Shown here piece after piece: positions 1 through 64,000 of a stretch of 64,000 nucleotides of DNA. Location of the stretch: positions 5,736 to 69,735 of the forward strand of contig LCFP01000002.1 of assembly GCA_000999095.1 (NCBI GenBank), written 5' to 3'. The notes under the pieces are model-generated. The model saw only the letters and a program-made list of their open reading frames with translations. It ran no database searches and was not told the DNA's origin. Positions within the stretch are counted from its first letter, which is position 1; every line of letters starts with the position of its first letter. The translations under genes were made by a program, and so were the position numbers. Source of the stretch: Candidatus Gottesmanbacteria bacterium GW2011_GWA2_43_14. GTDB taxonomy: Bacteria > Patescibacteriota > Microgenomatia > 2-02-FULL-39-11.

Positions 1-7
1 AAATAAA

Positions 8-2392
8 GTGGTTTTTCCCTCGAATTTCCTGGCTGCCTTTTATTCTCCATGGGCTACCATGAAGTTTCCACAATATCCGGCGGGTATTCCATATAAACCG
101 ATTGGCGGTAACGATAACGTCAGGATGTTCTATCCGTACAGATCCTTTATCAATGAATCGTTATCTCGAAGACAATTTCCGTTATGGAATCCCTACAATT
201 TTTCCGGGTCACCGCTTTTGGCCGATTTTCAGTCAGCAGTTTTCTATCCGCTGAATATAATTTATTTTTTTCTGCCGCAAATGACCGCCTGGTCATTGCT
301 TGTGGTTATTCAGCCGGTTCTAGGTACTGTCTTTATGTATCTGTATTTGCGCTTGTTTATAAAAGTTAAAGCGTCTCTTTTAATGGGCGCGGTCTCTTTC
401 GGTTTTTCAGGCTTTCTGATCGTCTGGTCAATGGAAAATGCCGTGGTTGGACAGACTGTTTTGTGGTTTCCGCTGATACTTCTTCTGACGGAAAAATTTG
501 CCGTTATAAGCTCAATAAAATATTTTGTCCCGCTGGTCATAACTCTTGCCGTATGTTTAATTGCAGGTCACTTCCAGTGGGCATTTTATATTTTTGCGGT
601 CACCCTGATCTATGGACTTATCAGGATTAACAGTTTAAATAAAACAAAGAAATTCCGCAGGTTATCCCAACTTGTCTTAGCCTATTTTTTCTGTTTTCTG
701 CTTGTCTCCGTTCAACTGTTGCCGTCGATCGAAGCATTTTATCATTCTGCCCGAAGCACTACCTCCATAGAACCCCTGTTAAACGTCTATATATTACCCC
801 TTAAATACCTGGTAAAAGTGCTTGCTCCGGATATCTTCGGCAATCCGGCCAGCGGTAATTATTTCGGTCAGGGTTTTTATAACGAAACTGTTTTATATGC
901 CGGCATAATTCCGGTTGTATTTGCCGCTTTCTCCGTACTCAAGCTCAGAAAAAATAAAATAGTCTCTTTTTTTCTTTGGACAACTTTCATTTCCTTGCTT
1001 TTCGGCATTAAATCGCCATTTTCCGACTGGTTTTACCGCTTGTCTTTGCCTTTGATCACAACCTTTACACCCAGCCGGATATTCTTTGTCACATCAACCG
1101 GTCTTTCAATTTTATCCGCTTTCGGACTATCTTACTGGCTGAATAAAAGGGATAAAACAAGCAGCCGGATTATTTCTCTGACTTCACTGGTTTTTATCGT
1201 GATTCTCTTGTTTTTTGCAGGAATATATTATCTGACCGAAGTGTTTTTAATTAAAAACATGCTGCTGGAATTTTTTTATATCCGTATTAAGCCGAATTCC
1301 CTGATGTCCGTTGCCAAGGCAACTACAAGTCTCAGAAACATAGTTCTGCCTGTATTGATGGTCTTATCTCTTATTCCTTTGACTTATCTTAAATACAGAA
1401 AAATTGCCGGTTTTCTTATTGTCCTGATTTTTTTTACGGGCCAGCTGTATTTTCTGAATAAATATCTAGTTTTGGGGGATCAGGCACTTCTTTACCCGGA
1501 ACATTTCATTTTTTCAGACATTTTGTCCCAACGAAATAAATTTGGCAGGTTTGTCAGTTTCGGCTTGCCTATTGCGGGAAATGTCGCTATGGAAAAAAAG
1601 GCTTATTCACCCGATGGCATTGATCCCGTATTTTCCAGAAGGTACGGACAGTTGATTGAGGCTGCCAAAAACGGTGGCAGATATACAAATGATATCGATA
1701 GGATTGCCGTTGATGTCTCCGGTTATTCCGATAATTATAAAAGTTGGGCTAATGATAAAAATTACCGTTTGTTAAATTTGCTGTCTGTAACCCGTATCTA
1801 TAATTACGAGAATGCATATAAAGATCAAGTCAATTTTTCCGTACTCTTTCCGGAATCCCGGTTCTTGCCTGTCTGGAATCGTGACGGCTGGCAGGCTTAT
1901 GAAAATAAAAATGCTAATCCGAAAGCCTTTCTGGCTGATTCATATTTAGTCGAAGCAGAACCGCAAAAATCATTGGATGAAATTTTCAATCCCGCAAATG
2001 ATTTGGAAGAAATAGTCATTTTGGAAGAAGAACCCGGTATTTCCGGATATGAAGTAGGAAGTGATAATGGGGAAGTTAAATCGGCAACTATTACAGATTA
2101 CCGGGCACAGTCAGTAAAAATTTCTGTTGAAACGGATAAACCGCGCCTGCTGTTTTTGTCCGACAATTATTATCCTGGCTGGGTTGCCCGGATTGACGGA
2201 AACAAAACTAAAATATACCGCGCTGATTTTGCATTCCGGGCTGTTACGGTCCCGCAGGGAAAACACACGGTAACATTCTCCTTTGAACCTGATCTTTTTA
2301 AAATAGGTTCTGTCATTTCTGCAACAACCCTTCTTCTTCTCGTCATGTTATTTATAATGAGAAATAACTTTAAGAAATTATTCGTTACCTAA
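8..2392 (+). CDS. Large polytopic membrane protein, YfhO-like GT-C glycosyltransferase family (putative); possibly 5'-truncated by the window edge
   Basis: 794 aa with many predicted TM helices and a C-terminal TM anchor (IGSVISATTLLLLVMLFIM). Size and architecture are typical of YfhO/GT-C proteins. The frame stays open to the window start and the N-terminus lacks the expected leading TM helices. Confidence 0.45.
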   Translation: MVFPSNFLAAFYSPWATMKFPQYPAGIPYKPIGGNDNVRMFYPYRSFINESLSRRQFPLWNPYNFSGSPLLADFQSAVFYPLNIIYFFLPQMTAWSLLVVIQPVLGTVFMYLYLRLFIKVKASLLMGAVSFGFSGFLIVWSMENAVVGQTVLWFPLILLLTEKFAVISSIKYFVPLVITLAVCLIAGHFQWAFYIFAVTLIYGLIRINSLNKTKKFRRLSQLVLAYFFCFLLVSVQLLPSIEAFYHSARSTTSIEPLLNVYILPLKYLVKVLAPDIFGNPASGNYFGQGFYNETVLYAGIIPVVFAAFSVLKLRKNKIVSFFLWTTFISLLFGIKSPFSDWFYRLSLPLITTFTPSRIFFVTSTGLSILSAFGLSYWLNKRDKTSSRIISLTSLVFIVILLFFAGIYYLTEVFLIKNMLLEFFYIRIKPNSLMSVAKATTSLRNIVLPVLMVLSLIPLTYLKYRKIAGFLIVLIFFTGQLYFLNKYLVLGDQALLYPEHFIFSDILSQRNKFGRFVSFGLPIAGNVAMEKKAYSPDGIDPVFSRRYGQLIEAAKNGGRYTNDIDRIAVDVSGYSDNYKSWANDKNYRLLNLLSVTRIYNYENAYKDQVNFSVLFPESRFLPVWNRDGWQAYENKNANPKAFLADSYLVEAEPQKSLDEIFNPANDLEEIVILEEEPGISGYEVGSDNGEVKSATITDYRAQSVKISVETDKPRLLFLSDNYYPGWVARIDGNKTKIYRADFAFRAVTVPQGKHTVTFSFEPDLFKIGSVISATTLLLLVMLFIMRNNFKKLFVT

Positions 2393-2790
2393 CTTTTTTA
2401 CTGCTTCCCAATAGGAGGAGTATCGTTTTAACTTTTGTACATACCAGTATTCAAATCCCCATAAAATAATATATTCCGCCTTAATTTTTTCTGACGCTCT
2501 TTTGATGTTCTTCTTAAGTTTTTCCGGAATCATGCTGGGAGTGCTTTCATATTTTTTCGGTGCTCCCATGGTTCTGCCTGCAATTCCGTGATTATTACAG
2601 GCTTGCCAAGTTTTTGCAGCTGACTGTTAATTGAGTCGTCCCGGATGCCTTTGGAAAAAGCGCCTTGGGGTGATATTTTCGGCATGCTGACCGATAAATT
2701 TGGCATTGAGTGGACGGGGAATATAACTACGTTCCCTATTTTTTAGTAGAATAAGTAAAGTATCAACCGGTTTTTCAAAATACCCCGGAA

Positions 2791-4134
2791 ATGAATAAAT
2801 TATCAATAAAATCATGGTACCTACTTTTCCCAATCTTGTTATTAGCAGTTTCTCTAAGACTGTTTAATCTGCCAGAAAGGGTCATCTTCGATGCAGACCA
2901 GGAATTTGCCGCCACATTCGCTTATGAAGTTCTAAAGATATTTCCGGTACGACTTATTGGCCAGGGTTTGTCCGTCCAAAGCCTTTTTATGGGGCCTTTA
3001 TATTTTTACTTTCTGGTTCCTTTTTTTGCAATTTCCCGTTTGCATCCTATAGGCGGTTATATAGGTTCAATTGCTTTGGGCCTTATCACTATTTCATTAT
3101 ATTTTTGGGTATTCAAATCCGTTTTTGGTACGAAAGCAGGCCTCATTGCTGCATATCTTCGCACCATCCTGTTTTTTTCCGTTCAAACGGATTTACTGAT
3201 GACTCCAGCTTTTTCAAGCGATCTTGCGGTTGTCCTTACTTGGTATTGTTTTTATAAATACTGGCATGATAAACACTTTTATCTTTTACCCTTAAGCTTT
3301 CTGTTCGGTCTCTATACCAGTTTTCATCCCATATTATTCCCTTTTTATTTTATTTTACCGGTTTTATTTTTGTTAAAAAGACATTTTCCCCCACCGAAAT
3401 ATCTGATCCTGTCTTTTTTATGTTTTTTGCTTCCGCTTTCACCACTTCTGATTTTCGAATACTTCCACAATTTTACGGAAATAAAAGCACTTTTTTTAAT
3501 TAAGAATTCAGGTAGTTCAGAAATAAAAACTGTTTCTATACTGATTGATTACCTGAAAATAATATTTATTTATCCGGTCAGAATGCTCGGCATATCATTA
3601 CCCGATAAAATTGTTTTAGTCCTGGCGTTTATATTTTATTCCCTCAGCAGTATATTTATTGCCCGAAAAATAAGTTTTTGGAAACAATCATTTCACCGGA
3701 TTTTTCCTTTAACGACTTTTATTATTTTTCTGCTGTATTATTTTATTCTCCCTGTTCATGTACCTGATTATTATTTTTCAGCCGTTTTTACCGTTATTTT
3801 TATTTATTTTGCAGGAAATATAAGTATTATGTTAAAAAAAAAGCAATTTATTTCTGCATTTTTCCTGCTTTTATTAATTACTCTTACCAATTTTGTCAGG
3901 CTTCACCAGTCATTCACAAGTCCTTTTCGCGCATCACTCAAAGACAAAGAAACCGTAATCAGAACAATTAGGCGTCTTTCTCCGGATAACAATATGAAAG
4001 TTTACTACGATACTGATCTTGGCTTGCACTTCGGTTTAGGCTATCTGCAGAGATATTACGGCATGGAAGCGAACGGCGGTCCGGGCACACCTGAATACAT
4101 TATAGTTATTCCCTCATCCAGAAGGAAAAATTAA
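2791..4134 (+). CDS. GT-C family membrane glycosyltransferase (ArnT/PMT-like, GT39/GT83-type)
   Basis: 447 aa and strongly hydrophobic. N-terminus MNKLSIKSWYLLFPILLLAVSLRLFNLPERVIFDADQ resembles ArnT/PMT-type lipid-linked sugar transferases. Confidence 0.5.
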   Translation: MNKLSIKSWYLLFPILLLAVSLRLFNLPERVIFDADQEFAATFAYEVLKIFPVRLIGQGLSVQSLFMGPLYFYFLVPFFAISRLHPIGGYIGSIALGLITISLYFWVFKSVFGTKAGLIAAYLRTILFFSVQTDLLMTPAFSSDLAVVLTWYCFYKYWHDKHFYLLPLSFLFGLYTSFHPILFPFYFILPVLFLLKRHFPPPKYLILSFLCFLLPLSPLLIFEYFHNFTEIKALFLIKNSGSSEIKTVSILIDYLKIIFIYPVRMLGISLPDKIVLVLAFIFYSLSSIFIARKISFWKQSFHRIFPLTTFIIFLLYYFILPVHVPDYYFSAVFTVIFIYFAGNISIMLKKKQFISAFFLLLLITLTNFVRLHQSFTSPFRASLKDKETVIRTIRRLSPDNNMKVYYDTDLGLHFGLGYLQRYYGMEANGGPGTPEYIIVIPSSRRKN

Positions 4135-4383
4135 CTATCTTATTCATCGGGAAGTGTAGGATTAGTGGTACTTCATCCTTAGCAATATTTAATACTGCTT
4201 ATTGAATGAAGTTAGAATATTCTATGGTACTAAAACATTCTATAAATGCAGATAATTTTAAATTAGTTATAAAAGCTTGCGCAGAGCATAGAGACAAAAA
4301 AATATTTTGAACTTCCTGGAAGTGCATTCACAAAAGAGAATGCAGTTATAGATTTATAATGCCCTATAGTATAATTCGACTTT

Positions 4384-5349
4384 ATGAATACGGAAAATCC
4401 CAGAGCACGGGGGTTACATCATCTTCAGCCGTCAGATCCTGTAATGGATCAGTGGGAAAAAATCGGTTTAATTGAACCTGATTTGGCACTTGTAAGGCAA
4501 TATGCATCAGAACTTGATGATTTTATTTATTTTTACCATCAAAAATTTAACTCATGGGTACAGAGTTTTGGAGGAAAATCATATTCTGAGATCACCACAA
4601 TTTCTCAGCATATGCTTCTCAAATTGTTGGGGACAACATCAAATGAAGACAGAGAAAAGTTTTCCTCCACAGCCTTTCCCAAATTAGCCCACCTCACCTG
4701 GAGAATTGTTTCAGCGATTGATGATTTTGCTGACAGACAATCTACGAACGCGGCAGATTTAGAAATCCTTACTGACAGCGAAGGAACAAAAGTAGCTGAC
4801 ATGATCAAGGAAATAACCAGAATTCCCAATTCCGACAAAGCCGGTCTTTGGTTTATTAAGCAAACACTTATATATATTGAAAAACATGAAATAGCTGTAT
4901 TAACCTTTGAGGAGGCAAAAGGTGCAAAGGAAAAAACAACAGGTATATTTACTCAGGCTGTAACTTTGGGCGCGTGGCCATTTCTTATGGTTAATTTCCC
5001 CCGACAAATGTCCCGGTTCCCCATTAAAAAATTTGTGCAGCATTCCATATCAGGTTCTCTGATTGCACAATGCCTGGATGATATAGCGGATTTCAGGAAT
5101 GATTTAGGAAATTCTGATTCGAGTTCTTTACTGATTTCGGCCGCAGGAAAAGCCGGAGAAAAAGACATATTAATGGATATGCTAAAGACTGGAATTCCGA
5201 TTACAATTGCAGAATTAATAAAGCGTAAACTGTATACACCAATTATATTTACGGAATATTTTCAATCTCTGTTAAATAAAATGCCTCAAGCGCCTTCCGA
5301 TATGAGATCATATTTTACGTATCAGTTTTTCAACCTTGAAAGTGATTGA
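4384..5349 (+). CDS. Class I isoprenoid-synthase-fold protein (polyprenyl synthetase / squalene-phytoene synthase-like) with two DDxxD motifs
   Basis: AIDDFAD at aa 112-116 and LDDIAD at aa 231-236, about 119 aa apart. This matches FARM/SARM spacing. GSLIAQCLDDIAD resembles the GxxFQxxDDxxD second motif. A TATAAT at 4370-4375 lies only 8 nt before the ATG. Confidence 0.4.
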   Translation: MNTENPRARGLHHLQPSDPVMDQWEKIGLIEPDLALVRQYASELDDFIYFYHQKFNSWVQSFGGKSYSEITTISQHMLLKLLGTTSNEDREKFSSTAFPKLAHLTWRIVSAIDDFADRQSTNAADLEILTDSEGTKVADMIKEITRIPNSDKAGLWFIKQTLIYIEKHEIAVLTFEEAKGAKEKTTGIFTQAVTLGAWPFLMVNFPRQMSRFPIKKFVQHSISGSLIAQCLDDIADFRNDLGNSDSSSLLISAAGKAGEKDILMDMLKTGIPITIAELIKRKLYTPIIFTEYFQSLLNKMPQAPSDMRSYFTYQFFNLESD

Positions 5350-5571
5350 TCCGAGATTAATTTCCAAGACGGTCTTGTAAATTTAGATTCAACACGATGT
5401 GTTCCTCTGTTTCTTATACTAAAGTTTTTTTAACATACGATCGGCTATCTTTTGTAAACCGCCTTGTACCGAATTGTACAGGCTATTGGACGAAGTTCTA
5501 ACATATTATTTATTTTTCAGCTCTCTTTTCGGTGCGAAGTGATTAGCTATGATTTGTGCTCCCGACCTTAA

Positions 5572-6003
5572 CTATATTTTTTTACCACTCACATCACCAA
5601 TCGGCTCGACTATTTTCCAGTAGGAATCCTTTCGGACGACTTTGCCCTTTTGAAACTCCCAAAGATCACAACCTCGCACATTCAAAATATCCCCTGATGT
5701 TGAAGTTCCAGTGAGCGTCCATTCTGATACACCCGTATCTGCATATGCTGACACCCAATGTCTATCGTCTCCGTAGTGAACGTCAGGAATACCTTCGAAT
5801 CGACTGGCAAGAGCTTTACGCACCTGGTCCTTGCCGACGAAGCGTTGTCCCCAGGGTTCAGGGCCCCTTGGAAAATCAAAGGAGCAGTCATCAGAGAAGA
5901 ATTCCATAATCGCATCGAGATCATGATTATTGAATGCTTCAAGAATTTGCTTTAAAGTCCCGACTGTGATGTCCCCATGGTTTATATTTCTTTTAACTGA
6001 CAT
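5572..6003 (-). CDS. SnoaL-like / NTF2-like (ketosteroid isomerase-like) small enzyme
   Basis: 143 aa; the motifs TLKQILEAFNNHDLDAIMEFFSDDC and the WEF...GK...SYW pattern are typical of SnoaL_2/NTF2-fold proteins. Local GC is clearly higher than the flanks. Confidence 0.55.
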   Translation of the reverse strand: MSVKRNINHGDITVGTLKQILEAFNNHDLDAIMEFFSDDCSFDFPRGPEPWGQRFVGKDQVRKALASRFEGIPDVHYGDDRHWVSAYADTGVSEWTLTGTSTSGDILNVRGCDLWEFQKGKVVRKDSYWKIVEPIGDVSGKKI

Positions 6004-6144
6004 TATCTAATTTTAACAGATTTTCCTCCGAGTTGCGGACAGTATTGAGAACTTATATTTTAGCCTGTCAGATAAGCTTATTTAATTATATGTACAGGCT
6101 ACTGGACGATGTTGTAACTTATTTCGCAAAGCAAGTTGGGTCAA

Positions 6145-6618
6145 TTATCTTTTTATTTCTTGCTCTACTTGTAAAACATACGTATCTCCACTGGAAGTTA
6201 TTATTCGTAAGAACCATTTACCATCTTTTGTAAGTATTCCGTCAGCGTTCTCTCCGTTTGTCATATTTAAAACATTAAACGTCGCTTTGATATTTTCAGG
6301 TCCTTTTTGATTATAGAATGTAAAATTTCTTGTTGATTCATCTTTTAATCTTTCTTCGTAAACAATAATTGCACCTTCGTATTCTAAACCTTTTAAATCC
6401 GAATCTTCAACTTTGTTTATTCTCAATGCTTGAGGTAAAGAAGTAAACCCATGAAAACGAAGGTTGGTTTCAAAACCCTGAATAAGTCTGTCTTGCCCGT
6501 AAGTTTCGCCAATGTTTTTAGTTTTTGTTCCATCAATCGGAGATAATCGGTTAAATTTATCAATGCTTTGATATAAATTTGATAAATTATTTTGAATAAT
6601 TGCTGGTCTTATATCCAT
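6145..6618 (-). CDS. Hypothetical protein
   Basis: 157-aa ORF with AT-rich codon usage like the host. No recognisable motif. Confidence 0.35.
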   Translation of the reverse strand: MDIRPAIIQNNLSNLYQSIDKFNRLSPIDGTKTKNIGETYGQDRLIQGFETNLRFHGFTSLPQALRINKVEDSDLKGLEYEGAIIVYEERLKDESTRNFTFYNQKGPENIKATFNVLNMTNGENADGILTKDGKWFLRIITSSGDTYVLQVEQEIKR

Positions 6619-6938
6619 AATTTTGGTCTTTTAAGAATAATCTAATACTTATACTATAATTTGTAAAGCGAAATAAACGAAATAAATTACAGATATAAAT
6701 TGATATAGTAGCGTCTATAAATTTGTACACCTTATTTAACGATATTCAAACCGAAACTTTGGACTATTGGAATAATATTTTCCTTAATTTAAAAGACTAT
6801 ATTTGTACTAGGCTCTGAAGTTAGGATCTCTTTAAAAATACTATTAGAACGAACCACATAATTACATTTCTCCTATATTCAAATATATTAATTGCTTATC
6901 CTATTTAAATAAAATAATATCGAATTAAATATTTATAA

Positions 6939-8147
6939 TTGAAAATGAAAAATGAAATAAATATATGGTCAATAAAGAATAAAAAAAATAAATTTCTTCA
7001 GATCAAATATTTCTTAATATTATTAGCGCTACTTTTGATCGTATTCGCTATCTATTTCCAAATTTTAAATAAAATTAATTTATTAACGATTCAATTTCAA
7101 ACTACTAATCCATCTCCTACTATTAATCCGGAAGAAGTAAAAAAGGTTAAAAAAGAAAAGTACGTTCAAAATATTCTTTCGTCTATGACACTTGAAGAAA
7201 AGATCGGACAGATGATTATGTGGGGTATAAATGAACCTGTATTATCTTCCGAATCAGCATCTATGATAGAAGATACTCATGCAGGAGGAGTGATAATAAT
7301 GATTAATAAAGATCAAGTATTCACACCACAACAGATCAACAAGCTAACTCATCAAATCAAGTATTTAAATAACAAAATACCGCTTTTTATTGCCATTGAT
7401 GGAGAAATCGGAATAATAAAATCTAAAATATCTGGTTTTGAAAATTATAATCAGTTTCCAGAATATATGGATGACAGTAAATTCTGCTCCGAAGTATCTG
7501 ATATATCAAACTTTCTTTATGATAATGGAATTAATGTTAACTTTGGAATTATTGCTGATATTGGTTGGAATCAAGGTTTTATCAAATACCGAACATATGG
7601 AAATACTCCTGAAAGTGTAAGAAACAGAATTACTACAGCAATTGATTGTTCAAATAATAATTTACTTATAACTGTAAAACACTTTCCCGGGCATGGAAGA
7701 ACTGTAGTAGATTCTCATTATACTTCTCCCATTATTGAGACCGACTATGACAAATGGCTAAAAACAGATAAAGTTCCTTTTCAAGAAGCTATAGATAAAA
7801 AAGTGGATCTCGTTATGATGGGACATTTGATTTATAACAAAATCGCTAGTGAACCAGCCAGTTTATCACTGGTTCATAATAATAATGTCCGTCAAATGGG
7901 TTTTGATGGAATTATTATTACTGATGATTTGGGTATGTTAGAAAGTAGTGGAATAGAACCTAAAGAAGTTCTAAATAAGGCAATTAATGCTAAAAATGAT
8001 ATTTTGTTATATGTAAACCATAGGCTTGATGCGAATGAAATAATCAATCAAATCGTTAATGAAGTTGAAATTCATAATATTTCTGTAAATAGAATAAATG
8101 AAAGTGTTCAACAAATATTAAAAAGTAAATATTCAATAATTGATTAA
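6939..8147 (+). CDS. Glycoside hydrolase family 3 N-terminal domain protein (NagZ-like beta-N-acetylhexosaminidase), membrane-anchored
   Basis: EEKIGQMIMWGI and KHFPGHGRTVVDSHYTSP (the GH3 KHFPGHG motif). N-terminal TM segment. Confidence 0.7.
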   Translation: MKMKNEINIWSIKNKKNKFLQIKYFLILLALLLIVFAIYFQILNKINLLTIQFQTTNPSPTINPEEVKKVKKEKYVQNILSSMTLEEKIGQMIMWGINEPVLSSESASMIEDTHAGGVIIMINKDQVFTPQQINKLTHQIKYLNNKIPLFIAIDGEIGIIKSKISGFENYNQFPEYMDDSKFCSEVSDISNFLYDNGINVNFGIIADIGWNQGFIKYRTYGNTPESVRNRITTAIDCSNNNLLITVKHFPGHGRTVVDSHYTSPIIETDYDKWLKTDKVPFQEAIDKKVDLVMMGHLIYNKIASEPASLSLVHNNNVRQMGFDGIIITDDLGMLESSGIEPKEVLNKAINAKNDILLYVNHRLDANEIINQIVNEVEIHNISVNRINESVQQILKSKYSIID

Positions 8148-8267
8148 TTACCTAAATTGTGCTCTTTCAGTCGTTGTTTAAGATTTTCAGAGTATCCGAT
8201 GTAAATCCAAGAAGGGAAATTTATACTTTGTAAAACATAAACGTAGTGAAACTTAAACATAAAAATA

Positions 8268-8306
8268 GGGACGCACCAGCCGGTGCATCCCTCGCTTTAT
8301 TGTTTT
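8268..8306. terminator. Bidirectional intrinsic terminator-like hairpin
   Basis: GGGACGCACC-AGCC-GGTGCATCCC, a 10-bp stem with one mismatch, followed by CGCTTTATTGTTTT on the + strand. An A/T-rich run also precedes it on the other strand. Lies downstream of the GH3 gene. Confidence 0.45.
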
Positions 8307-8703
8307 AAATACAGTTTCATTATTATACGGATTGGATTCCTGACTTCGGACATTTAGTGCCCCAAAGACCGTAATTTCTCCAGTTGTCCACAAAGTTTTG
8401 GATCTTCAATTGTGGTTTCCACAAATCCAGTTTCTCCAGTCTTCAGAATGGTTATCTGTGGGCTAAAATCTTTTGAGCCACTTTTAAGAGGTGTCCGAAG
8501 TCAGGTGACTTTCTCTTTTTTAATAGACCAACACCGGATAGTTTGTTGATATGAAAGGTAACGGTGGGCTGCCGCAGGGATAAGTGTTCCACAATTTCGG
8601 TAACCGTTGCTTACCTTCCGATTTTTTTAAGGTAATCCAAAATGGTCAGCCTGGACGGAATACTGGCTGTTTCCAAACACTGTCGGCATCTCTGGTGAAT
8701 CAT
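8297..8703 (-). pseudogene. Disrupted paralog of the ArsR-family regulator gene at 11086..11385 (frameshifted, with the MITE inserted)
   Basis: The minus strand gives MIHQRCRQCLETASIPSRLTILDYLKKIG (compare CHKCLKNLMEPSRLKIFDYVQKS). After a frameshift it gives RQPTVTFHINKLSGVGLLKKRK (compare RQPTVTFHVNKLAEAGLLQKKK), then the MITE, then NPIRIIMKLYLKQ* (compare EVIIQTKHL). Confidence 0.5.
8339..8506. mobile_element. MITE-like non-autonomous element, 168 bp, with perfect 14-bp terminal inverted repeats (CCTGACTTCGGACA ... TGTCCGAAGTCAGG)
   Basis: Perfect 14-bp TIRs read directly from the sequence. The element interrupts the reading frame of an ArsR-family paralog, and its 168-bp length equals exactly 56 codons. 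No internal ORF. Confidence 0.55.
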
Positions 8704-8748
8704 ATTTATTGGTATCTATCGGAAGAATATTATTTAAACACCAAAAAG

Positions 8749-9672
8749 TCAATTATTATAGCTTATCAGGAGAGCTCCGTCATCGTAAATCATACCCACT
8801 CCCGGAGCGTAGCGTTTGGTTGAAGGCGGAGTTTCTTCAACATAAAGTACATTATTAAAAATTCCTGCGGGAGTGTTATAATTTTGTTCAAATCTGATAT
8901 GGGCAGCCCTGTCCATAGCTATACCTGGAGCTACTTCCTGCTGGTAAGTTTGTCCCACAGTTGGATTAGCCGGCATGACAATTCCCGGTTTATTTGATCC
9001 TTCTCCGGCCCTCCAGGCACCGGAATGACCGACAATTTGCCCGCCGGAATAGATATCAACGTCCTCTCCGTAATAGCAGACCGTACCGTCCGGGGCGGCA
9101 ACAAAGAAATTACGGGAAATTTCAATAAGATTCCCGTTATTGGTTTCATATTCTTCCACTACCCTGGTTGTGATTCCCGCAACGACTTCAGTCTGATTTA
9201 ATACTGAAAATTTTACCGTAAAAGTTCCGTCGGATATGGTATTAACTTTACCTACCGGAAGGGGAAAATAAGGATTGGTTATATTTAATGAGAAAGGTCC
9301 GTTGGTTGGGTCGCAGATCGAAATATCCAGTTCTCCGGTTGCAGGTTGAGTAGGCTGGGTACCGGTTACCGTAGGAAAAGGGCTTGAATTTTTATTGTAA
9401 TTATTCAGCCAGATAACGTAATCAAGACCGTCAACCTTTCCGTTATTGTTGAAATCTCCGGATAGCCTGCCGTCGCTGACTGTTTTGTTATAATTTTTAA
9501 GCCAGATAACATAATCAATTCCATCCACTTTGCAGTCACGGTTTGCGTCCCCCGCAAGCTCCGTAAGGCAGGTTTGGGCCTGAACTTCAGGAACCGGTTT
9601 ATTCAGAAAATAGAAATCTGTTAATAAAATTATTAATGAAAGAAGAATGTAGGCAAATATTTTCCTAAACAT
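8749..9672 (-). CDS. Secreted protein with a dockerin type I repeat pair
   Basis: Signal peptide MFRKIFAYILLSLIILL...AQ. Two dockerin repeats: DANRDCKVDGIDYVIWLKNY and DFNNNGKVDGLDYVIWLNNY. Confidence 0.6.
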   Translation of the reverse strand: MFRKIFAYILLSLIILLTDFYFLNKPVPEVQAQTCLTELAGDANRDCKVDGIDYVIWLKNYNKTVSDGRLSGDFNNNGKVDGLDYVIWLNNYNKNSSPFPTVTGTQPTQPATGELDISICDPTNGPFSLNITNPYFPLPVGKVNTISDGTFTVKFSVLNQTEVVAGITTRVVEEYETNNGNLIEISRNFFVAAPDGTVCYYGEDVDIYSGGQIVGHSGAWRAGEGSNKPGIVMPANPTVGQTYQQEVAPGIAMDRAAHIRFEQNYNTPAGIFNNVLYVEETPPSTKRYAPGVGMIYDDGALLISYNN

Positions 9673-10049
9673 GTTTATAATTCAGTATCACAAATTATTT
9701 TTTTAATTTCAACAAGTTATTTGAAAAAGTAACAAAAGGGGGCGCAAAAGGGCAAAAGGGGACGGTTCTTAAATAGCCTCGTTTTTGATAAAATAGGAGT
9801 ACCGGATTTTAAACGATACTTGGTACTCGCTTTATATATAAATGATAAAGGTAGTTGCTATGTTTTTAAAATAGTCAAGATAAAGCTAATAATGAATCAT
9901 ATAACTTTAATCATTTATTGGTAAAAAAAACTATTGAGATATCTTGTACAAAGATAGCTGTAAAGTCATTATTCGAAGCTAAATATATTAAAACGTAAAT
10001 GAGTGAAATACAGTGAGGTTAATTTATTAGTTTAATATTCGGTTATTAG

Positions 10050-10123
10050 TACCCCGTGCCGGATTCGAACCGGCGATTCTCTGGCTGAAAACCAGATGTC
10101 CTGGGCCGCTAGACGAACGGGGC
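10050..10123 (-). tRNA. tRNA-Glu (anticodon UUC)
   Basis: Reverse complement GCCCCGTTCGTCTAGCGGCCCAGGACATCTGGTTTTCAGCCAGAGAATCGCCGGTTCGAATCCGGCACGGGGTA folds as a cloverleaf with anticodon loop TTTTCAG. CCA is not encoded. Confidence 0.85.
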
Positions 10124-10204
10124 TATATATGGTCATTTTATCACAAATGGAAGTAGTTTACAGCGCAATATTAAAGATTGTGTAAGAAAAGAAGGGTCCT
10201 TACT

Positions 10205-10492
10205 TTACTCCGACGAAATCGATTTTGGGGAAGTCGCTGCGGACAAGAGTCCAGATTTATCCGCCAAATTAGCAGAATATTTGCCGAACTGGCCTCTTTC
10301 ACTTTCGCGGCACAGTTTGCCTTCCCAGTCTCTTATTATGGCTACTATTTTTTCGCCGACTTCATTGTATTTGACCTGCCACGAGGCTGAATCTTTGGTA
10401 TATTTATCGTGGAGATCGATAAATTCTGAAAAAATCTGCTTATTATTGTCGATCATTTTCTGGTAATATTCCTGATGCTTGGTCATTTGCAA
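10205..10492 (-). CDS. Hypothetical small protein
   Basis: 95-aa ORF with protein-like composition. The competing + strand ORFs look spurious. No recognisable motif. Confidence 0.3.
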   Translation of the reverse strand: MQMTKHQEYYQKMIDNNKQIFSEFIDLHDKYTKDSASWQVKYNEVGEKIVAIIRDWEGKLCRESERGQFGKYSANLADKSGLLSAATSPKSISSE

Positions 10493-10522
10493 AAATTATA
10501 AACGAAGTCCGAAAGGAGGACA

Positions 10523-11053
10523 ATGGAAATAATCAGTCAGTTAATTTTGTTTTTGGTGCTGCTTTTTGTCCTTACTCCGGCTGTGTATGCCTCTTTGACC
10601 GTAGCACCATTCATCCCTACAAAAACAGACGACATAGGACGGATAGCCAAATTAGCTAAATTTAAAAAAGGAGACCGCTTTTTGGAACTGGGAGCAGGTT
10701 CCGGCAGAGTAATGCTGGCTCTGGCAAAGCAATACCCGGAAATCACAGTCTCAGGCATAGAAATCCATCCTCTACTGTATCTTTTGATAAAAGCGAAAAT
10801 ACTGGTTCAGGGTCTTAGCCTTCGGGCAGATATCGGACTCGGAACATTGTACCGACGTGATTTTTCCGCTTCCGATGTCATTTATTGTTTTTTGATGCCG
10901 TATCCCATGAAAAAATTAAAGCAAAAATTCGAAAACGAATGTAAAAAAGGAACAAGAATTATCTCCAGGGCTTTCCCGGTTCCTGGCTGGCAACCGGCAG
11001 AAGTTTCATCGGAAGATAAAGAGATGGCGATCTATTTGTATAAGATAAGTTAG
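10523..11053 (+). CDS. Class I SAM-dependent methyltransferase with an N-terminal TM segment
   Basis: Motif I FLELGAGSGRVMLALA. An AAAGGAGGA ribosome-binding site lies upstream. Confidence 0.6.
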   Translation: MEIISQLILFLVLLFVLTPAVYASLTVAPFIPTKTDDIGRIAKLAKFKKGDRFLELGAGSGRVMLALAKQYPEITVSGIEIHPLLYLLIKAKILVQGLSLRADIGLGTLYRRDFSASDVIYCFLMPYPMKKLKQKFENECKKGTRIISRAFPVPGWQPAEVSSEDKEMAIYLYKIS

Positions 11054-11085
11054 CCATAACTTGACATAAACCCAGCCTCAGGATT

Positions 11086-11385
11086 ATGCTTGTGGGTGAC
11101 GATAGATTAAAATCTATATGTATGAATAAATATTGCCATAAATGTCTGAAAAATCTGATGGAACCATCCCGTTTGAAGATTTTCGATTATGTGCAGAAAT
11201 CTACAGACAGAGTAACCCTGGGGACTCTGGTCAACTTTACCAGACTGAGGCAACCGACAGTTACTTTCCATGTCAATAAGTTGGCGGAAGCGGGACTGCT
11301 GCAAAAAAAGAAATTCGGCCGCGAAGTCATTATCCAGACAAAACACCTCCCCGAACGCTGCACCACCTGTCCCATTTTTCACTAA
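11086..11385 (+). CDS. ArsR/SmtB-family HTH transcriptional regulator
   Basis: About 90 aa; an N-terminal CxxC (CHKC) precedes the wHTH LRQPTVTFHVNKLAEAGLL. A degraded paralog lies at 8297..8703. Confidence 0.55.
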   Translation: MLVGDDRLKSICMNKYCHKCLKNLMEPSRLKIFDYVQKSTDRVTLGTLVNFTRLRQPTVTFHVNKLAEAGLLQKKKFGREVIIQTKHLPERCTTCPIFH

Positions 11386-11408
11386 CTGTTCCTGGAAGTA
11401 TCTTATTT

Positions 11409-12284
11409 TTAACGCCGGTAAACAGGCCTCTCATCGCGGCCGAAGAAGGAGAAAACCGGATTATATGGAGAAGAATCTTCTACTGATACAGTCGGTTTAG
11501 GAAAAAGACTGATTGAGCGTAAAGGCTTTAATGTAGGCAAAACAAAAGGAGTGGGAGTCGGTAATGCGCCGTAATAATGAATTTTACTGTCTCCACCTAT
11601 CAGCAGGCCGTATATATGCTGACTGTCATCTGTTGCCTCGGTGCTGCCCCGGGCAGAGTTGAAGTTCCAGACGAAAACAGTTGAATTATCGGAAGTTAAG
11701 TCGTTGAGATAAATTCCGTTCTGCCAGTTTCCCGCGATATCCCTTGCCTGTCGGGAGACACGAATTTGGTCGACGCTTCCTTTAAAGCTGTTTCCGGATA
11801 AAAATGAACTGCTTCCACTCCCGCCGAATATAATTGATGGACCAAGCGGTTTAAGCTGGGTAGCACCGCCCGCGCTAAAGCTGGAAACACCGTTGATGAA
11901 AATCTTAGTGGAAGAAGATGATATGGTAACGGCAAGATGGTGCCAATTCCCGGGGGATAAATTTCCGGTGGTCATCTGTCTCATGGCGTTTACAGCATAG
12001 GAATAAGTTAACTGGAGAGATCCGCCGTTTATGGATATCTGATAGTTAGGTGAAACATTGCCTTCTGCTCCTATTGTTAAAAGATGCTGCAGACCGCTGA
12101 GGCTGTTGGGTTTTATCCAGGTTTCAAAGGCAAATTCCGCAGGAGAGGATAAATCATTGTTTTCAGCCTTAATAAACCCACCATTGAGTTCCAGATAGTT
12201 GCCGCTGGGAGGTGCTGCATTAACCAATCGGGGATGGAATAAAGCTAGCAAAAGAACAGCAGAATAAAACAATATTTTGATCAT
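11409..12284 (-). CDS. Secreted LamG / concanavalin A-like lectin domain protein
   Basis: Signal peptide MIKILFYSAVLLLALF...VNA. Start trimmed to the internal Met at 12284. The segment LELNGGFIKAEN...FAFETWIKPNS...HLLTIG is typical of Laminin_G_3. Confidence 0.55.
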   Translation of the reverse strand: MIKILFYSAVLLLALFHPRLVNAAPPSGNYLELNGGFIKAENNDLSSPAEFAFETWIKPNSLSGLQHLLTIGAEGNVSPNYQISINGGSLQLTYSYAVNAMRQMTTGNLSPGNWHHLAVTISSSSTKIFINGVSSFSAGGATQLKPLGPSIIFGGSGSSSFLSGNSFKGSVDQIRVSRQARDIAGNWQNGIYLNDLTSDNSTVFVWNFNSARGSTEATDDSQHIYGLLIGGDSKIHYYGALPTPTPFVLPTLKPLRSISLFPKPTVSVEDSSPYNPVFSFFGRDERPVYRR

Positions 12285-12350
12285 TTTTCTGGGGGGCAGC
12301 GTATAAGAAGGCAGAAGAACCACCTTACTTTATATAAAACGTCCAACAGC

Positions 12351-12773
12351 ATGTCAAGTCACGGTTTTGGTGGAATATCGGGTATAATAAAAAAAATGGA
12401 ATGGTATCCCGCGACTGATATCAAACGAGAGCTGGGTAAAATCGTCAGGGAATTGGAACTTGACTATATTAAATTAAACAAAATTGTCTGTTACCGTTCC
12501 CACGGATCCACGTCCCGTGCCAGGGCCAGGATTTGGAGCTTTCCCAAGGTCTGGCAAATGGCATTGAAGCTGCCTCCGTATTATATTATAGAAGTTATCA
12601 GTGAACGGTTTGACCGGCTGAACCAGCAGGAAAAAATACGGACGCTGATCCATGAACTTATGCATATCCCGATGAATTTTTCCGGTAGTCTCCTGCCGCA
12701 CCGCACCAGAAGCGGACATCTGGAGAAGAAAGTGGAAAAATTCTACAGGCTTCTGGCTAATAAAAGAATATGA
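12351..12773 (+). CDS. Putative zinc metallopeptidase (HExxH)
   Basis: IRTLIHELMHIP contains an HExxH motif in a small protein, which is SprT/DUF45-like. The family is uncertain. Confidence 0.35.
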   Translation: MSSHGFGGISGIIKKMEWYPATDIKRELGKIVRELELDYIKLNKIVCYRSHGSTSRARARIWSFPKVWQMALKLPPYYIIEVISERFDRLNQQEKIRTLIHELMHIPMNFSGSLLPHRTRSGHLEKKVEKFYRLLANKRI

Positions 12774-13450
12774 TCATGCTCATCCACGGTAATGACAATG
12801 ACTCTTCACGGAAAAAACTGCAGGAAATTATTTCCGGAAGGGATGCGGAAAGTATGTATTTCGATGGAGGTAAACTGGAATTAGCCGATCTGCTGCTTGC
12901 CAATGAAGCAGCCACGCTTTTATCAACAACCAAAACCATTATTATTGAAAACTTCTTTAAAGGCACAAAGCAAAAGGCAAAGGAAGCGATTCTGGACTAC
13001 TCTTTAAAAAATTCCGGTGACAACCTGCTTATTTTTTGGGATGATCATGAAGTCGGCGTCCAGTCAAAAAAGTTTCCGGCCAAACAGAATTTCAAATTCG
13101 ATTTCCCCAAGCTCCTTTTTAAATTTCTCGATGATATAGGCCGTCAGAAGACTTCTGTTATCCTTACTTACTTTCACGAGCTGTTAAAAGAAAAAGAAGT
13201 CTCACTGATTTTTGCCTTGATAATCCGTCAATTCCGTTTTCTGTTAATGACGGCTGACTTAAATCTGAAGGAAGGTTTGCCTTTAGCCTCCTGGCAGGTA
13301 GCGAAATTCCGTCAGCAGGGTAGGGCTTTCTCGCATGATGAACTGATGCAAAATTACCGCGGCCTATTAAATATCGATTACCGGTTGAAAAACGGCCTTA
13401 CTCCGTTGAAGCTAGACCAGCTTATTGACATCTTTCTTATCAATTTATAG
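12770..13450 (+). CDS. holA: DNA polymerase III delta subunit (HolA)-like
   Basis: N-terminus MIMLIHGNDNDSSRKKLQEII resembles HolA. The start overlaps the upstream stop (ATGA). Confidence 0.45.
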   Translation: MIMLIHGNDNDSSRKKLQEIISGRDAESMYFDGGKLELADLLLANEAATLLSTTKTIIIENFFKGTKQKAKEAILDYSLKNSGDNLLIFWDDHEVGVQSKKFPAKQNFKFDFPKLLFKFLDDIGRQKTSVILTYFHELLKEKEVSLIFALIIRQFRFLLMTADLNLKEGLPLASWQVAKFRQQGRAFSHDELMQNYRGLLNIDYRLKNGLTPLKLDQLIDIFLINL

Positions 13451-13496
13451 GATTAATGGTAATATCATATTTTTTCATAAAAGGTAAAAAGGCATA

Positions 13497-14876
13497 TTGA
13501 CAGACATATCAATTGACACTTCAATTTTCCGGGATTACGACATCCGGGGCATCTATCCTGAACAAGTCAATGAACAGACTTTTCTCGTCATTGGCAAGTC
13601 TCTCTCCTCCTTTCTTAAAGTGGATAAAATATCAGTTGGCTTTGACGCCCGCCTGTCATCAGAAAAACTGTCTCAAAGCCTGATATCGGGAATAACCTCG
13701 ATGGGAACGGATGTTGTCACTTTAGGACAGATATCAACGGAAATGAATTATTTTGCATCTGGCAGGTACGGTTTTCCGGCATCTGTCATTGTCAGCGCCT
13801 CACATAACCCTCCGCAATATAACGGTCTGAAAATAGTTAAGAAAGGGGTTGTGCCTTTACACGGGAGTTTTGGTCTGCCCGAAATCAAAGAACTTGCTAT
13901 AATCCAAAAATTTAACAACGCGACGCGAACGGGCAAAGTAATTAGTATGGACATTAGCGATGATTGGTTGGATCATCTGCTTTCTTTTATTGATCCGAAA
14001 AAATTGGCCGGCATGACGGTTGTGGTGGATACGGGAAACGGTATGGGGGGACCGACCTGGGAAAAAATCAACCGCAGATTGCCTTCCATTAAAATTATTC
14101 CGCTTTTTTTTAAACCGGACGGCCATTTCCCCAACCATCTGCCGGATCCTTTAAATCCCGATAATCTGGTCGCTTTGCAGGAAAAAATCAGGGTTACTAA
14201 AGCTGATGCAGGAATTGCCCTGGACGGTGACGCTGACAGACTTTTTACCGTAGATGATAAAGGAGATCTTTTATCCGGAACCTTAACCTGTGCCATGCTT
14301 GCCGAACATCTGCTTCTGACCAGAGGTTCAGGACCGGTTTTATACAGTATCACCACCGGAAAAATAGTGCCTGAAACAGTTAAAAAGCATAAAGGCATAC
14401 CATTCAAAACACGCGTCGGCCATTCTTTTATCAAAACTGAAATGAAAAAAAGGCATGCCCTTTTTGCCGGAGAACATTCGGGCCATTTTTATTTCCGGGA
14501 TAATTATAATGCTGATTCAGCCTCGATAGCCGCGCTTTTATTTTTGGAATTTCTTGCCGTCAAAGGCAAAAAACTGTCGGAATTGCGTAAAACCTATGAA
14601 AGCCATATCAGCTCGAGTGAAATTAATTTTCTGGTTGACGATACGGAAAAATTTCTCAATAATATAAGGAAGCACTTCGCCGGAAAAGAGCTTGATCTGA
14701 TTGACGGTTTGACTTTGGACGAAGGCAGCTGGTGGTTTAACGTGCGTGCTTCCAAGACTGAACCTTTAATCAGATTAAATATGGAAGCAGACAACCCTCT
14801 TCTTTATAAGCAAAAATATAAGGCGATTAATACGGTTATCAGGCAGCTCGGTGGTACTCCCAAAATTGAAACATGA
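13497..14876 (+). CDS. Phosphomannomutase/phosphoglucomutase
   Basis: Active-site SASHNP motif (SVIVSASHNPPQYNG) and metal-binding site GIALDGDADR. Confidence 0.85.
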   Translation: MTDISIDTSIFRDYDIRGIYPEQVNEQTFLVIGKSLSSFLKVDKISVGFDARLSSEKLSQSLISGITSMGTDVVTLGQISTEMNYFASGRYGFPASVIVSASHNPPQYNGLKIVKKGVVPLHGSFGLPEIKELAIIQKFNNATRTGKVISMDISDDWLDHLLSFIDPKKLAGMTVVVDTGNGMGGPTWEKINRRLPSIKIIPLFFKPDGHFPNHLPDPLNPDNLVALQEKIRVTKADAGIALDGDADRLFTVDDKGDLLSGTLTCAMLAEHLLLTRGSGPVLYSITTGKIVPETVKKHKGIPFKTRVGHSFIKTEMKKRHALFAGEHSGHFYFRDNYNADSASIAALLFLEFLAVKGKKLSELRKTYESHISSSEINFLVDDTEKFLNNIRKHFAGKELDLIDGLTLDEGSWWFNVRASKTEPLIRLNMEADNPLLYKQKYKAINTVIRQLGGTPKIET

Positions 14877-15946
14877 AGATAAATCTTGAGAAACCTGAAG
14901 ACATCAGAAAATTGGACGAAAATAATTGTCTTATCTCAATAAAAAATTTCGGACTGCAGTTTAAGTCCGCCTGGACAGAAACGGAAAAATTGTCTTTGCC
15001 CGTTTCCCGGTTCAAACGTGTCCTCTTCTGCGGAATGGGCGGCTCTGCTTATGCCGGCAGGCTTATCAAGGAATTATTTTTGGACGAATCAGCAGTTTCC
15101 TTCGAGGTGATTGACGATTATCGTCTGCCGAAATATGCCGATAGCGAGACTCTGGTTATGGCTGTCAGCTATTCCGGAAATACGGAGGAGACCATAGCCT
15201 GCCTTAAACAGGCTTTTATACGGAAAATACCGGTAATCGGAGTAAGTTCCGGGGGTAGTTTGGCCGAAATTTGCCGGGAGAGTAATCTCCCGTTTTTTGT
15301 TTTTAAAGATACCTTAAATCCGTCAGAACAGCCGAGGCTTGGACAGGGTTATCTGATCGGTGCCCAACTGGCCGTCCTTAACCGTCTAGGTTTGATCACC
15401 ATAAGCCAAGAGGAGGTTTCCCGGATGCTGGCATTTTTGGATTTACAAAATGGACTCTATTCAGAAACATCCGGCATAGCTCAAAATCCTGCCAAGCAAT
15501 TGGCTGCCGGTTTGGAGCGTCACATTCCGGTTATTGTCGCTGCCGAATTTTTAAAAGGGGCCATGCAGGCTATACGCAACCCGATCAATGAAACAGGTAA
15601 GCATTTTGCCGTTTACTTCCCCCTGCCGGAAGCCAACCATCACCTGCTGGAAGGCCTTAAGTTTCCCGAAGGCTTGAAATCCCAGCTAAAATTCATTTTT
15701 GTGGACTCTTCACACTACAGTGATAAAATCAAATTAAGGCTGAAACTGACGGCGGAAGTTGCCGCTAAAAATGATTTGACGTCGGAGATGATTGAACTTA
15801 AATCCGCCAGCCGATTCAGCCAAACAATGGAGCTTTTACAGCTTTTCAGTTTTCTTTCATTTTACCTGGCGGTTGTCCACGGAGTAAATCCTGCGCCTGT
15901 GCCATGGGTTGATTTCTTTAAACAAAAATTACTTACCCGGTCCTGA
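14873..15946 (+). CDS. Bifunctional phosphoglucose/phosphomannose isomerase (SIS domain, archaeal-type PGI/PMI)
   Basis: SIS motif VLFCGMGGSAYAGRL; about 350 aa; 4-nt overlap with the PMM gene. Confidence 0.6.
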   Translation: MKINLEKPEDIRKLDENNCLISIKNFGLQFKSAWTETEKLSLPVSRFKRVLFCGMGGSAYAGRLIKELFLDESAVSFEVIDDYRLPKYADSETLVMAVSYSGNTEETIACLKQAFIRKIPVIGVSSGGSLAEICRESNLPFFVFKDTLNPSEQPRLGQGYLIGAQLAVLNRLGLITISQEEVSRMLAFLDLQNGLYSETSGIAQNPAKQLAAGLERHIPVIVAAEFLKGAMQAIRNPINETGKHFAVYFPLPEANHHLLEGLKFPEGLKSQLKFIFVDSSHYSDKIKLRLKLTAEVAAKNDLTSEMIELKSASRFSQTMELLQLFSFLSFYLAVVHGVNPAPVPWVDFFKQKLLTRS

Positions 15947-15972
15947 ACCGGGAAAGGAAAGGGGGAAATATT

Positions 15973-18312
15973 ATGAGAAAATATAAATACGTCGTCTGGT
16001 TTGACGAGATAGATAAGGAAGATATTCCTGTTGTCGGCGGCAAAGGGGCCAATCTGGGGGAAATGTTTAAAGCTAAAATCCCCGTGCCTTACGGTTTCGT
16101 CGTCACCTCCCAAAGCTATTTCCAGTTTCTCCGAGAAACCAAGCTAGACAGGAAAATTGCTGACCAGCTGAAAAATCTGGATCATCATAATTCCAATCTC
16201 TTAAACTCAATATCCAAAAATATCCGCAATCTGATACTCAGCCAGCCCATACCTGAGGATATTGCCAGGGAAATCATCTTTGCCTATACGGAACTGACCG
16301 GCCGCAGCCAGAAAAAAATGAAACTGCTGGATAAATTGTCGTCGCTTCTCAAAAACCCGTATGTAGCCGTACGCTCGTCAGCCACAGCCGAAGACCTGCC
16401 GGGCGCTTCATTTGCGGGCCAGCAGGATACTTATTTAAATGTCAGCGGAGAGGCAAGCGTCATTAGAAAAGTGCACGAATCATGGGCTTCCCTGTTTACT
16501 TCCCGTGCCATGTTTTACCGGGAGGAGCAGAAGTTTGACCATATGAAAGTCGGGCTGGCTTCGGTTGTCCAGCAGATGGTAGCTTCCGATGCTTCAGGAG
16601 TCATGTTTACAGTTGACCCTGTGACTAATGACAAGAAAAAAATTACCATCGAAGCCATCCTTGGCTTGGGTGAACTTATTGTCCAGGGTTCTGTCACACC
16701 CGATCATTACGAAGTAGATAAGGAAACGATGGAAATTTTAGTGCGGCATGTCGGCGACCAGAAGAAAAAACTGGTTAAAAAAGGCAGTTCAAATGCCGAA
16801 ATCCGGATGACAAAAACGGAAAAAGACCGGCAGAAAATCAGCGATGACCAGGTCAGGGAAATCGCTGCCTTGGGCAAGAAACTAGAAAAGCATTATTATT
16901 TTCCGCAGGATATCGAATGGGCTGTTGATAAGGGGCATGTTTACATTGTGCAGACCCGTCCGATTACCACTTTTTCAGAAAAGGAAAAAACAGCAGTTCC
17001 TGCGGCTGATCTTTCCTCCTTGAACCTGAAATTGCTCCTAAGCGGTGATCCGGCTTCACCGGGCATTAAATCAGGTCCCGTGAAAATTATCCATAAAGCA
17101 TCGGAAATAGAGGATGTTAAAGCGGGGGATGTGCTGGTGACGGTACAAACAAACCCGGATTTTGTACCGGCCATGAAAAAAGCTGTGGCTATAGTGACTG
17201 AAAGGGGCGGCCGGACATCCCATGCAGCCATTGTTTCCCGGGAACTTGGTATTCCTGCTGTAGTCGGAACAGGTAAAGCCACAAAAGTTTTACCGGCGAA
17301 TTCAATAGTCACCGTAGACGGAGCCCAGGGAAAGATATACCAGGGAGCCTTTACAAATGAACTTAAGGCATTGACGGAGAAAGTAAGGCCTTCCAAAAGC
17401 ACTGAAAGATTAAAGACTGCCACCAAGGTTTATGTCAATCTCGCCACACCCAACCGGGTTGAGGAAGTGGCCGCCATGAATGCTGACGGGGTAGGTCTTT
17501 TAAGAGCGGAATTCATGATTGCCGATATCGGCGTCCATCCCAGGAAGTTAATCAAGGACAAACGCCAGCATTTTTTCATTGACAAACTGGGTGGTGACCT
17601 TCTTAAATTCTGCCGGCACTTCAATCCCAGGCCTGTAGTATATAGGGCTACTGATTTCAAAACCAATGAATACCGCAATCTGATCGGCGGCAAAGAGTAC
17701 GAACCGGAGGAGCCGAATCCCATGCTTGGTTATAGGGGTGCATTCCGCTACATGTCCGACCCTGAAGTTTTCAATCTTGAATTGGAAACCATCAAAATGG
17801 TCAGAAACAAGCATGGCTTGAAAAACCTTTGGCTGATGTTGCCTTTTGTCCGGACTGTCAGGGAACTTATAGAAGTCAAAAAAATCATTTCAGCCAGCGG
17901 TCTATCCAGGTCAGCCTCCTTTAAATTGTGGATGATGGTAGAAATTCCGTCCAACGTTATTTTACTGGATAAATTTTGCGAGGCCGGTATTGACGGAGTA
18001 TCAATAGGGTCAAATGATCTGACCATGCTGATTTTGGGTACAGACAGGGATAATACCGAAGTTTCCCCTGAATTTGACGAAAGAAATGAGGCGGTAACCT
18101 GGGCGATAGAGAGGGTTATTACTATCGCTAAAAAATATAAGGTAACAACCTCAATCTGCGGCCAGGCTCCCTCCGATTATCCGGAGCTGGTGGAAAAACT
18201 GGTATCTTTGGGGATCACCTCCATGTCCGTCAATGCCGATGCCCTGGACAAGGTCAGGGAGACGGTGGCCGGAGCGGAAATGAAATTAGCCCAAAAAGTA
18301 GCCAAAAAATAA
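15973..18312 (+). CDS. ppsA: Phosphoenolpyruvate synthase (pyruvate, water dikinase)
   Basis: N-terminal GGKGANLGEM, phosphohistidine domain GGRTSHAAIVSRELGIPAVVG, and a C-terminal PEP-utilising TIM-barrel domain. Confidence 0.9.
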   Translation: MRKYKYVVWFDEIDKEDIPVVGGKGANLGEMFKAKIPVPYGFVVTSQSYFQFLRETKLDRKIADQLKNLDHHNSNLLNSISKNIRNLILSQPIPEDIAREIIFAYTELTGRSQKKMKLLDKLSSLLKNPYVAVRSSATAEDLPGASFAGQQDTYLNVSGEASVIRKVHESWASLFTSRAMFYREEQKFDHMKVGLASVVQQMVASDASGVMFTVDPVTNDKKKITIEAILGLGELIVQGSVTPDHYEVDKETMEILVRHVGDQKKKLVKKGSSNAEIRMTKTEKDRQKISDDQVREIAALGKKLEKHYYFPQDIEWAVDKGHVYIVQTRPITTFSEKEKTAVPAADLSSLNLKLLLSGDPASPGIKSGPVKIIHKASEIEDVKAGDVLVTVQTNPDFVPAMKKAVAIVTERGGRTSHAAIVSRELGIPAVVGTGKATKVLPANSIVTVDGAQGKIYQGAFTNELKALTEKVRPSKSTERLKTATKVYVNLATPNRVEEVAAMNADGVGLLRAEFMIADIGVHPRKLIKDKRQHFFIDKLGGDLLKFCRHFNPRPVVYRATDFKTNEYRNLIGGKEYEPEEPNPMLGYRGAFRYMSDPEVFNLELETIKMVRNKHGLKNLWLMLPFVRTVRELIEVKKIISASGLSRSASFKLWMMVEIPSNVILLDKFCEAGIDGVSIGSNDLTMLILGTDRDNTEVSPEFDERNEAVTWAIERVITIAKKYKVTTSICGQAPSDYPELVEKLVSLGITSMSVNADALDKVRETVAGAEMKLAQKVAKK

Positions 18313-18315
18313 AAA

Positions 18316-19563
18316 ATGGTTCAAATCAAAGCAGTTACAGCACGCCAAATTTTGGACAGCCGGGGTCAGCCGACTGTAGAAACAACCGTCATTTTGGAAA
18401 ACGGTATAAAAGCTACAGCGTCAGTTCCCTCGGGCGCTTCAACCGGCATTCACGAAGCGGTAGAACTTCGGGATAACCGTGCTGAGTCTTTTGGCGGTAA
18501 AAGTGTCAGCCTGGCGGTTGAAAACGTCCGAGGAATACTGAATAAACTGCTGACCGGACTGGACAGTACCGATCAGCAGGGTATTGACCGGAAAATGATC
18601 GAGTTGGACGGTACTCCCAATAAAAAAAACATCGGTGCCAATGCCATCCTTTCAGTTTCGGCAGCAGTCCTTAAAGCTTCCGCTGCAGCCGAAGGAAAAG
18701 AAGTTTACCAAAGAATCAGCGATCTGTATGGCGGAAAAAAAACGGAGCATCAGGTCATACCTTTATTTAATGTCGTAAACGGCGGCTTACATGGGAATAA
18801 CAGGTTATCAATCCAGGAATTCATGGTCATTACTGCTCCCGGACTGTCCTTCAGCCGGGCTTTGGAAACAGGCGCAGCCATCTATCAGACAATGAGAAAA
18901 GATTTGGCACAGCGTCAAATCCCTTTGGCTGTCGGCGACGAAGGCGGCTTTATTCCCGATGCCTCCGATAACAGTCAGGTCATAAGTTACTTGTTGGAAA
19001 TAATCCGTCAGGCGGGCTATAAATACGGCATAGATGTTTTTCTGGGACTGGATTTTGCTTCAAGCACATATTTTAAAGACGGCTACTACAGTTTTACGGC
19101 TGATACCCTTTCTTCTGCCAGGGAATACCTGACTGAAATCGAAAACCTTCAACGCCAATACCGTTTTCATCTATTAGAAGATCCTCTTTCAGAAGATGAT
19201 TGGCAGAACTGGTCTGTTTTAACGGAAAAAATCGGCAGTCAGACAAAAATTGTCGGCGACGATCTGCTGGTTACTAACAGTCAGCGCCTGGAAAAAGCCG
19301 TCAGGGAAAAATCCTGCAATGCTATCCTCATAAAAATCAACCAGATCGGAACAATCAGCGAAACATTAGAAGTCATGCATCTTGCTGATAAACACGGTTT
19401 TTCCAGGATCATATCCCACCGTTCGGGTGAAACCAATGACGATTTAATCGCTGACCTGGCAGTCGGCACAGGCGCCCAATACGTTAAGTTCGGAGCTCCT
19501 GCCCGGGGTGAACGCACAGCAAAATACAACCGTTTGCTGGCTATTTACGATCAATATTCTTAA
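18316..19563 (+). CDS. eno: Enolase
   Basis: MVQIKAVTARQILDSRGQPTVE...SGASTGIHEAVELRD; full length, 415 aa. Confidence 0.95.
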   Translation: MVQIKAVTARQILDSRGQPTVETTVILENGIKATASVPSGASTGIHEAVELRDNRAESFGGKSVSLAVENVRGILNKLLTGLDSTDQQGIDRKMIELDGTPNKKNIGANAILSVSAAVLKASAAAEGKEVYQRISDLYGGKKTEHQVIPLFNVVNGGLHGNNRLSIQEFMVITAPGLSFSRALETGAAIYQTMRKDLAQRQIPLAVGDEGGFIPDASDNSQVISYLLEIIRQAGYKYGIDVFLGLDFASSTYFKDGYYSFTADTLSSAREYLTEIENLQRQYRFHLLEDPLSEDDWQNWSVLTEKIGSQTKIVGDDLLVTNSQRLEKAVREKSCNAILIKINQIGTISETLEVMHLADKHGFSRIISHRSGETNDDLIADLAVGTGAQYVKFGAPARGERTAKYNRLLAIYDQYS

Positions 19564-19661
19564 ATTATTTGACAGATAACCGTAGGTAGAAATTTACCGG
19601 CGGATATATTAGACTGAAGTATTAACCGAAGTTATAAAGTTTCAATTTAAGGAGCTGGAAA

Positions 19662-20762
19662 ATGAAAATAACAGTTTCAGTTATAAAAGCTGATGTCGGG
19701 TCCGTCGGCGGACACAACCGTCCCAGCGAAAAACTTTTAGCTTCACTTCATAACCATCTGAAACAAAATGCCCAAAGACTTCTCAAGGATTTTAAAGTTA
19801 CTTTTACAGGAGATGACGGCTGTCTTTTGATGAGCCATACTAAAGGGGTTGACCATCCAGAAATTCATAAACTGGCCTGGGAAGCTTTTATCGAAGCCAC
19901 CAAAGTGGCCAAAGAACAGGGCTTGTACGGCGCCGGCCAGGATCTTCTGAAAGACGCCTTTTCCGGTAATGTTCGCGGTATGGGTCCGGGTTCCTGTGAA
20001 ATGGAATTTGAGGAAAGACCTTCAGAGCCTTTAGTTCTTTTTGCCTGTGATAAAACCGATCCGGGAGCATTCAATTATCCGATTTTCCGGGGTTTTGCCG
20101 ATCCCTTTCACAACGCCGGACTTCTTTTGGCACCGGATATGGCTGTCGGCTTTGAATTTACCATCATGGATGTCAACTATACCGAAGGCGATAGGGTGAT
20201 TGTCCTGTCAACTCCGGAAAACTATTATGATATGGCCGTTTTATTACGCGATCCGGAACATTATGTCGTTGAATCTGTCAAAGCCAGGTCAACCGGAGAT
20301 GTGGCAGCGGTAGTTTCAACTTCAAGACTCCATAACATTGCCGGAAAATATACCGGAAAAGATGACCCGGTGGCGTTGGTCCGAACTCAGAAGCAGTTCC
20401 CATCAACCGGTGAAATCCTGTCTCCGTATGCTACAGCCCACTACGTGGTCGGAGACAACCGCGGCAGCCATATTGTATCCCTGATGCCCTGTAAGCAAAA
20501 TGCCATTATTTCGTTCTTTGACGGTCCGGCTATCGTGACTGCCATGGGATTCTGTATCCATAACGGCATCTTTACCGAGAGTGTCGATCTCTTCGACCAG
20601 CCGTTCTGGGACATGATCAGAAACAAGGCAGCCGAAAAAACCATGCATATCAGGGACCAGGGCTTTTTCGGTGCAGCCATGGCTCCCATGGAAGAACTGG
20701 AATATACAGGTGTTGTCGAGAGAATTAAACTCTTGGACAAGAAATTTATAATCAGGAAATAA
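19662..20762 (+). CDS. fbp: Fructose-1,6-bisphosphate aldolase/phosphatase (archaeal-type bifunctional class V FBPase)
   Basis: N-terminus MKITVSVIKADVGSVGGH is characteristic of FBP aldolase/phosphatase; about 366 aa. AAGGAG ribosome-binding site at 19648-19653. Confidence 0.8.
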   Translation: MKITVSVIKADVGSVGGHNRPSEKLLASLHNHLKQNAQRLLKDFKVTFTGDDGCLLMSHTKGVDHPEIHKLAWEAFIEATKVAKEQGLYGAGQDLLKDAFSGNVRGMGPGSCEMEFEERPSEPLVLFACDKTDPGAFNYPIFRGFADPFHNAGLLLAPDMAVGFEFTIMDVNYTEGDRVIVLSTPENYYDMAVLLRDPEHYVVESVKARSTGDVAAVVSTSRLHNIAGKYTGKDDPVALVRTQKQFPSTGEILSPYATAHYVVGDNRGSHIVSLMPCKQNAIISFFDGPAIVTAMGFCIHNGIFTESVDLFDQPFWDMIRNKAAEKTMHIRDQGFFGAAMAPMEELEYTGVVERIKLLDKKFIIRK

Positions 20763-20763
20763 T

Positions 20764-22506
20764 TTGACCATTATGGCTGCCCAAGTATATTCCAAAAAAG
20801 ACAAAAAATTTCCCGTTCTCCCCAATCTGGCGGATTATGAAAAACTGCATGCCGAATTCAATTGGTCAGAGGCTTCCAAAGAACTTGACTGGTTTGAAGA
20901 CGGCAAACTGAACGCAGCTTATAATGCCATAGACCGTCATGCCAAAGGGGACAGGAAAGACAAACTGGCCTTAATCTGGGAAGGGGCAAAAGGAGAAAAG
21001 AAGCAATATACTTTTCTCGATCTATTCAAGTTATCCAACAAGTTTGCCAATCTGATTAAAAACAAAGGCGCCCAAAAAGGCGACCGTATCTTTATCTTTC
21101 TGCCCAGAATTCCTTACCTTTACACTGCTTTTTTGGCTATTCTCAAAAACGGATCTGTGGCCGGGCTCCTTTTCAGCGCTTTCCAGGAGCAGGCTCTATT
21201 GGACAGACTTTCGGATTCCGGTGCCAAAATCCTCTTTACCAACAGCGAACTGGCCAAAAGGGTTGAAGGCATCCGTTCAAAACTGCCTGAACTAAAGGAG
21301 ATTTTAATTGTTGATACGCCTGAATTTGAAAACGAATTGGCCGCTCAGCCCGATTCTTTTGAAACGGTTAAAACAGATCCTTCTGACTTTGCTTTCATGC
21401 TTTACACCTCCGGCACGACCGGCAAGCCAAAAGGCGTTGTCCACCACCATTATGCCATCGTTGCCCAGCATGCTACAGCCAAGTATGTGCTGGACATTCA
21501 TGATACGGATATTTACTGGTGCACAGCCGATCCCGGCTGGGTCACCGGCATCGCTTATACAATTTTAGGCAGCTGGAGCTGCGGCGTCACCAGTTTCATA
21601 GACGAAGGCCGCTTTGATCCTTCCAGATGGTTTCAGAAACTGCAGGATTACAAAATCAATATTTGGTATACCGCTCCCACAGCCATCCGCATGATCATGG
21701 CCGAAGGTGAAGATTTGCCCAAAAAATACGACCTTTCCCATCTCAGGCATATTCTCTCTGTCGGAGAACCTTTAAATCCGGAAGCAATCCACTGGTCAAT
21801 CAAAACGATGGGCATGCCTTTCCATGACACCTGGTGGCAGACGGAAACAGGCTGTATCTCGATTGCCAATTATCCGACCATGGATATAAAAATCGGTTCT
21901 ATGGGTAAACCGTTTTTGGGTATGGAAGCCGCAATTGTTGATGATGCGGGTAAACCGGTTGCCAATGATACGGAAGGAAATATTGCCTTAAGACCGGGTT
22001 GGCCCTCGATGATGAAAACCATCTGGCAGAGGCAGGAAAAATACGATTCTTATTTTATCAATAACTGGTATCTTTCGGGCGACCGGGGCTACCGTGACAG
22101 TGACGGTTACTTCTGGTTTATCGGCCGCAGCGATGACGTCATCAAGACTTCCGGCGAAAGGGTCGGTCCTTTTGAAGTTGAATCCGCTCTGGTAGAACAC
22201 CCGGCTGTGGTTGAAGCCGGTGTCATCGGCAAACCTGACCAAGCCAGGGGAGAAGTGATTAAAGCATTTGTCGTTCTGGAAAAAGAATATCTGGACAAAG
22301 TTAAAACGACCGAGGAAGCGCAAAAACTCAAGGATGAATTGTCCCAGTATGTTAAAAAACACCTGGCAGGACATGCATACCCCAGGGAGGTGGAATTCAT
22401 TGATAAACTGCCCAAAACAAGGTCTGGCAAAATCATGAGAAGGATCCTCAAAGCCAAGGAAATGGGTCAGCCTGTGGGAGACACTTCCACCCTCGAGGAA
22501 TATTAA
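20764..22506 (+). CDS. acs: AMP-forming acetyl-CoA synthetase-like acyl-CoA ligase
   Basis: AMP-binding motif YTSGTTGKPKGV and the WWQTETG and GDRGYRDSDGYFWFIGRSDD motifs. Confidence 0.8.
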   Translation: MTIMAAQVYSKKDKKFPVLPNLADYEKLHAEFNWSEASKELDWFEDGKLNAAYNAIDRHAKGDRKDKLALIWEGAKGEKKQYTFLDLFKLSNKFANLIKNKGAQKGDRIFIFLPRIPYLYTAFLAILKNGSVAGLLFSAFQEQALLDRLSDSGAKILFTNSELAKRVEGIRSKLPELKEILIVDTPEFENELAAQPDSFETVKTDPSDFAFMLYTSGTTGKPKGVVHHHYAIVAQHATAKYVLDIHDTDIYWCTADPGWVTGIAYTILGSWSCGVTSFIDEGRFDPSRWFQKLQDYKINIWYTAPTAIRMIMAEGEDLPKKYDLSHLRHILSVGEPLNPEAIHWSIKTMGMPFHDTWWQTETGCISIANYPTMDIKIGSMGKPFLGMEAAIVDDAGKPVANDTEGNIALRPGWPSMMKTIWQRQEKYDSYFINNWYLSGDRGYRDSDGYFWFIGRSDDVIKTSGERVGPFEVESALVEHPAVVEAGVIGKPDQARGEVIKAFVVLEKEYLDKVKTTEEAQKLKDELSQYVKKHLAGHAYPREVEFIDKLPKTRSGKIMRRILKAKEMGQPVGDTSTLEEY

Positions 22507-23192
22507 ATACGGAAAAGGATCACAAATTCCCCTTTTGGATTTTTAAAATATTGTCCGGCCTCTTTTGGCTTGCCTCTCCAAACTTCCTGGTGGATTTTAG
22601 TCATTTCCCGGCAGACAACGATTTCAATTTCTGAAAATAACTCCTCTAAAACTTCCAAAGTTTTGCCCAGACGGTGCGGAGACTCGTAAAAAATAATAGT
22701 CTTTTGCATACTTTTCTCTTTAAAACTTGCGAACCACTTTCTCTTTTTACTAAAAGAAGGGGGAGAGAAGCCTAAAAACAAAAAAGGCACCGGAGGCAGT
22801 CCGGATAAAGTCAGGGCTGTAACAGCAGCTGATGCCCCAGGCAAGCTGTTGATTTCGACACCCGCTTTAATAGCCAGACTGACCAGTTTAAAACCTGGAT
22901 CAGCAATAAGAGGTGTACCTGAATCGCTTACCATTGCTACTGTGAAATTTTTTTTAAGCAAACTGATAATATCAAAAGCAGCAGCTTCTTCGATTTCATC
23001 ATAGAACGGAATCAATTTTGGGACAGTTGATTTTTCGTGTCCGTATTTTTCCCTCAATATTTTCAAAAGCTGTCCTGTCCTTCTGGTATCCTCACAGGCA
23101 ATAAAATCGACTGAAAGTAAAGTATTAATGGCCCGGATGGTGATATCTTCCAGATTACCGATAGGGGTTGCTACGACAAAGAGCGTTCCCAT
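22503..23192 (-). CDS. rsmI: 16S rRNA (cytidine1402-2'-O)-methyltransferase RsmI
   Basis: MGTLFVVATPIGNLEDITIRAINTLLSVDFIACEDTRRT. Start trimmed to the internal ATG at 23192. Confidence 0.8.
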   Translation of the reverse strand: MGTLFVVATPIGNLEDITIRAINTLLSVDFIACEDTRRTGQLLKILREKYGHEKSTVPKLIPFYDEIEEAAAFDIISLLKKNFTVAMVSDSGTPLIADPGFKLVSLAIKAGVEINSLPGASAAVTALTLSGLPPVPFLFLGFSPPSFSKKRKWFASFKEKSMQKTIIFYESPHRLGKTLEVLEELFSEIEIVVCREMTKIHQEVWRGKPKEAGQYFKNPKGEFVILFRI

Positions 23193-23231
23193 ATACTGGT
23201 TATAGCTTCTTTTTTTAAAAGTCGCAAGCAG

Positions 23232-23261
23232 TTGACAGTCATAACCTATTAAAAGTATGAT
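23232..23261 (+). promoter_or_regulatory. Sigma70-like promoter TTGACA-N18-TATGAT for gpmA-gap-pgk
   Basis: TTGACA at 23232-23237 and TATGAT at 23256-23261. The gpmA ATG at 23273 lies only 11 nt after the -10 box, implying a very short or absent leader. Confidence 0.45.
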
Positions 23262-23272
23262 ATTTTCATATA

Positions 23273-23878
23273 ATGAGTAATTTAGCACTAGTCCGCCATG
23301 GTGAATCTGAATGGAATGCCAAAGGTTTATGGACAGGCTGGACTGATATAGGCTTGTCCGAAAAAGGCAGGGATGAAGCAAGAATGGCCGGACGGAAACT
23401 GTCCGGTATCGGATTTCACCACGGCTTTACTTCGGATCTTTCACGTGCCTGGCAAACTTTGGAACTGATCAAGGAAACCCTAAAAATGCAGAATATGCCT
23501 ACATCCCGTCATCCGGAATTTAAGGAAAGGCATTACGGCATTTATACGGGACAGAATAAATGGCAGATTAAAAAGAAAATCGGAGAAAAAAATTTCAGGG
23601 AACTGAGGCGCGGTTGGGATGTGCCCATTCCTGAAGGCGAAACTTTAAAAGATGTCTATGTGCGTGTCGTTAGGGGATTTGAGAATTACCTTCTGCCTGA
23701 AATTGGGAAGAACAGAAATTTAATATTGTCCGCCCACGGCAATTCGATTCGCGCCCTGATAAAACACTTGGAGAACATACCTGATAATCTAATTTCTGAA
23801 GTTGAGGTGGCAACCGGAGAAGTCATTATTTATATCTTGTCGGAATCAGGAAAAGTTATTAACAAGGAAAAAAGATAA
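23273..23878 (+). CDS. gpmA: 2,3-bisphosphoglycerate-dependent phosphoglycerate mutase
   Basis: LVRHGESEWN, a histidine phosphatase RHGE motif. Confidence 0.85.
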   Translation: MSNLALVRHGESEWNAKGLWTGWTDIGLSEKGRDEARMAGRKLSGIGFHHGFTSDLSRAWQTLELIKETLKMQNMPTSRHPEFKERHYGIYTGQNKWQIKKKIGEKNFRELRRGWDVPIPEGETLKDVYVRVVRGFENYLLPEIGKNRNLILSAHGNSIRALIKHLENIPDNLISEVEVATGEVIIYILSESGKVINKEKR

Positions 23879-24918
23879 TGGGAGGTAATAATATGCCTCA
23901 TAAAAAAGTCAGGATCGGTCTTAACGGATTCGGCCGGATCGGCAGGATTGCGTCAAGAATTATTTTGGAGAGGCAGAATCTGGAGCTGTCAGCTATAAAC
24001 AGCCGTTCTGAGGCTGAATCACATGCTTATCTTCTCAAATACGATTCCGTTTACGGTACACTTAGCCGTTCGATCACAGCTCACAATGACAGGATAATTA
24101 TAGACGGGAAAAAAATCTCCGTTTTTAAATTTTCCAGCCCTGATGAAATTCCCTGGTCACAAGCTGAAACTGATATCGTTATTGATGCCAGCGGCAAATT
24201 CAGGACAAGCGAAGTATTATCAGGTCATCTTCGGGGATCCGTCAGACAGGTAATCCTCTCAGCTCCTGCCAAGGACAGCACCAAAACCATTGTTTTAGGA
24301 GTAAATGACAGCTCGTTTAAACCGGATACGGACTTAATTATTTCCAATTCATCCTGTACCACCAATTGCCTGGCATCGATCCTAAAACCTCTTATTTCCG
24401 ATTTGGGCATCAAACGGGCTTTTATGACGACCGTGCATGCGGTGACTGATTCACAAAATCTGCTTGATAATTCTCATCCCAAGGAAGAAAGGCTCAGAAG
24501 GTCGGTATTGGCTTCAATGATTCCCGCTTCGACGGGATCAGCCCGCGATATAGTCAAACTTTTTCCGCAGTTAAAAAATAAAATTATTTGCAAAGCGATC
24601 CGAATTCCCACAGCTACGGTTTCGCTGGTCATTTTAACGGCTGAAACGGTTAAAAATACTGACATAGATGCACTCAGCCGCTTGTTTACCCAAGCTTCCA
24701 ACACTTCTCAGAAGGATTTCTTGGAATTTTCCAGGGAGCCTCTCGTATCCGTTGATTTCAAAGGCAATACGCATTCAGCCATCGTCGACGCTGGTTTAAC
24801 GGAAGTATTGGGAAATAATCAGCTAAACATTTATGCTTGGTACGATAATGAATGGGGGTATGCCAGCCGCCTGGTAGACCTGGCGGAAATGGCTGCCAGC
24901 AAGCGTAATCTTCTGTGA
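23878..24918 (+). CDS. gap: Glyceraldehyde-3-phosphate dehydrogenase
   Basis: VRIGLNGFGRIGR and catalytic SCTTNCLA. Confidence 0.9.
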   Translation: MGGNNMPHKKVRIGLNGFGRIGRIASRIILERQNLELSAINSRSEAESHAYLLKYDSVYGTLSRSITAHNDRIIIDGKKISVFKFSSPDEIPWSQAETDIVIDASGKFRTSEVLSGHLRGSVRQVILSAPAKDSTKTIVLGVNDSSFKPDTDLIISNSSCTTNCLASILKPLISDLGIKRAFMTTVHAVTDSQNLLDNSHPKEERLRRSVLASMIPASTGSARDIVKLFPQLKNKIICKAIRIPTATVSLVILTAETVKNTDIDALSRLFTQASNTSQKDFLEFSREPLVSVDFKGNTHSAIVDAGLTEVLGNNQLNIYAWYDNEWGYASRLVDLAEMAASKRNLL

Positions 24919-26090
24919 ACAAAAAAACGGTCAGTGATTTAACCAGTCTTCGGGGACGGACTGCCTTTGTCACCTGCGATTTCAATATATCCCTGAAAAA
25001 CGGCAAAGCGGTCAATAATACCAGGATTGTAAAGGCTTTGCCTACCATAAATTATCTTCTCTCCCGTGGCTGCCGGGTGGTTCTGGCATCGCATCTCGGA
25101 AGGCCGCAGGGAGTTGATCCCCAATATTCATTAAAACCGGTGGCAGCAGCTTTAACTTCCCTAATAAAAAAGCCTGTCCGGCTTATAAATAATTTTTGGG
25201 ACAAATCAGCTCTTAGAGAAATTGACGAAAACAGGAGCGGAATTACGCTTTTGGAAAATATCCGCTTTTTCCCGGGCGAAAGAGAAAATGACCAGGATTT
25301 TTCCCGTCACTTGTCCCAGATGGCTGATTTCTTTGTCAATGATGCATTCGGCGCCTCCCACCGGGTTTATGCTTCGACAGTCGGCATCACCAATTACCTG
25401 CCTTCTGTAGCCGGACTTTTACTGGATCTTGAAATCCGCATGCTGTCAAAAGCCTTAAATAACCCCGAGAAGCCGTTTGTGATTTTTATCGGCGGAGCCA
25501 AAACACCCGAGAAAATTTCAGTCATTGAAAAACTATTAGATAAAGCCGATACCATTGCTTTGGGAGGAGCCATCGCCAATACTTTTCTGGCCGCCTGGGG
25601 ATTTGGTCTGGGACAATCGATGGTTGATTATGAAATGGTGGAAATGGCCAGGGTTGTATTTTGGAAAGCTACACGCATCCATTCGGCATTGGTTTTACCG
25701 GTAGATGTAATGATCCAGGCAAACGGCGGTAAAGCCCTACCCAGAGTATCCGATTACGATAAAGTGCCCAACGGTTCAGCCATTTACGATATCGGTCCGG
25801 CAACCGTAAATATTTATTGCAAATTACTTAAAGGTGCGGGAACCGTTATCTGGAACGGACCGATGGGATTTTATGAAAATAAGCATTACAAAAAGGGAAC
25901 GGACTCGATTCTTAAGGAAATTACCCGGGCCCGGGCATTTTCCATCGTCGGCGGAGGTGACACTTTATCCTGTCTGGATAAAAAAGATTATTTCGATAAA
26001 ATTTCCCATGTCTCAACCGGCGGCAGTGCCATGCTGGAATTTATGAAAGAAGGTACTTTGCCCGGTATAGAAGTCCTGCTGGACAAATAA
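24915..26090 (+). CDS. pgk: Phosphoglycerate kinase
   Basis: RVVLASHLGRP and a C-terminal GGGDT-like motif (VGGGDTLSCL). Confidence 0.9.
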   Translation: MNKKTVSDLTSLRGRTAFVTCDFNISLKNGKAVNNTRIVKALPTINYLLSRGCRVVLASHLGRPQGVDPQYSLKPVAAALTSLIKKPVRLINNFWDKSALREIDENRSGITLLENIRFFPGERENDQDFSRHLSQMADFFVNDAFGASHRVYASTVGITNYLPSVAGLLLDLEIRMLSKALNNPEKPFVIFIGGAKTPEKISVIEKLLDKADTIALGGAIANTFLAAWGFGLGQSMVDYEMVEMARVVFWKATRIHSALVLPVDVMIQANGGKALPRVSDYDKVPNGSAIYDIGPATVNIYCKLLKGAGTVIWNGPMGFYENKHYKKGTDSILKEITRARAFSIVGGGDTLSCLDKKDYFDKISHVSTGGSAMLEFMKEGTLPGIEVLLDK

Positions 26091-26096
26091 AACAGG

Positions 26097-26720
26097 CTAT
26101 TGATACTTCCGGTAAACAGCCACGACCCGGCCCTGGATTTTGACATGGGTTGTGAAAATGGGAGACATGGCGGCATTGGCAGGTTCGAGTCTGATTCTCT
26201 CTTTTTCAAAAAAGATACGTTTCAGAGTAGCCAGGCCGTTCGGCAGGATTGCCACGACAATATCTCCGTTTTGGGCTTCACTTTGGTGTTGGACAACCAC
26301 AAAATCACCGTCGAGGATGCCTTCATCAATCATTGAGGTACCTTTTACCTGGAGGATATATCCTGGCTTCTTGCCGGAAAGCATGCTGGCAGGGACAGAC
26401 TGGTAATAATTGGGGTCAGTGTGCGGTTCCAGGGGGCTGCCAGCTGCTATGTAGCCGAGTACGGGTAATTCGACCGCAGTTTCATTTTCATTGAATTTAG
26501 CTCTTTGGCTGACTACCTCAATCGAACGTTCATAGCCGGGAGTCCGCTTGATATAGCCTTTTGTTTCCAGTCTGGAGAGATGTTCATGTATAGTCGAAGC
26601 GGCACTCAAGCCCAGGCTCTCGGCGATTTCCATCAGCGTCGGGGCATAGCCATGCCGCTGAATGTACTGCTGGATGAATTCCAAGGTCTGCCGTTCGCGA
26701 TTATAAAGGATGTTTGCCAT
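26097..26720 (-). CDS. lexA: LexA repressor (S24 peptidase)
   Basis: N-terminal wHTH (PTLMEIAESLGLSAASTIHEHLSRLETKGYI) and C-terminal S24 domain with GTSM and DGDFVVV. Confidence 0.9.
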   Translation of the reverse strand: MANILYNRERQTLEFIQQYIQRHGYAPTLMEIAESLGLSAASTIHEHLSRLETKGYIKRTPGYERSIEVVSQRAKFNENETAVELPVLGYIAAGSPLEPHTDPNYYQSVPASMLSGKKPGYILQVKGTSMIDEGILDGDFVVVQHQSEAQNGDIVVAILPNGLATLKRIFFEKERIRLEPANAAMSPIFTTHVKIQGRVVAVYRKYQ

Positions 26721-26944
26721 AAATTAAGCGAAAGAATAAATGCTTAATATCATTTAAACTAAGGTATTAAATCCAGAATAGATTAAAAAAAAGCGAATGT
26801 CAAGATGGACAAACCTGATAAAACTGATGCTTTCTGTAAACACCATAATTACCTATAGGGTGGTTCAACGGATGAATCATAAAATTACAATATAGGGGGG
26901 TCAAAAATTGCGCGGATTTGTGTTAAAATTAAAGATTCCAAAAA

Positions 26945-29050
26945 ATGAATTTTAAACTTAAATCACCTTTCCAGCCTACCGGAGACCAGCCTCGGGCTGT
27001 TAGGAGTCTGACCGATGGCTTGGAAAAAGGACTTAAATCACAAGTACTTTTGGGGGTGACCGGCAGCGGCAAGACCTTCACCATGGCCAAAGTCATAGAA
27101 AAACTCAACAAACCCACTTTGATCATCTCGCACAATAAAACACTGGCTGCTCAGCTTTATCAGGAATTCCATGAATTTTTTCCGGAAAATGCCGTATCCT
27201 ATTTCGTTTCCTATTATGATTTTTATCAGCCCGAAGCTTATATTCCCCGGAGCGATACCTATATTGAAAAGGAAACTGAAATCAATGAAGAAATCGATAA
27301 ACTGCGGCTTTCCGCCACTACCAATCTTTTGACCAGGGCTGATACGATTGTGGTCGCCTCCGTTTCCTGCATCTACAGTTTGGGTAACCCGGAAGAATAC
27401 GGCAAATTCGTCCTCGAATTGGCCTGCGGTGCCGTCATCAGCCGTGAAGCTATTTTTATGCGTCTGGTGGATCTGCAGTATCAGAGAAGTGATTTTGGTT
27501 TCCACAGGTCGACTTTCCGGGTGCGTGGAGAAAATATCGATGTTTTTCTGGCATATGAGCCATATGCCTTAAGAATTAAAAATAACGGGCAGAAAATCAT
27601 CTCGATAAAAAAAATCGATCCTTTAACCGGTAAAGTCCTGGAAGAAAAAGAAAAAGAAGTTATATATCCTGCCAAACATTATCTGTCGGAAACCTTCAGC
27701 CAGGAAGATATTTTCAAGGAAATTCAGCGTGATCTTGAGAAAAGGTGTCAGGAATTTAAAAAAGACGATAAACTTTTGGAGTCCCACAGACTTAACCAGA
27801 AAGTCAATTTTGACCTGGAGATGATCAGGGAAATGGGGTATGTCAACGGTATTGAAAATTATTCCCGTTATTTCGACGGTCGCAAACCGGGTGATCCGCC
27901 ATATACCCTGCTTGATTATTTTAATAAACCTTACGGCCAGGATTGGCTCTTGATCATCGACGAGTCGCATATAAGTGTCCCGCAAATCCGCGGCATGTAT
28001 AACGGCGACCGCAGCCGTAAACAGGTCCTTTGCGATTACGGCTTCCGTCTGCCTTCTGCCCTTGACAACCGACCCCTGCGCTTTGAAGAATTTCTTACTC
28101 GCATCCCCCGGACTGTCTTTATATCCGCGACTCCGGCTGATTGGGAAATCAGACAAGCCTCCGAATCTGCCGGTAAAAAGGGATTGCCCGGTAACGGCAT
28201 CGCAGAACAGTTGATCCGCCCGACAGGTATAACCGATCCCAAAATCCAAATACGGCCAACCAAAGGCCAGATTATCGATCTCGTCAGTGAAATTCTGGAA
28301 CGTAAAAAAAGGAATGAGCGGGTATTGGTAACCACATTGACTAAAAGAATGGCCGAAGACCTGGCAGACTATATTAAAACGGAAAAATACCGTGATTTGG
28401 AAAAGTTTAAAAACATAACTGACGCGGAAGCACCTCTGGCTGCCTATCTTCACAGCGATATCGAAACATTGGAAAGAAGTGATATATTGGATGATTTAAG
28501 AGCCGGAAAATATGACTGCCTGATCGGTATTAATCTCCTGCGGGAGGGGTTGGATCTGCCGGAAGTCTCTTTAGTTGCCATTCTCGATGCCGACAAGGAA
28601 GGTTTTTTGCGGAGCGAAACATCATTGATCCAAACCATGGGTCGGGCTGCCAGGCACATTGAAGGCAGGGTGATCATGTATGCCGACAACATAACCGGAT
28701 CGATGCAGAGGGCTATATCTGAAATTGACCGCAGGCGCCGGATTCAGAAGGAATACAACCAGAAAAATAAAATTACGGCAACACAAATTGTCAAACCCAT
28801 CAGGGCAAAACTAGTCGAGAAAAAAGAGGAAAAAGACAATTTGGAAAATCTCTTTTTGCAAAAGAAAGAAAAACTGGATAAATTTATTTCACTCGATCCG
28901 GACGAATTGACACCGTTTGACCTGAGGAAACTGGCTAACAGGCTCGAACACGAAATGAAAAAAGCTGCCGCGGCTCTGGATTTCGAACTGGCAGCTTCAA
29001 TCCGGGACAAAATAAGGGAGATAAAAACTCGCCTGGGAGAAAAAATATGA
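26945..29050 (+). CDS. uvrB: Excinuclease ABC subunit B
   Basis: [12 protein letters not shown] Walker A, helicase motifs, and a C-terminal UvrB/UvrC interaction region. Confidence 0.95.
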
Positions 29051-31962
29051 ACGGAAAAATTATAGTTAAAGGAGCCCGGGAACACAATTTGAAAAATATC
29101 AGCCTGGAAATCCCTAAAAATAAGCTGATAGTATTTACGGGCGTTTCCGGCAGCGGCAAATCGTCACTGGCATTTGACACGATTTATGCGGAAGGGCAGA
29201 GGCGGTATGTGGAAAGTCTGTCATCCTACGCCCGTCAATTTCTGGGAATAATGGGCAAGCCGGATGTCGATTCAATCGAAGGCCTTTCACCGGCCATATC
29301 AATCGATCAAAAAAGCACTTCCCATAATCCGCGTTCAACCGTCGGCACCATAACGGAAATTTACGACTACCTTAGATTGTTATATGCCAGAACAGGTCAT
29401 CCTCATTGTCCTACCTGCGGCCGTGAAGTCGTCAGGCAGACCATCCAGCAAATTGCCGATAATGCACTTCAATTGGCTAAGAAATTATTAAAGAACAATC
29501 TGAAAAAAAGCGGGGTACGGCTGATGATCCTCTCCCCGGTTGTCAGGGATAGAAAAGGGGAGTTCAGCAAATTATTTGAAAATTTAAAAAGTAAAGGTTA
29601 CCCGGGGTTACGCATTGACCGGACTTTTTATTCCATGGATGAGGATTTTGTACTTCTAAAAACTAATAAGCACACAATCGAGGTCGTTGTCGACCGTATT
29701 ATTGTCAATAAAAACAACCTCAAGAATTCGGAAAGCCTCCTTATCAAAAGACTGACTGAAGCCGTTGAACAATCAGTCATGTTATCGCAGGGGCTGGTTC
29801 TGGTTTCGGAGATTGAGGACGCCTCATTTGATTTTCCGGAAAAACCGAAAAAATGGACGGACCATCTGTTTTCTGAAAAATTTGCCTGCCCCTGGTGTAA
29901 TATTTCCCTAAGTGAGATAGAACCGCGTATTTTTTCCTTTAACTCTCCCCACGGTGCCTGCAGCGAGTGCACGGGTATAGGGCACCTTCTCAAGGTTGAT
30001 CCCGATCTGATCATCAATTCCAATCTGTCGATAAGCGAAGGCGCCATTATACCTTTTTCCAAATTAATACTGGCCGATACCTGGTATGGCCGGATAGTCG
30101 CCAAAGCAGCCGGAGAGATAGGCATAGACCTAAGGAAACCTTTACAACTGGCCGGAACGGATAAAATTCAAAAATTGCTATACGGTACGGGTGACAGATT
30201 GTATGAAGTTTCGGGTGAAAACCGTCACGGCAGGATTGTCTCTATTGCCGAAACTTTCAAAGGCATTATTCCGGAACTGGAGAGGCGTTTCAGTGAAACA
30301 GAATCTGACTACGTCAGAACTGAGATCGGCAAATATCTCCGGCAGGAAGTCTGCCCTGCCTGCCAAGGTAAGCGGCTGAAGCCGGAAGCCCTCTCCGTGA
30401 CAATTAACGGCAAGTCCATAGTCGAGATAACTTCCTTGCCTATCACTAATGCGTTTTCCTGGGTAGAATCACTTTCCGAAAGCCAAAACAGCCGGGAAAA
30501 GGCCATTGCCGATTTGATAGTCCGTGAACTGAAAAACAGGCTGTCTTTTCTGATTTCGGTCGGACTTGATTATCTGACCTTGGAAAGAAGCGCCCAGTCC
30601 CTGGCCGGGGGCGAAGCCCAAAGGATACGCCTGGCTTCACAGATAGGCTCAGGTCTTACCGGCGTTTTGTATGTTTTGGATGAGCCGTCGATCGGCCTTC
30701 ACCAGCGAGACAATTTAAGGCTGATCGCTACTCTGGAACACCTTAAAAATTTGGGCAACACGGTCATTGTCGTAGAACACGATGCGGAAATGATAAGAAA
30801 TGCGGACTGTATCTTTGATTTCGGTCCGGCTGCAGGAGAACACGGTGGAAAGATTATAGCTTCAGGCACGGTCACGGAAATTCAAAACAACACAAAATCC
30901 CTGACCGGCGATTATCTGTCGGGACGCAAAAAAGTCACCCGCAGCCTGAATCTTCTGACGGAAATGCCGGAAAAGAATTCCGAACTCGTCATTACCGGTT
31001 GCCGGGAAAATAACCTTAAAAATATAAATGCGAAATTTCCGCTTAAGAAATTGATTTGCGTCACCGGCGTTTCCGGCAGCGGCAAATCTACCCTGGTCGT
31101 TGACACTTTATATAGGGCGCTTTATAACCACTTTAACCCGTACTCGCGCGAAAAAGGAGGTAAATACGACCGTCTGGACGGTCTGGAACTGGTTAAAAAA
31201 GTCATCCTGATTGACCAGTCGCCGATTGGACGCACACCCCGCAGCAATCCCGCGACCTACACCGGTTGTTTTACTTTCATCAGGGAACTCTTTGCCCAGA
31301 CGCCGGAAGCCAGGGTCAGAGGCTGGCGGCCGGGAAGATTTTCCTTCAATGTCAAAGGCGGCCGCTGCGAAGTATGCGAAGGCGAGGGACAAACCAAAAT
31401 AGAAATGCAATTTATGCCGGACGTTTACATCACCTGCGATGTTTGCCATGGATCCCGTTATAACAATGAAACATTGGAAGTCAGGTATAAAGATAAAAAC
31501 ATCGCCGATGTCCTGAAAATGACGGTTGAGGAAGCTCTCTCATATTTTATCCATATACCCGGGCTTTACGGGAAAATGCAGACTTTGCACCAGGTGGGAC
31601 TCTCCTATATAAGGCTCGGCCAGCCGGCACCGCACCTTTCGGGAGGCGAAGCTCAGAGAGTCAAGCTGGCCAGTGAACTCTCCAAAAAAAGTACCCGCGA
31701 TACCATATATATCCTGGATGAGCCGACGACCGGTCTTCATTTTGCCGACTTGCAGAATCTTTTGAATGTGCTTCATTCCCTGGTCAGCTTGGGAAATACA
31801 GTCATTGTCATTGAACATAATCTGGATATCATCAGGTGGGCTGACTGGATTATTGATTTGGGTCCGGAGGGCGGTGACCGCGGAGGACAAATCCTTATAT
31901 GCGGCCTCCCGAAAACTGTTTCTGAAGCCAAAAACTCCTTTACCGGCCGGTATATCCGTTAA
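29047..31962 (+). CDS. uvrA: Excinuclease ABC subunit A
   Basis: Tandem ABC ATPase with two [20 protein letters not shown] Walker A sites, zinc-finger cysteines and LSGGEAQR signatures. Confidence 0.95.
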
Positions 31963-31968
31963 ATAAGT

Positions 31969-33276
31969 ATGACTAACTTTTCCCTGTCTGATTTAAATAG
32001 GATACCGGAGACAACCGGTGTTTATCTTTTTCAGGATAAAAATCGCCGGATTATATATATAGGCAAAGCCGTCAACCTGAAAAAAAGAGTCCAATCATAC
32101 TTCCGGGCAGATTTCTACGACGCTAAAAAAAAGCGTCTTGTGGAGAATGTCAGTGAAATTTCATTAATCGAGGTGCGCAATGAATTTGAAGCCCTCATTC
32201 TGGAAGCCAAACTCATTAAGCAAAATCAACCTAAATACAACATCTCTTTAAAGGATGACAAACAGTATATCTATCTGATTGTTACAGACGATGAGTATCC
32301 CAGAATTTTACTGGCCAGGAAAATAGACACGCAAGGCGAACTTTTCGGACCCTTTCCCTCAAAAAAGACTGTCAAGGTAATTATCGGCCTGTTGAGATCC
32401 ATTTTTCCCTTCTGCACGCAAAAACCCAAAAGCAAAAGAAGTTGTTTTTACAGCCATCTGGGACTTTGCATACCTTGCCCGGCGGCAATCAGAATAATGC
32501 CGAAAAAAGAAGCTCAGGAGGCAAAAAAACTGTATTTAGGCAATATCCGCCGGATCAAAAAAATACTTAAAGGATCAATCGACCAGGTAAGCAGGGAATT
32601 AACCCAGAAAATGACGGAGTTATCCCGGCAAAACAAGTATGAAGAGGCAGCTGTCATCCGGGATCAGCTGAAAAAGCTGGAGGAAATTACCGAAGTAAAA
32701 TTCCGTCCCGATCAGTATATGGATAACCCTTATTTAGCGGCCAATCTCAAGCAAAAAGAACAGCAGATGCTTGAAGAGTCGTTAAGCCGGGTATTAAACC
32801 GCAAAGTCAAAGCGGAAACGATAGAATGCTATGACATCAGCAATCTGTCCGGCCAACACGCGACCGGCTCGATGGTAACTTTCCACTTGGGTTGGCCTGA
32901 CAAAAAACGCTACCGGCATTTCCGCATCAAAACCATGTCAACTCCTGACGATTACAACATGCTTCATGAGGTTATTGTCCGTCGGTTGAGGCACAGCGAA
33001 TGGCCGTTGCCTGACTTGTTCATAGTAGACGGTGGGGAAAACCAATTAAAGGTATTTTTGCAGGTCTTACAAAAGCTGGAATTGAATATTCCGGCAATTG
33101 CCTTAGCCAAACGCTTTGAAAAAATTTATTATGCCGCTTCTGATGGTATCGGAACACTGGAATTTTCAAGGGATACCCCGGCCTTGCAGTTGGTGCAGCG
33201 GTTGCGGGACGAAGCCCACAGGTTTGCCGGACGCTACCACCGTCTGCTGAGAATTAAATATTTATTAAATGGTTGA
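31969..33276 (+). CDS. uvrC: Excinuclease ABC subunit C (short form lacking a C-terminal HhH region)
   Basis: GIY-YIG motif GVYLFQDKNRRIIYIGKAVNLKKR and C-terminal DEAHRFAGRYHR endonuclease motif. Only 435 aa. Confidence 0.8.
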   Translation: MTNFSLSDLNRIPETTGVYLFQDKNRRIIYIGKAVNLKKRVQSYFRADFYDAKKKRLVENVSEISLIEVRNEFEALILEAKLIKQNQPKYNISLKDDKQYIYLIVTDDEYPRILLARKIDTQGELFGPFPSKKTVKVIIGLLRSIFPFCTQKPKSKRSCFYSHLGLCIPCPAAIRIMPKKEAQEAKKLYLGNIRRIKKILKGSIDQVSRELTQKMTELSRQNKYEEAAVIRDQLKKLEEITEVKFRPDQYMDNPYLAANLKQKEQQMLEESLSRVLNRKVKAETIECYDISNLSGQHATGSMVTFHLGWPDKKRYRHFRIKTMSTPDDYNMLHEVIVRRLRHSEWPLPDLFIVDGGENQLKVFLQVLQKLELNIPAIALAKRFEKIYYAASDGIGTLEFSRDTPALQLVQRLRDEAHRFAGRYHRLLRIKYLLNG

Positions 33277-33312
33277 CATGTGCTACTCTCCAATAGTATT
33301 TAACTCGAAATT

Positions 33313-33711
33313 ATGAAAACAATTATCCGGAAATATTTTGCCGCTGTTTTTTCAATTGCTATTGTCTCGCAACTGAAAACCGGACTGGTGCTGGAAAACG
33401 GCTGGCAAAACACAGCCTCTGCGGCAGCACTTTTAACGGTTATTCTTTTTATCAAACCCCTGATTGACGCCCTTATGCTGCCTTTAAACCTGCTGACATT
33501 GAATCTTACAAACTGGCTTATGTATATTACCTTAATCTTTATCTGGTCGCTGCTTTCCTGGCAGGTTAATTTAACTACATTTAATTTTCAGGGGGCAAAA
33601 ATCGGTCCGATTGCCCTGTCTGCCGCTTTATTGCCGGCCTGGCAGGCAGGCATCCTATCTGCTCTGTTGGTAGTTTTAATTTTAAAATTTTTCGGCTGGC
33701 TGTTTCGGTAA
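33313..33711 (+). CDS. Small 4-TM membrane protein (YvlD/holin-4-like)
   Basis: 132 aa with about four hydrophobic helices. Confidence 0.35.
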   Translation: MKTIIRKYFAAVFSIAIVSQLKTGLVLENGWQNTASAAALLTVILFIKPLIDALMLPLNLLTLNLTNWLMYITLIFIWSLLSWQVNLTTFNFQGAKIGPIALSAALLPAWQAGILSALLVVLILKFFGWLFR

Positions 33712-34701
33712 ATGAAAAATAAATCCTATATTGTCATCGGAGGCGGAACAGGCACTTTTTCAGTCCTTACCGGTCTCAAAAAATACACAGATAATATCGC
33801 CGCTGTTGTTTCCATGGCTGATTCGGGCGGCAGTGCCAAGAAAGAACGTGATGAGTGGGGTTTGCTCCCTTCAAGCGATATCCGTAAATCACTGCTGGCT
33901 CTGGCAGACGTCTCTGCCCAGGACAGCCTTATTCTTCGTAAGCTATTTGAATACCGTTTTGCCAAGGGAATAGGCGTATCGGGCATGACATTCGGAAATC
34001 TTTTTCTGGTGGCCCTGTCGGATATCGTCAAATCACAAACCAAGGGAATTGAAATGGCCAGTGAACTTCTGAGGATTCGCGGTAAAGTATTGCCGGTTTC
34101 TCTGGACAAAGTCGATCTGGTCGCCGAATACGCTGACGGGTCGGTTGTTATCGGTGAGCATGATATTGACGAACCCGTTCATAACGGCCGCATCAAAATT
34201 GAGAAACTATACCTTAAGCCGCAGGCGAAAATTTCTCCGCACACCAAAAATGCGATTGCTGAGGCTGATGTTATTATTATCGGTCCCGGAGGGTTTTACA
34301 CTACTGTCATTGCCAATCTGGTAGTTGACGGAGTTGCCCAGGCAATCAACAACTCCAAAGCGAAAAAAGTATTTATCATGAATCTGATGACGGAATACGG
34401 CCAAACGTTCGGCTTTTCCGCCAGTGATTTCATCAGGGAAATGAACAAATACATCATTGTCAACGGATTGGATTATGTTTTGGTAAATAAGTCGCCGATT
34501 CCGGAAAAAATTCTGAAGAGATATTCCCAATTCCGGGCAACACCCGTTGTCAATGACCTTACGGGTGACTGGCCATTCAGAGTAGTCGGTCTGGATCTGC
34601 TGTCAAAAACAATTGTGCGAAAACAACCCGGCGACACCTTAAGAAGAAGCCTTGTCAGGCATGATCCGGAAGCGATTGCCCGATTCTGTCTCAAAATCTG
34701 A
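33712..34701 (+). CDS. YvcK/CofD-family gluconeogenesis factor-like protein
   Basis: YIVIGGGTGTFSVLTGLKKYTDNIAAVVSMADSGGS, typical of the UPF0052/CofD fold. Confidence 0.8.
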   Translation: MKNKSYIVIGGGTGTFSVLTGLKKYTDNIAAVVSMADSGGSAKKERDEWGLLPSSDIRKSLLALADVSAQDSLILRKLFEYRFAKGIGVSGMTFGNLFLVALSDIVKSQTKGIEMASELLRIRGKVLPVSLDKVDLVAEYADGSVVIGEHDIDEPVHNGRIKIEKLYLKPQAKISPHTKNAIAEADVIIIGPGGFYTTVIANLVVDGVAQAINNSKAKKVFIMNLMTEYGQTFGFSASDFIREMNKYIIVNGLDYVLVNKSPIPEKILKRYSQFRATPVVNDLTGDWPFRVVGLDLLSKTIVRKQPGDTLRRSLVRHDPEAIARFCLKI

Positions 34702-34747
34702 ATCCGTCTGCCGGGAAAAAAGAGCCGTAATAGGGTATAATAGGAAT

Positions 34748-34966
34748 ATGCTTCAAATCCTGGTCATTGTTCAAATCATCATTTCCCTGACTCTTCTGGT
34801 CACTATTCTCATTCAGGCAAAAGGTGTGGGATTGGGAAGGGCATGGGGGGGCGGCGGTGAATTCTATAAAAGCCGGCGCGGTGTGGAAAAAGTAATCTTC
34901 CGCCTGACGATCGTTTTGGTTGCCCTGTTTTTGATATCATCTGTTTTAAACGTCATCTATCTTTAG
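34748..34966 (+). CDS. secG: Preprotein translocase subunit SecG
   Basis: MLQILVIVQIIISLTLLVTILIQAKGVGLGRAWGGGGEF; start trimmed to the internal ATG. Confidence 0.7.
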   Translation: MLQILVIVQIIISLTLLVTILIQAKGVGLGRAWGGGGEFYKSRRGVEKVIFRLTIVLVALFLISSVLNVIYL

Positions 34967-34977
34967 CACTTCAATTC

Positions 34978-36315
34978 ATGCGTAAACACTTGCTGTATTG
35001 GATGTTTTTTATCCAAACGTTTTTAAAACGCCATTCCAAACAAATTATATTTGCCGGAATCAGCGGTTTTCTGGCTACTTTGTTTATCTTTCAAATCTAT
35101 CCGTACCTCTCAATGATGGCAGGCAGGAAACACCAAAGAATCGGCCTCATCGGCAATTACACCGTCAATAACCTGCCTTTGTCCATTCAAAACAAAATCA
35201 GTTTCGGTTTGACCGGAATCCTGCCGGACGGACAGGCTACCGAAGCGGCAGGACTATCCTATTCCGTGGAAAATAACCTGATTTACAAATTTAAAATTAA
35301 GCCGAATTTGAAATGGCATGACGGTAAACAGCTCACCGCCGGGGATGTCAACTACCGCATACAGGGCGCAGAATTGAAAGCCGAGGACAATTATACGCTG
35401 GAAATAAAACTCAAGGATGCTTACGCACCTTTGCCGATTCTCCTAAGCCAGCCCTTATTCCGCGAACGACTTATCGGCTTGGGACTCTACCGGGTTGCCC
35501 GGCTGGTCAAAGCCCAGGGAAGCGACCAGATCAGCGAACTGACTATTATTCCTGACAGCAAGGATTTGCCTTCGGAAACTTACCGCTTTTATTCGACCAA
35601 AAAAGATGCTGTCTTGGCTTTTAAGCTGGGGGAAGTTGATTCACTTCAGGATCTGGATAACGTTCAGGAAGTAAAATCATGGAAAAATCTGGAAGTCAGC
35701 GAAAAAACGCTTTACAACCGTGTAATCACCCTCTTTTATAATTTGGATGTAGCCAAATTCAAAGACAAAGAAATAAGACAGGCGTTTGCTTATGCCATTC
35801 CGCCGTATGATACTTATGAGAAGGCAGCCTCACCGATTTCCCCCCTGTCGTGGGCCTATTCGCAGAAACTGAGACTTTACCAGTATGACCAGGAGACTGC
35901 CGCTAAAATCCTCTCCAAAAGCCCACTAGCCACGTCTTCGTCGGAACTTGTTTTGACTTCACCGGTATCAACCTTAAATCTGGCCCAACATCTGGTTGAT
36001 GCCTGGACCAAAGTCGGCGTCAACGTCAAAATCAGGGTTGACAACGGCATTCCGGAAAAATACGACATGCTGCTGCGAACCATACCCATTCCTCCTGATC
36101 CGGACCAGTATTACCTCTGGCAGTCAACCCAGCAAAATACCAATCTCTCAAATTACTCCAGCGCCAAGATAGACCAGCTGCTGGAAGTAGGGCGCAAAAC
36201 TTTGGATTGGGAGCAGAGGAAAAAAATATATGCGGATTTCCAGTTTTATCTGGTAGACGATGCGCCTGCCATTTTCCTTTATTACCCTAAAAGCTACCAA
36301 ATTGTCAGAAAATAA
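34978..36315 (+). CDS. ABC transporter substrate-binding protein, family 5 (oligopeptide/nickel type), membrane-anchored
   Basis: Size and general SBP_bac_5-like features, with an N-terminal TM segment. Confidence 0.55.
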   Translation: MRKHLLYWMFFIQTFLKRHSKQIIFAGISGFLATLFIFQIYPYLSMMAGRKHQRIGLIGNYTVNNLPLSIQNKISFGLTGILPDGQATEAAGLSYSVENNLIYKFKIKPNLKWHDGKQLTAGDVNYRIQGAELKAEDNYTLEIKLKDAYAPLPILLSQPLFRERLIGLGLYRVARLVKAQGSDQISELTIIPDSKDLPSETYRFYSTKKDAVLAFKLGEVDSLQDLDNVQEVKSWKNLEVSEKTLYNRVITLFYNLDVAKFKDKEIRQAFAYAIPPYDTYEKAASPISPLSWAYSQKLRLYQYDQETAAKILSKSPLATSSSELVLTSPVSTLNLAQHLVDAWTKVGVNVKIRVDNGIPEKYDMLLRTIPIPPDPDQYYLWQSTQQNTNLSNYSSAKIDQLLEVGRKTLDWEQRKKIYADFQFYLVDDAPAIFLYYPKSYQIVRK

Positions 36316-36370
36316 AAAATTAATCGCGGAATTTCACGCTGATATGATAAAATGAGATGAAATACTGTCT

Positions 36371-36459
36371 GCCGCGGTGGCGAAACAGGTATACGCGCAG
36401 GACTTAAAATTCTGTGATCTTAATCGATCGTGTGGGTTCGATTCCCTCCCGCGGCACCA
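36371..36459 (+). tRNA. tRNA-Leu (anticodon UAA), type II with long variable arm, CCA encoded
   Basis: GCCGCGGTGGCGAAACAGGTATACGCGCAGGACTTAAAATTCTG...GGGTTCGATTCCCTCCCGCGGCACCA. Confidence 0.85.
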
Positions 36460-36510
36460 TGTAGGAAAAGTCAAAGAGTTTTAGTTCGCCTCGCCTCGCT
36501 CGGCGGCTAG

Positions 36511-37077
36511 TTGGTATTCAATTTTGGGGGAAGAAAATTTTTTAATCATATGAGTCAAAAAGGATTTATATATATAGTTATCATCATTTTTGTCGTTGCA
36601 ATTGCTGGTACAATTGGATACTTTGCTTTGTTAAAAAAACAAACACCGACTACTGAAACGAACCAACTGCAACAGACAAACACGCCAGTAACGCCCCAAA
36701 TACAGACAACAAAAAATAATCCAACCGCAACACCGCCGCCAGTCACTCCTAAAAGTGTAACTCAAAAAAATGTTGATGATTGCAATTCCATTAGTAATTC
36801 GTCTTTCCGCTCGATTAACCAATACGAGGTTGGACTTGGACCCAATGGTCCAGCGATGGGATATTGGGGCATTCAATTTCAGAAAGGCACAACTCTCTCT
36901 GACTATGGTGAGCCAACATTTCAGTGGGGCCACTCCGATGTTTCCGAAAGCGGTACCTATACCTGCAAGGACAATGTTTTGCAGGTTAAATTTTTTGCCT
37001 ACTCTATTACCGCTTACTACGATGGGAGCAAAAAAATCTTGACCTGGGATGGTGTTGAATATAAGAAAGTTGAATGA
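36511..37077 (+). CDS. Hypothetical membrane-anchored protein with a Thr/Pro-rich linker
   Basis: N-terminal TM segment, a TPxT-rich low-complexity linker and a C-terminal globular part. Preferred over the overlapping minus-strand ORF 36631..37257. Confidence 0.35.
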   Translation: MVFNFGGRKFFNHMSQKGFIYIVIIIFVVAIAGTIGYFALLKKQTPTTETNQLQQTNTPVTPQIQTTKNNPTATPPPVTPKSVTQKNVDDCNSISNSSFRSINQYEVGLGPNGPAMGYWGIQFQKGTTLSDYGEPTFQWGHSDVSESGTYTCKDNVLQVKFFAYSITAYYDGSKKILTWDGVEYKKVE

Positions 37078-37137
37078 CATTTGATAATTTTTCCTAATAG
37101 ATTTTGCCGTCAAAAAAAACTTGAAATTGTCAGCAGT

Positions 37138-37163
37138 GCGGCTCTGCCGCCTTTCCGAATTTT
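37138..37163 (+). terminator. Weak intrinsic terminator candidate
   Basis: GCGGC-TCT-GCCGC hairpin followed by CTTTCCGAATTTT. Confidence 0.3.
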
Positions 37164-37241
37164 CGTGGGGGGGGTATTCCTCGTCTCCGCAGGCGAAATG
37201 CGTTCGGACTAATTCAAGAATACGGTACATGTAAAAATATC

Positions 37242-37270
37242 TTGACACTTTTTTCAACTGAGCTTAAGAT
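37242..37270 (+). promoter_or_regulatory. Sigma70-like promoter TTGACA-N17-TAAGAT upstream of the efflux operon
   Basis: TTGACA at 37242-37247, a 17-nt spacer, TAAGAT at 37265-37270, and the ATG at 37286. Confidence 0.45.
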
Positions 37271-37285
37271 GAACCTATTTCCCAT

Positions 37286-38326
37286 ATGCTTAAATTTCTG
37301 AAAAAAAGATTTAAACTGATCGTTATTTTAGCAGTTATTGCCGCTCTTACACTGTTGTATACCAGCCGCAGCCGGGCCCAGCAAAAAAAAGAAGAAACAG
37401 CCAAAGTCAAAACCGGCAAACTCGAAGAAGTTCTGACCATATCGGGAACAATTGATGCTGAGGAAAAAGCCACCTTGCGTTTCCAGACCTCAGGCAGGCT
37501 TGCCTGGATCGGTGTCAAGGAAGGCGATATGGTGGAAAAATACCAGGGTATTGCCTCACTGGACAAAAGGGATGTGGAAAAGAATCTGAAAAAGAAAATG
37601 CTCTCATACATGAATGAAAGATGGGACTTTGAACAGTCCCATGATGATTATGACATCCGCGGCAGGCCGATAAACGATATCGGCGAACTGACTGTTGAAG
37701 AAAGACGTATCCTGGAAAAAGCCCAATTTGACCTTGACTCAACTGTATTGGATGTTGAAATCCAGAATTTAGCCGTCGAATATGCCAACCTGTGGACTCC
37801 CATTGCCGGTATCGTCACCAAGGTGGCAATACCCTTTGCCGGTATGAACATTACCCCGGCGCTGGCTGAGTTTGAAATCATCAACCCTTCCAGCATTTAT
37901 TTTTCAGCTATTGCCGATGAAACTGAAGTAACCCAACTGAAGGAAAATCTGGCCGGCGCATTGATTCTTGATGCCTTTCCTGACAATAATCTTACGGGTA
38001 TTATCGACAGAATTTCCTTCGTACCCAAAGCCGGAGAAACCGGCACCGTCTATGAAGTCAAATTTAAGTTTAGGAACACGATCGGCAGCAACAATTACCG
38101 GATAGGCATGGCAGGTGACGTCGACTTTATCGTAGGTTCAATCGACAAGGCCGTATTTATACCGACCAAATTTGTTCAGGAGGAAGATTCCAGGACTTTT
38201 GTCTTCGTTAAACGGCAAGGTAAAAATGAAAAAGTTATGATCAAAACCGGCGAGGAAATCAACGGGGATACCGTCATTTTATCGGGCCTTAAAGTTAATG
38301 AAACGGTCGTCCTGCCTGAAAAATGA
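37286..38326 (+). CDS. Efflux transporter periplasmic adaptor (HlyD/MacA-like membrane fusion protein)
   Basis: N-terminal TM segment, coiled-coil region and beta-barrel/lipoyl-like segments; sits in an operon with the ABC ATPase. Confidence 0.75.
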   Translation: MLKFLKKRFKLIVILAVIAALTLLYTSRSRAQQKKEETAKVKTGKLEEVLTISGTIDAEEKATLRFQTSGRLAWIGVKEGDMVEKYQGIASLDKRDVEKNLKKKMLSYMNERWDFEQSHDDYDIRGRPINDIGELTVEERRILEKAQFDLDSTVLDVEIQNLAVEYANLWTPIAGIVTKVAIPFAGMNITPALAEFEIINPSSIYFSAIADETEVTQLKENLAGALILDAFPDNNLTGIIDRISFVPKAGETGTVYEVKFKFRNTIGSNNYRIGMAGDVDFIVGSIDKAVFIPTKFVQEEDSRTFVFVKRQGKNEKVMIKTGEEINGDTVILSGLKVNETVVLPEK

Positions 38327-38988
38327 TAATTCTTGACCATGTCAACAAAATCTACCAGATCGACGGAGAAGAATTTTACGCCCTGCGTGATATCAGTCTG
38401 GAAGTAAAAGAGGGGGAATTCACAGCCATCCTGGGTCCTTCAGGCTGCGGCAAATCAACCCTGATGCACATAATCGGGCTTCTGGATACTCCCACCTCAG
38501 GCAAATTACTGATTAACAAAAAAAACGTGACCAAATTGGATGACAACGAACTTTCCCGACTGCGCAATGAATTTGCCGGGTTTATTTTCCAGCAGTTCAA
38601 TCTCATCAATAAACTGACTGTGCTGGAAAATATCCTCCTGCCGACCATTTATTCCGCAAAAAAGTACACTTATGATCCTAAGACCAGAGCCTTGGAACTG
38701 ATGGACCGTTTCGGTATCATCAACAAACAGAAATCATATCCCAACAAACTGTCAGGCGGACAGCAGCAGCGGGTAGCTATTGCCCGGGCACTTCTGAATG
38801 AGCCTAAAATTATTCTGGCTGATGAACCGACCGGCAATCTTGACTCGAAAACCGGCAGGACTATCCTGGATCTGATCAGGGAATTGAACCAAAAAGAAAG
38901 TATCACCGTAGTTCTAGTCACCCACGATCGGGAAATTGCCGAATCATGCAGGCGTCATATCAGTATGCTGGACGGTAAAATCGTCTGA
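38323..38988 (+). CDS. ABC transporter ATP-binding protein (MacB/LolD-type)
   Basis: Walker [10 protein letters not shown], signature [15 protein letters not shown], Walker [12 protein letters not shown]. Confidence 0.9.
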
Positions 38989-38999
38989 GCCGACATTTT

Positions 39000-40202
39000 A
39001 TGGGCATCCTTCTGTCAATCATCAGGACATCTTTATGGGATTTCAGCCGTAACTTACTTCGGACTTTTCTGACTTCACTGGGGATTCTGATCGGGGTATC
39101 CTCTGTAATTTTGCTGGTGTCGCTGGGGGTCGGACTGAAAAATTATATCGGTGATCAATTTGAAAATCTCGGTAGCAATATCCTGATTGTCATGCCAGGG
39201 CAAATTTTCGGCAACAGCATGTCCCAGGGCGGTAATTTCTCGGGCATTACCTTTACCGAAAAGGATTTCCTGAATATCGCTAAAATCAAAGGCATAAAAG
39301 CTGTCGCTCCCGCATATGTCAAGACAGTTACCGCCGCATTCGAAGGAAAAACCGAGATCGGCAGCTACTACGGCACCACCGCAGATATATTTTCAATGAG
39401 GAATCTGGAAGCGGAGTACGGAGAGGTATTTTTACCGGGCGATGTCAGCAAAAGAAAAAAAATAATGGTTCTGGGACCGAAAATTGCCGAAAAACTGTTC
39501 GGGAATAAGGAAGATGCCGTCGGCAAAACCGTCAAAATTGACGAACAAGGTTTTAGAGTAACGGGAATACTCAGGTCAAAAGGCGGAGGAGGATTCGGCG
39601 GTCCTGATTTTGACTCCTTCCTTTACATTCCCTATAAGTCTTCACCGAAAATAAACCAGGAGAAAAAATTTTCCGTCATCAATTTTCAGGCCGATAAAGA
39701 ATCCGCCATTGAAAAAACCAAAGATTCGGTGACGGCTTTATTGGAGAAAACATACGATGAGGAAGATTTTTCCGTCATCGAACAGTCGCAGATCCAGGAA
39801 ACCGTAACCTCCATTTTCGCAATTTTAAACAGTGTTCTTGTCGCTATCGCCGCAATTTCTTTGGTTGTCGGCGGTATCGGCATTATGAATATCATGTACA
39901 TAACCGTCACCGAAAGAATCCGGGAAATTGGTATCAGAAGGGCTATGGGTGCCACCCGCAATAATATCCTGATGCAGTTTTTATTCGAGGCGGTTTTTCT
40001 GTCGACTATCGGCGGCAGTTTCGGGTTGCTGCTGTCCTATTTGATAGTTCTGATCGGTTCCCGCTTTTTCCCCCTGGCTATAGATGTCATGAGTGTAGCG
40101 GCAGCTTTGACTGTTTCAACATCCATCGGCGTCGTTTTCGGTGTTCTGCCGGCCCGTAAAGCCGCGCTCCTGTCACCTGTGGAAGCTATCCGTTATGAAT
40201 AA
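39000..40202 (+). CDS. ABC transporter permease (FtsX/MacB_PCD type)
   Basis: N-terminal TM segment, large periplasmic domain and C-terminal FtsX 3-TM bundle. Confidence 0.8.
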   Translation: MGILLSIIRTSLWDFSRNLLRTFLTSLGILIGVSSVILLVSLGVGLKNYIGDQFENLGSNILIVMPGQIFGNSMSQGGNFSGITFTEKDFLNIAKIKGIKAVAPAYVKTVTAAFEGKTEIGSYYGTTADIFSMRNLEAEYGEVFLPGDVSKRKKIMVLGPKIAEKLFGNKEDAVGKTVKIDEQGFRVTGILRSKGGGGFGGPDFDSFLYIPYKSSPKINQEKKFSVINFQADKESAIEKTKDSVTALLEKTYDEEDFSVIEQSQIQETVTSIFAILNSVLVAIAAISLVVGGIGIMNIMYITVTERIREIGIRRAMGATRNNILMQFLFEAVFLSTIGGSFGLLLSYLIVLIGSRFFPLAIDVMSVAAALTVSTSIGVVFGVLPARKAALLSPVEAIRYE

Positions 40203-41412
40203 ATTCAAAACCCTTTCAACCATTATCAAAAATTCCGTGGCTGATTTGATCCGCAACAAGCTCAGGTCATTTCTGACCATGCTGGGCATTATCATCGGCA
40301 TAGCTTCAGTCATACTTCTGATTTCATTGGGTTTGGGTTTAAAAATGTATATCCAGGAACAGTTCGAGTCGTTGGGCAGCAATTTAGTCATGATTATGCC
40401 GGGAAAAATGATGTCCGGCGGGGGAGCCGGTTACCAGACCGCCATGATGTCAGGTTTCAAGTTTGAAGAAAAGGACATCCTATCTTTGCAGAAACTGGAT
40501 TCATTAAGTGCCGTCGTGCCGGTTTTCTCCAGGGTTCTGGATATTGCATCGGATGGGGATAACAAAATTTATGAAACAATTATTTCCAATGAGGAAATAT
40601 TTGACATCATGAATATGGAGATCGGCTACGGCCGGCTTTTCCGAAAAAACGATGTTATTAAGCGGAAAAAATTCGCCGTCCTGGGCTTTGGTCCGGCTGA
40701 AAAGCTTTTCAGTTCTCCTGAAGCCGCCCTTAACAAAAATGTAAAAATCGGCGATCAGGCATATAAAGTTATCGGGGTGCTCGAGAAAAAGGGCGGCGGC
40801 GGAGGGGCAATCCCATCAATTGACGACCATGTTTTTATACCCCATACGTCTGCCATCAGCATAAATCCCGGTAAGAAATTCATGGCCATTTATGCCAAGG
40901 CTGAAAATGAAATTGACATTGAAGAAACAAAAAAAGATATCGAGGAAGTGATGCTGAAAAAATATTCGGAAGACGATTTCAGCGTTTCTGACCAGAAGGA
41001 ACTGCTCTCTTCCATTAATTCCATTTTTGACATTATCAGTCTGGTATTGACCGGAATAGCCGCAATTTCCCTGGTGGTCGGCGGCATCGGTATCCTCAAC
41101 ATTATGTATGTCTCCGTCGTCGAAAGGACAAAGGAAATCGGCATCAGGAGGGCATACGGGGCTACCCGGAGAGATATCCTTGTCCTGTTCCTGACTGAGT
41201 CGGCTCTGCTTTCTGTTGCGGGTGGTTTTATCGGCCTTGTGATTGCCCAATTGGGAGTTTTGGCAATCAGACAATTTTTTCCCGCTTATATTGACCTCAA
41301 CAGCATTATCCTGGCCCTGACTGTTTCCTGGTCGGTCGGCCTTATTTTCGGCGTCCTACCGGCAATACAGGCATCCAAACTGACCCCTATCGAAGCCATC
41401 CGCAGGGATTAA
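40195..41412 (+). CDS. ABC transporter permease (FtsX/MacB_PCD type), second copy
   Basis: Paralogous to the preceding gene; start trimmed to the ATG at 40195 (MNKFKTLST...). Confidence 0.8.
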   Translation: MNKFKTLSTIIKNSVADLIRNKLRSFLTMLGIIIGIASVILLISLGLGLKMYIQEQFESLGSNLVMIMPGKMMSGGGAGYQTAMMSGFKFEEKDILSLQKLDSLSAVVPVFSRVLDIASDGDNKIYETIISNEEIFDIMNMEIGYGRLFRKNDVIKRKKFAVLGFGPAEKLFSSPEAALNKNVKIGDQAYKVIGVLEKKGGGGGAIPSIDDHVFIPHTSAISINPGKKFMAIYAKAENEIDIEETKKDIEEVMLKKYSEDDFSVSDQKELLSSINSIFDIISLVLTGIAAISLVVGGIGILNIMYVSVVERTKEIGIRRAYGATRRDILVLFLTESALLSVAGGFIGLVIAQLGVLAIRQFFPAYIDLNSIILALTVSWSVGLIFGVLPAIQASKLTPIEAIRRD

Positions 41413-41680
41413 ACTGTTTCTACCCATCATTTGAAGAAACTGCCGCAGATTGACCAGCTGTTCTTTTCTTAACGTCAGCATGACCGTTGCCAGGCAGTCT
41501 TTCAATCAGACTAAGCAGTGTTCTGATTGAACATAAATTCAGAAAATTATCGGCAAATGCTTCCTTTTTTAGCCATGGCTCCCGGCCAATTTTTTGATGC
41601 CTCTGTGGCAGCATGATTTTCAGAGGTAGATTTCGTTTCCGGAGAATTCTCGGCATGCGCCATATTTTCGGGGCAGGCAA

Positions 41681-41756
41681 TGGTGACCCGGGAGCGAATC
41701 GAACGCTCAACCTTCCCGTTAGAAGCGGGATGCTCTGTCCGTTGAGCTACCGGGCC
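41681..41756 (-). tRNA. tRNA-Arg (anticodon UCU), CCA encoded
   Basis: Reverse complement GGCCCGGTAGCTCAACGGACAGAGCATCCCGCTTCTAACGGGAAGGTTGAGCGTTCGATTCGCTCCCGGGTCACCA. Confidence 0.85.
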
Positions 41757-41763
41757 ATTCCGG

Positions 41764-41835
41764 AGCGGCGGAGGGGATTTGAACCCCTGACCTTCTCCTT
41801 GGAAGGGAGACATTCTACCGCTGAACTACCGCCGC
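41764..41835 (-). tRNA. tRNA-Gly (anticodon UCC)
   Basis: Reverse complement GCGGCGGTAGTTCAGCGGTAGAATGTCTCCCTTCCAAGGAGAAGGTCAGGGGTTCAAATCCCCTCCGCCGCT. Confidence 0.85.
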
Positions 41836-41841
41836 TTAAGG

Positions 41842-41914
41842 TGCCGAGGGTCGGAGTCGAACCGACATCATGTGTTTTTCAGACACACGCCGTGACCACC
41901 TTGGCTACCTCGGC
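41842..41914 (-). tRNA. tRNA-Phe (anticodon GAA)
   Basis: Reverse complement GCCGAGGTAGCCAAGGTGGTCACGGCGTGTGTCTGAAAAACACATGATGTCGGTTCGACTCCGACCCTCGGCA. The D-arm is atypical, hence lower confidence. Confidence 0.75.
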
Positions 41915-41949
41915 TTATAAAATATATCTTATCACAAAACCCCGAAGTG

Positions 41950-42023
41950 TGGACCCGAGAGGTCTCGAACCTCTGACCTTTGCGATGTAAGCGCAACGCT
42001 CTGACCAACTGAGCTACGGGTCC
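41950..42023 (-). tRNA. tRNA-Val (anticodon UAC)
   Basis: Reverse complement GGACCCGTAGCTCAGTTGGTCAGAGCGTTGCGCTTACATCGCAAAGGTCAGAGGTTCGAGACCTCTCGGGTCCA. Confidence 0.85.
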
Positions 42024-42099
42024 AACGAGTGTTTTTAGCTCCAACTATTTTATAGGAATACTTTAACTGGCGCAACCTGATTTGGTACAATAAAAGCAT

Positions 42100-42170
42100 T
42101 GCGGGGTCGTCTAATGGTAGGACAGCAGCCTTTGGAGCTGTTTATCATGGTTCGAATCCATGCCCCGCAG
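42100..42170 (+). tRNA. tRNA-Gln (anticodon UUG)
   Basis: TGCGGGGTCGTCTAATGGTAGGACAGCAGCCTTTGGAGCTGTTTATCATGGTTCGAATCCATGCCCCGCAG, with a U1-A72 pair typical of tRNA-Gln. Confidence 0.8.
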
Positions 42171-42176
42171 CAAAAT

Positions 42177-42794
42177 ATGAATAAAAAAATGAAGATATTA
42201 TTTGTTTTGCTTATCTTATTGGTGTTATTAGGGTATAGATATTATAAAAATGCAATATTAGATGATTACAATTCAAATGAAATGTTAAACCTAACCATTT
42301 CTCAACCCCCATATCCATCAGAACAGCCGCATTTAAATAATTCCAAAACAAAGTACATTTATAATGATCAATATATTACGTTTGAATATCCCCAGGTCTG
42401 GAAAGCAGATTATAACCGGCAAATTGGAAATCCGTATGTTGTTAATGTTGACTTTACTGGTGAATGTAATCCATATCGGGTAGTTTCTTTTTCTTACAAG
42501 AATACTAATCCGAATGACTCAGAAAGTTTCACAGTAGGACAAAAAAACCCACATGGTCCCGGAAACCAAACATCAAAAACGATAAAAATTAACGGTATTA
42601 CCGTTGGTGAAAATATACAACCAGTAGGTGATGGATCAGGTGGATATGAGCCTAAAGTAGTTATTGATCTATTATCTAAATCTAAGAAATTCCATTTCTA
42701 TTTTATTGCTGTAATAGGATATCGGAATTCGTTTGAAGAGACGTATAAAATAGATTTATTACCTATTTTAAATAGTATAGAATTACTGGATTAA
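42177..42794 (+). CDS. Hypothetical secreted/membrane-anchored protein
   Basis: Start trimmed to the ATG after the tRNA-Gln (MNKKMKILFVLLILLVLLG...), which is an N-terminal signal/TM segment. Confidence 0.45.
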   Translation: MNKKMKILFVLLILLVLLGYRYYKNAILDDYNSNEMLNLTISQPPYPSEQPHLNNSKTKYIYNDQYITFEYPQVWKADYNRQIGNPYVVNVDFTGECNPYRVVSFSYKNTNPNDSESFTVGQKNPHGPGNQTSKTIKINGITVGENIQPVGDGSGGYEPKVVIDLLSKSKKFHFYFIAVIGYRNSFEETYKIDLLPILNSIELLD

Positions 42795-42886
42795 AAGAAG
42801 CATTATTTGAATTTGTCTTGAAATAGGTTCTAACTTCGTCCACAGTTCGCAGCAGATTTTGATAAGTAGGTCGGGCACGAAAATTG

Positions 42887-42933
42887 CTCGCCGCGGGTGG
42901 GTTCGCGGCGAGGGCGTCAAAGCCGCCTTTTTT
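42887..42933 (+). terminator. GC-rich hairpin plus T6 intrinsic terminator
   Basis: CTCGCCGCG-GGTGGGTT-CGCGGCGAG (perfect 9-bp stem), then GGCGTCAAAGCCGCC and TTTTTT. Confidence 0.5.
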
Positions 42934-42990
42934 GAAACGGACTGCGAGTTTACGATCCTTTAAAAAGAAGTTCGAGCCGACAGTTGCGGA

Positions 42991-43016
42991 GGCGCGGCGG
43001 GTGGAGGCGCCGCGCC
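42991..43016. repeat. Second GC-rich hairpin with a loop similar to the first
   Basis: GGCGCGGCG-GGTGGAG-GCGCCGCGCC, a perfect 9-bp stem. On the minus strand it sits downstream of gene 43104..44246. Confidence 0.4.
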
Positions 43017-43038
43017 GGAGCGTAATATTTATATAAAT

Positions 43039-43068
43039 GAGGTTCGGCATTTTTTGTAAAGCGACAGC
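43039..43068 (+). repeat. Conserved intergenic motif, copy 1: GAGGTTCGGCATTTTTTGTAAAGCGACAGC
   Basis: 29/30 identical to copy 2 at 44313. It is preceded by TATAAAT. Confidence 0.7.
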
Positions 43069-43103
43069 AAGTTGGAATTAGAAAGATTTTTAAAACTTTC
43101 TTG

Positions 43104-44246
43104 TTACTTTTTCCTTTTTAAAAGGATCACAACAATTACCGCAAATATCAGTACACCGATGAATATAAGTATTGTCGGGGTAATACGAAACGGTGTAGTT
43201 TTTGTTCCGTTTTCCTTATATCCCTGAGTGTCACTCTCATCTGTATTTAAATTTCCGTTATCGTTAAGTTCGGCTTGTGCCAGTTCTGTTTCAATAAGCT
43301 CAGTTTCTTCTTTAAGAACATCAGTATAATTAAATTCAGTTACCTCATATCCATCTCCATTAACAGTATATCTGTCACCCGGACTTAGCGGTAATTTTCC
43401 GTTATCCGGCAGGGTCACCTCTACGCTTCCTTCCATGACATCGAATTTAGTTTCATTTGTTTCTTCTAAGTGAGATACGCCAAACGAAGTTCCCAGGACA
43501 CCGGCAACTGTCAGATAGGTTTCTACTTGAAAAGTTTTTCCCTGCTTCTTTAAATTAAAAAACGTTTCACCAAATACTATCTGCACTCCCTGAAATAACA
43601 TGGTTACCTTGGTGTTTGATTTTATTTTCAGTATTGATCCGTCGGGATATTTAATAATAAATCTTGAGTTTGGACCTGTCTTGATTACATCCCCTTCCCG
43701 AATATTAATAGGTCCGTCAGATGGAATATCTTCATAAGTCTCACCGTTATTGCGTGAAAACTGAGCAGTTCCTTTCACAAGCCCTCCGTCTACACCTTGC
43801 TTAGGAAGAAAATCAGTTTCTATATTCCACGATCCGTCAAAAGCCTCCGGATTATCAACTGTAAAATCAACTCTTAATGTATCGAAGACAGTAGTATAGG
43901 TACCTCTAATTAAATTAAACGAAAGGTCACCTATGATAAATTCCCCGTTTGGACCTCCTGAAAATGTACCTGTAAATTCATCACCACCGTATCCGTTACA
44001 ATTTGAAGTGCACTCTGCCCTACCAGAGACCTGTGAGTATTGTCCTGATGGATCCAAAGCTCCTACATTCCAAAACTCCAGATGATATACCAAAGTAAAA
44101 TTCCACACTTGGACAGTATCTGACGTTGCCGTGACCTTTTGGGGAGGTGGATAAGCATGGACATACCGGATCGGCCAGATGAATACAAAAAATAGTATTA
44201 AGCCGATGATTGTAATAAGGTTTCTCCGGATTTTCATAATCTTCAT
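43104..44246 (-). CDS. Cell-surface protein with N-terminal signal/TM, FecR-like beta domain and C-terminal TM anchor
   Basis: N-terminal MKIMKIRRNLITIIGLILFFVFIW and C-terminal ILIFIGVLIFAVIVVILLKRKK. The segment GDVIKTGPNSRFIIKYPDGSILKIKSNTKV is FecR-domain-like. Confidence 0.4.
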   Translation of the reverse strand: MKIMKIRRNLITIIGLILFFVFIWPIRYVHAYPPPQKVTATSDTVQVWNFTLVYHLEFWNVGALDPSGQYSQVSGRAECTSNCNGYGGDEFTGTFSGGPNGEFIIGDLSFNLIRGTYTTVFDTLRVDFTVDNPEAFDGSWNIETDFLPKQGVDGGLVKGTAQFSRNNGETYEDIPSDGPINIREGDVIKTGPNSRFIIKYPDGSILKIKSNTKVTMLFQGVQIVFGETFFNLKKQGKTFQVETYLTVAGVLGTSFGVSHLEETNETKFDVMEGSVEVTLPDNGKLPLSPGDRYTVNGDGYEVTEFNYTDVLKEETELIETELAQAELNDNGNLNTDESDTQGYKENGTKTTPFRITPTILIFIGVLIFAVIVVILLKRKK

Positions 44247-44312
44247 TATTTATTAAATGGAAGTTTACCAGAAACTATCTAATAATTACAATTTCATCAA
44301 CATTTATAATAG

Positions 44313-44342
44313 CGAGGTTCGGCATTTTTTGTAAAGCAACAG
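44313..44342 (+). repeat. Conserved intergenic motif, copy 2: GAGGTTCGGCATTTTTTGTAAAGCAACAGC
   Basis: Preceded by a perfect TATAAT at 44303-44308. Lies 180 bp upstream of the Tat-lipoprotein gene. Confidence 0.7.
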
Positions 44343-44522
44343 CCAATAAGAAGAAAACGGACATGAGTTCCTGTTTAAGTTCCATCACGAATGCGTTAAA
44401 CGTGGAATTGTCCGCTTCTTTTCAAGGCCAAGGACTTCAGGAGAAGTCTACGGGATATCATGAACCAGGACACATATTTGCCCAATTCTTGATTTGATGC
44501 TATTATTTGCCATTACAAAATT

Positions 44523-45500
44523 ATGACTACCCGGCGTGAATTTTTAAAATTAGCAGCGGCATCAATTTTGGCTGGATGCATTCCTCCAGCTCCACCCAGT
44601 ACAACGCCTTTTGAGATTATACCTACCCCATATCCAGAATTTGTTGACCCGAAACTAATAACTTACGGCCAGCAGTTGGCGGATTGGACTGTTGCCGATA
44701 CGCTGATGGTAAAAAAATTTTCGGAAATTGACCAGGCAGCCCTGCTATTGTCCGGTGAAACCGATCCGGGACAGCTCATGTCATATGTCAATATACCGCT
44801 TGGTTACCTGATAAACAATGAGAGAGATCCGTACCTACGCTTTAATGCCGGAATCCAGACGGATCCTGATGCCAAGTTCAACATGACTACCAAAGCTGGT
44901 GACCCAATTATTGTACCAATTTCCTCAAATGTCACATTTGAATTTGTACTACCCCAAAATTTGGAGAATTCGGGGTTTGCCAAAATTACTATGTTGCGAA
45001 TGGGACTGGAGGTATTGGATTTCCCATACTATTGTGAAATTTATCGCCAACAGTTGGAAGAAACGGGTATACAGATTGATGATCAGAGTGTTTCAGCTCT
45101 GGGAATACCGCCCGACCTGGTCAATTTTTCCATATCCAGGGATATGGACGCTATTCTCCTCGCAACTGGCAAATCTCCTCTTTTACCTTACCTGACAAAA
45201 ATGGGCAGCGATATCCGCGCGTCCGTGACTTATGCCAATTGGCTAACCCAATATGATGCAGATGAAACCGACCTACCTCAAGACCAAACCGAACTTTTAT
45301 CTACTCTTCGCATTATCAAAACATTAATGATAGATAAAGAGCTGATCACAAAAGAAGAATCAGGACTTTATGTATGGACCAATGGTGCCCCTCCCCAAAT
45401 CAATGCTTCTGATTTTGTACAATTGATTGATGAACTGCAACATAGATATCAAGAAAGTAACTTACAGGGTTTTTTCATAAGCGAAAAAACACTTCAATAG
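44523..45500 (+). CDS. Tat-secreted lipoprotein, function unknown
   Basis: Twin-arginine motif TRREFLKLAAASILAGC with a lipobox LAGC. Confidence 0.5.
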   Translation: MTTRREFLKLAAASILAGCIPPAPPSTTPFEIIPTPYPEFVDPKLITYGQQLADWTVADTLMVKKFSEIDQAALLLSGETDPGQLMSYVNIPLGYLINNERDPYLRFNAGIQTDPDAKFNMTTKAGDPIIVPISSNVTFEFVLPQNLENSGFAKITMLRMGLEVLDFPYYCEIYRQQLEETGIQIDDQSVSALGIPPDLVNFSISRDMDAILLATGKSPLLPYLTKMGSDIRASVTYANWLTQYDADETDLPQDQTELLSTLRIIKTLMIDKELITKEESGLYVWTNGAPPQINASDFVQLIDELQHRYQESNLQGFFISEKTLQ

Positions 45501-45528
45501 AGGTTCGAAATTTTTTGTAAACTGACAG
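45500..45528 (+). repeat. Conserved intergenic motif, copy 3 (diverged): GAGGTTCGAAATTTTTTGTAAACTGACAG
   Basis: Overlaps the stop of the upstream gene and ends 15 nt before the ATG at 45544. About 24/29 identical to copies 1 and 2. Confidence 0.55.
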
Positions 45529-45543
45529 TCGGAAAACAGCTTC

Positions 45544-46272
45544 ATGTTCAGTTCTCTAAAGAATTATTTATACAGGCATCTATTCTCAATTGCCCCCGAA
45601 AGTTTACGGCAGATTTATTTCCGGACAAAAGTACTTGTTCCCAAAAAAGTATTAACACAAAAATTTTCAGAAGCTATTGAATTTCTGAAGCATAACGGCC
45701 CCATCAATGATTATTTGGAATTCGGTGTTTTTCGGGGAGATTCCTTAATTTGTATGTATCAGGCGTTAAAACAGCATAAAATTAATCATTCTAGATTATT
45801 CGGATTTGATTCTTTTGAAGGTTTGCCCGAAATTAAAGACAAATATGACAAAAAGTTACCTTGGCAAAAGGGGGAATTTGTCTCCGCCTTGGCAACAACC
45901 AGAGGCAACTTAAATAGAGCACATGTGAATTGGAATCGTGTTTTCCTGATAAAAGGCTATTTCAATAACACTTTGAATAAAAATCTCATAGATAAACACA
46001 ATCTAAAAAGTGCGAGCATCATCATGATTGACTGTGATTTATATTCATCAGCAAGAGAAGCTTTGGATTTTTGCGCTTCAATGATAAATGATCGTACCAT
46101 TATTTTTTTTGATGACTGGGCAGCCGGAGGTGAAAAGCTGGCTTTTAACAAGATGCTCAAAGCCAACCCCGATCTTATAGCTCAGGAATTCGGTTCATAT
46201 GTCCATTCAGAACAAAAAAATCCATATACCGCAAAAATATTCCTGGTGACCAGAAAAAAAAGAAAAAATTAA
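45544..46272 (+). CDS. TylF/MycF-like (macrocin-O-methyltransferase family) SAM-dependent O-methyltransferase
   Basis: LEFGVFRGDS (glycine-rich SAM motif), FGFDSFEGLP, and IDCDLYSS with a FFDDW metal-binding-like motif. Confidence 0.55.
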   Translation: MFSSLKNYLYRHLFSIAPESLRQIYFRTKVLVPKKVLTQKFSEAIEFLKHNGPINDYLEFGVFRGDSLICMYQALKQHKINHSRLFGFDSFEGLPEIKDKYDKKLPWQKGEFVSALATTRGNLNRAHVNWNRVFLIKGYFNNTLNKNLIDKHNLKSASIIMIDCDLYSSAREALDFCASMINDRTIIFFDDWAAGGEKLAFNKMLKANPDLIAQEFGSYVHSEQKNPYTAKIFLVTRKKRKN

Positions 46273-46277
46273 AATTT

Positions 46278-47387
46278 CTATTTTTCAATTTGGTCTTTAA
46301 GGTATTTTTGCACAGCTGACCAGCGGTTTGTTCCTTCTTTAGGCACTAAAATTGCTCCGCCGGCAGAAGAAGAATCTGCCCTAAGGACGTTTTCAGTTGA
46401 GAGATTTATCCTGACAACCCCGAATTCCTTTGCTTTTGTTATGGCCGGTATCAAATATTTAACCGCTTCGCCGTCCAAATCAGTTGATATATTCTTTGAT
46501 AGGTCGCTAAAAAAACGCGGCAGGTTGTCCAGGGATTCGAGACTCAGGATTCTTTTCTTTAAAGCCAACATAACTTCCTGCTGCCGTATTCCCCTGGAGA
46601 TATCTCCGGCTGAAGAACCGTGGCGTGAGCGGACATAAGCCAAAGCGTCCCCTCCCTGCATGCTGACTTTGCCCTTTTCAAAATTGAGATGCTTATAACG
46701 GCAGGGAAACTGCCTCTCCAGTTCAAATCCCGAATATTTTGCGGATACGTCCCCCACTTCTTCTGCCGTCATGCCGCAGGTATCAAGTTCCCGTCCGCGG
46801 ACAGGATACCAGGAGTCGTCCAGAGTTTCAGATACATCCACCTCAATGCCTTTAAGATTGATGCCCACCGTCCTGTCAAATCCGACAAAATCAATACCTG
46901 TATAATAATCAATTTTCAGTCCGGTGATGGTGCCGATAAATTCTTTCATTGCCTGCCGGCCGTTACGACCGTAGGCAGCAAAAGCTCCGTTGATTTTAGT
47001 ACTCTTGCCGTTTCCCAGGGTAACCCATAAATCACGGGGGATGGAAATGAGGGCGATTTTCGCTGTTTCAAAGTCAATATAAACGACCTGCAAGACATCA
47101 GTCAGGTGCCCGCCTTCATGTCCGGCTCCGCCATAGCCCAAAAGCAGCATACCCAGTGATTTATCACCGATGTCCGTACCGTCCTGTTGCTTCTCTGTTG
47201 TTTCAGACAGTACCTGCGGAATATTTTCAACTGTCGTATTTTTCCCGGCCCTGATTTTTTTGAAACTGAAAAGACCTATTACCGCCACAGTCAAGACAAA
47301 AAAACCGGCTAAAAAAAATTTCCGTGGTATTTCGAGCTTTGGCTTGATTTTTTCGGAAAGGCCTAATAAAGGCTTATAGCCAGTCAT
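46278..47387 (-). CDS. LytR-CpsA-Psr (LCP) family cell-envelope glycopolymer transferase
   Basis: N-terminal TM segment; MLLLGYGGAGHEGGHLTDVLQVVYIDFETAKIALISIPRDLWV is the LCP core. Confidence 0.8.
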   Translation of the reverse strand: MTGYKPLLGLSEKIKPKLEIPRKFFLAGFFVLTVAVIGLFSFKKIRAGKNTTVENIPQVLSETTEKQQDGTDIGDKSLGMLLLGYGGAGHEGGHLTDVLQVVYIDFETAKIALISIPRDLWVTLGNGKSTKINGAFAAYGRNGRQAMKEFIGTITGLKIDYYTGIDFVGFDRTVGINLKGIEVDVSETLDDSWYPVRGRELDTCGMTAEEVGDVSAKYSGFELERQFPCRYKHLNFEKGKVSMQGGDALAYVRSRHGSSAGDISRGIRQQEVMLALKKRILSLESLDNLPRFFSDLSKNISTDLDGEAVKYLIPAITKAKEFGVVRINLSTENVLRADSSSAGGAILVPKEGTNRWSAVQKYLKDQIEK

Positions 47388-47437
47388 GATCTTTCGTATT
47401 ATATGAAATTTTCACAATGTCTGCTAATTGGGGACGG

Positions 47438-47731
47438 TTAACGCGATTTGTTATTCCGCCTTTTGACTGCCGCCTTGTGGATCAGCCTGACAATAGGCAG
47501 GTTCGGTTTGATTTTCAAGATAATCAGACAGACTTTTATGCATTTTTCAAAATTTCCGGCCTTATAACTGGCCAACATCTCCGTTTTCATGTCCGCCAGT
47601 GTTTCATTCAATTTCAAATCCTTAAGGCCGGCGACGGCAATTTCCTTTTCATTCTTAAAAAGGAAATTTTCCTCATTTTTGACAAGTGTTAGTTTTATCG
47701 GCTTACCGGAATTTTTTTTCATAGTCGGCAA
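47438..47731 (-). CDS. Hypothetical small protein
   Basis: 97-aa ORF co-oriented with flanking genes; overlaps the 3' end of the upstream gene by about 29 nt. No motif. Confidence 0.3.
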   Translation of the reverse strand: MPTMKKNSGKPIKLTLVKNEENFLFKNEKEIAVAGLKDLKLNETLADMKTEMLASYKAGNFEKCIKVCLIILKIKPNLPIVRLIHKAAVKRRNNKSR

Positions 47732-48485
47732 TGACTGATTTTTTATAACTTAAATCAGCCAAAAGCTGAATTTTGATTTCGCGAAGCACATCGCGGTTGT
47801 CCTTTAAGCCCATTATTAACCTCAGGCGTATTTTATTCCATTCCGATTTTATCAAATCCGAATATTGTTTATTAAGTTCGTTCACCTGGTCATTAATTCT
47901 TTCCAGTTTTGTGATTAACTGCCTGGTCGAAAGCTCCCTATGATCAGGCGCGGTTTCATCAGCTATCCTCTCCAGCCTGCCCAGATCCTGTTGGTTATAT
48001 GCCTGTATGATTTTTTTCATGATTTTTTCCCTGGCCAGTTTAGCTTTTTTGTCCGTTACCAAATCAGGATGATATTGACTTACCAGCTTCCGGTAGAGAA
48101 CTTTTAATTCTTTTCCCGAATCCTGATTCATGGACAAAGAAGAAATGCCCATGCGGCTTTCCGAATCGCTGAAATTGTCAGTTTCAGCATCCTCATTTTG
48201 CTTTTTCATTAATTCCATAATCCGCTCGGCTTCCGTAAAGGTCGCTCCGCTTTTTACCAGTTCTTCGATCTGCTGATACCACTTTATCTTCCGGTCCAAT
48301 AAATCAAGCTCGTAATATAAACTGCCGACCCGTGATAAATACTCATGCTGGGCAGCCATGATCACACTCCGTAATTTTTCGGTTTTTAAAAGCAGGTTTT
48401 CGACTGCTTTTTGTTTGCGCTTTATCGCACCAATAAGCCTTTTTTTATCATCCGTTTTCGCAATAACAGCTAATGGTTTTTCCAT
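47703..48485 (-). CDS. J-domain-containing protein (DnaJ-like co-chaperone fragment architecture)
   Basis: LKVLYRKLVSQYHPDLVTDKKAKLAREKIMKKIIQAYNQQD carries the HPD motif. The N-terminal half is a coiled coil. Confidence 0.45.
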   Translation of the reverse strand: MEKPLAVIAKTDDKKRLIGAIKRKQKAVENLLLKTEKLRSVIMAAQHEYLSRVGSLYYELDLLDRKIKWYQQIEELVKSGATFTEAERIMELMKKQNEDAETDNFSDSESRMGISSLSMNQDSGKELKVLYRKLVSQYHPDLVTDKKAKLAREKIMKKIIQAYNQQDLGRLERIADETAPDHRELSTRQLITKLERINDQVNELNKQYSDLIKSEWNKIRLRLIMGLKDNRDVLREIKIQLLADLSYKKSVIADYEKKFR

Positions 48486-48556
48486 CGGTCTGAAAATTTA
48501 CTTTTAACATAATTCTAACCTAGAGAAAAGGCATAGGATATAATATCTAAAGCTCA

Positions 48557-49669
48557 ATGAAGAATAATCCAGAAAGATTTATGCTGGTCGGACTGTTTCC
48601 GAAAAAATACGGCAATGATGTAATCCTTTCTTATTTGGAAGAATTGGATTCATTGGTAAGGACTTACGGAGGAGAAACTACGGCAGTTTCGGTACAAAAA
48701 GGAGACCATTCCCACAGGGCTACCTATATCGGCAGCGGCAAAGCCAATGAAGTAGCCGATAAAATAGCGGAAAATCAAATCGATACGGTAGTTTTCAACG
48801 ACATTCTCAAAAGCGGACAGCTTTATACTCTGGAAAAGATTTTCCAGAGATCCAATCCGGAGATAAAGGTTTTGGATAAAATCGGCTTGATTCTGCTCAT
48901 TTTTGACAATCAGGCGGATACCGCAGAGGCCAAACTCCAGATAAAACTGGCCAGCCTTCGGCATATGGGACCGCGCACCTACGGCATGGGATATATTTTA
49001 TCCCGCCAGGGAGGGGGCATCGGCACCCGGGGTATCGGGGAAACAAATACCGAAATCATGCAAAGGCACTGGCGGAATGAAATTCGCGCAATCAAAACTA
49101 AACTGACCAAAATAATTAAGGACCGCCAGCTTCAAATTGCCAAAAGAAAAAAAGCTGGTACTGTTTCTGTCTCTCTGGTCGGCTATACCAATGCCGGCAA
49201 GACCAGCCTCTATAATGCCCTGACCGGAAAAAATAAATTGGTCGAAAACAGGCTGTTTGCCACCTTGGACAGCTCAATCGGCAGACTTTATCTGCCTGAA
49301 TTTAAAAACAATCTGATGGTGTCGGACACAATAGGCTTTATTCAAAACCTGCCGCCACAGCTTCTGGAATCATTCAAATCTACGCTTTTGGAGTCCATTC
49401 ATGCTGACCTGATTTTGCATGTCATAGACGTTTCCGATAGATTGTTCAGGGAAAAAATAGAAGTCGTCGAAGAAATTTTGGCTGAACTCGATCTGCAGGA
49501 AAAAAATCAAATCTATATATTCAATAAAGCGGATAAAATCACGGCCGAGATAAAAAATCAGGCGGCTCTTCAGTTCGCCGGCGTTCCGTTTTGCTTTGTT
49601 TCCGCCAAAACAGGTCTGGGTTTGCAGGAATTAAAGGGTAAAATTACCGGGGAAATCAAAAAACTATAA
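48557..49669 (+). CDS. hflX: GTPase HflX
   Basis: HflX N-terminal domain plus G-domain VSLVGYTNAGKTSLYNALTG and DTIGFI. Confidence 0.85.
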   Translation: MKNNPERFMLVGLFPKKYGNDVILSYLEELDSLVRTYGGETTAVSVQKGDHSHRATYIGSGKANEVADKIAENQIDTVVFNDILKSGQLYTLEKIFQRSNPEIKVLDKIGLILLIFDNQADTAEAKLQIKLASLRHMGPRTYGMGYILSRQGGGIGTRGIGETNTEIMQRHWRNEIRAIKTKLTKIIKDRQLQIAKRKKAGTVSVSLVGYTNAGKTSLYNALTGKNKLVENRLFATLDSSIGRLYLPEFKNNLMVSDTIGFIQNLPPQLLESFKSTLLESIHADLILHVIDVSDRLFREKIEVVEEILAELDLQEKNQIYIFNKADKITAEIKNQAALQFAGVPFCFVSAKTGLGLQELKGKITGEIKKL

Positions 49670-49831
49670 TTTCTCATCTGATTTAATGCGTGACGCAAAT
49701 CTTTCCAAAGTCAGATATAAAGTTAATTCTGAGGGCAAATCGTTCTCATCATTAATAATTAGTTCTTTTCGTTTAGACATTGACAAATATTGAAGTGAAA
49801 ATAATTAAATAAAATACTATAAATTATTTTG

Positions 49832-49913
49832 TGCCGAGGAGAGGACTTGAACCTCCACGCCTTGCGGCACAGCCTCCTCAAGACTGCGTGTATACCAATT
49901 TCACCACCTCGGC
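49832..49913 (-). tRNA. tRNA-Leu (anticodon GAG), type II
   Basis: Reverse complement GCCGAGGTGGTGAAATTGGTATACACGCAGTCTTGAGGAGGCTGTGCCGCAAGGCGTGGAGGTTCAAGTCCTCTCCTCGGCA. Confidence 0.8.
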
Positions 49914-49975
49914 ATTGTGTGGTTTACCCTGTTATTTTATCACAGGATTTTAAGAGGAAAAGTATTGTCGCGACG

Positions 49976-50062
49976 TGGTGCCCTGAGAGGGAGTTGAACC
50001 CCCACGCTCGTAAAAGCACACGCTCCTGAAGCGTGCCTGTCTACCAATTCCAGCATCAGGGC
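49976..50062 (-). tRNA. tRNA-Leu (anticodon CAG), type II, CCA encoded
   Basis: Reverse complement GCCCTGATGCTGGAATTGGTAGACAGGCACGCTTCAGGAGCGTGTGCTTTTACGAGCGTGGGGGTTCAACTCCCTCTCAGGGCACCA. Confidence 0.85.
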
Positions 50063-50064
50063 TC

Positions 50065-50139
50065 TGGAGCGGGCGATGGGATTCGCACCCACGGCCTCTT
50101 CCTTGGCAAGGAAGCATTCTACTGCTGAACTACGCCCGC
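50065..50139 (-). tRNA. tRNA-Gly (anticodon GCC), CCA encoded
   Basis: Reverse complement GCGGGCGTAGTTCAGCAGTAGAATGCTTCCTTGCCAAGGAAGAGGCCGTGGGTGCGAATCCCATCGCCCGCTCCA. Only a 2-nt spacer to tRNA-Leu(CAG). Confidence 0.85.
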
Positions 50140-50327
50140 TTTCCGGACTTAGATTATACCAAGTTACTTTCCCGGCCACAATCCGCCTAATATAAACTTC
50201 AGGAATTGAAAAAATCCGAAAAATAAGGCGTTTACTGCGCGGTAGATTGAAGGCCAGATATCTTCCAACACGTGCCAAAGGCGCGCGCTGTATTTTTCAC
50301 TGGACGGTGCTGATTCATCATCCATAC

Positions 50328-50765
50328 TTACTTAAAAATTATGCGGTCGCCTATTTTAATTTCCAACTCCTTAATTATACCAGAATTTACCTCTAGTACT
50401 TTATCAACCGGATTTTGCGGTGTAACGGTCTCTATATTATTGCCGTCAGGCGGTGGTATGTTTTCCGACAAGTCGGTTACCAGGACACCATCAATCCACA
50501 AAAAATCCAGGGGGAACTTCATCTCATTCATCCAGAAGGAATAGGCTTCTTTTTTATCGAAGATAAAAAGCATGCCCGTATCCCTGGACAGACTTTCCCT
50601 GAAAGACAGCCCGCGGTTTCTTTTTGAGGGGGTGTCGGCAACCAGAAGTTTAATAACCCGGCCGTTTATGACTGCCCGGGAGTAAAATCCGGCTTCTTTA
50701 AAAAATTTCAGGTAGACTGTCAGTAAAACTAAAATAACCGGAATTATGAGCAGGTATTTCTTCAT
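50328..50765 (-). CDS. DUF192 (COG1430) family protein with N-terminal TM/signal
   Basis: GMLFIFDKKEAYSFWMNEMKFPLDFLWID matches the DUF192 core; start trimmed to the ATG at 50765. Confidence 0.6.
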   Translation of the reverse strand: MKKYLLIIPVILVLLTVYLKFFKEAGFYSRAVINGRVIKLLVADTPSKRNRGLSFRESLSRDTGMLFIFDKKEAYSFWMNEMKFPLDFLWIDGVLVTDLSENIPPPDGNNIETVTPQNPVDKVLEVNSGIIKELEIKIGDRIIFK

Positions 50766-50777
50766 ATTATTATTATT

Positions 50778-50855
50778 TGGTCGGGGATACCCGACTTGAA
50801 CGGGTGACCTCACGCTCCCAAAGCGTGCGCTCTAAGCCAACTGAGCTAATCCCCG
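50778..50855 (-). tRNA. tRNA-Pro (anticodon UGG), CCA encoded
   Basis: Reverse complement CGGGGATTAGCTCAGTTGGCTTAGAGCGCACGCTTTGGGAGCGTGAGGTCACCCGTTCAAGTCGGGTATCCCCGACCA, with the C1-G72 pair typical of tRNA-Pro. Confidence 0.85.
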
Positions 50856-50937
50856 GAATGCCATTACCTATTCTACTAAATTGAGCTGACGTTGCAAGAT
50901 AAATGATATAACTGTAAAATATATTCCTCTCCCAAAA

Positions 50938-52092
50938 ATGACAATATTATTGAGTGTCTTGCTGTTTATATTTCTACTCAATCCCGGCCGGATATCGGCA
51001 GTTTACGATCCCGTATCTCGCGAAAACAATAAATACGGCATCCACATCATCGATGAAAATGATTTGGAATCGGCGTCTGCCCTGGTCAATTCATCCGGCG
51101 GAGACTGGGGTTATGTCACCATGGTCATGCCGGAAAATGAAAGAAAAGAAATTAAATGGAATGAAACCTTTGACCGGATGAAGCGGTTGCATTTGATTCC
51201 CATCATCCGGCTGGCAACCCGGCTGGAAGGGGATACCTGGAAAAAACCCGAAGCTGACCAGGCTGAAATTTGGTCAGAATTTTTGGATTCCCTGAACTGG
51301 CCTGTGCAAAACCGCTATCTGATACTTTTTAATGAACCGAACCACAGCAAAGAATGGGGAGGCGAACTTGACCCTGAAGGATATGCTGATATTCTGGATA
51401 GTTACAGCCGGTCATTAAAAAACAGGTCAGATGACTTTTTCATTCTTCCTGCAGGACTGGACGCTTCGGCCAACAATTCCCGCCAGACCATGGATGAAAC
51501 TTCATTCCTGGCGGCCATCTTCAATTATAAAAAAGAGATTTTTGATGCAATTGACGGCTGGACTTCACATTCATATCCCAATCCCCATTTCACGGGGGAC
51601 GCCAGCGACAGGGGACGCGGTACAGTAGCCAACTTTGTCTGGGAATTAAATTTATTGAATAAATGGGGAATTACCCGCAACCTGCCTGTTTTCATTACTG
51701 AAACCGGCTGGCCGCACAATGCCGGCGGCGACAATTACCTATATTCGCCGGAAACTATATCTGATTTTATCAACGAAACAGACCGGACCGTCTGGACTGA
51801 CTCCAGGATTGCCGCCATTACTCCGTTTATACTTAATTATCAGTCTTTTCCCTTTGCCAGTTTTTCATGGCAGAAATTGAACTCCGATAAATTCCATATT
51901 CATTTCGATACTTACCGTTCGCTGGTCAAAATCGACGGTAAACCACTTTTATACGTCGAAGAACCGACTCCGCCCGCACCGGTCATTAAAAAAGAATATT
52001 TATCGGAAAATAAAGGCATCCGCTTATCCAGCTGGCAGAAATTAATTTCTCTGGCAGTTTCACCCATACGCCAAATTCTGAAACTGATTTAA
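50938..52092 (+). CDS. Secreted TIM-barrel glycoside hydrolase-like protein (GH5 / clan GH-A-like)
   Basis: Signal peptide; NEPN (candidate acid/base Glu) and ITETGW (candidate nucleophile Glu), spaced as in GH5-type enzymes. Confidence 0.45.
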   Translation: MTILLSVLLFIFLLNPGRISAVYDPVSRENNKYGIHIIDENDLESASALVNSSGGDWGYVTMVMPENERKEIKWNETFDRMKRLHLIPIIRLATRLEGDTWKKPEADQAEIWSEFLDSLNWPVQNRYLILFNEPNHSKEWGGELDPEGYADILDSYSRSLKNRSDDFFILPAGLDASANNSRQTMDETSFLAAIFNYKKEIFDAIDGWTSHSYPNPHFTGDASDRGRGTVANFVWELNLLNKWGITRNLPVFITETGWPHNAGGDNYLYSPETISDFINETDRTVWTDSRIAAITPFILNYQSFPFASFSWQKLNSDKFHIHFDTYRSLVKIDGKPLLYVEEPTPPAPVIKKEYLSENKGIRLSSWQKLISLAVSPIRQILKLI

Positions 52093-52160
52093 ACTCCTGT
52101 TAGGGGATCCTGCTTTAACTTTTCTAAAAATCCCGGATAGGATATAATGACAGACAAGAC

Positions 52161-52233
52161 GGTGACCGTAGCTCAACGGCAGAGCGTCGCCCTGTGGAGG
52201 CGAATGTTGCGGGTTCAAATCCCGTCGGTCACC
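52161..52233 (+). tRNA. tRNA-His (anticodon GUG) with encoded G-1
   Basis: G-GTGACCGTAGCTCAACGGCAGAGCGTCGCCCTGTGGAGGCGAATGTTGCGGGTTCAAATCCCGTCGGTCACC. G-1 pairs with C73. Confidence 0.85.
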
Positions 52234-52325
52234 CAAAAAATGAATTTTTAGGAAGTGAAAACGCATTTTGGATTGATAATACGGGCTATTCGAAATGAAC
52301 TACTTGTTTTCCGAACATAAAAACT

Positions 52326-52898
52326 ATGTCAAACGTTGAAACAAAAAAGGAGTTGTCGAGAGAACAACGTGAAGAACTACTGAAGAGCTTGAAAGCCCGT
52401 TTTGAGAAAAACATGAACCGCCATAAAGGTCTTGAATGGGCTAAAGTACAAGCAAAGCTGGAAGCGAGTACTGAAAAACTGTGGTCACTAAGTGGAATGG
52501 AAAGAACTGGCGGTGAACCGGATGTTATAGGTCTCGATAAAAAGACGGGCGAATACATTTTTTATGATTGTTCAGCGGAAACACCCCGCGGCCGCAGAAA
52601 TGTTTGTTACGACCGTGCAGGGCAGGAGGCAAGGAAAGCATTTAAACCAGAAGATAACGCTATTGATATGGCAGCTACCATGAGCATTGAACTTTTAACG
52701 GAAGAACAATATCGAGGGTTGCAGAAACTTGGAAATTTCGATACTAAAACGTCGAGCTGGTTGAAAACACCAATCAGTATTAGAAACTTAGGCGGCGCGT
52801 TGTTTGCTGATCGCCGCTATGGCAATGTCTTCGTGTATCACAACAGTGCGCCCTCATACTATGCTGCTCGCGCGTTCCGTGGCTCGCTAAGGGTCTAA
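52326..52898 (+). CDS. DUF4256 family protein
   Basis: MSNVETKKELSREQREELLKSLKARFEKNMNRH...GGEPDVIG...FYDCSAE...RRYGNVFVYHNSA matches my recollection of the highly conserved DUF4256 family. Elevated GC. Confidence 0.55.
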   Translation: MSNVETKKELSREQREELLKSLKARFEKNMNRHKGLEWAKVQAKLEASTEKLWSLSGMERTGGEPDVIGLDKKTGEYIFYDCSAETPRGRRNVCYDRAGQEARKAFKPEDNAIDMAATMSIELLTEEQYRGLQKLGNFDTKTSSWLKTPISIRNLGGALFADRRYGNVFVYHNSAPSYYAARAFRGSLRV

Positions 52899-53035
52899 AT
52901 GTGGCGTGTAATCGATTACACAATGATACGAATGAAGTTCTAAAAAAAGCTATGTCCTTCTGCGGTAATGTATTATAATAGGTACGGACATCGTTCGGTA
53001 GGCTACCCGCAAAAAGAACCGGACCTCTTTAAAAA

Positions 53036-54754
53036 ATGCAAAGTTCCAGCCAATACGACAACGGTAACCAACAGGCTCATTCAGATAATAACCAGTCCCA
53101 TAACGGCCAAGGTTATCCTCCTGCCATTGGAGTGCTCGAACCTCAACCACAGGGCGATACTATCCCCATTTCAAAATACACCAAAGCTTTAATCAAAAGC
53201 TGGAAATTTCCTCCCAGTCCGCATAATTCATCAGTTGTAAAAATTTCCGTTTCACAGACGGTTTCCTTTGCCGCTTTTATCTACGAAAAAATGCGCAATG
53301 CCGTCGAGTTCCGGGAAGAACACCTCATCAGGAGGGCAGCCATTGAAAGAATCATCAAAAGACGGATTCTTCTCAATGAAAACGGCCGGGAAATTGCTGA
53401 ACCCCTCATTAAGGAACTTCTCTGGGCCAGGTATTATGAAAATAATACACTCGGTGAAGAAAAAATAGGGGAAATTCAGTCCATAACAGACAAATACTTT
53501 TTCCTGCGGAATGAAATCTCAGCCGGCAGGGGCAGCAAGGAACAGGAAAAGATTTCCGATTTTACCCTGGCGGTCATGTCCTGTGAAATAGAAGAAAGAC
53601 TGTCACCGCCATACCGACTTGAAGCTTTTACCAATTATGTTTTCCAAATCCTCAAGCCTTACGTCAAACCTTTTTCACAGGATGACCGGGAAAAGGACAT
53701 CCAGGTTTACATTGCTGTCGACAGGACATTCGCACACAGTGATGATCCCATGATCCGATACCATCTGCTAAAACTGGTCATTCCGGAAATTAATCAGGTC
53801 AGCTGGCTGTCAGCAGACAAGGTATTGCCTCAATATTATGAGGCTTTTCAAAGGATTGAAAGGGATATGAACCACCCGCTGGGTTTTAAAGTCAGAAATG
53901 CCATAAAAAAACAAATCCCGCCGTTTCTGATACTCAGGGACATATTTGAACAGAATACACCGGTAATTGAAAAGATTCTAAGTGACGACCAACGGTTAAA
54001 ATACAAGGTTGATGAAGCATGCAGAAAAAGATATGACGAGTCGAGTTCGCGCCTTAAAAGAACCGCAGTCCGCAGTTTCATTTATATCCTCCTGACCAAA
54101 GTTGTTTTCGCCCTGCTTCTGGAAATTCCTTATGACTTCTATATTTTGCAGCATGTTTCTTATCTGCCGATTGCCGTTAACGTCATATTCCCGCCAATCC
54201 TCATGACTCTGATAATCTTAACCGTTTCCATACCCGGGGATGACAATACCCGGCGCATTTATCAGCTGATCAAAGGCATAATTGATAATGACCCTGATAC
54301 ACCGGCGGCGGTTGGCAGCGGCATTTTCGTCAGCAAAAGCTCCAAAACCAGAAGTTTTGTTTTTACGACCATATTCACCCTATTTTACGGTATGACCTGG
54401 CTTCTGAGTTTCGGCTCAATAATTTATGTTCTGACTGTGCTGGATTTTTCCGTCGTCAGCCAGGCAATTTTTATCTTTTTCGTTACCCTGGTGACATTTT
54501 TTGCTTTCCGCGTCATTCAAATTACTCAAGAATTCCAGGTTGTTTCCAAAGAAGGCATGCTTTCGACGATCGGCGATTTTTTCTTTTTGCCGATAATACG
54601 GGTCGGCCAATGGCTGTCAGGGGAGGTTTTGCAGCGTTTCAACTTCTTTATCTTTTTCCTTGATTTTATTATCGAAATGCCTTTTAAAGCCATCGTGGAA
54701 GTCTTTGACGAGTGGATCCACTTCATGCGTCTGAAAAAAGAGGAAATATTCTGA
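53036..54754 (+). CDS. Large hypothetical membrane protein: Q/N/H-rich N-terminus, ~330-aa soluble domain, C-terminal multi-TM domain
   Basis: 572 aa. TM helices are clustered in the C-terminal 230 aa. No recognisable catalytic motif. Confidence 0.4.
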   Translation: MQSSSQYDNGNQQAHSDNNQSHNGQGYPPAIGVLEPQPQGDTIPISKYTKALIKSWKFPPSPHNSSVVKISVSQTVSFAAFIYEKMRNAVEFREEHLIRRAAIERIIKRRILLNENGREIAEPLIKELLWARYYENNTLGEEKIGEIQSITDKYFFLRNEISAGRGSKEQEKISDFTLAVMSCEIEERLSPPYRLEAFTNYVFQILKPYVKPFSQDDREKDIQVYIAVDRTFAHSDDPMIRYHLLKLVIPEINQVSWLSADKVLPQYYEAFQRIERDMNHPLGFKVRNAIKKQIPPFLILRDIFEQNTPVIEKILSDDQRLKYKVDEACRKRYDESSSRLKRTAVRSFIYILLTKVVFALLLEIPYDFYILQHVSYLPIAVNVIFPPILMTLIILTVSIPGDDNTRRIYQLIKGIIDNDPDTPAAVGSGIFVSKSSKTRSFVFTTIFTLFYGMTWLLSFGSIIYVLTVLDFSVVSQAIFIFFVTLVTFFAFRVIQITQEFQVVSKEGMLSTIGDFFFLPIIRVGQWLSGEVLQRFNFFIFFLDFIIEMPFKAIVEVFDEWIHFMRLKKEEIF

Positions 54755-54757
54755 GAC

Positions 54758-56554
54758 TCAGGTATAGACTTTCAAAAAAACCTCCTGGGGAATTTCCACT
54801 CTGCCCAGACTTCTCATTTTCTTTTTGCCTTTCTTTTGCGTGTCCAGCAGCTTGTCTTTTCTGGTACGGTCACCCCCGTAGAGTTTGGCGGTGACATCCT
54901 TGCGCATGGCTGAAATGTCAGCCCGGGCGATGACCTTGCCGCCGATTGCCGCCTGTATGGGGATTTGAAACTGGTGTCGGGGGATATGAATTTTCAGCTT
55001 CTCCACAATTTTATTGGCATAAGTAACGGCTTTTTCTCTGACCACAATCTGTGAAAAAGCATCTGCTTTTATCCGGTTAAGCAGTATATCCACCTTGACA
55101 GCATCAACTTTCCGGTGTTCATAATATTCATAGTCCAGGCTGGCATAGCCGTGGCTGACGGACTTCAGCCTGTCGAAAAAATCGATGATCATCTCAGAAA
55201 GAGGAATCAAATATTCCAAATGGGCCTGGTTGCCGACATAGTTTAGATTTATATACTCAGCCCTTTTTTCCTGTGTAAGTTGCATTATTTGCCCCACGTA
55301 TTCTTTCGGGGAATATATATGGCTGTACATGATAGGTTCTTCTATCATCTTAATGAGTGACGGATCAGGGTAGTCGTCAGGTGTCTTGACCGTTTTAATT
55401 TCCCCGTTTTGGAGGCTGATCAGGTATTCGACTGAGGGAGCGGTAGCCACAATGCCAAGGCCGAATTCACGGTTTAATCTTTCTTTGATTATTTCGGCAT
55501 GAAGTAGGCCTAGGAATCCGCAAAGGAAACCTTTGCCTAAAGCCAGTGATGAATGCGGCTTGCTGGTGACGGAACTGTCCGACAACTGCAGTTTTTCCAA
55601 AGATTCGCGCAAAATCATATATTCGTCATTGTCAGTCGGATAAAAAGTCAGAAAAACCATAGGTTTGGGTTTCTTGAAACCGGACAATGGGTCGGATGCT
55701 TCTCCGTACCTGATGATGGTATCACCGACATTAGCCTGACGAATATCCTTAAGCCCTGTGGCGATGTAACCTACTTCTCCGAATGCCAGTTTTCCCGAAG
55801 ACACTTTTTCCGGGTTAAAAATACCGATTTCCAAAGGATGAAAATATGTCTTGGAGGCAGAAAAAGCCAAATCCCGGTAATCACTTTTTTCGTCAATTGA
55901 GACAGCGCCGTCTGTCACCCTGATAAAAACAATAACTCCCATATGAGGATCATATTGTGAGGAAAAGACCAGCGCCCGGAATCCGTCAATGGTCTGTTCC
56001 GGCGGTGGAATTTTTTTGACGACTTCTTCCAAAACCCGTTCCACATTGATACCGGCTTTGGCGCTGATATATAGGATTTCTTCTTTGGCAAAACCGAAAT
56101 TCTCCACCAGTTCATCGGCGACTTCATCCGGGTGAGCTGTTTCCAGATCGATTTTATTGAGTACCGGGATTATTTTAAGCTTTGTCTGTTTGATCACGTT
56201 TAGATGTGCTACGGTTTGGGCCTGGATGCCCGCTGCGGCATCGACAACCAGTATTATGCCTTCGCAGGCAGCCAGCGAACGGGACACTTCATAAGAGAAA
56301 TCAACGTGGCCCGGAGTATCGATAAGGTTAAGAATGTACTCGTTGGCTTCAAATGTATATTTCATCCTGACCGGGGCCAGTTTTATGGTAATGCCACGTT
56401 CGCGTTCAATCGGATTGGAATCCAGGATCTGGTCCATCATTTTCCTTTTTTCGATGGAACCTGTAATCTCCAGAATCCTGTCGGCCAATGTTGATTTGCC
56501 GTGATCGATATGGGCCACAATAGCAAAATTTCTGATGAATTTGGGATCGGTCAT
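54758..56554 (-). CDS. lepA: Elongation factor 4 (LepA)
   Basis: IRNFAIVAHIDHGKSTLADR, DTPGHVDF and NKIDL GTPase motifs; the C-terminal LepA domain extends to VEIPQEVF... Confidence 0.95.
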   Translation of the reverse strand: MTDPKFIRNFAIVAHIDHGKSTLADRILEITGSIEKRKMMDQILDSNPIERERGITIKLAPVRMKYTFEANEYILNLIDTPGHVDFSYEVSRSLAACEGIILVVDAAAGIQAQTVAHLNVIKQTKLKIIPVLNKIDLETAHPDEVADELVENFGFAKEEILYISAKAGINVERVLEEVVKKIPPPEQTIDGFRALVFSSQYDPHMGVIVFIRVTDGAVSIDEKSDYRDLAFSASKTYFHPLEIGIFNPEKVSSGKLAFGEVGYIATGLKDIRQANVGDTIIRYGEASDPLSGFKKPKPMVFLTFYPTDNDEYMILRESLEKLQLSDSSVTSKPHSSLALGKGFLCGFLGLLHAEIIKERLNREFGLGIVATAPSVEYLISLQNGEIKTVKTPDDYPDPSLIKMIEEPIMYSHIYSPKEYVGQIMQLTQEKRAEYINLNYVGNQAHLEYLIPLSEMIIDFFDRLKSVSHGYASLDYEYYEHRKVDAVKVDILLNRIKADAFSQIVVREKAVTYANKIVEKLKIHIPRHQFQIPIQAAIGGKVIARADISAMRKDVTAKLYGGDRTRKDKLLDTQKKGKKKMRSLGRVEIPQEVFLKVYT

Positions 56555-56556
56555 GA

Positions 56557-56907
56557 TTAAAGATTTACCAGGGGAACAAATTCTATGTCAACCTCTTCCC
56601 AGGGGTGGACTTCCTTGATGGCCTCTACAATCTTATCAGCCTGTTTTTTATCACAGGTCATTTCGATTCTGACGACAGGCGCTCGGGTTATCTGGCCGAC
56701 TTCACCCAGATAAGGTTTGGCGCCCTCCTCAGGCTCCCAGTTACCTTCACCATGCGTCAGGAAAGCTACCTGGCTGTACTTGCCGTAAACTCCGGCACCC
56801 AGAGTTGATGATACCCTGATTATCTGTTTAATAACTTCCTCATCATCCGGACAATAGACGTAAAATTTCAGTTTCATATTTGTCAATATTGTGCAATTAT
56901 TATACAC
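56557..56907 (-). CDS. Small CutA/PII-like superfamily protein (tentative)
   Basis: 116 aa; the C-terminal HPWEEVDIEFVPL resembles the CutA HPYEVPE segment. Weak call. Confidence 0.3.
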   Translation of the reverse strand: MYNNCTILTNMKLKFYVYCPDDEEVIKQIIRVSSTLGAGVYGKYSQVAFLTHGEGNWEPEEGAKPYLGEVGQITRAPVVRIEMTCDKKQADKIVEAIKEVHPWEEVDIEFVPLVNL

Positions 56908-56938
56908 TTGACGGCCTCTTACTGAAACAATTCAATAA

Positions 56939-57676
56939 ATGGGACTAATCGAAACAGAGTATCTCGGAGAACATATTCCGAAAACAGGATTGACTGCCGT
57001 AAGGGAATTCTTTTACAGAACAAAAAATCCTTTTGTTGTTATTTCTGATAATGGTATGCTTTTTCCTTCTGATGCCGACCCAAGCCCGGTAATTAGATAT
57101 CCTGCGCTAGATTATTTAAAAACACATTTGGCAACTTCGGCAACCGGTAGGAAATTATTAAAAATTGCCTTTGGACAAACTCGTGGACAATATCAAGATT
57201 TTGTTCCTGATAATCCTATAAAAATTATATTCGGCCACTCCGTATTCAAACAGTTAGAGAGCGACCATCCGGAAGCCCAATTATTGACAGTTGTCCGCGA
57301 CCCTCTTCCCAGAACAGTTTCCCAATATTTCTTTGTATTAAATGATAAAGCAATTACCGGTTACCTTCCCGACTGGGCAATCGGCAACGAAGATGAACTT
57401 CCCCTGTCACAGTTCCTCACAGATCCGGAAACTGCAAATTTCCAAACAAAGTATCTTAACGGTTATATTTCCAAACTGAAATTTATCGGGGTTACGGATA
57501 AATTAGAAAATTTTGTCAGATACTTATTTCCTGATAAAAAAATTGTGTTGGGGCGAAGGAATATTACCAAAAGACCAAAACTTCATATTCCGGATCAAGT
57601 TATTTACGAATTTAAGAAACTGAATAAGCAGGATTATGAATTATATGAATACGCTAAAAATACGTTCAACGCTTAA
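56939..57676 (+). CDS. PAPS-dependent sulfotransferase-like protein
   Basis: IPKTGLT resembles a 5'-PSB motif and VVRDPLPRTVSQYFF resembles the 3'-PB motif RDPxxRxxSxY/F. Confidence 0.5.
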   Translation: MGLIETEYLGEHIPKTGLTAVREFFYRTKNPFVVISDNGMLFPSDADPSPVIRYPALDYLKTHLATSATGRKLLKIAFGQTRGQYQDFVPDNPIKIIFGHSVFKQLESDHPEAQLLTVVRDPLPRTVSQYFFVLNDKAITGYLPDWAIGNEDELPLSQFLTDPETANFQTKYLNGYISKLKFIGVTDKLENFVRYLFPDKKIVLGRRNITKRPKLHIPDQVIYEFKKLNKQDYELYEYAKNTFNA

Positions 57677-57831
57677 AGTCCTTACGGACATCCAACCTTC
57701 CCGACATTTTGGTGATCCCGCTAGTACCTTAAACAGACTGAAGGAATTCTTTAAATTATTCCTTTCTGATGGACTAAACTCCGAGTTTGCTTATGCATTT
57801 GGACTAAAAGATGTATAGCAAAGTACAATAT

Positions 57832-58866
57832 CTATTTCTCTCTTAAGACATAAAAAGTAGCTTTGCCTTTTGCTTTCCTACTAATTAAACCTAACTCTAT
57901 TAATTTTTTAAAATCTAATGCTCTAGTTGCCTTCGCTCGGTCAACTAATTTTGCATAATCCCGGTCAGAGATAAATCCCCTTTCTTTAATAAACTCTAGC
58001 ATCTTTAGGTGATAGGGTTTAAGTTGGGTTTCTGGACTCATTCCAACCTGTGGAAGTAGTTTTTGGACCCTTAGTAGTTCATCGATAATTCCTTCTGTAA
58101 AATATTCTAGCCAAGGAGTGAAATCAATTTTATCTGTTAATTCATAGTAATTGCCAAATTCTCCTACAGTTTGAAAATATTTAGTAACATTTTTATTGTA
58201 ATAATGCTCAAAACTGAAAAGGTTAAAAGTATTTAATCCCATTTCAGCCAAAAGCACTTTTGTAGCAAGGCGGGTTGTTCTTCCGTTTCCATCCATAAAA
58301 GGGTGAATAATTACCATTTGCTTGTGGAATATACCAGCTAAAATAAGAGGATCAATTTCGTTTCGGTTGCTATTTACAAACCCAATTAAATCCTCTATTA
58401 GTTTCTTTACATCTTTTGCATCAGGAGGTAAATATATAACTTTTCTAGTTCTCGGATCGTTTACAACTACTGGTTTCTCTCGCAATTTTCCAGATTCAAA
58501 TTTAGGTAATAATCCTTTAGTAATTTCTTTTTGAATTCTTAATATCAGATTAAGAGATAATTTTACTTGTGCCTTTTCAAGTTTTTCATTTAAATTCTGG
58601 AGTGCTTGATTGTAATTTAAAATCTCCTTCTCGCTATCCCTTATATGAACAGACTTTGATATGAGGATTTTTTTAACCTCGGTTAAAGGAAAAGGATTCC
58701 CTTCGATACTCGTTGAGGCGTATGTTGAAACAGCCCTTGCAGTCTTTTCAAGCTCTATTAAAACAACATTAGGAAACCGCCTATTATTTAGTTCATTTAC
58801 TAAAGCATTAACTCGTTTAATATTTGATAAAAGACGATCTGTAATAGTATATCGAGGTGTTAACAT
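57832..58866 (-). CDS. Fic family protein (AMPylase-type) with C-terminal winged-helix domain
   Basis: Canonical Fic motif HPFMDGNGRTTR. Confidence 0.85.
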   Translation of the reverse strand: MLTPRYTITDRLLSNIKRVNALVNELNNRRFPNVVLIELEKTARAVSTYASTSIEGNPFPLTEVKKILISKSVHIRDSEKEILNYNQALQNLNEKLEKAQVKLSLNLILRIQKEITKGLLPKFESGKLREKPVVVNDPRTRKVIYLPPDAKDVKKLIEDLIGFVNSNRNEIDPLILAGIFHKQMVIIHPFMDGNGRTTRLATKVLLAEMGLNTFNLFSFEHYYNKNVTKYFQTVGEFGNYYELTDKIDFTPWLEYFTEGIIDELLRVQKLLPQVGMSPETQLKPYHLKMLEFIKERGFISDRDYAKLVDRAKATRALDFKKLIELGLISRKAKGKATFYVLREK

Positions 58867-59192
58867 ATAGTCGTATTATAGACGAATAGTAGACGATTCG
58901 CAATGGGTAAAATTTCGATCCTTGTGACCAGCCTCGACTAGTCGTCGAGTCTAGACGGGCCTAGATGAATCATCAAAATAGTTTACTCTGAGCACTTTCG
59001 ATAAACTCAGTGTAAATTTGTCGAAGGGCTCTCTTAAAGTAAGCAAAGCTTGCCTTTTGCTACCGCAAAACGTAAGAGCCTGTCCTGAGCGATCCTGAGC
59101 TTGTCGAAGGATACTTTCACCACAAGGATCATTCGGTAAAAGTATTATATCTGTTTCTCGGCTGATAACACAATTGCCACTTAAGAAATTAT

Positions 59193-59727
59193 CTAGGGAT
59201 GTGAGTTCGGCAGAGGTCTTAAATCTTTAAATTCCAAATTCGGTCTAATCTCTCTAGTTGGTTGTTCACTATTTCTGTTAATCCAAATAGCATTAAAACC
59301 CTGTTCTTTGGCTGGGATAATATCATGAATATAGCTGGCGGCTACATGAAGTACTTCCTCTTTTTTAGTACTAAATCTTTTAAGCATTTCCTGCCAGTGT
59401 CCATGAGCTGGTTTATAAGAGCCAACTTCTTCAGCAGTTACCACCCCATCAAAGTCAATTCCCATTAGTTTAATTGATCTTTTAATAATTTCATTATCAA
59501 TGTTGGAGAGAATTATAAGTTTATAGCCCTTTTGTTTTAACTCAGCTAAAAAGTCATGCGTTTCTGGAAAAGGTTGCCAGTTATAAATGGAATCTGCAAA
59601 CTCAAGAGCATTTTCGTCTGAAATGTAAAAACCTATTTGTTTTAAAAGTTTTTTGGCTGAAAGTTGTAAAACTTCATAATATTTTCTATCTCTTCTATAC
59701 GCTTATATTCTGATGAGTGCATTTTTT
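59193..59727 (-). pseudogene. 5'-truncated HAD-superfamily hydrolase (haloacid dehalogenase-like), lacking motif I and a start codon
   Basis: The open frame AYRRDRKYYEVLQLSAKKLLKQIGFYISDENALEFADSIYNWQPFPETHDFLAELKQKGYKLIILSNIDNEIIKRSIKLMGIDFDGVVTAEEVGSYKPAHGHWQ...HVAASYIHDIIPAKEQGFNAIWINR carries HAD motifs II-IV. It has no DxDGT motif, and no ATG occurs between the upstream stop at ~59728 and M at 59465. Confidence 0.5.
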
Positions 59728-59799
59728 TGCGAGTTAATATTTCAATACAGTCGTGTTACTATTAATGATTATCTGATCCCATATATTTAATCAGTAATT

Positions 59800-61299
59800 A
59801 TGTCAAAAAAATCTTATTGTTATTTGTTTGCAACGGTTATGCTAGGCGTATTCCTGCGGCTTTATCGGTTCCCACAAACGTTAATTTTAGGTACCGATCA
59901 GGGAGGTGCCTATATATTAGCTGATAGAATAATCAACCAGGGTCATATTTTATTGGTAGGTCCTCTAACTAGTCTTTTGCAGGTTAATCTTTTACCGCCT
60001 GCTTTTTATTATATCGTGACTTTTGTTTATCTTCTCTTTAGAAGTGAAATCAGTGTATCTCTTGCCTTTTCATTTGCCGGAATTGTCTCTGTTATTCTTA
60101 TTTATTTTCTAGGTAAAAATATATTCAATGCTAAAAGCGGCTTAATTTCGGCATTAACATATGCCGTTTCTCAATCCATGGTCTGGTACGGCCGTAATAT
60201 GTGGGAGCCCCATCTGGTCCCTTTTTTTGTCATTTTGTCATTATTATTTCTATTTAAAGCCAAAAATCAAACTAAATTAATATTTCTTCACCTATCGTTA
60301 TTCTTTTTTTTCCTCAGTTTTCTTTACGTTTCATCATTACTTTTATTACCTGTTTATTATTTCTGCTTTGCTTATTTTTATAAATCAGTTAAATCGTCAG
60401 TACGCTGGCCGTATATTAAAACTGTATTATTATTTCTTATATACGGCGGTCTTGTTTATCTTCCGGTTATTATTTTCGAGCATACCCGTTCATATCCGTC
60501 CTTAAATTATCTCTTCCAGGTATTGCAAGGTAAAACTGAATATGTTTCTTTTCAAAGTCCAAATTATTTGACTTCGGTAACTACCCATATTTTTCTCTTT
60601 ATAAATTCCATCTTCATCAATGTTAATATTTTCCAGTCACTAATTATATTTATTATATTTATAGGACTTGTTTCTTATATAACTGTAAAAACAAAAAATA
60701 ACCGCTTTAATCTGTTTGTATTATTAATGTTTTTCATCATAGCTTTTTTACTGTCCGGATTATACAGCCAAAAACCTTCAGACTATAGACTGGCCAGTCT
60801 TTATCCGGTATTTTTTTTATTGATTGGTGCCGTTACAAAAGCCGGAAATCGAACTATTTTATTTTTGATTATTTTTATAATAATTGCATTAAATATAAAA
60901 TCAACTCTCGATAGTATAAGAAACCTTAATCTGCAAAATTATCTGCATGCCTACCGTGTTGCAACAGAAATTCTTATCCGGTCTGAGAATCAAAAATTCA
61001 CCATCTATACCGTTAAACCCTTCGATTTTAGCAATTTCCATTCTACCCCATATTGGTGGGCATTGGAGAAACTTACGGGGAAAAGATTAATTACTTTAAA
61101 TGATAGGGGTAACTGGATTAACCAGGATTTAGATTTAAATAGCAGTCTGATTTACTTAATCTGCAGTGATACGGAAAATAAATCTTCATTTCAGGATAAA
61201 TGTTTAGACTATTTTGCTTCAAGCTATCGGTTATCTGACCCGGTAAAATATTTTTCCATTGATAATGCCACCGTCTATGAGTTTCAGGGAATCTATTGA
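59800..61299 (+). CDS. GT-C family membrane glycosyltransferase (PMT/ArnT-like, GT39-type)
   Basis: MSKKSYCYLFATVMLGVFLRLYRFPQTLILGTDQG... and about 12 TM helices; similar class to the gene at 2791..4134. Confidence 0.5.
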   Translation: MSKKSYCYLFATVMLGVFLRLYRFPQTLILGTDQGGAYILADRIINQGHILLVGPLTSLLQVNLLPPAFYYIVTFVYLLFRSEISVSLAFSFAGIVSVILIYFLGKNIFNAKSGLISALTYAVSQSMVWYGRNMWEPHLVPFFVILSLLFLFKAKNQTKLIFLHLSLFFFFLSFLYVSSLLLLPVYYFCFAYFYKSVKSSVRWPYIKTVLLFLIYGGLVYLPVIIFEHTRSYPSLNYLFQVLQGKTEYVSFQSPNYLTSVTTHIFLFINSIFINVNIFQSLIIFIIFIGLVSYITVKTKNNRFNLFVLLMFFIIAFLLSGLYSQKPSDYRLASLYPVFFLLIGAVTKAGNRTILFLIIFIIIALNIKSTLDSIRNLNLQNYLHAYRVATEILIRSENQKFTIYTVKPFDFSNFHSTPYWWALEKLTGKRLITLNDRGNWINQDLDLNSSLIYLICSDTENKSSFQDKCLDYFASSYRLSDPVKYFSIDNATVYEFQGIY

Positions 61300-61559
61300 T
61301 ACGGCGTAGTGAAATTGTTAATTGGAATTCCAGATTAGCTTGCTGTTCTTTGGGAAGATCAGTACCAGTTACGGGTATACCGGATACGGTTTGCTGTTGA
61401 AACTCAAATTTAGCTTGGGATAGATAGCTTCAAGCCCCATCTCCCGCAATTGTCTGTGATGAGAACAGTAATATCTTTGAAGCCTGCAAATACGTCTATC
61501 CCCAGGCTGCAGTTCAGCTATGCCAGAATCATTAACAAGGAGAATATCCGAAGATCACT

Positions 61560-62015
61560 TGATCTTACTGTTAATCAGCAATATTTAGGCTTTATGAGGT
61601 AAATTGAAGAACTTTTTTCCTTCAAAAGATCTCCGGACGATTTTAACCGGAAAGCCAAGAATATCTTGAAAGAATATGAAGGGAATTTTTTATGTATTTC
61701 CATTATGGTTTCAATCTACCGTAACCAGCAACTTCTTCTTGGTTGGAGAGAAGGCAAGCATATTCCAACCACCACCAATCTCATTGAATGTTTTAATTCC
61801 CATCTTCAAGGAAGACTTAAAACCATCTAGGGATTTGAAAGTTTTAAACATGCGGATTTATGGCTTAATGGATACTTCCTAAGACGGAGATTAAAGATAT
61901 TTACCAGTTGTCAGGGTAAATTCAGAAGTTTGAACGGTCACAGCAGCCTGCAAAAAGCGAAAATACCTAATGTTGATATACCGGCCTATTTCGATGAAAA
62001 ACGAGACCGTTTTTG
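61560..62015 (+). pseudogene. IS1595-family (IS1595/ISAs1-like) transposase C-terminal remnant, interrupted by in-frame stops
   Basis: Frame 1 gives LGWREGKHIPTTTNLIECFNSHLQGRLKTI*GFESFKHADLWLNGYFLRRR. This resembles, from memory, the IS1595-type C-terminal HTN.IEGFWS.LKR motif. Internal TAG stop and no intact start. Confidence 0.4.
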
Positions 62016-62029
62016 AACGATGGCTTTTT

Positions 62030-62104
62030 TGGTGAGCGCAGGAGGATTCGAACCTCCAACCGACTCCTTAAGAGGGAGTTGCTCTACCGTTGAGCTATGC
62101 GCCC
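62030..62104 (-). tRNA. tRNA-Lys (anticodon CUU), CCA encoded
   Basis: Reverse complement GGGCGCATAGCTCAACGGTAGAGCAACTCCCTCTTAAGGAGTCGGTTGGAGGTTCGAATCCTCCTGCGCTCACCA. Confidence 0.85.
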
Positions 62105-62179
62105 TGGCGCGCCCAGAGGGAATCGAACCCCCATCATCCCGTCCGAAGCGGGATACTTTATCCGTTAAGCTATGGGCGC
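62105..62179 (-). tRNA. tRNA-Arg (anticodon UCG), CCA encoded, abutting tRNA-Lys with zero spacer
   Basis: Reverse complement GCGCCCATAGCTTAACGGATAAAGTATCCCGCTTCGGACGGGATGATGGGGGTTCGATTCCCTCTGGGCGCGCCA. Confidence 0.85.
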
Positions 62180-62237
62180 ATTCCATGGCTATTATAGCAT
62201 TTTAAGCCTTAAAAAAGAGTTGAGCTATAATATATAA

Positions 62238-63284
62238 ATGGACTGGCGAAACTGGCAAATCCGTGAGGAAATAATCTGGCAGATAAGAAATCATTTCAGA
62301 AGCAAAGGATTCAAGGAAGCGGAAACGCCGCTGATAAGGCCTACTTTGATACCCGAATCTTATCTGGAAGTATTTACCACCAAACTCATGGACCGGAACA
62401 GGCAGGAAAAAGAAATGTATTTAATTACCTCCCCGGAAGCTTCCCTGAAAAAATTACTCTCTGCCGGATTCGGCAATTGTTTTGAAATTACCAAGGTATT
62501 CCGCAATACGGAAACGGATTCGGATACCCACCAACCGGAATTTACCATGCTTGAATGGTACAGGGTAGGGAGCAATTATCTGAAGATTATGTCCGATTGT
62601 GTTGAACTGTTTAATTATTTATGGCGGTCTCTTACGGAAAAAAAACTCGTCACAGCCCCTGCCGACGGAACATTTAAATATGCCGGCAAGTCTATCAATT
62701 TCAAACAACCCTGGTTAAAAATAAGTGTCTCTGAAGCTTTAGAAAAATTTGCCGATATTAATTTCAATGATATCACCCATAAAGACGGCAAAGACAGTCT
62801 GACCAGATTTCCGGCGGCCAAGTTGGCGGCAGTCTGCGTCAAAAAAGGATATAAAGTAACTGCAGATAATTCTTGGGAAGAATTATTCAATCAGGTCTAT
62901 TTAAATGAAATCGAACCACGTCTTAACCTTAAAGTACCGGTAATAATATACGATTTTCCCCAACCAATGGCAGCCTTGGCCAAATTAAAAAAAGAAGATC
63001 ATAGGCTAGCCGAAAGATTTGAACTTTATATCGGCGGGCTGGAACTGGCTGACTGTTACAGTGAACTGACCGATTGGCGGGAACAGCAGACCCGCTTTGA
63101 AGAGGAGACAAAATTACGAAAAAAGGCAGGCAAGACAGACGTCGTCTGGGACAGGGAATTTATTGAGGCATTGAAATCAGGCCTACCGGATTGTGCCGGT
63201 GTGGCTTTAGGAATAGACCGGACCGCCATGCTTTTTGCCGATTGCACCAATATCCGGGATGTCCTCCTGTTTCCATTTGCCTAG
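62238..63284 (+). CDS. epmA: EF-P lysine lysyltransferase (EpmA/PoxA; class II LysRS-like catalytic core)
   Basis: Class II aaRS motifs (FTMLEWY and the GLPDCAGVALGIDR motif 3) without an anticodon-binding domain; 348 aa. Confidence 0.8.
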   Translation: MDWRNWQIREEIIWQIRNHFRSKGFKEAETPLIRPTLIPESYLEVFTTKLMDRNRQEKEMYLITSPEASLKKLLSAGFGNCFEITKVFRNTETDSDTHQPEFTMLEWYRVGSNYLKIMSDCVELFNYLWRSLTEKKLVTAPADGTFKYAGKSINFKQPWLKISVSEALEKFADINFNDITHKDGKDSLTRFPAAKLAAVCVKKGYKVTADNSWEELFNQVYLNEIEPRLNLKVPVIIYDFPQPMAALAKLKKEDHRLAERFELYIGGLELADCYSELTDWREQQTRFEEETKLRKKAGKTDVVWDREFIEALKSGLPDCAGVALGIDRTAMLFADCTNIRDVLLFPFA

Positions 63285-63312
63285 CCATTTTTGTATAATA
63301 CGGTTTACTCTT

Positions 63313-63882
63313 ATGGCAAAAGTCTCAACCAGCGGCTTTCAAAAAGGCATGTTTATTCTCTTCCGCGGAGAAATCACTCAGATTGTCTCATTCCAGCATG
63401 TCAATCCCGGCAAAGGTTCAGCCTTTGTCAGGACTAAACTCAGAAACCTGAAAACAGGCAATGCCATTGAGTTCACTTATAAATCGGGTGAACAGGCTGA
63501 ACAAATTCCCGTTTTTGTCAAGGAATTGCAGTATCTTTATAAAGAAGGCAGCCATTTTGTCTTTATGGACAACCAAAGTTATGAGCAGATTTCCCTGGGT
63601 GACGCCATAATCGGCGATTTCGGCAGATTTATGAAGGAGGGAGAAATTTACCAGGTTTATATGCACAATGAAAACGGCTTGGGATTGAGATTTCCCAAAA
63701 AAGTCAAACTGAAAGTGACTGAAGCGGATGAAGCAGTTAAGGGCAACACCGTTTCCGGTGCTAAAAAAATGGTTGTTGTGGAAACCGGTGCCAAAGTGGC
63801 TGTTCCCCTTTTTATCAAGACAGGAGAAGTCATTTCTGTTGACCCTGAAACAGGTGAGTACGTCGAACGCGTTAATGAATAA
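63313..63882 (+). CDS. efp: Elongation factor P
   Basis: MAKVSTSGFQKGMFILFRGEITQIVSFQHVNPGKGSAFVRTKLRNLKTG; start trimmed to the internal ATG. Confidence 0.9.
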   Translation: MAKVSTSGFQKGMFILFRGEITQIVSFQHVNPGKGSAFVRTKLRNLKTGNAIEFTYKSGEQAEQIPVFVKELQYLYKEGSHFVFMDNQSYEQISLGDAIIGDFGRFMKEGEIYQVYMHNENGLGLRFPKKVKLKVTEADEAVKGNTVSGAKKMVVVETGAKVAVPLFIKTGEVISVDPETGEYVERVNE

Positions 63883-64000
63883 ATTTTCTGCAAATTTGAC
63901 ATCTTTTTCTCTTTGTGGCATCCTCTTTTAGATGAAACTGCTCATTCTCGGCCTTCTATGGGCGCCTACGACTTTTATTCTCCTGACCCTTTCGATGATG

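Follow-up and report, generated by a model that had tools for sequence, protein, structure and literature searches.

A gene in the window (the whole 64,000-nucleotide stretch of DNA that was analyzed, from a tiny-genome CPR bacterium, "Ca. Gottesmanbacteria") encodes a protein that most likely has the fold and the metal-binding aspartate motifs of prenyl/terpene synthases. On balance, we somewhat favor the reading that this protein belongs to the class I isoprenoid-synthase fold as a stand-alone, cytoplasmic, and highly diverged representative, encoded by an accessory gene and not by a partner of the neighboring GT-C genes. Its family is probably a new, divergent branch of this fold, with a putative chemistry. 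Directly observed were the gene and its conserved motifs, how rare the family is, an all-alpha model, fold matches enriched in isoprenoid synthases, and a lack of conserved synteny.

The target gene and the GT-C genes are located as follows:

4384..5349, + strand: target gene, an open reading frame with a soluble, acidic product of 321 aa
8..2392, + strand: YfhO-family GT-C membrane protein (PF09586, E 1.8e-20; 11 TM-like segments)
2791..4134, + strand: PMT_2/ArnT-like GT-C membrane protein of 447 aa (PF13231, E 7.2e-7; 9 TM-like segments)
59800..61299, + strand: third GT-C gene, PMT_2 (PF13231, E 5.9e-9; 8 TM-like segments)

According to the computed physical properties, the target product has a mass of 36.5 kDa and a pI of 5.6 and contains no TM segment. 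Its start codon is supported by the M-x-x-E N-terminus, which is common to all seven homologs in the alignment; the full-length homologs are 312–322 aa long. The reading frame at 8..2392 probably extends past the window start, its 5' end being cut by the window edge, since bases 1–7 contain no in-frame stop codon. The product of 59800..61299 is a distant paralog of the 447-aa PMT_2 protein (25% identity, BLASTP E 5e-11). These Pfam matches agree with the sequence-only reading, which placed the target after a YfhO-like and an ArnT/PMT-like GT-C gene and a third GT-C gene at 59800..61299.

The conserved motifs of the target protein are distributed over its length in the following order:

4570..4578, + strand: G63-G64-K65, followed by Y67-S68, in the loop after helix 34–61; tentative equivalent of GGKRxR without the arginines
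4720..4734, + strand: first Asp-rich motif DDFAD (D113–D117), at the C-terminal end of predicted helix 98–118
4933..4944, + strand: K184-T185-T186-G187, in predicted helix 175–204; paired by hhalign with the "KT" region of trans-prenyl diphosphate synthases
5077..5103, + strand: second Asp-rich motif DDIADFRND, preceded by Q229, at the C-terminal end of predicted helix 214–235

The reading frame and the positions of both DDxxD motifs in the 321-aa protein were as previously described, with DDFAD and DDIAD starting 119 residues apart and the latter lying in the context G224-SLIA-Q229-CL-DDIAD. The DDIAD core comprises residues 232–236 (nt 5077–5091), and the aspartates D232, D233, D236, and D240 are spaced at i, i+1, i+4, and i+8. 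Thus arranged, the second motif resembles FQxxDDxxD, its counterpart in prenyl synthases, and at the same time the spacing (N/D)Dxx(S/T)xxxE found in terpene cyclases. Residues D113, D117, D232, D233, D236, D240, T185, T186, and Q229 were invariant in six full-length homologs sharing 25–60% identity, and two DDxxD motifs appeared in only 0.33% of 200,000 composition-preserving shuffles, which argues against a coincidental occurrence. The second aspartate of the first motif, D114, was not universal: it was present in five of the six full-length members, the variants being ALDYVAD in P0003 and AVGVDSD in the short P0007. Altogether, 37 positions were invariant in the family alignment, including G63, G64, Y67, and S68, the residues T185, T186, and G187 (position 184 was K or R), as well as D131, E169, S247, S248, and E259.

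The first motif is preceded by the conserved stretch F98-P-K100-x-x-H103-x-x-W106-R107, in which K100, H103, W106, and R107 are invariant and lie on the same helix as the motif. In known enzymes, the corresponding stretch lines the hydrophobic prenyl pocket; the invariant polar residues at this place thus hint at a non-hydrocarbon substrate.

The sequence searches revealed an extremely rare family, with only about seven sequence clusters among 15 billion proteins, on contigs of 33–53% GC. No homolog was detectable in the 185,579 other species genomes scanned, nor in the nearest reference genome that the search turned up, a Gottesmanbacteria genome with 83% identity in LepA. A Pfam check against PF00348 and PF00494, suggested in the sequence-only reading, gave no match even at E <= 10, and at the same threshold none of the seven family members matched the terpene-synthase families, PF19086/PF03936 among them. 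The family members likewise had no match to any other Pfam entry at E <= 10 or in NCBIfam, PADLOC, or PHROGs and were not recognized among PDB sequences by phmmer or hmmsearch. A local HMM of the trans-prenyl diphosphate synthases (IPPS), run with --max, scored the family at no more than 4.9 bits.

Comparison of the family profile with a 10-sequence IPPS profile using hhalign gave a score of 26.6 and an E-value of 0.0099, with a probability of only 4%. The alignment was collinear over residues 127–294 and paired KTTG with KTGA and QxLDDxxD with FQxxDDxxD; in the KT region, ...HKTGALIRAAVRLGAL of IspA was set against ...KTTGIFTQAVTLGAW. The score of 26.6 was reached by one of 60 block shuffles and none of 60 column shuffles, and the reversed profile scored 18.3. 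The same test applied to IPPS and phytoene/squalene synthase profiles, which represent accepted superfamily relatives, yielded 27.1 (E 0.0079). The N-terminal half of the target was without significance against IPPS (E 0.4), the local pairing of GGK with GGKR likewise fell short of significance (score 11, E 0.4), and a global alignment failed. With an 8-sequence PSY/HpnD profile, the score was at noise level (14.6, E 0.43), and only the first Asp motif was aligned. No profile-level similarity was found between the target and the single cyclase sequences tested.

Two independent AlphaFold (AF2) models (pLDDT 80.6 and 82.5, pTM 0.82) represented the protein as an all-alpha bundle, with both Asp motifs at the C-terminal ends of long predicted helices and three short helices after the second motif. 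In the class I isoprenoid-synthase fold, the corresponding motifs occupy the C-terminal ends of helices D and H. When the models were compared with the PDB using Foldseek, about 45 of the 50 best matches per model were class I terpene cyclases, trans-prenyl diphosphate synthases, or squalene synthase. The best probabilities were 0.96–0.97, yet by absolute standards the matches were weak (E >= 0.02, TM <= 0.44), and the best TM-scores, 0.40–0.44, belonged to the octaprenyl-PP synthases 1wl3 and 3tc1. A search of the viral structure library BFVD served as a control. At TM > 0.3 it retrieved two giant-virus "trans-prenyltransferases" (TM 0.43 and 0.30), which were the only named matches, together with two uncharacterized giant-virus proteins, whereas every other match had a TM-score of 0.10–0.19. 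The guess of an isoprenoid-synthase fold made from the sequence was thus supported by confident all-alpha models and by matches mostly to that fold, weak as these were.

Among known enzymes, the target shares with IPPS (PF00348; E. coli IspA, T. maritima octaprenyl-PP synthase 1WL3) a predicted all-alpha bundle of similar size, two long predicted helices that each end in an Asp-rich motif, and the collinear order GGK, DDxxD, K-T, Q-x-x-DDxxD. However, its segment between the first motif (FARM) and KT is 26 residues shorter, the invariant K100, H103, W106, and R107 upstream of the first motif are a feature of the target, and the PF00348 match, the GGKRxR arginines, RRG, and the GK region are absent. 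In the tentative alignment, GGKRxR is replaced by GGKSYSE and the RRG after the first motif by DSEG, and a deletion of about 10 residues covers the GK region after the second motif. Of the basic IPP- and diphosphate-binding sites, only K/R184-T185 is retained in this low-confidence alignment. Owing to these differences, and to the missing basic IPP-binding residues among them, elongation of a chain with IPP is doubtful.

The bacterial and fungal class I terpene cyclases (PF19086/PF03936), for example epi-isozizaene synthase, T-muurolol synthase 9HR0, and 1,8-cineole synthase 5NX6, gave the best Foldseek E-values (0.02–0.03, probability up to 0.97). They resemble the target in having a single alpha domain of about 320 residues, a canonical DDxxD, and the i, i+4, i+8 spacing of metal ligands seen in D232, D236, and D240. 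In contrast, the second motif of the target is all-Asp (DDxxDxxxD) and not NSE/DTE, the TM-scores are only 0.26–0.34, and no effector triad or RY pair is recognizable; the stretch where the conserved RY dipeptide was sought reads M307-x-x-Y310-F in the target. The squalene/phytoene synthases (PF00494; CrtB, HpnD, human SQS 1EZF) have a similar motif spacing of about 120 residues, and Foldseek matched 1EZF at TM 0.38–0.40, but the PF00494 match is lacking.

The non-canonical class I terpene synthases of classes IB–IF, such as BalTS, AsR6, and PeuTPS, are invisible to sequence searches, can occur outside gene clusters, and were found by structure models; three of six candidate types were active and three inactive (PMC11234867). 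The target resembles them in being unrecognized by sequence, in its predicted class I fold, in its position outside a terpenoid cluster, and in belonging to a small family of hypothetical proteins. By description, those classes carry DYLDNLxD, D(N/D), ND, or RxxKD, unlike the canonical-looking DDxxD of the target (PMC11234867).

If the class I reading is correct, helices 98–118 and 214–235 would each present the invariant Asp cluster at their end to the mouth of the helical bundle, and the two clusters, lying on opposite sides of it, would hold a Mg2+ cluster. An allylic (prenyl) diphosphate would be bound by the latter through its diphosphate group and ionized, and K/R184-T185 may assist in diphosphate binding. 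The putative substrate would be a preformed prenyl diphosphate, and the putative reaction would be of the terpene-synthase or prenyl-transfer type; such an enzyme is more likely than a chain-length-setting synthase because the basic IPP residues of elongating synthases are apparently missing. Prenyl diphosphates are plausibly available in the Gottesmanbacteria/Microgenomates host, since the mevalonate pathway, with IPPS genes linked to it, is encoded by most Microgenomates (PMC6107057). No isoprenoid pathway gene was found within the 64-kb window.

The sequence-only reading had proposed that a dedicated trans-prenyl chain-elongating synthase makes the polyprenyl-phosphate carrier for the adjacent YfhO-like and ArnT-like enzymes, the three genes forming a lipid-carrier or glycan module. 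The genes are indeed adjacent and on the same strand, both upstream genes belong to GT-C families, and IPPS are the closest relatives of the target at the profile level and by TM-score. The small residues V109 and I108 at −4/−5 before the first motif, as in long-chain synthases, fit this proposal as well, although that alignment is weak. The gene order held, but the target stands directly after the GT-C genes only in a loose sense: gaps of 398 bp (2393–2790) and 249 bp (4135–4383) separate the three genes, and the latter spacer contains:

4327..4376, + strand: promoter-like hexamers TTCACA-16-TAGATT, followed by two TATAAT boxes no more than 30 bp from the ATG

A consensus scan found such sites no more often than expected by chance; the spacer sequence suggests that the target may form a separate transcription unit with promoter-like boxes of its own. 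The homologs were not always adjacent to GT-C genes, as none of the five other homolog contexts contained one, and tblastx of contexts L001-L006 against the window showed only the target gene in common. The proposal is further weakened by the replaced or deleted basic residues and by the related Gottesmanbacteria genome without a detectable homolog. In addition, the carriers on which bacteria build their GT-C donors come from cis-prenyltransferases (UppS), whose fold is unrelated. Microgenomates already have canonical IPPS genes (PMC6107057). Thus, the evidence does not support the more striking idea that the GT-C enzymes have a carrier-lipid synthase of their own, and we regard the three-gene module as very improbable. 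Nearly as improbable is a non-catalytic or decaying remnant of a prenyl-synthase-like protein, that is, a regulatory or structural subunit or a gene on its way to loss. The patchy distribution of the family over contigs of differing GC content and the loss of the expected basic residues would suit a remnant, but the reading frame is intact, the homologs are full-length, the AF2 model is confident, and the invariant positions include all metal-ligand-type aspartates, which non-catalytic IPPS subunits typically lack.

A more serious alternative, which is possible but less probable than the class I reading, is an all-alpha metal-binding protein with non-isoprenoid chemistry. Its acidic clusters would bind a divalent metal and a polar phosphorylated substrate, for instance a nucleotide or the head group of a phospho-lipid, the terpenoid likeness being convergent or too remote to be informative. 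The marginal Foldseek scores and the failure of every sequence-profile search to reach significance are consistent with it, and the invariant K100, H103, R107, D131, E169, S247, S248, and E259 suggest a polar pocket. Furthermore, the same two neighbors flank the gene throughout the sister clade P0004-6, namely a DAGK_cat-like GGDGT kinase and a protein of about 573 aa with an HD-like stretch; each of these conserved partners works on phosphoryl groups, and terpenoid tailoring genes are not among them. Against this stand the specificity of the fold matches for isoprenoid synthases in two libraries, where unrelated helical proteins reached TM-scores of 0.1–0.2, the four IPPS-type motifs in matching order (GGK, DDxxD, KT, QxxDDxxD), and an hhalign score on a par with that of IPPS against PSY. 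A related, fairly unlikely possibility is that the target is the founding member of a very rare class within the class I fold, in which a polar, basic-lined pocket (K100, H103, R107) would move or ionize a prenyl or other diphosphate ester at a polar partner, as does the N-prenyltransferase KabA. In the sister clade, the enzyme would then belong to an undescribed three-gene phospho-lipid or phospho-metabolite pathway with the DAGK-like kinase and an HD-like phosphohydrolase.

CPR/Patescibacteria are thought to be minimal in their biosynthetic capacity. If the class I reading is true, an annotation-invisible terpene-synthase-like or prenyl-transfer enzyme would add to the lipid or secondary metabolism of CPR, and the catalog of "hidden" class I synthases revealed only by structure prediction would grow. 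If the polar-pocket reading is true, a CPR bacterium would possess a specialized isoprenoid-type chemistry missed by annotation pipelines. The ecological weight of so rare a family is small, and the main value of the finding would lie in enzymology, namely in which residues can stand in for the arginines that canonically bind the diphosphate and in what the kinase/HD-linked sister clade makes.

The sequence-only reading had placed the target gene after two membrane glycosyltransferase (GT-C) genes and proposed that it encodes an isoprenoid synthase coupled to them. Pfam searches confirmed the assignment of both preceding genes, and the third GT-C gene of the window was likewise identified as PMT_2 at the position claimed.

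Target gene and GT-C genes of the window
8–2392, plus strand: YfhO-family protein, 794 aa (Pfam E 1.8e-20)
2791–4134, plus strand: PMT_2/ArnT-like GT-C protein, 447 aa (Pfam E 7e-7)
4384–5349, plus strand: target, 321 aa, without a Pfam or NCBIfam match
59800–61299: third PMT_2 gene, a distant paralogue of the gene for the 447-aa protein

The first of these ORFs probably extends past the start of the window. The target had been described as lying directly after the GT-C genes; the common strand agrees with this, whereas the spacers of 398 and 249 bp do not. Ahead of the target, the 249-bp spacer shows TTCACA-16-TAGATT and, close before the ATG, two TATAAT boxes; these hexamers suggest that the target may be transcribed separately. 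The start codon at 4384 is supported by the M-x-x-E with which all family members begin. The product is a soluble, acidic protein (pI 5.6, 36.5 kDa) without a TM-like segment; membrane association was rejected, as the 19-residue hydropathy peaks at 1.19. Downstream of the target, 222 bp off, lies a convergent SnoaL/NTF2-like (ketosteroid-isomerase-related) gene (5572–6003, minus strand), followed by a 157-aa ORF without a family match (6145–6618, minus strand). NTF2-like enzymes sometimes act in the tailoring of terpenoids or polyketides; this neighbour was not kept beside the target homologues.

The aspartate-rich motifs were found exactly as claimed, with DDFAD at residues 113–117 and DDIAD at residues 232–236 in the context G-SLIA-Q-CL-DDIAD. 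Two DDxxD motifs occurred in only 0.33% of composition-preserving shuffles; however, conservation is the stronger case for their meaning. A word-indexed search of 5.8 billion sequences yielded three family members with the single protein as the query and no further members with the family profile, and six were obtained when 1.84 billion cluster representatives were searched exhaustively with a profile. Scans of JGI metagenome contigs and of 185,579 GTDB species genomes yielded no relative. The family is exceptionally small and, since the GC content of the host contigs spans 33 to 53%, scattered across hosts. Comparison of the six full-length members (25–60% identity) revealed 37 invariant positions, including D113, D117, D232, D233, D236, and D240 (D114 was kept in five of the six), as well as G63-G64, Y67-S68, K100, H103, W106, R107, T185-T186-G187, and Q229. 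The conservation of the Asp clusters in these six members indicates that they are functional residues and not coincidences.

The Pfam check proposed in the sequence-only reading gave no match for any family member even at E ≤ 10, including PF00348 (trans-prenyl diphosphate synthases, IPPS), PF00494 (phytoene/squalene synthases, PSY), and the terpene-synthase families. The target also had no match in the NCBIfam, PADLOC, and PHROGs scans, and a phage or defence-system origin was rejected on the basis of the latter two. When PDB sequences were queried with the target alone and with a 7-sequence profile, only chance matches came back (designed repeat proteins, Fab light chains, NusA). Small reference profiles were then made, with annotated genes of E. 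coli and of plasmids as the source. In hhalign, the family profile aligned to the 10-sequence IPPS profile with a score of 26.6 (E 0.0099, probability 4%), collinearly across target residues 127–294; the alignment paired KTTGIFTQAVTLGAW with the IPPS “KT” helix (IspA HKTGALIRAAVRLGAL) and placed AQCLDDIAD opposite FQVQDDILD. This score was matched by one of 60 block-shuffled and none of 60 column-shuffled profiles, and the reversed family profile scored 18.3 against IPPS. For calibration, the IPPS profile was compared with an 8-sequence PSY profile by the same procedure, which gave 27.1 (E 0.0079); it is accepted that IPPS and phytoene/squalene synthases belong to one superfamily. The family scored 14.6 against the PSY profile, which is noise. 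Thus, the profile scores place the family about as far from IPPS as IPPS is from PSY, and nearer to IPPS than to PSY. In the N-terminal half, the pairing of GGK with the GGKR of IPPS was collinear and not significant (E 0.4), as was that of SAIDD with SLIHDD, seen under relaxed settings only. Global hhalign of the family to IPPS failed, the IPPS HMM gave at most 4.9 bits on the family, and in single-sequence hhalign no alignment consistent with the motifs was obtained to CrtB, to a Streptomyces terpene synthase, or to a rhizobial kaurene-synthase-like protein. A tblastn search for terpene-cyclase relatives in the plasmid collection found the query itself only. Sequence alone does not prove homology to isoprenoid synthases.

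Two AlphaFold2 models, built on 3- and 7-sequence alignments, were confident (pLDDT 80.6 and 82.5, pTM 0.82) and all-alpha. Each Asp motif is located at the C-terminal end of a long helix (98–118 and 214–235); motif 2 is followed by three short helices, and the chain finishes with two long ones. In prenyl synthases, helices D and H, alpha1–3, and I and J have this layout. The best 50 Foldseek matches in the PDB per model consisted almost entirely of class I terpene cyclases, trans-prenyl synthases, and squalene synthase, with best E values of 0.021–0.026 and a best probability of 0.96–0.97; the highest TM-scores (0.40–0.44) were those to 1WL3 and 3TC1, both octaprenyl diphosphate synthases. 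In a viral structure library, four giant-virus proteins reached TM > 0.3, two of them “trans-prenyltransferases” and two uncharacterised, whereas all remaining matches had values of 0.10–0.19, the noise level for this query. The claimed isoprenoid-synthase fold finds support in the kind of structures matched, tempered by the E values and TM-scores of these matches and by the missing Pfam match.

The genomic context did not support functional coupling to GT-C genes. None of the other homologue contexts contained a GT-C gene, and tblastx showed that the homologue contigs share only the target gene with the window; the proposed check of whether homologues always adjoin GT-C genes thus came out negative. 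The three most distant family members (P0004–6, the sister clade) always lie in a conserved three-gene module of another kind.

Sister-clade module on the homologue contigs
L003, 8218–11913
L004, 4017–7726
L005, 2–3691

One partner, a diverged protein of ~573 aa from a divergently transcribed gene, has no Pfam match, belongs itself to a tiny family, and shows a weak Cas3-HD-like stretch. The other is a downstream GGDGT protein of ~320 aa at the Pfam DAGK_cat threshold, whose gene adjoins or overlaps the synthase-like gene. No homologues of the 573-aa and kinase-like partners were found in the window. Two sizeable ORFs of the window have no Pfam match (53036–54754, plus strand, 572 aa; 44523–45500, plus strand, 325 aa), and the 572-aa product is unrelated to the 573-aa partner (tblastn E > 0.04). 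Shorter relatives of the latter (P0011 and P0012) occur with Ham1p-like and NUDIX genes, in contexts without a synthase-like gene.

LepA of the window shares 83% identity with the LepA of a Candidatus Gottesmanbacteria MAG. Glycolysis/gluconeogenesis genes, UvrABC/LexA, an archaeal-type FBPase, numerous tRNAs, and an LCP protein are encoded in the rest of the window, a content that fits a CPR/Microgenomates chromosome. The archaeal-type fructose-1,6-bisphosphatase gene (19662–20762; FBPase_3, E 1.5e-153) clusters with those of PEP synthase, enolase, PGM, PGI, GAPDH, and PGK. The stretch 6001–8147 is strongly AT-rich (GC 29% vs 42% for the whole window) and may have been recently acquired; its GH3 glycoside hydrolase gene has a TTG start and encodes an N-terminal TM/signal-like segment. 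Three tight clusters (41681–42171, 49831–50139, and 62030–62179) were noted among the fourteen tRNA genes. The ORF at 42099–42794 overlaps tRNA-Gln (42100–42171), and its listed TTG start is therefore probably spurious. The low-GC stretch that immediately precedes the third GT-C gene includes a gene for a Fic/DOC-family protein whose C-terminal domain is winged-helix-like (57832–58866, minus strand). A LytR-CpsA-Psr (LCP) protein is encoded at 46278–47387 (minus strand). LCP-type enzymes attach polyprenyl-phosphate-linked glycopolymers to peptidoglycan, and the LCP protein is a more conventional lipid-linked-glycan consumer here than the target gene.

The best-supported reading is that the target is, on balance, probably a divergent enzyme of the class I isoprenoid-synthase fold that stands alone; its Asp clusters would bind Mg2+ together with the diphosphate group of a prenyl diphosphate. 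In a tentative alignment, the IPP-/diphosphate-binding Arg/Lys residues of elongating synthases are missing in the family (GGKRxR is replaced by GGKSYSE and RRG by DSEG, with a deletion of the GK region). This speaks against chain elongation and for a reaction of the synthase or prenyl-transfer type in which the substrate is preformed. The kinase and HD proteins of the sister-clade module, and the motif-1 helix with its invariant polar residues K100, H103, and R107, favour an enzyme that depends on metal and phosphate but has no relation to isoprenoids, an alternative to which we give a real chance, well short of even. A non-catalytic remnant is very improbable.

The carrier-lipid module with GT-C enzymes proposed in the sequence-only reading is very improbable. 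The window contains no isoprenoid pathway gene. Most Microgenomates are reported to encode a mevalonate pathway, to which IPPS genes are linked (PMC6107057); prenyl diphosphates are thus plausibly available, and a private second chain-length synthase is not needed.

A literature search on terpene synthases in Patescibacteria found nothing relevant. In spirit, the target can be likened to the class IB–IF “non-canonical” terpene synthases obtained by structure-model mining, where only half of the candidate types were active (PMC11234867). Although it falls outside PF00348, PF00494, and the terpene-cyclase families, the target most resembles the isoprenoid-synthase superfamily. Its family is very rare and its chemistry a prediction; the target is most aptly seen as a new variant of a known fold class, one that sequence does not reveal.

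Follow-up and report, generated by a model that had tools for sequence, protein, structure and literature searches.

Background

Integrative elements that target tRNA genes, with their attL and attR repeats, were reportedly described by Williams in 2002. Among the ICEs of Streptococcus, CIMEs, which are without genes for recombination or transfer and are flanked by att sites, stack in tandem at one site, and experiments have shown that a partner element can mobilise them. In cassette arrays of the integron type, the attC site is an imperfect palindrome that folds as single-stranded DNA and carries the core sites RYYYAAC and GTTRRRY. Bacteria of the Candidate Phyla Radiation (CPR) have very small genomes and probably rely on other cells; the routes by which they acquire genes are little known.

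At the tmRNA gene, ssrA, of Dehalococcoides, tandem islands are bounded by direct repeats of the 3' end of the gene, and a conserved motif lies next to the repeat (PMC3146451). Some of these islands are without integration genes and have been read as cis-mobilizable elements that accumulated by accretion; the same paper (PMC3146451) also mentions CIMEs and accretion among the ICEs of Streptococcus. Fragments of tRNAs are known as attR relics (PMC9897764).

The locus described here lies in a 64-kb stretch of DNA, called the window when the whole stretch is meant, from Candidatus Gottesmanbacteria, a CPR lineage found in Rifle aquifer groundwater. In minus-strand order, the locus begins with a tRNA-Glu(UUC) gene, followed by a dockerin gene, an HTH pseudogene, a GIY-YIG remnant and a GH3 gene. 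A copy (c3) of a 33-bp motif comes next and is followed by a 157-aa gene, copy c2, a SnoaL gene, copy c1, a 321-aa gene, copy c0, and finally the core genes. Copies c0 to c3 thus separate modules downstream of tRNA-Glu, which lies ~3.3 kb from the repeat array. These copies are probably att-like junction repeats in a tRNA-Glu-anchored array of very small, mostly single-gene modules, and the array is best read as the footprint that small pieces of foreign DNA would leave if they were inserted again and again at a single hotspot.

Like the ssrA islands, whose content varies between strains, the Gottesmanbacteria array consists of tandem units downstream of one small RNA gene. However, the Dehalococcoides islands range in length from kilobases to tens of kilobases, often with a serine recombinase module, whereas the Gottesmanbacteria units measure 0.4-1.3 kb and have one gene each, with no recombinase found. 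The junctions also differ: in Dehalococcoides they are exact copies, while in the window they are a diverged 33-bp motif that exceeds the tRNA segment by 4-5 nt. The array resembles tRNA-targeted integrative elements in having the 3' part of a tRNA as its anchor, in having repeats co-oriented with that tRNA and, in relatives, in having modules bounded by exact 17-19-nt copies of the tRNA 3' end. Unlike those elements, it has no integrase by attL, and no described island or prophage is known to be nearly as small as its modules. Since no integrase was found among the scanned open reading frames of the window, the fit is limited to the subclass of integrase-less (cis-mobilizable) islands. In layout the array is also like integron cassette arrays, with a fixed primary site (here the tRNA end), single-gene units that end in a recombination-site-like repeat, and mixed cargo that includes a toxin-antitoxin pair and an NTF2-like protein. 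It is nevertheless not a member of that family, having no attC fold, core sites or IntI and having repeats that are a linear motif related to the tRNA end. Finally, unlike the Streptococcus CIMEs, the Gottesmanbacteria array has no known partner element or integrase.

A family of 33-bp direct repeats

The direct repeats at 5475-5507 (TGTACAGGCTATTGGACGAAGTTCTAACATATT) and 6091-6123 (TGTACAGGCTACTGGACGATGTTGTAACTTATT) lie 616 nt apart and are identical at 29/33 positions (29/34 when the 34th base is included), and a degenerate 28-mer spanning both copies had 0 matches in 100 dinucleotide-preserving shuffles. A preliminary description of this DNA had reported the pair as flanking the minus-strand SnoaL open reading frame at 5572..6003. 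They do so, at 64 nt on its stop side and 87 nt on its start side. The similarity of the two copies at the DNA level is confined to the 33 nt and has sharp edges; tandem duplication of a gene was rejected on this ground and because the SnoaL and 157-aa proteins are unrelated.

Further copies are present in the window and in related genomes. A weight matrix built from motif copies of other genomes only gave exactly four hits in the 64-kb window, all on the minus strand and in consecutive intergenic gaps, from 4.19 to 6.76 kb; in 200 simulations over 64 kb, the maxima had a 95th percentile of 16.5 and a highest value of 21.1. Two of the hits are the original pair, c1 (5475..5507, minus strand; AATATGTTAGAACTTCGTCCAATAGCCTGTACA on the gene strand), which is the junction motif that closes the SnoaL module on its 3' side, and c2 (6091..6123, minus strand), which lies between the 157-aa module and the SnoaL module. 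The third copy, c3 (6724..6756, minus strand; TTTCGGTTTGAATATCGTTAAATAAGGTGTACA), is of a diverged type, with 21/33 identity and a spacing of 633. The fourth, c0 (4191..4223, minus strand; AGAATATTCTAACTTCATTCAATAAGCAGTATT), is degenerate, with a matrix score of 23.8 against the null 95th percentile of 16.5, and is the outermost junction, adjoining a core PMT_2 gene. The repeats were therefore wrongly taken to bracket SnoaL only: four copies surround three successive genes, SnoaL being one.

On the gene strand the motif reads AATAnGTTCGAACTTCGTCCAATAGCCTGTAC, and about 19 occurrences were found in six Gottesmanbacteria genomes, although part of the external copies were found via their similarity to the window copies, which makes the definition of the family partly circular. 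Besides the window, the motif is present in five further Gottesmanbacteria genomes (loci L020, L021/L013, L027, L031, L034 and L035), is intergenic throughout, and has one orientation per locus. Similarity between species breaks at the ends of the motif, as it does after the GTAC of the tRNA; in the case of c1 it stops at GTAC(A). Alignment of the loci thereby establishes a repeat family with shared orientation, intergenic placement and breakpoints of similarity at its copies. The bracketed genes are mutually unrelated and lie on either strand, and four of them are reversed relative to the repeats (the 321-aa gene of the window, a GT2 gene in L031, a 207-aa gene in L020, and GreA in L034).

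A motif of this kind might instead belong to the dispersed extragenic repeats, REP- or MITE-like, or to elements of the terminator type, and have no part in gene assembly. Its intergenic placement, its short and discrete form with sharp edges, and the eight copies that lie 3-65 nt past stop codons would suit such an element. This explanation is very unlikely, however, given that the motif has neither a hairpin nor a T-run, that only four significant copies are present in 64 kb, clustered next to tRNA-Glu and pointing in one direction, and that five or six copies occupy divergent promoter regions, a useless place for a terminator. A consensus scan found no promoter-like or terminator-like site coinciding with the window repeats. 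Together with the absence of a consistent hairpin and the four reversed genes, this speaks against the earlier suggestion of a duplicated promoter/terminator pair.

An integron-type cassette array that is without its integrase (CALIN), with the repeats as attC sites, would account for n genes with n+1 repeats, for mostly single-gene units of 0.6-1.3 kb, for the toxin-antitoxin unit in the L021 and L034 arrays, and for cassette content that differs among relatives. Nevertheless, when eight copies with their flanks were folded as single-stranded DNA, the z-scores were -0.8 to -1.6 and no hairpin was common to the eight. In addition, the core sites RYYYAAC and GTTRRRY are absent from the repeat sequence, and no IntI-type gene was found among the scanned open reading frames of the window. 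Because attC structure is absent, the CALIN explanation is contradicted, and we consider it extremely improbable. A Xer/dif-type site, or another site with a dyad-symmetric core, was also rejected, since on inspection the halves of the motif are without dyad symmetry.

The motif does contain two short palindromes, TGTACA and GTTnnAAC, such as are typical of dimeric binding proteins. It could thus be a cis-regulatory site shared by accessory genes, either an operator or an unusual promoter, bound by an HTH_20 protein or an alternative sigma factor; the motif would then mark module edges since transcription units survive rearrangement. The gene strand has TTCGAA and TACAAT separated by 17 nt, which resembles -35/-10 spacing, in 7/14 copies a start codon on the same strand follows at a distance of 66-127 nt, and a gene for an HTH_20 (ArsR-type) regulator lies near the array in several loci. 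However, the consensus promoter scan was empty at the copies, and the final T of the putative -10 element is kept in only 5/13. About eight copies lie just past a stop codon and face a convergent gene, where a promoter would yield only antisense RNA, and the four reversed genes lie on the opposite strand. A cis-regulatory role is therefore unlikely, and it also leaves unexplained the relation between the motif and the tRNA that is set out below.

The SnoaL module

The SnoaL/NTF2-like gene (5572..6003, minus strand) encodes 143 aa and matches Pfam SnoaL_2 with E = 2e-19. Its 5' leader (6004..6090, minus strand) begins with TATAAT directly after the GTACA of c2, and from GTACA onward the leader is common to five of six aligned SnoaL loci. 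The unit, which extends ~616 nt from GTACA to GTACA, is kept as a block in six Gottesmanbacteria genomes, with similarity that stops at the motif on either side. The homologues are 79-87% identical in other Gottesmanbacteria and 73-80% identical in Bacteroidota. Between species, the dS of SnoaL is 0.19-0.43, compared to > 2 (saturated) for the flanking core genes, and recent exchange of the SnoaL module between species is thereby established. The idea put forward in the preliminary description, that the repeats are recombination sites of a small mobile cassette, gains from the conservation of the block up to the motif, from these dS values and from a junction in L035, in which an exact repeat of the tRNA end takes the place of the motif.

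The same description had called the gene GC-anomalous, but its GC content of 0.447, against 0.420 for the window, is at the 64th percentile of 432-nt windows. The apparent contrast comes from AT-rich neighbours, namely the 157-aa gene (GC 0.308) and the GH3 gene (GC 0.282), and the compositionally odd insert is the 157-aa near-orphan gene rather than the adjacent SnoaL. The GC content of SnoaL does, however, stay at 0.43-0.46 in hosts whose locus GC is 0.33-0.42, and the gene is 80% identical at the DNA level to a gene of Rhodonellum (Bacteroidota). Because of this constancy across hosts and this identity, the gene is judged from its sequence to be of foreign origin, even though it is not GC-anomalous in the window. 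Thus, of the proposed compositionally foreign single-gene cassette, the foreign origin stands, while the unusual composition and the status of SnoaL as sole bracketed gene do not. Arrival of the motif together with SnoaL from Bacteroidota was rejected, since the Rhodonellum locus shares the coding region only and has no motif.

In the window, the SnoaL leader (TATAATTAAATAAG...) adjoins c2; in L035, the place of c2 is taken by 19 nt that repeat the 3' end of tRNA-Glu exactly. The SnoaL gene of L027 is directly preceded by a copy of the c3 type, and positions 6725-6804 of the window are 81% identical to L027 5826-5905, directly upstream of the L027 SnoaL gene. This arrangement of L027 implies that the window holds one extra unit, composed of the 157-aa gene and c2; the 157-aa gene is not present between the equivalent repeats of L027.

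The tRNA-Glu anchor and its relation to the motif

The anchor, tRNA-Glu(UUC) (10049..10123, minus strand), was identified by ARAGORN and Rfam; it accounts for the arrangement and falls outside the coordinates given in the preliminary description. Its 3' end is ...GGTTCGAATCCGGCACGGGGTAC, so that the gene ends in GGGGTAC, and c0 to c3 are co-oriented with it and lie downstream of its 3' end, with which they share the terminal GTAC. In five species, the DNA downstream of tRNA-Glu diverges right after GTAC. The 33-bp motif and the tRNA have GGTTCGAA...GTAC in common, and the less diverged motif variants align end to end with the segment of the tRNA from the T-loop to the 3' end, with an insertion of 4-5 nt. 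Being 4-5 nt longer than that segment, the motif is no simple copy of the tRNA. The alignments of motif variants with the tRNA-Glu 3' half have p = 0.003 and p < 0.0005; only variants B and C align significantly, while c1 and c2 (type A) taken alone do not (p about 0.6). Because of this last result, and because the window holds no exact repeat of the tRNA end, the link to the tRNA rests on the intermediate variants and on the relatives.

In the relatives L027, L031, L034 and L035, modules are bounded by exact repeats, 17-19 nt long, of the 3' end of tRNA-Glu. The left neighbour of the same modules, SnoaL and the small GIY-YIG gene, is in some cases the tRNA end itself, in others such an exact repeat of it, and in others the motif, and across the loci compared the tRNA end and the motif are thereby established as interchangeable left-hand partners of the same module. 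The apparent joining point of most modules is the very end of the tRNA (GTAC); the GIY-YIG module is an exception, in that its tRNA-end repeat begins in the T-loop. The gene sets that follow the same tRNA-Glu differ among the six genomes. It is this replacement of the motif by the tRNA-Glu 3' end, or by exact copies of it, to the left of the same modules, as well as the alignment of motif variants with the tRNA, that a cis-regulatory site leaves unexplained.

An Rfam scan of the window returned tRNAs and no other RNA family. An RNA family in a GC-rich element at 42.8 kb, or in L020, was considered and rejected, permissive scans giving only chance-level hits.

Possible routes of insertion

Recombination at the motif, the enzyme responsible and the order of the insertions are matters that we infer from this pattern. 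In the favored reading, that of att-like junctions anchored at the tRNA, a module would come in from another cell and would be joined to the terminal GTAC of the tRNA or of an earlier module's junction. Each joining would leave one extra copy of the junction and push older modules outward (accretion). Modules that have no recombinase would depend on a recombinase provided in trans, or on homologous recombination anchored on the tRNA and the motif. No integrase, resolvase or transposase (Phage_integrase and Resolvase families) was found among the scanned window open reading frames of at least 110 aa, and among the relatives the sole gene of this kind close to an array, in L021, is of the DDE (rve) class found in IS elements. 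The retrieved contigs agree in their arrangement and gave no excised circle, empty site or presence/absence variant, and the array in the window may now be fixed. An origin of the motif as a phage attP site was rejected: a search of viral contigs gave no match to the motif and no informative match to the tRNA end, the two hits obtained being tRNA clusters of large phages.

A more specific and quite tentative version would make the locus a Gottesmanbacteria system of integron-like capture, with the 3' end of tRNA-Glu as entry site, the 33-bp motif as a tRNA-derived cassette site, and an unrecognised recombinase or nuclease that would shuffle single genes across species and phyla. One candidate for such an enzyme is the small GIY-YIG module (T[A/G]TCTTTCG[C/T]TAAAGCTACA...). 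It lies after the tRNA in L027 and after the SnoaL 3' motif in L034, and in L027, L031 and L034 it is followed by 17 nt that repeat the end of tRNA-Glu exactly; the copy in L027 carries the T-stem variant of its own host. The window holds a truncated version (8148..8338, minus strand), comprising the first 38 codons and the leader and cut off by the GH3 gene. This remnant is 95.8% identical to L031 4927-5117, just after the L031 tRNA-Glu, compared to about 67% identity for the core.

The GIY-YIG protein might also create the hotspot in another manner, in place of conservative site-specific recombination: as a nuclease it would cleave at the 3' end of tRNA-Glu or at the motif, and neighbouring modules would then be copied in during repair from foreign DNA (intron-less homing). 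In L027, L031 and L034, its ~390-nt module, with tRNA-end repeats on its flanks, lies exactly at the end of the tRNA or of a motif copy, and the truncated copy is present in the window. As a recognition sequence, such a target would be long and asymmetric, which is typical of homing enzymes of the GIY-YIG class such as I-TevI and the Seg proteins. The predicted nuclease, however, is no longer than 89-106 aa and consists of the catalytic domain, with nothing recognisable as a DNA-binding domain; the window copy is dead, and exact flanking repeats are a better fit to insertion of the integrase type. Homing of this kind is accordingly a doubtful explanation, and insertion at att-like junctions remains the reading that we favor.

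Read as such an array, the locus would provide a concrete route of gene gain in CPR bacteria, in which single genes, some of them cross-phylum, are stacked at a hotspot of one tRNA and exchanged among species. Should the 33-bp motif be the substrate of a dedicated enzyme, this would be a second independent design of one-gene-at-a-time capture besides integrons and a possible tool for DNA insertion at a defined site; if there is no dedicated enzyme, it would still be a clear small-scale case of accretion at a tRNA gene. The motif and the tRNA-end repeat together offer a practical marker of recently acquired genes in Gottesmanbacteria genomes.

Other genes of the array

The first gene downstream of the tRNA (8749..9672, minus strand) encodes a dockerin-repeat protein of 307 aa (Pfam Dockerin_1) and has 68-70% homologues in L027 and L034. 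The gene that cuts off the GIY-YIG module, in the segment between c3 and the tRNA (6939..8147, plus strand), encodes a GH3 glycoside hydrolase (Pfam Glyco_hydro_3, E = 8e-46). Among the relatives, L034 and L027 have GreA units that are 93% identical, compared to about 70% for their core, and a toxin-antitoxin unit lies within the arrays of L021 and L034.

The 157-aa module gene (6145..6618, minus strand), with a GC3 of 0.20, is a near-orphan. Its product matches itself only among 5.8 billion proteins and has five remote relatives at 32-38% identity; it has no Pfam match, and its single-sequence structure model is too poor to use (pLDDT 44). A remote homologue in L036 lies in an unrelated context with no motif. 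The gene between c0 and c1 (4384..5349, plus strand; GC 0.38) encodes a 321-aa protein of a rare family, which matches no Pfam family and, by sequence, no PDB entry at a significant level. Its homologue in L039 is 60% identical, and a tRNA-Glu-3'-like fragment lies ~220 nt downstream of it.

The motif copies in the window

The minus-strand ORF 5572..6003 encodes a SnoaL/NTF2-like protein (Pfam SnoaL_2, E = 2e-19) and lies between two direct repeats, TGTACAGGCTATTGGACGAAGTTCTAACATATT at 5475-5507 and TGTACAGGCTACTGGACGATGTTGTAACTTATT at 6091-6123, which are identical at 29/33 positions, have a spacing of 616 nt, and leave gaps of 64 nt and 87 nt to the gene. Because a degenerate 28-mer spanning both had 0 matches in 100 dinucleotide-preserving shuffles, the repeats can be taken as real. 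A repeat finder also gave a third, weaker copy (6724-6756; 21/33, spacing 633), beyond the minus-strand gene 6145..6618 for a 157-aa protein. A weight matrix built only from 14 copies outside the window (null 95th percentile, 16.5) yielded exactly four window matches above 16.5, all on the minus strand and occupying four intergenic gaps in a row: c1 (5475-5507, score 38.3), c2 (6091-6123, 32.3), c3 (6724-6756, 26.8), and c0 (4191-4223, 23.8). Thus, the preliminary description located the repeat pair around the SnoaL gene correctly, but was incomplete, since c3 and c0 also exist.

The same description called the SnoaL gene GC-anomalous. Its GC of 0.447, against 0.420 for the window, falls at the 64th percentile of 432-nt windows and is no outlier; it looks striking because the neighboring genes are AT-rich [157-aa gene, 6145..6618 (-), GC 0.308, GC3 0.20; GH3 gene, 6939..8147, GC 0.282; 321-aa gene, 4384..5349 (+), GC 0.380]. 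SnoaL homologues are 79-87% identical in other Gottesmanbacteria and 73-80% identical in Bacteroidota, the latter with a signal sequence at the N terminus. Proteins identical to those of the window occur on Rifle aquifer groundwater contigs, NCBI assigns the protein to a Candidatus Gottesmanbacteria bacterium of the GW2011_GWA2_4... series, and all contigs with these exact proteins have one and the same arrangement. The SnoaL leader (6004-6090, minus strand), about 85 nt conserved in five species, has its GGAGG about 19 nt upstream of the ATG, and a small ATCT...AGAT stem separates the two; this unusually long spacing may indicate a structured or regulated leader. One SnoaL protein from a 1-kb contig (P0002) combines an N-terminal half of the window type with a C-terminal half of the type in L021, a locus of another Gottesmanbacteria genome; this is a natural recombinant or, alternatively, a chimera produced by assembly of two strains occurring together.

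The motif family

When one genome per species was scanned with a loose pattern, the motif was detected in two other Gottesmanbacteria genomes, and eight further matches looked like chance. Retrieval of SnoaL-homologue loci, followed by scans using mismatch count, a weight matrix, and nhmmer, gave about 19 copies in six genomes, with the gene-strand consensus AATAnGTTCGAACTTCGTCCAATAGCCTGTAC(A). Orientation is uniform among all copies of each locus. The bracketed genes are mutually unrelated, and four of them lie on the strand opposite to the repeats; among their products are SnoaL, the 157-aa and 321-aa proteins, a GT2 glycosyltransferase, a 375-aa protein, GreA, a cold-shock protein, and a 415-aa protein that lacks a Pfam match and in which a P-loop-type (Walker A-like) sequence motif was read manually.

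The suggestion of a duplicated promoter/terminator pair is not supported. No promoter-like or terminator-like sites coincide with motif copies, and neither element can account for all positions, since about eight copies are oriented toward a convergent gene, and five or six occupy divergent regions. A promoter of the form TTCGAA-N17-TACAAT fits some copies, with the final T of the putative -10 present in only 5/13. Rfam reported nothing at the motif. Folding of eight copies as ssDNA gave z-scores of -0.8 to -1.6 and no shared hairpin; the motif contains no attC core sites and no dyad symmetry between its two halves. The defining features of an integron attC (core sites, shared hairpin) are absent, as are those of a REP/MITE element.

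At 42822-43030 (plus strand) a partial copy without the GTAC end, AATAGGTTCTAACTTCGTCCACA, adjoins a five-tRNA gene cluster and is followed by about 120 nt of GC-rich hairpin-forming sequence and then by the block TTAAAAAGAAGTTCGAG[A/C]CGAC. The Gottesmanbacteria locus L020 (2541-2700) has this layout after a full motif copy. Neither GC-rich hairpin region matches an Rfam family; part of the window region may only be a terminator belonging to the FecR-like gene 43104..44246, which is convergent.

Relation of the motif to the tRNA-Glu end

All copies in the island are co-oriented with tRNA-Glu(UUC) (10049-10123, minus strand), whose 3' end is GGTTCGAATCCGGCACGGGGTAC. This tRNA is nearly identical in five species, and the DNA 3' of its GTAC diverges at once. 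The motif ends with the same GTAC, and there, too, interspecies similarity stops: at the copy downstream of SnoaL in six loci, and at c3 when compared with the Gottesmanbacteria locus L027. A common SnoaL leader, present in 5/6 loci, starts directly after a GTACA. Motif variants align end to end with the tRNA segment from the T-loop to the 3' end, with a 4-5-nt insertion (variant L034b, p = 0.003; variant L027u, p < 0.0005); the c1/c2-type motif gives no significance on its own.

The tRNA end and the motif are interchangeable as neighbors of the SnoaL and GIY-YIG modules. In L035, an exact copy of the last 19 nt of tRNA-Glu (5677-5751), CAATCCGGCACGGGGTACA, lies 145 nt beyond that gene and leads straight into the SnoaL leader TATAATTAAATAAG, which in the window is preceded by c2. 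The GIY-YIG module (about 390 nt, encoding an 89-106-aa GIY-YIG protein) begins directly after the tRNA GTAC in L027 (TATCTTTCGCTAAAGCTACA...), and in L034 the SnoaL 3' motif supplies the GTAC that it directly follows (TGTCTTTCGTTAAAGCTACA...). In L027, L031, and L034 this module is followed by 17 nt identical to the tRNA-Glu end, and those of L027 include their host's own T-stem variant, CCCCC. A truncated GIY-YIG module at 8148-8338 of the window is 95.8% identical to that of L031, although core genes of the two genomes are only about 67% identical. Homing driven by the GIY-YIG module, a mechanistic variant of module joining at the tRNA, seems improbable.

A regulatory site is somewhat easier to entertain, but still unlikely: copies are often 66-127 nt from the start codon that follows and include small palindromes, whereas the equivalence of motif and tRNA end, the similarity breakpoints, and the indifference to gene strand would be left unexplained.

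Short extra GTAC-containing scraps also follow junctions directly, CGGTACA 5 nt past c1 (5465-5471) and GGGGTAC CGCGTAC CATACGGTACA after the tRNA in L031 (4893-4920); these could be remnants of earlier joining events or could have arisen by chance. Directly upstream of SnoaL, L021 (5673-5939) and L034 (3-263) carry a toxin-antitoxin pair (an 84-aa protein and a YafQ-family toxin). The toxin's last codons (GGTACACATAATCAGG, encoding G-T-H-N-Q) overlap the junction GGTACA together with the beginning of the SnoaL leader; therefore, coding sequence crosses the module boundary.

Exchange of modules

Several sequence comparisons together speak for recent exchange. For SnoaL, the window and five other genomes differ by a dS of 0.19-0.43 (dN/dS 0.29-0.61), whereas three flanking core genes compared between the window and L021 have a pS of 0.70-0.77, i.e., dS > 2 or saturated. 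L034 and L027 share a GreA unit at 93% identity, against about 70% for their core. Because a c3-type copy directly precedes SnoaL in L027, the window carries an additional unit consisting of the 157-aa gene and c2. SnoaL GC stays at 0.43-0.46 in loci of 0.33-0.42 GC, and its coding region has 80.4% DNA identity to a gene of Rhodonellum (Bacteroidota), which lies in an ordinary context without the motif. On an unrelated contig (L039), a 60%-identical homologue of the 321-aa gene has a tRNA-Glu-end-like sequence, TCGATCCGGCAAGGGGTAG, about 220 nt downstream. Outside these comparisons, one short metagenome contig (L008) matches the window at 100% from 5792 to 7379; its first 322 nt (1-322) are unmatched, and the break, inside the GH3 gene, reflects either a strain variant or an assembly chimera.

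A probable tRNA-anchored array of small modules

The simplest account, and probably the correct one, is a tRNA-Glu-anchored array of very small modules with att-like junction repeats. Joining would take place at the terminal GTAC of the tRNA or of an earlier junction, and older modules would be displaced outward. The mobile-cassette proposal of the preliminary description was thus largely right, given the similarity breaks at the repeats and the recent exchange, even though the GC reasoning behind it was wrong for this window. We infer the enzyme, the direction of events, and any present activity of the array, because the ORFs scanned across the 64-kb window contain no recombinase and the sole recombination-type enzyme near an array in any relative is an IS-type DDE protein in L021 [4176-5261 (-); HTH_28/HTH_32, rve, and Mu-transposase C-terminal domain], 150 nt after tRNA-Glu.

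Partial tRNA copies are common as attR relics (PMC9897764). Downstream of ssrA, the tmRNA gene of Dehalococcoides, lie tandem islands that have 20-bp repeats of the ssrA 3' end as their boundaries, and a further conserved motif adjoins the repeat; some islands lack integration genes and have been read as cis-mobilizable elements gathered by accretion (PMC3146451). The structure is of the same kind, there on a larger scale. Here, however, each unit is a single gene (0.4-1.3 kb), the window junctions carry a diverged motif of 33 bp in place of exact tRNA copies, and a recombinase is missing from the scanned ORFs. The feature thus represents tRNA-anchored accretion arrays in a new, small-scale version, within a Candidate Phyla Radiation (CPR) lineage, where routes of gene gain are poorly known.

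Other genes of the array and its surroundings

A word-indexed search of 5.8 billion proteins found no relative of the 157-aa protein, and an exhaustive search found only five remote ones (32-38% identity). The closest (33%), on contig L036 (509-991), neighbors SBP_bac_5, SecG, CofD, and a holin-like gene, a set partly syntenic with window 33313-36315, which ends at a tRNA-Leu gene; window ORF 36511..37077 is not a paralogue. The 321-aa protein (4384-5349, plus strand), which matches no Pfam family and, by sequence, no PDB entry significantly, contains two aspartate-rich stretches, SAIDDFAD and QCLDDIADFRND, that resemble the DDxxD motifs of isoprenoid synthases. Adjoining the dockerin gene, an ArsR/HTH_20-like frame with an internal stop (8510-8757, minus strand) is homologous at about 69% to the intact HTH_20 gene of L027; since an intact HTH_20 gene also lies on the far side of the tRNA, this segment looks like a displaced duplicate. 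Elsewhere in the window, a LexA gene beside uvrB, uvrA, and uvrC forms a compact DNA-damage cluster (26097-33276), and the gene for a Fic-domain protein (57832..58866) falls within a second AT-rich region (58-62 kb), which has a GC of about 0.34.

Follow-up and report, generated by a model that had tools for sequence, protein, structure and literature searches.

A perfect 14-nt inverted repeat beside a broken regulator gene raises the question of what kind of event is recorded there: the arrival of a small transposable element that split the gene, or the remains of a larger insertion sequence (IS) that decayed where it stood. The locus belongs to a 64,000-nt stretch of DNA, the whole of which is called the window here, from the groundwater bacterium Candidatus Gottesmanbacteria GW2011_GWA2_43_14, a CPR genome, which agrees with the streamlined genome suspected in an initial annotation made from the sequence alone. 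That annotation described a MITE-like element within a decaying paralog of an ArsR-family gene. The feature is real and transposon-derived, and its kind is already known. Its best overall explanation, to which we assign a probability of about 65%, is a decayed IS1634-family IS with an in-situ history, situated at the breakpoint of a truncated ArsR copy. The comparisons described below (features in Table 1) indicate that what is recorded at the element is a deletion or rearrangement associated with an IS, and not a clean frame-splitting insertion.

Table 1. Features in and around the inverted repeat, in window coordinates.
Feature	Position	Strand	Detail
Truncated GIY-YIG nuclease gene, 38 codons	8144..8260	-	Pfam PF01541, 30.7 bits, profile positions 2-33 of 78
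Intrinsic-terminator-like hairpin	8267..8292	-	11 pairs, 7 of them G-C, then ATTTTTAT
42 nt between the right end of the IS and the terminator	8297..8338		Unlike the missing ArsR 3' end
Internally deleted IS1634-family IS (by alignment), 167 bp	8339..8505	-	IS positions 1-15 joined to the final 152 nt of the IS; transposase read from the minus strand
Right terminal inverted repeat (IRR), TGTCCGAAGTCAGG in minus-strand reading	8339..8352	-	Begins one base past the transposase stop codon
Transposase 3'-end remnant, about the last 45 codons (~137 nt)	8354..8490	-	Stop TAA at 8356-8354; tblastn
Left terminal inverted repeat (IRL), CCTGACTTCGGACA in minus-strand reading	8492..8505	-	Same 14-mer opens the IS in L018 and L025
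ArsR-type pseudogene, codons 1-66 only	8506..8703	-	TAA at 8613-8611 (codon 31); cut at the IS end
Block of dockerin-like gene (8749-9672), leader and ArsR 5' part	8507..9715	-	93.6% DNA identity to L023, L024 and L012
Resident ArsR-type gene, intact, 99 aa	11086..11385	+	Convergent with LamG_3 gene

The 167-bp element and its parent insertion sequence

Both arms of the inverted repeat (CCTGACTTCGGACA / TGTCCGAAGTCAGG) are perfect, as originally annotated, and the left one was correctly placed at 8339-8352; the right one, formerly put at 8493-8506, occupies 8492-8505, and the unit measures 167 bp, not 168. It is the sole perfect 14-nt inverted repeat with a spacer of 20-300 nt in the window, compared with a mean of 0.125 in block-shuffled controls (at least one in 3 of 40 shuffles). 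Two assemblies of different source (ENA ERZ978281 and JGI 3300025308) agree base for base over positions 8094-8794, so that an artefact of one assembly can be dismissed. The unit folds into a strong hairpin (RNA fold z = -4.8 and -3.8 vs. shuffles). Rfam searches, run at gathering thresholds over the whole window and in E-value mode over 8100-8800, returned only tRNAs and noise, and the interior 48-codon frame, a fragment too short on its own, had no match in Pfam.

A protein search with the same 48-codon open stretch on the minus strand gave a single match, the first homologue of the element interior: a 50-aa protein (P0003) on a short contig (L017), beside the istB gene of an IS21. The differences between the window and this contig, read by eye, fall mostly at synonymous third codon positions of the interior frame and therefore suggested that this sequence is coding. 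When metagenomes were scanned with a codon-degenerate pattern for EDPKLCGQLEK, another contig emerged, L018, in which the matching sequence is the C-terminus of a 495-aa ORF, followed by the stop codon, one base and then TGTCCGAAGTCAGG; a scan of viral contigs with a degenerate codon pattern gave no match. The reverse-complement 14-mer (IRL, at 1844-1831 on the minus strand of L018) lies 80 nt upstream of the ORF, and the two arms bound an element of 1583 bp. This ORF scores 292.8 bits against the NCBIfam model of the IS1634 family transposase (NF033559, profile positions 33-457 of 483; curated cut-off 100 bits) and 34.1 bits against Pfam DDE_Tnp_1 (cut-off 23 bits). An identical transposase with the same 14-nt repeats (IRL at position 111) is present at a second site with other flanks on contig L025, and L017 carries a diverged copy of the IS whose terminus abuts istB. 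The placement of IRR relative to the stop codon is the same in the window, L018, L017 and L025, and after ...GTCAGG each of these four continues into a different flank (for L025, judged on 3 nt of flank), which fixes the end of the IS. Other copies of the termini, for which the initial annotation had recommended a search, are thus present at other sites (L018, L025 and L017), and the autonomous partner that it envisaged corresponds to the full IS with the same terminal repeats on metagenome contigs L018 and L025.

A different boundary was considered and rejected: a 6-bp duplication TGACTT, with one copy in the left arm and one immediately to the right of the right arm (a 165-bp excision), conflicts with the terminus ...GTCAGG as fixed by three other loci. 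On L017 (1-931), the IS1634-type right end is 9 nt from the stop codon of istB (IS21 family), an arrangement that looks like an IS in or next to an IS.

The IS1634 family, defined by De Palmenaer et al. (2008; PMC2266710) and including IS1634 of Mycoplasma mycoides and IS1549 of Mycobacterium smegmatis, comprises elements of 1500-2000 bp with termini C-----YT and AT-rich target duplications of 5-6 bp, although IS1549 and IS1634 make long, variable ones of 8-514 bp (PMC2266710). The parent IS (L018/L025) fits this description by its length of 1583 bp, its single 495-aa ORF encoding a DDE transposase above the NF033559 cut-off, and its perfect 14-bp repeats, which start with CCTGACTT and agree with C-----YT. 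Its relatives (66-80% protein identity) display the two behaviours described for the family, with target duplications that are either 6 bp and AT-rich (ATATTT, L021) or long (45 bp in L019, 92 bp in L022); the IS of L018 has none within ~270 nt of flank. The 45-bp direct duplication is perfect (L019 2866-2910 / 4513-4557, NCBI assembly GCA_021787635.1), and the two copies of the 92-bp one are 98% identical (L022 233-324 / 1921-2012). Unlike the family members named above, the elements described here probably belong to CPR bacteria: one transposase homologue is labelled by its source as IS1634 family of Ca. Roizmanbacteria, and the full copies L018 and L025 are on short metagenome contigs, whereas the window keeps only the 167-bp stub, without a transposase. 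Public data hold 3499 homologous transposase proteins at E <= 1e-30, many of them on contigs of ~1.58-1.6 kb, about the length of the IS, which looks like a repeated element breaking assemblies.

In a global alignment to the 1583-bp IS of L018, positions 1-12 of the element correspond to IS 1-12 and positions 13-167 to IS 1428-1583; when the first 24 nt of the element are aligned separately, positions 1-15 are identical to the IS. The 3' part is identical at 140 of 153 positions (91.5%, with one 1-nt gap). At the protein level, residues 452-495 of the L018 transposase match 8488-8357 (tblastn, 77% identity, E = 3e-16), P0003 and the L018 C-terminus both align to the transposase remnant, and tblastn with the L018 transposase detected no further transposase-like sequence in the window. 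The remnant is frameshifted by a 1-nt deletion between 8457 and 8456, the only frameshift at the locus. The missing ~1416 bp lie between imperfect direct repeats matching at 9 of 12 positions, CACTTCTAAGAA immediately inward of the left end and CACATCTTAAAA close to the transposase 3' end, and the internal junction of the unit is GGACACCTCTTAAAAG (junction string CTTCGGACACCTCTTAAAAGTGGC). As we read the alignment, the repeat at the deletion endpoints would represent microhomology of the kind that slippage deletions use. Judged by sequence comparison, the unit is an internally deleted, non-autonomous copy of the 1583-bp IS1634-family IS that has kept both 14-bp repeats and one further left-end base. 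It could not move by itself, and could be mobile only with a matching transposase supplied in trans.

A transposed miniature element or decay in place

Bacterial MITEs are non-autonomous deletion derivatives of insertion sequences (a general class; e.g., PMC3852290). The 167-bp unit has the size and organisation of one (below ~500 bp, with terminal inverted repeats and no transposase, only ~45 frameshifted codons of its tail), and it resembles bacterial MITEs further in having repeats identical to those of an autonomous IS, no coding capacity, a long hairpin, and a position in or next to a gene. It is possible, if doubtful, that we are dealing with a true MITE, i.e., a 167-bp derivative that entered the ArsR gene by means of a transposase supplied in trans from a full-length copy, one flank being rearranged later. 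The small, non-coding, strongly hairpin-forming unit is of the right type, and the internal deletion spares exactly the left repeat, both repeats having survived. These repeats are identical to those of the L018/L025 IS at 28 of 28 positions, against 8.5% divergence of the interior, as selection for mobility would produce, though with a probability of still ~0.08 by chance (no change in 28 nt). The abundance of the IS family, evidently active in CPR metagenomes to judge from the homologues and IS-length contigs counted above, and the existence of different insertion sites point in the same direction.

Nevertheless, several results argue against this possibility. The window contains no second copy of the unit, either by a repeat search allowing up to 2 mismatches or by blastn. 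A scan for terminal-repeat pairs (12-nt core of each arm, 124-154 nt gap) covered 185,579 species genomes and the JGI metagenome collection, neither of which includes the source genome, and found no related pair; in the metagenome collection it returned nothing, not even the source locus. A target duplication, which the initial annotation had advised looking for at the insertion, is absent from the window copy when the flanks are compared for suffix/prefix matches of 4-600 bp at >=85% identity; the immediate flanks, AAGTCA and AATCCA, match at 4 of 6 positions. In addition, the 9/12 imperfect direct repeat at the junction explains the deletion endpoint by itself. The unit differs from bacterial MITEs in this lack of a target-site duplication and of any other copy found, and in an interior that is plainly the 3' end of a transposase gene and unlike a streamlined MITE core; transposition of the unit in its 167-bp form may never have taken place. 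Thus, of the MITE-like element proposed at the outset, the transposable-element origin is retained, since the repeats are those of a real IS (L018, L025, L017), whereas its status as a transposed, repeated unit is doubtful.

The sole match of the scan in the genome collection, from Mesobacillus subterraneus, was discarded as a tandem array of ~52-nt hairpins that shares only CTTCGGACA...TGTCCGAAG with the query; this 12-nt core is probably common to the array and the IS repeats by chance. The array itself (L011 2885-3140, NZ_RSFW01000027.1) is intergenic and REP-like, with palindromic units of ~52 nt (CTTCGGACATTTTC.CGGCATCATCGCGGGATTTTGTCCGAAGTCATGCCA).

The truncated ArsR-type gene and its breakpoint

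Read on the minus strand from 8703 to 8506, the sequence beside the element encodes MIHQRCRQCLETASIPSRLTILDYLKKIGR, a stop, and ATVTEIVEHLSLRQPTVTFHINKLSGVGLLKKRKS; the residual frame enters the IS for 18 codons and stops at 8454-8452. The relatedness of this frame to the intact resident gene at 11086-11385, asserted in the initial annotation, is borne out by BLASTP (47% identity over 64 aa, E = 4e-20) and by Pfam matches to HTH_20 (40.8 bits, cut-off 27) and HTH_5 (38 bits, cut-off 22), both above cut-off and denoting a winged helix-turn-helix. The relation is confined to the protein level: a nucleotide comparison of 8297-8703 with 11086-11385, recommended at the same time, detected no similarity by blastn with 7-nt words. 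Nor does the ArsR frame contain the frameshift previously ascribed to it, as both conserved segments share one frame and the defect is a single in-frame TAA (8613-8611).

The closest intact relative, an 88-aa protein (P0001), is identical to the window frame at 64 of 66 residues (97% at the protein and ~94% at the DNA level), has GAA (Glu) in place of the TAA, and continues past the breakpoint with ...KKRKSGRQVFVKTFYKSVKCLQCILHT; the pseudogene is without the last 22 codons of P0001. A decaying second ArsR-type copy is therefore present as described, but its paralogy is doubtful, given 97% protein identity to a gene of another organism vs. 47% to the resident one. The window frame and its intact relatives are members of the ArsR/SmtB family by their HTH_20/HTH_5 matches and have in common the recognition-helix segment LRQPTVTFH-NKL, but in the window the gene is dead: codon 31 is a nonsense codon, and the sequence is cut after codon 66. 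The intact relatives deviate from the family in being very small (87-99 aa) and in carrying a CxxC pair at each end and not the classical ArsR metal sites.

These small ArsR-type proteins with N-terminal and C-terminal CxxC pairs occur in three lineages (window 11086-12323; L012 790-1945; L015 4006-5188), and all three genes are convergent with a Laminin_G_3-domain gene, forming a conserved pair. A four-Cys metal site is possible in the proteins of this pair.

The position of the breakpoint is defined by contigs L012, L013 and L014, which align to the minus strand of the window at 91-94% DNA identity from inside the dockerin-like gene and stop abruptly at 8507, a single base away from the outer boundary of the right-hand repeat arm, i.e., the IS end. 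The remaining 70 nt of the intact ArsR gene are found nowhere in the window. The stretch beyond the element, 8297-8338, has no similarity to the intact ArsR 3' end (L012 987-1059) in DNA or protein, and the only weak local match of that 3' end is at ~8235-8219, inside the GIY-YIG fragment. Since ArsR homology reaches no further than the element and the sequence beyond is unrelated, the gene terminates there and is not split by the element; the reading frame said to be interrupted by the element is ArsR only on the side from 8506 upwards, and 8297-8338 does not resemble the 3' end of the intact gene with its 94% identity. Further along, the GIY-YIG fragment and the GH3 gene, which are convergent, have overlapping stop codons in the palindrome TTAATTAA, and the GIY-YIG gene seems to have been truncated by the event, of whatever kind, that brought the GH3 gene to this place.

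A clean insertion into a complete ArsR gene, with 8297-8338 as its remaining 3' end, has the attraction that excision of the 167 nt (8339-8505) restores an open frame that ends in ...KKRKSNPIRIIMKLYLKQ and a stop at 8299-8297 (TAA), directly upstream of the terminator hairpin. We regard it as very improbable: the intact relative, with ~94% identity as far as the breakpoint, goes on from there with SGRQVFVKTFYKSVKCLQCILHT, the 42 nt share nothing with this 3' end, and no target duplication accompanies the element. Moreover, excision would leave a frame with 10 residues fewer and no C-terminal Cys pair, a CxxC motif that is conserved also in P0002 and in the resident gene. This in-frame excision, with its ending ...NPIRIIMKLYLKQ and a stop, was rejected on comparison with the intact orthologue. 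Least credible of all is an origin without this type of mobile element, i.e., a chance inverted repeat, a structured RNA (e.g., a retron-like msr/msd with inverted repeats) or an IS21 end, for which a fold more stable than shuffles and the location of the first homologue (P0003, L017) next to IS21 istB might speak, but against which stand the absence of Rfam matches of any weight, the homology of the interior to the C-terminal coding region of an IS1634-type transposase, and the fact that the repeats of L018 and L025 bound a single IS1634-type transposase gene without istAB, the IS of L017 merely abutting istB.

Proposed history and a probably exchanged block

Under the preferred reading of a decayed IS1634-family IS, an IS of the parent family would first have inserted into the ArsR gene downstream of the dockerin-like gene, an arrangement that a related Gottesmanbacteria population retains with the gene intact. 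A rearrangement at the right end (an adjacent deletion or a recombination with another IS copy) would then have removed the ArsR 3' end together with the target duplication and brought in unrelated DNA, namely the 42 nt, the terminator and the GIY-YIG gene fragment. Loss of a target duplication is a classical signature of IS-end deletion or of recombination between IS copies. The middle of the IS would subsequently have been lost by a slippage or microhomology deletion, and the ArsR stub would have gained its GAA->TAA nonsense mutation. This order of events is one that we infer, and the unit could have come already shortened, as a MITE mobilised in trans. As far as can be told from the sequence, nothing at the locus is functional now.

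The relatives of the adjacent block suggest where the ArsR copy came from. Contig L023 matches window positions 9715-8507 over its positions 3552-4760, and is 99.5% identical to L012 where the two overlap. The gene order of L023 is tRNA-Glu, greA, metK, dockerin-like gene, intact ArsR, LamG_3 (minus strand), PhageMetallopep and holA. Along the plus strand of the window, the order is GH3, GIY-YIG fragment (-), terminator (-), the 42 nt, IS stub (-), ArsR stub (-), dockerin-like gene (-), tRNA-Glu (-), a 93-aa ORF (-), a methyltransferase, the resident ArsR, LamG_3 (-), PhageMetallopep, holA and PGM. Compared with the 93.6% identity of the block, the PhageMetallopep and PGM (phosphoglucomutase) genes of the window (12487-13897) have only ~70% identity to their syntenic relatives, and the LamG_3 and holA genes have no blastn match on L023-type contigs. 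This jump in divergence (93.6% vs. ~70%) suggests a recent exchange of the block between two related Gottesmanbacteria populations, whose samples may be related to judge from the accession series, and argues that the ArsR copy was probably acquired or recombined in, not duplicated locally. The dockerin-like gene and the ArsR stub would thus probably be a xenolog, recently exchanged with a related population. We favour transfer into the window genome, because the window has its own syntenic ArsR-LamG pair and the extra copy is the broken one.

Several further features of the region were recorded. A motif of ~42 nt, TTTTATCAAAA..GGCTAT.T.AGAACCGTCCCCTT, occurs twice in L023 as a direct repeat (1540-1584, after tRNA-Glu, and 3507-3551, before the dockerin-like gene), and the two copies flank greA and metK; in the window the motif is present once (9754-9793), and neither of these genes is found at this place. 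In the window, L012 and L023 alike, an ORF with a PhageMetallopep domain (window 12351-12773, plus strand) lies between LamG_3 and holA. The stretch of the GH3 (glycoside hydrolase family 3) gene (6939-8147, plus strand) has 29% G+C, compared with 42% for the whole window, and all of 4000-10000 is below average; this low-G+C region, adjacent to tRNA-Glu (10049-10123), is possibly a foreign island.

More far-reaching interpretations, which we consider unlikely, would place the 167-bp unit in an active MITE family of a CPR-restricted IS1634-type lineage and/or attribute to IS ends the capture of the tRNA-Glu/dockerin-like/ArsR block from co-occurring Gottesmanbacteria. If such IS-end capture were true, it would amount to IS-assisted gene flow between ultra-small, supposedly streamlined genomes.

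The main value of the analysis is a correct annotation: the 601-bp 'intergenic' gap at 8148-8748 consists of an IS stub, a dead truncated regulator and a truncated GIY-YIG gene. Beyond that, IS1634-type elements are present in CPR (Microgenomates-group) lineages and probably cause typical IS-associated rearrangements there, two relatives of the IS carry the unusual long target duplications of the family, and co-occurring Gottesmanbacteria populations probably have a recently exchanged block in common. The locus is an ordinary kind of genome scar, unsurprising to a specialist, and provides a data point on the mobile-element load of reduced genomes and on gene flow among them.

Follow-up and report, generated by a model that had tools for sequence, protein, structure and literature searches.

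A variable gene patch flanked by a tRNA cluster and a conserved LCP gene in Candidatus Gottesmanbacteria

Candidatus Gottesmanbacteria GW2011_GWA2_43_14 is a member of the candidate phyla radiation (CPR) from Rifle groundwater. In a 64,000-nucleotide stretch of its genome (hereafter, the window), a cluster of five tRNA genes is followed by five open reading frames, here called A to E. The first-pass annotation described them as a cell-surface island, and the presence of a TylF-type O-methyltransferase gene (D) next to an LCP glycopolymer transferase gene (E) was read as a module for methylation of a wall glycopolymer. The question raised by the locus is whether its genes do form one system. 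All five genes and all five tRNAs were found at the coordinates previously given for them, as were the three copies of a short motif and the GC-rich hairpins that punctuate the block (Table 1). The orientation of the ORFs alternates (+ - + + -), and promoter-like sites are detected upstream of B, C and E.

Table 1. Features of the locus, with positions counted from the first nucleotide of the window.
Feature	Position	Strand	Description
tRNA-Arg(tct)	41681-41756	-	ARAGORN and Rfam, concordant
tRNA-Gly(tcc)	41762-41835	-	ARAGORN and Rfam, concordant
tRNA-Phe	41840-41914	-	ARAGORN and Rfam, concordant
tRNA-Val	41949-42023	-	ARAGORN and Rfam, concordant
tRNA-Gln(ttg)	42100-42171	+	ARAGORN and Rfam, concordant
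Five-tRNA cluster	41681-42171		Left border of the variable slot
Gene A	42177-42794	+	ORF; 205 aa
GC-rich hairpins	42887-42912 and 42991-43016		In the 310-nt spacer of convergent genes A and B
Motif copy 1	43039-43067	+	GAGGTTCGGCATTTTTTGTAAAGCGACAG; just downstream of the B stop codon
Gene B	43104-44246	-	ORF; 380 aa
Hypervariable patch in B	43867-43934	-	aa 104-127; 68 nt
Motif copy 2	44314-44342	+	Divergent B/C intergenic region
Gene C	44523-45500	+	ORF; 325 aa
Motif copy 3	45500-45528	+	4 mismatches; from the C stop codon to 15 nt before the D ATG
Gene D	45544-46272	+	ORF; 242 aa
Gene E	46278-47387	-	ORF; LCP glycopolymer transferase

When the locus was compared with related genomes, two syntenic relatives were recovered (L016 and L025), neither of them very close. 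The closest, L016, shares with the window the backbone order MacB-MacB-tRNAs-(slot)-LCP-(slot)-HflX-tRNAs-DUF192...LepA, with amino acid identities of 66-88% for the two MacB proteins, LCP, HflX, DUF192, two further proteins and LepA, and with all ten backbone tRNAs present. None of genes A, B, C and D is found in the orthologous slot of L016. Between tRNA-Gly and the LCP gene, this genome carries instead an FHA-domain gene with a copy of the tRNA-Gly 3' end on either side (42 nt and 19 nt long), and its Gly-Phe-Val-Gln tRNA block is inverted with respect to the window. L025, whose MacB proteins are 82-84% identical, diverges right after MacB, where genes for an FkbM methyltransferase, an HTH protein and a membrane protein are found and the tRNAs are not. 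Slot contents differ, in sum, in all three genomes. The expectation that the block would be variable beside the tRNAs is borne out for A-D and fails for the LCP gene, which is part of the conserved backbone.

The LCP gene encodes an N-terminal transmembrane segment (residues 24-42 by hydropathy) and a predicted extracytoplasmic domain that matches LytR_cpsA_psr (PF03816, E 9.7e-29, 100.9 bits versus a cut-off of 24.6) and TIGR00350 (83.6 bits versus 62.3). This architecture is that of the LCP ligases TagT/U/V, MsrR and Cps2A. Its SIPRD, YVRSRH and SRGIRQQ motifs align with Lin1025, and the catalytic arginine motifs (RxRH, R..RQ) match those of solved LCP structures. Unlike those ligases, the E product scores under the equivalog cut-offs of TagU, CpsA and LytR and falls within a Patescibacteria-wide clade. 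Because its orthologue in L016 occupies the same backbone position (69% identity), many full-length orthologues with 45-69% identity exist in Patescibacteria, and its third-codon-position GC content (GC3, 0.47) is close to the median of 50 ORFs (0.46), we consider the LCP gene native and external to the variable patch. The enzyme would be a conserved ligase with a housekeeping role, the attachment of lipid-linked glycopolymers to the wall.

GC3 values are lower in the other four genes (A, 0.23; B, 0.32; C, 0.39; D, 0.34), which hold ranks 4, 7, 10 and 14 for low GC3 among 50 ORFs. In tetranucleotide usage, however, the patch is not an outlier within the window (z 0.21). Surface genes (PMT_2, GH3, dockerin) also occur in other low-GC3 patches dispersed over the window.

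The interpretation that we favor, with a probability of roughly 0.6, is that A-D are a strain- or species-specific accessory patch in a recombination-prone slot, that the LCP gene is native, and that no dedicated pathway connects D with the LCP enzyme. The patch would span 4.1 kb (approximately 42177-46272), from the tRNA cluster to the native LCP gene, and would contain a loose set of genes related to the envelope, each of them seemingly under expression signals of its own. The adjacency of D and the LCP gene would mark the end of the variable patch rather than a dedicated two-gene pathway, and the locus would hold a variable patch of an ordinary kind instead of a new module that couples methylation to ligation. 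The absence of A-D from two relatives could reflect loss rather than gain.

Direct tRNA 3' fragments flanking a cargo are a classic signature of integration, and those found around a different cargo in L016 indicate that the site behaves as a hot spot for insertion and rearrangement. The earlier view of the tRNA cluster as an integration hot spot draws support from these fragments. In the window itself, neither an integrase nor an att repeat was found. One could suppose that A-D are a decayed integrase-mediated element, either a prophage or an integrative island, that inserted at the 3' end of one of the clustered tRNAs and has since shed its integrase and att sites. Like tRNA-associated genomic islands, the patch adjoins a tRNA 3' end (it begins 5 nt past that of tRNA-Gln), is absent from relatives and has a GC3 below that of the backbone; direct repeats of tRNA fragments persist at the same cluster in the neighboring lineage, and the two genomes carry the four-tRNA block in opposite orientations. 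In another assembly, L002, a breakpoint with a different left flank is found at the Arg/Gly junction (41756/41762), but this junction could be an assembly chimera. Unlike such islands, the patch is only 4.1 kb long and its LCP-side boundary is a simple convergent gene junction. Furthermore, domain searches detected no integrase, transposase, phage gene or other mobility gene in the 64-kb window, which also contains no att repeat or tRNA fragment, and a search of IMG/VR found neither relatives of B or D nor the three-copy motif. A decayed element is thus an unlikely origin for A-D, in our opinion.

The FecR, TylF and LCP assignments proposed for B, D and E all exceed the Pfam thresholds. Gene D matches TylF (PF05711, E 3.4e-18, 66.3 bits versus a threshold of 23) over HMM positions 77-236 of 264. 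By hydropathy, its product has no hydrophobic segment, and it is predicted to be a TylF/MycF/NovP-type O-methyltransferase of the cytoplasm that depends on SAM and a metal. It aligns with NovP (2WK1) and MycF (4X7U) over the Rossmann core, with conservation of the SAM motif (ExGVxRG) and of the metal-binding Asp motifs (DxDLY, DD); the aligned segments of D and NovP are LEFGVFRGDS/VETGVWRGGA, MIDCDLYSS/RMDGDLYES and FFDD/IVDD. Compared with these enzymes the D product is shorter: only about 40 residues precede the core, and the N-terminal lid region (roughly the first 76 HMM positions) is unmatched. Relatives of D from polysaccharide clusters are similarly short.

The closest relative of D is a paralogue (66%) elsewhere in the same genome. 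Other relatives, retrieved among 5.8 billion proteins, belong to many phyla and do not exceed about 53% identity; two of them (45-49% identity) lie inside GT2/GT4/NDP-sugar clusters. Because the nearest non-paralogous relatives are found in glycosyltransferase-rich polysaccharide clusters, not in antibiotic clusters, glycan methylation is the expected role, and a role of this kind would be usual for the subfamily rather than surprising; no natural-product gene cluster is found near D. By analogy with these contexts, the most likely substrate of D is a sugar in the precursor of a cell-surface glycan, and its O-methylation would take place on the cytoplasmic side.

Gene B carries a full FecR domain (97 of 97 positions of PF04773; residues 186-276; E 1.2e-12, 48.5 bits versus a cut-off of 24), preceded by an N-terminal signal-like segment and a domain of unknown type (32-180) and followed by an acidic linker, a transmembrane segment and the terminal sequence KRKK. 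Hydropathy analysis detects one N-terminal segment, starting at residue 6, and one at the extreme C terminus. We infer from this topology an extracytoplasmic FecR-domain protein with a C-terminal anchor. Two 14.5-kb sequences that are almost identical elsewhere show 42 differences, of which 24 fall in the hypervariable patch of B; B may be pictured as an ectoprotein with its C-terminal helix in the membrane and a hypervariable surface patch.

The FecR region of B matches PDB 4M0N, a "putative anti-sigma factor". In contrast with FecR/PupR regulators, the FecR domain of B would lie wholly outside the membrane, held by a C-terminal helix. A role as anti-sigma factor was discarded: B lacks the N-terminal anti-sigma domain that would be expected in the cytoplasm, ahead of a lone transmembrane segment, and neither an ECF sigma gene next to it nor any sigma gene within 10 kb on either side is present. 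Weak similarity to the Leptospira surface lipoproteins LipL45 and Lsa33 is centered on the FecR domain, and B scores far under the cut-offs of their models.

The N terminus of the C product contains a twin-arginine stretch (TRREFLK) followed by a lipobox (LAGC). Among 33 distant family members, at least 90% retain R4, the first of the two arginines, and most also have a cysteine shortly after the signal. The previous designation of C as a Tat lipoprotein is upheld by this family-wide RRxFL-plus-Cys pattern and not by the TAT_signal HMM, whose score is sub-threshold (13.2 versus 22.7 bits); no hydrophobic segment is detected by hydropathy. Judged by sequence, C is a member of a small uncharacterized family, without relatives above 30% identity. 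Distant relatives are present in other Gottesmanbacteria. The relatives of C stand alone in unrelated contexts. AlphaFold models the protein with confidence (pLDDT 88.8), but the mature domain, in a departure from known Tat-exported lipoproteins, has no match to a Pfam family, a PDB sequence or a PDB fold, and no cofactor-binding signature was recognized in it. We tentatively view C as a Tat-exported lipoprotein.

The three-copy motif has no further copy in the 64 kb (chance expectation, 0.01 copies). Copy 2, read on the minus strand, contains the site that most resembles a sigma-70-like promoter for B (TTTACA-N18-TATTAT). The confinement of the motif to the patch could mean that B, C and D have some regulation, or an origin, in common. 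The view of A-D as a loose collection does not account for this motif.

An alternative is that A-E constitute one cell-surface system, in which D methylates a wall glycopolymer that the LCP enzyme attaches, with B and C as extracytoplasmic partners. Each of the five products is related to the envelope or, plausibly, to glycans, the relatives of D function within clusters for polysaccharides, D and E are separated by a gap of 5 nt, and the motif ties B, C and D together. The motif does not, however, reach E, which differs from A-D in composition. Moreover, D and E converge tail to tail, E has its own promoter-like site (47427-47398), and no glycosyltransferase, flippase or sugar-activation gene lies within the block. 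A TylF gene is present in none of the three distinct contexts of LCP relatives (L016; L017; L019/L020), and an LCP gene is likewise missing from the three contexts of methyltransferase relatives. We consequently hold a single A-E system to be quite improbable, and the proposed methylation module is not sustained, although D might still have some functional tie to the LCP substrate. D and E were also rejected as a conserved gene pair: they are convergent, L016 keeps its LCP gene without D, and their adjacency is found in no relative of either.

It is also conceivable that A-D are ancestral and that the relatives sampled here have lost or replaced them, in which case low GC3 would be a sign of weak expression or relaxed selection, not of foreign origin. 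The unremarkable tetranucleotide usage, the paralogue of D, the distant relatives of C in other Gottesmanbacteria and the low-GC3 surface-gene patches elsewhere in the window are all compatible with this idea. It fits poorly with slot contents that differ three ways in three genomes, with the absence of any relative of D above about 53% other than its paralogue, and with the lack of closer relatives of C. An ancestral origin seems very improbable on balance.

Gene A, the first of the accessory patch that we favor, belongs to no known Pfam family. Its product has one N-terminal hydrophobic segment, either a signal or an anchor, in keeping with its annotation as a secreted hypothetical protein, and might be N-terminally anchored or secreted. 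Because its start codon lies 5 nt past the tRNA-Gln 3' end, A is probably co-transcribed with this tRNA. In the A/B spacer, the tandem hairpins are followed on the plus strand by T6, an arrangement that fits a putative terminator for A; an Rfam search of these hairpins returned only a sub-threshold tfoR match. The minus strand of the same spacer carries a terminator-like 9-bp stem.

Genes A to D (42177-46272, 4.1 kb), which code for an exported protein, a FecR-domain protein, a Tat lipoprotein and a TylF-type O-methyltransferase, constitute a small accessory patch with atypically low GC at third codon positions, lodged in a tRNA-flanked slot whose content differs in three related genomes. Gene E, which encodes an LCP glycopolymer transferase, is a native neighbour of the patch. 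ARAGORN and Rfam agreed on the five tRNA genes, and the genes, three-copy motif and GC hairpins described in the first-pass annotation were likewise confirmed. Pfam upheld its domain calls, with scores that exceed the curated cut-offs for FecR in B, for TylF and Methyltransf_24 in D, and for LytR_cpsA_psr in E. The same search yielded no family match for A or C. In a hydropathy scan, A and E each showed a single N-terminal hydrophobic segment, B showed segments at its N-terminal and C-terminal ends, and none was detected in C or D. The start codon of A lies 5 nt past the 3' end of tRNA-Gln (42171-42177), and upstream of tRNA-Gln lies a promoter-like site (42063-42091) that carries a TG extension. 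This arrangement suggests that A and tRNA-Gln may form a tRNA-mRNA co-transcript.

Features of the tRNA-flanked slot in the window, and tRNA-Gly copies in the closest syntenic relative (L016)
Feature	Coordinates	Strand	Source
tRNA-Arg(tct), Gly(tcc), Phe, Val	within 41681-42171	-	ARAGORN, Rfam
tRNA-Gln	within 41681-42171	+	ARAGORN, Rfam
A, exported protein	42177-42794	+	ORF
B, FecR-domain protein	43104-44246	-	ORF
C, Tat lipoprotein	44523-45500	+	ORF
D, TylF-type O-methyltransferase	45544-46272	+	ORF
E, LCP glycopolymer transferase	46278-47387	-	ORF
L016 tRNA-Gly(tcc) and two 3'-end copies around FHA gene	11107-11125, 11234-11275, 14186-14258		

The sequence of D is present, without changes, on 13 contigs, including JGI and Logan contigs, a 172-kb Rifle groundwater contig with a 100% match to the window, and a 154-kb contig of a different assembly from that project. 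GenBank lists the organism as Candidatus Gottesmanbacteria bacterium GW2011_GWA2_43_14 (Microgenomates, candidate phyla radiation). A synteny search of GTDB genomes using HflX returned only relatives of 50% identity or less, with no common neighbours. The comparator L016 was obtained via homologues of the LCP protein, and its own LCP is 69% identical to E. Window and L016 share a backbone at 66-88% amino-acid identity, made of two MacB/FtsX permeases, the same five tRNAs, LCP, HflX, a second set of tRNAs (Leu, Leu, Gly, Pro, His), DUF192, two further proteins and LepA. L016 lacks all four genes of the patch. Hence, the block is not universally conserved in identical gene order, and the proposal of a variable block beside the tRNAs stands for A-D but not for the LCP gene, which is native.

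In L016 the slot runs from tRNA-Gly(tcc) to the LCP gene and harbors a gene for a 641-aa FHA-domain protein. This segment is flanked by the intact tRNA-Gly(tcc) and by direct copies, 42 nt and 19 nt long, of the 3' end of tRNA-Gly; the two short copies directly adjoin the LCP gene. Such an arrangement is the mark typically left by an insertion at a tRNA, here one of the same cluster. Furthermore, the Gly-Phe-Val-Gln tRNA block is inverted with respect to the MacB/Arg/LCP backbone (41762-42171 in the window, 14186-14663 in L016). Both observations support the earlier view of the tRNA cluster as an integration hot spot, here in the form of a rearrangement hot spot.

A third relative, L025, whose MacB proteins are 82-84% identical, diverges directly past the second MacB gene: genes for an FkbM-type methyltransferase, an HTH protein and a membrane protein are found there, and no tRNAs. 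The FkbM-type gene (PF05050; L025 11404-12039) belongs to a methyltransferase family other than that of D and occupies the equivalent variable spot. Since L016, L025 and the window carry different genes past MacB, the content of this stretch differs in all three related genomes. A further comparison involved L002, another assembly of nearly the same strain, which is 99.7% identical to the window over 14.5 kb; the match begins at the 3' end of tRNA-Gly (41763) and runs rightwards only. To the left of this junction, which contains no Ns, L002 has purF and a purine operon (1-6217) instead of tRNA-Arg and MacB. The junction is either a real rearrangement or the product of a chimeric contig. The LCP-HflX interval is a second variable slot: in the window it holds genes for a J-domain protein (260 aa, with an HPD motif) and a 94-aa protein (47438-48485), on the same strand as the LCP gene and upstream of it, and in L016 an ABC transporter with DUF4340 takes their place. 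The tRNA cluster is thus documented as a site of rearrangement and insertion in this Gottesmanbacteria lineage, which helps to explain strain-level surface variation in bacteria of the candidate phyla radiation (CPR). The region is of a kind already known, another small variable patch of envelope genes at a tRNA cluster, and its most useful by-products are this evidence for a rearrangement hot spot and an uncharacterised Tat-lipoprotein family.

The check for foreign composition gave a divided answer. GC content at third codon positions (GC3) is atypically low in A (0.23), B (0.32), C (0.39) and D (0.34), which rank 4, 7, 10 and 14 among 50 ORFs with a median of 0.46; by tetranucleotide distance, however, the patch does not stand out (z 0.21). 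Typical GC3 values were found for the LCP gene (0.47), HflX (0.49), MacB (0.52-0.54) and LepA (0.50). Tetranucleotide outliers in the window lie at 4-10 kb and 57-62 kb, and coincide with low-GC3 patches (2791-9672 and 56939-61299) that code for PMT_2 glycosyltransferases, a GH3 enzyme, a dockerin-domain protein, a SnoaL-like protein and a Fic protein. The window proved free of tRNA fragments, integrases and phage-like genes, and IMG/VR contained neither a relative of B or D nor a copy of the motif. A defence island or prophage was discarded upon finding nothing with PADLOC or in IMG/VR, and PHROGs matches to the methyltransferase only. Integron-like cassettes were also discarded, as neither an attC-type palindrome nor an integrase was detected and gene orientations are mixed.

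E is a bona fide LCP enzyme, and its motifs SIPRD, RxRH and R..RQ align with those of Lin1025, TagV, MsrR and Cps2A. More than 100 full-length relatives (44-69% identity) were found, mostly labelled Patescibacteria. An apparently truncated LCP allele of 196 aa in one public assembly (L005) is an artefact, caused by a run of N that fills a scaffold gap (2876-2986). By synteny and GC3, E is part of the backbone and D part of the patch; the inclusion of the LCP gene in the block was therefore mistaken, as E is native in composition and is kept in L016 without A-D. The proposed module, in which D methylates a wall glycopolymer that E ligates, found no support either: D and E are convergent, with a 5-nt gap, E belongs to the backbone, and the pairing is absent around relatives of either. 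No TylF neighbour was seen in the loci of LCP relatives examined (L016, L017/L018 and L019/L020), and no LCP neighbour in those of methyltransferase relatives. E has its own promoter-like site, among the three best sigma-70-like matches of the region, and a terminator-like hairpin on the - strand within the last codons of D (46240-46256). A literature search retrieved nothing directly relevant on TylF in wall polysaccharides or on LCP in CPR. The most plausible reading of the D-E adjacency is that the variable slot has its right-hand edge there. D may possibly modify a glycan that is later attached by some LCP enzyme, and the genome lends this no specific support. As a caution, genes that adjoin where a variable region ends should not be mistaken for a pathway.

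TylF, MycF and NovP methylate antibiotic sugars. D aligns with NovP and MycF and retains the SAM-binding and metal-binding motifs, but lacks the N-terminal ~76 positions of the TylF profile. Its best relative is a paralogue in the same genome (66% identity; L010 8001-8777), located beside a PNP_UDP_1 gene and downstream of an ECF sigma factor/DUF5667 pair, with no copy of the motif at that locus. Other relatives, at 53% identity or less, belong to Cyanobacteria, Bacteroidota, Planctomycetota, Acidobacteriota and other groups. Two of them (45-49% identity) lie within clusters of GT2 and GT4 glycosyltransferases, in which a nucleotidyltransferase, an epimerase and a pyruvyl transferase are encoded as well; hence, glycan O-methylation is the expected role of this short subfamily. 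D appears to be an ordinary member of the glycan-associated TylF subfamily.

The N-terminus of C, MTTRREFLKLAAASILAGC, combines a textbook twin-arginine motif with a lipobox downstream, and the short TAT_signal HMM scored below threshold. A word-indexed search of 5.8 billion proteins returned only C itself. Exhaustive phmmer retrieved 41 cluster representatives (50% clustering level) of 310-380 aa and 20-30% identity, with RRxFL in nearly all members, the lipobox Cys in most, and conserved boxes that include LGxEL..W, DPR, KExSQ, NPxNxPTS, FANW and WT.G..P.I. Proteins P0243-P0282 belong to this family, whose named members are Gottesmanbacteria. Structure prediction, advised in the first-pass annotation, gave a confident AlphaFold model with the family alignment (pLDDT 88.8, pTM 0.83); the single sequence gave a pLDDT of 33. 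Foldseek found no match to the model in the PDB (best E 0.34, TM 0.11) nor in BFVD, and profile searches of Pfam and PDB sequences were empty. Relatives of C stand alone in unrelated contexts, beside AbiEii, PhdYeFM, Dus/MurJ or an S1 protein; neither A, B, D nor a tRNA was present near those examined. C defines a small uncharacterised family of Tat lipoproteins; its structure is predicted with confidence, and no counterpart has been solved.

The 29-nt motif, GAGGTTCG..ATTTTTTGTAAA...ACAG, occurs in three + strand copies, at 43039, 44314 and 45500 (spacings of 1275 and 1186 nt), each closing a one-gene unit. No further copy exists in the 64-kb window (0.01 expected by chance), and no relative carries it. 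The layout (A, hairpins and motif; B and motif; C and motif; D) admits a bolder reading than an ordinary variable patch: an array with one gene per repeat that swaps or co-regulates surface proteins and a glycan methyltransferase, the motif being a recombination site or a shared operator. We consider this reading very improbable. If true, a CPR-specific repeat-array system would provide compact cell-surface variation at a tRNA-flanked slot, by a wall ligase gene, in an episymbiotic lineage.

Promoter-like readings of the motif are possible on both strands. On the - strand, copy 2 contains TTTACA-N18-TATTAT, 60 nt upstream of B, and copy 1 might drive an RNA of ~140 nt that spans the GC hairpins and ends at a terminator-like stem. 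These two 9-bp hairpins lie in the 310-nt spacer of the convergent genes A and B, and the fold z-score of the hairpin RNA is -2.78 for the - strand against -1.15 for the + strand. A known RNA family was discarded, as the only Rfam match in the spacer, tfoR, was sub-threshold (27 vs 70 bits). On the + strand, copy 2 lies 20 nt before the ATG of a 44-codon ORF and copy 3 lies 15 nt before the ATG of D, and a GAAAAC box is common to both contexts.

The FecR domain of B resembles PDB entry 4M0N. Because B has neither a cytoplasmic anti-sigma domain nor a sigma gene partner, it is predicted to be a surface protein with a FecR domain rather than a FecR regulator. Window and L002 show 42 differences, 24 of them concentrated in 68 nt of B (43867-43934; aa 104-127), including a 3-nt indel, and four other assemblies have contigs that end at 43862-44046. 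This sharply localised hypervariable patch breaks metagenome assemblies and would be consistent with selection acting on a loop exposed at the surface. The pattern does not resemble that left by a diversity-generating retroelement: substitutions are of all kinds and affect all codon positions and base types, synonymous sites included, and there is no template-like repeat in the window, which makes that mechanism unlikely. Nor was a reverse transcriptase found among the unusual ORFs tested. Better explanations are the import of a short allele tract or diversifying selection on a surface loop. A second cluster, with 17 differences from L002, was detected at 52466-52618, inside a DUF4256 gene (52326-52898); the amino-acid changes are mostly conservative, and the stretch looks like a short imported allele tract.
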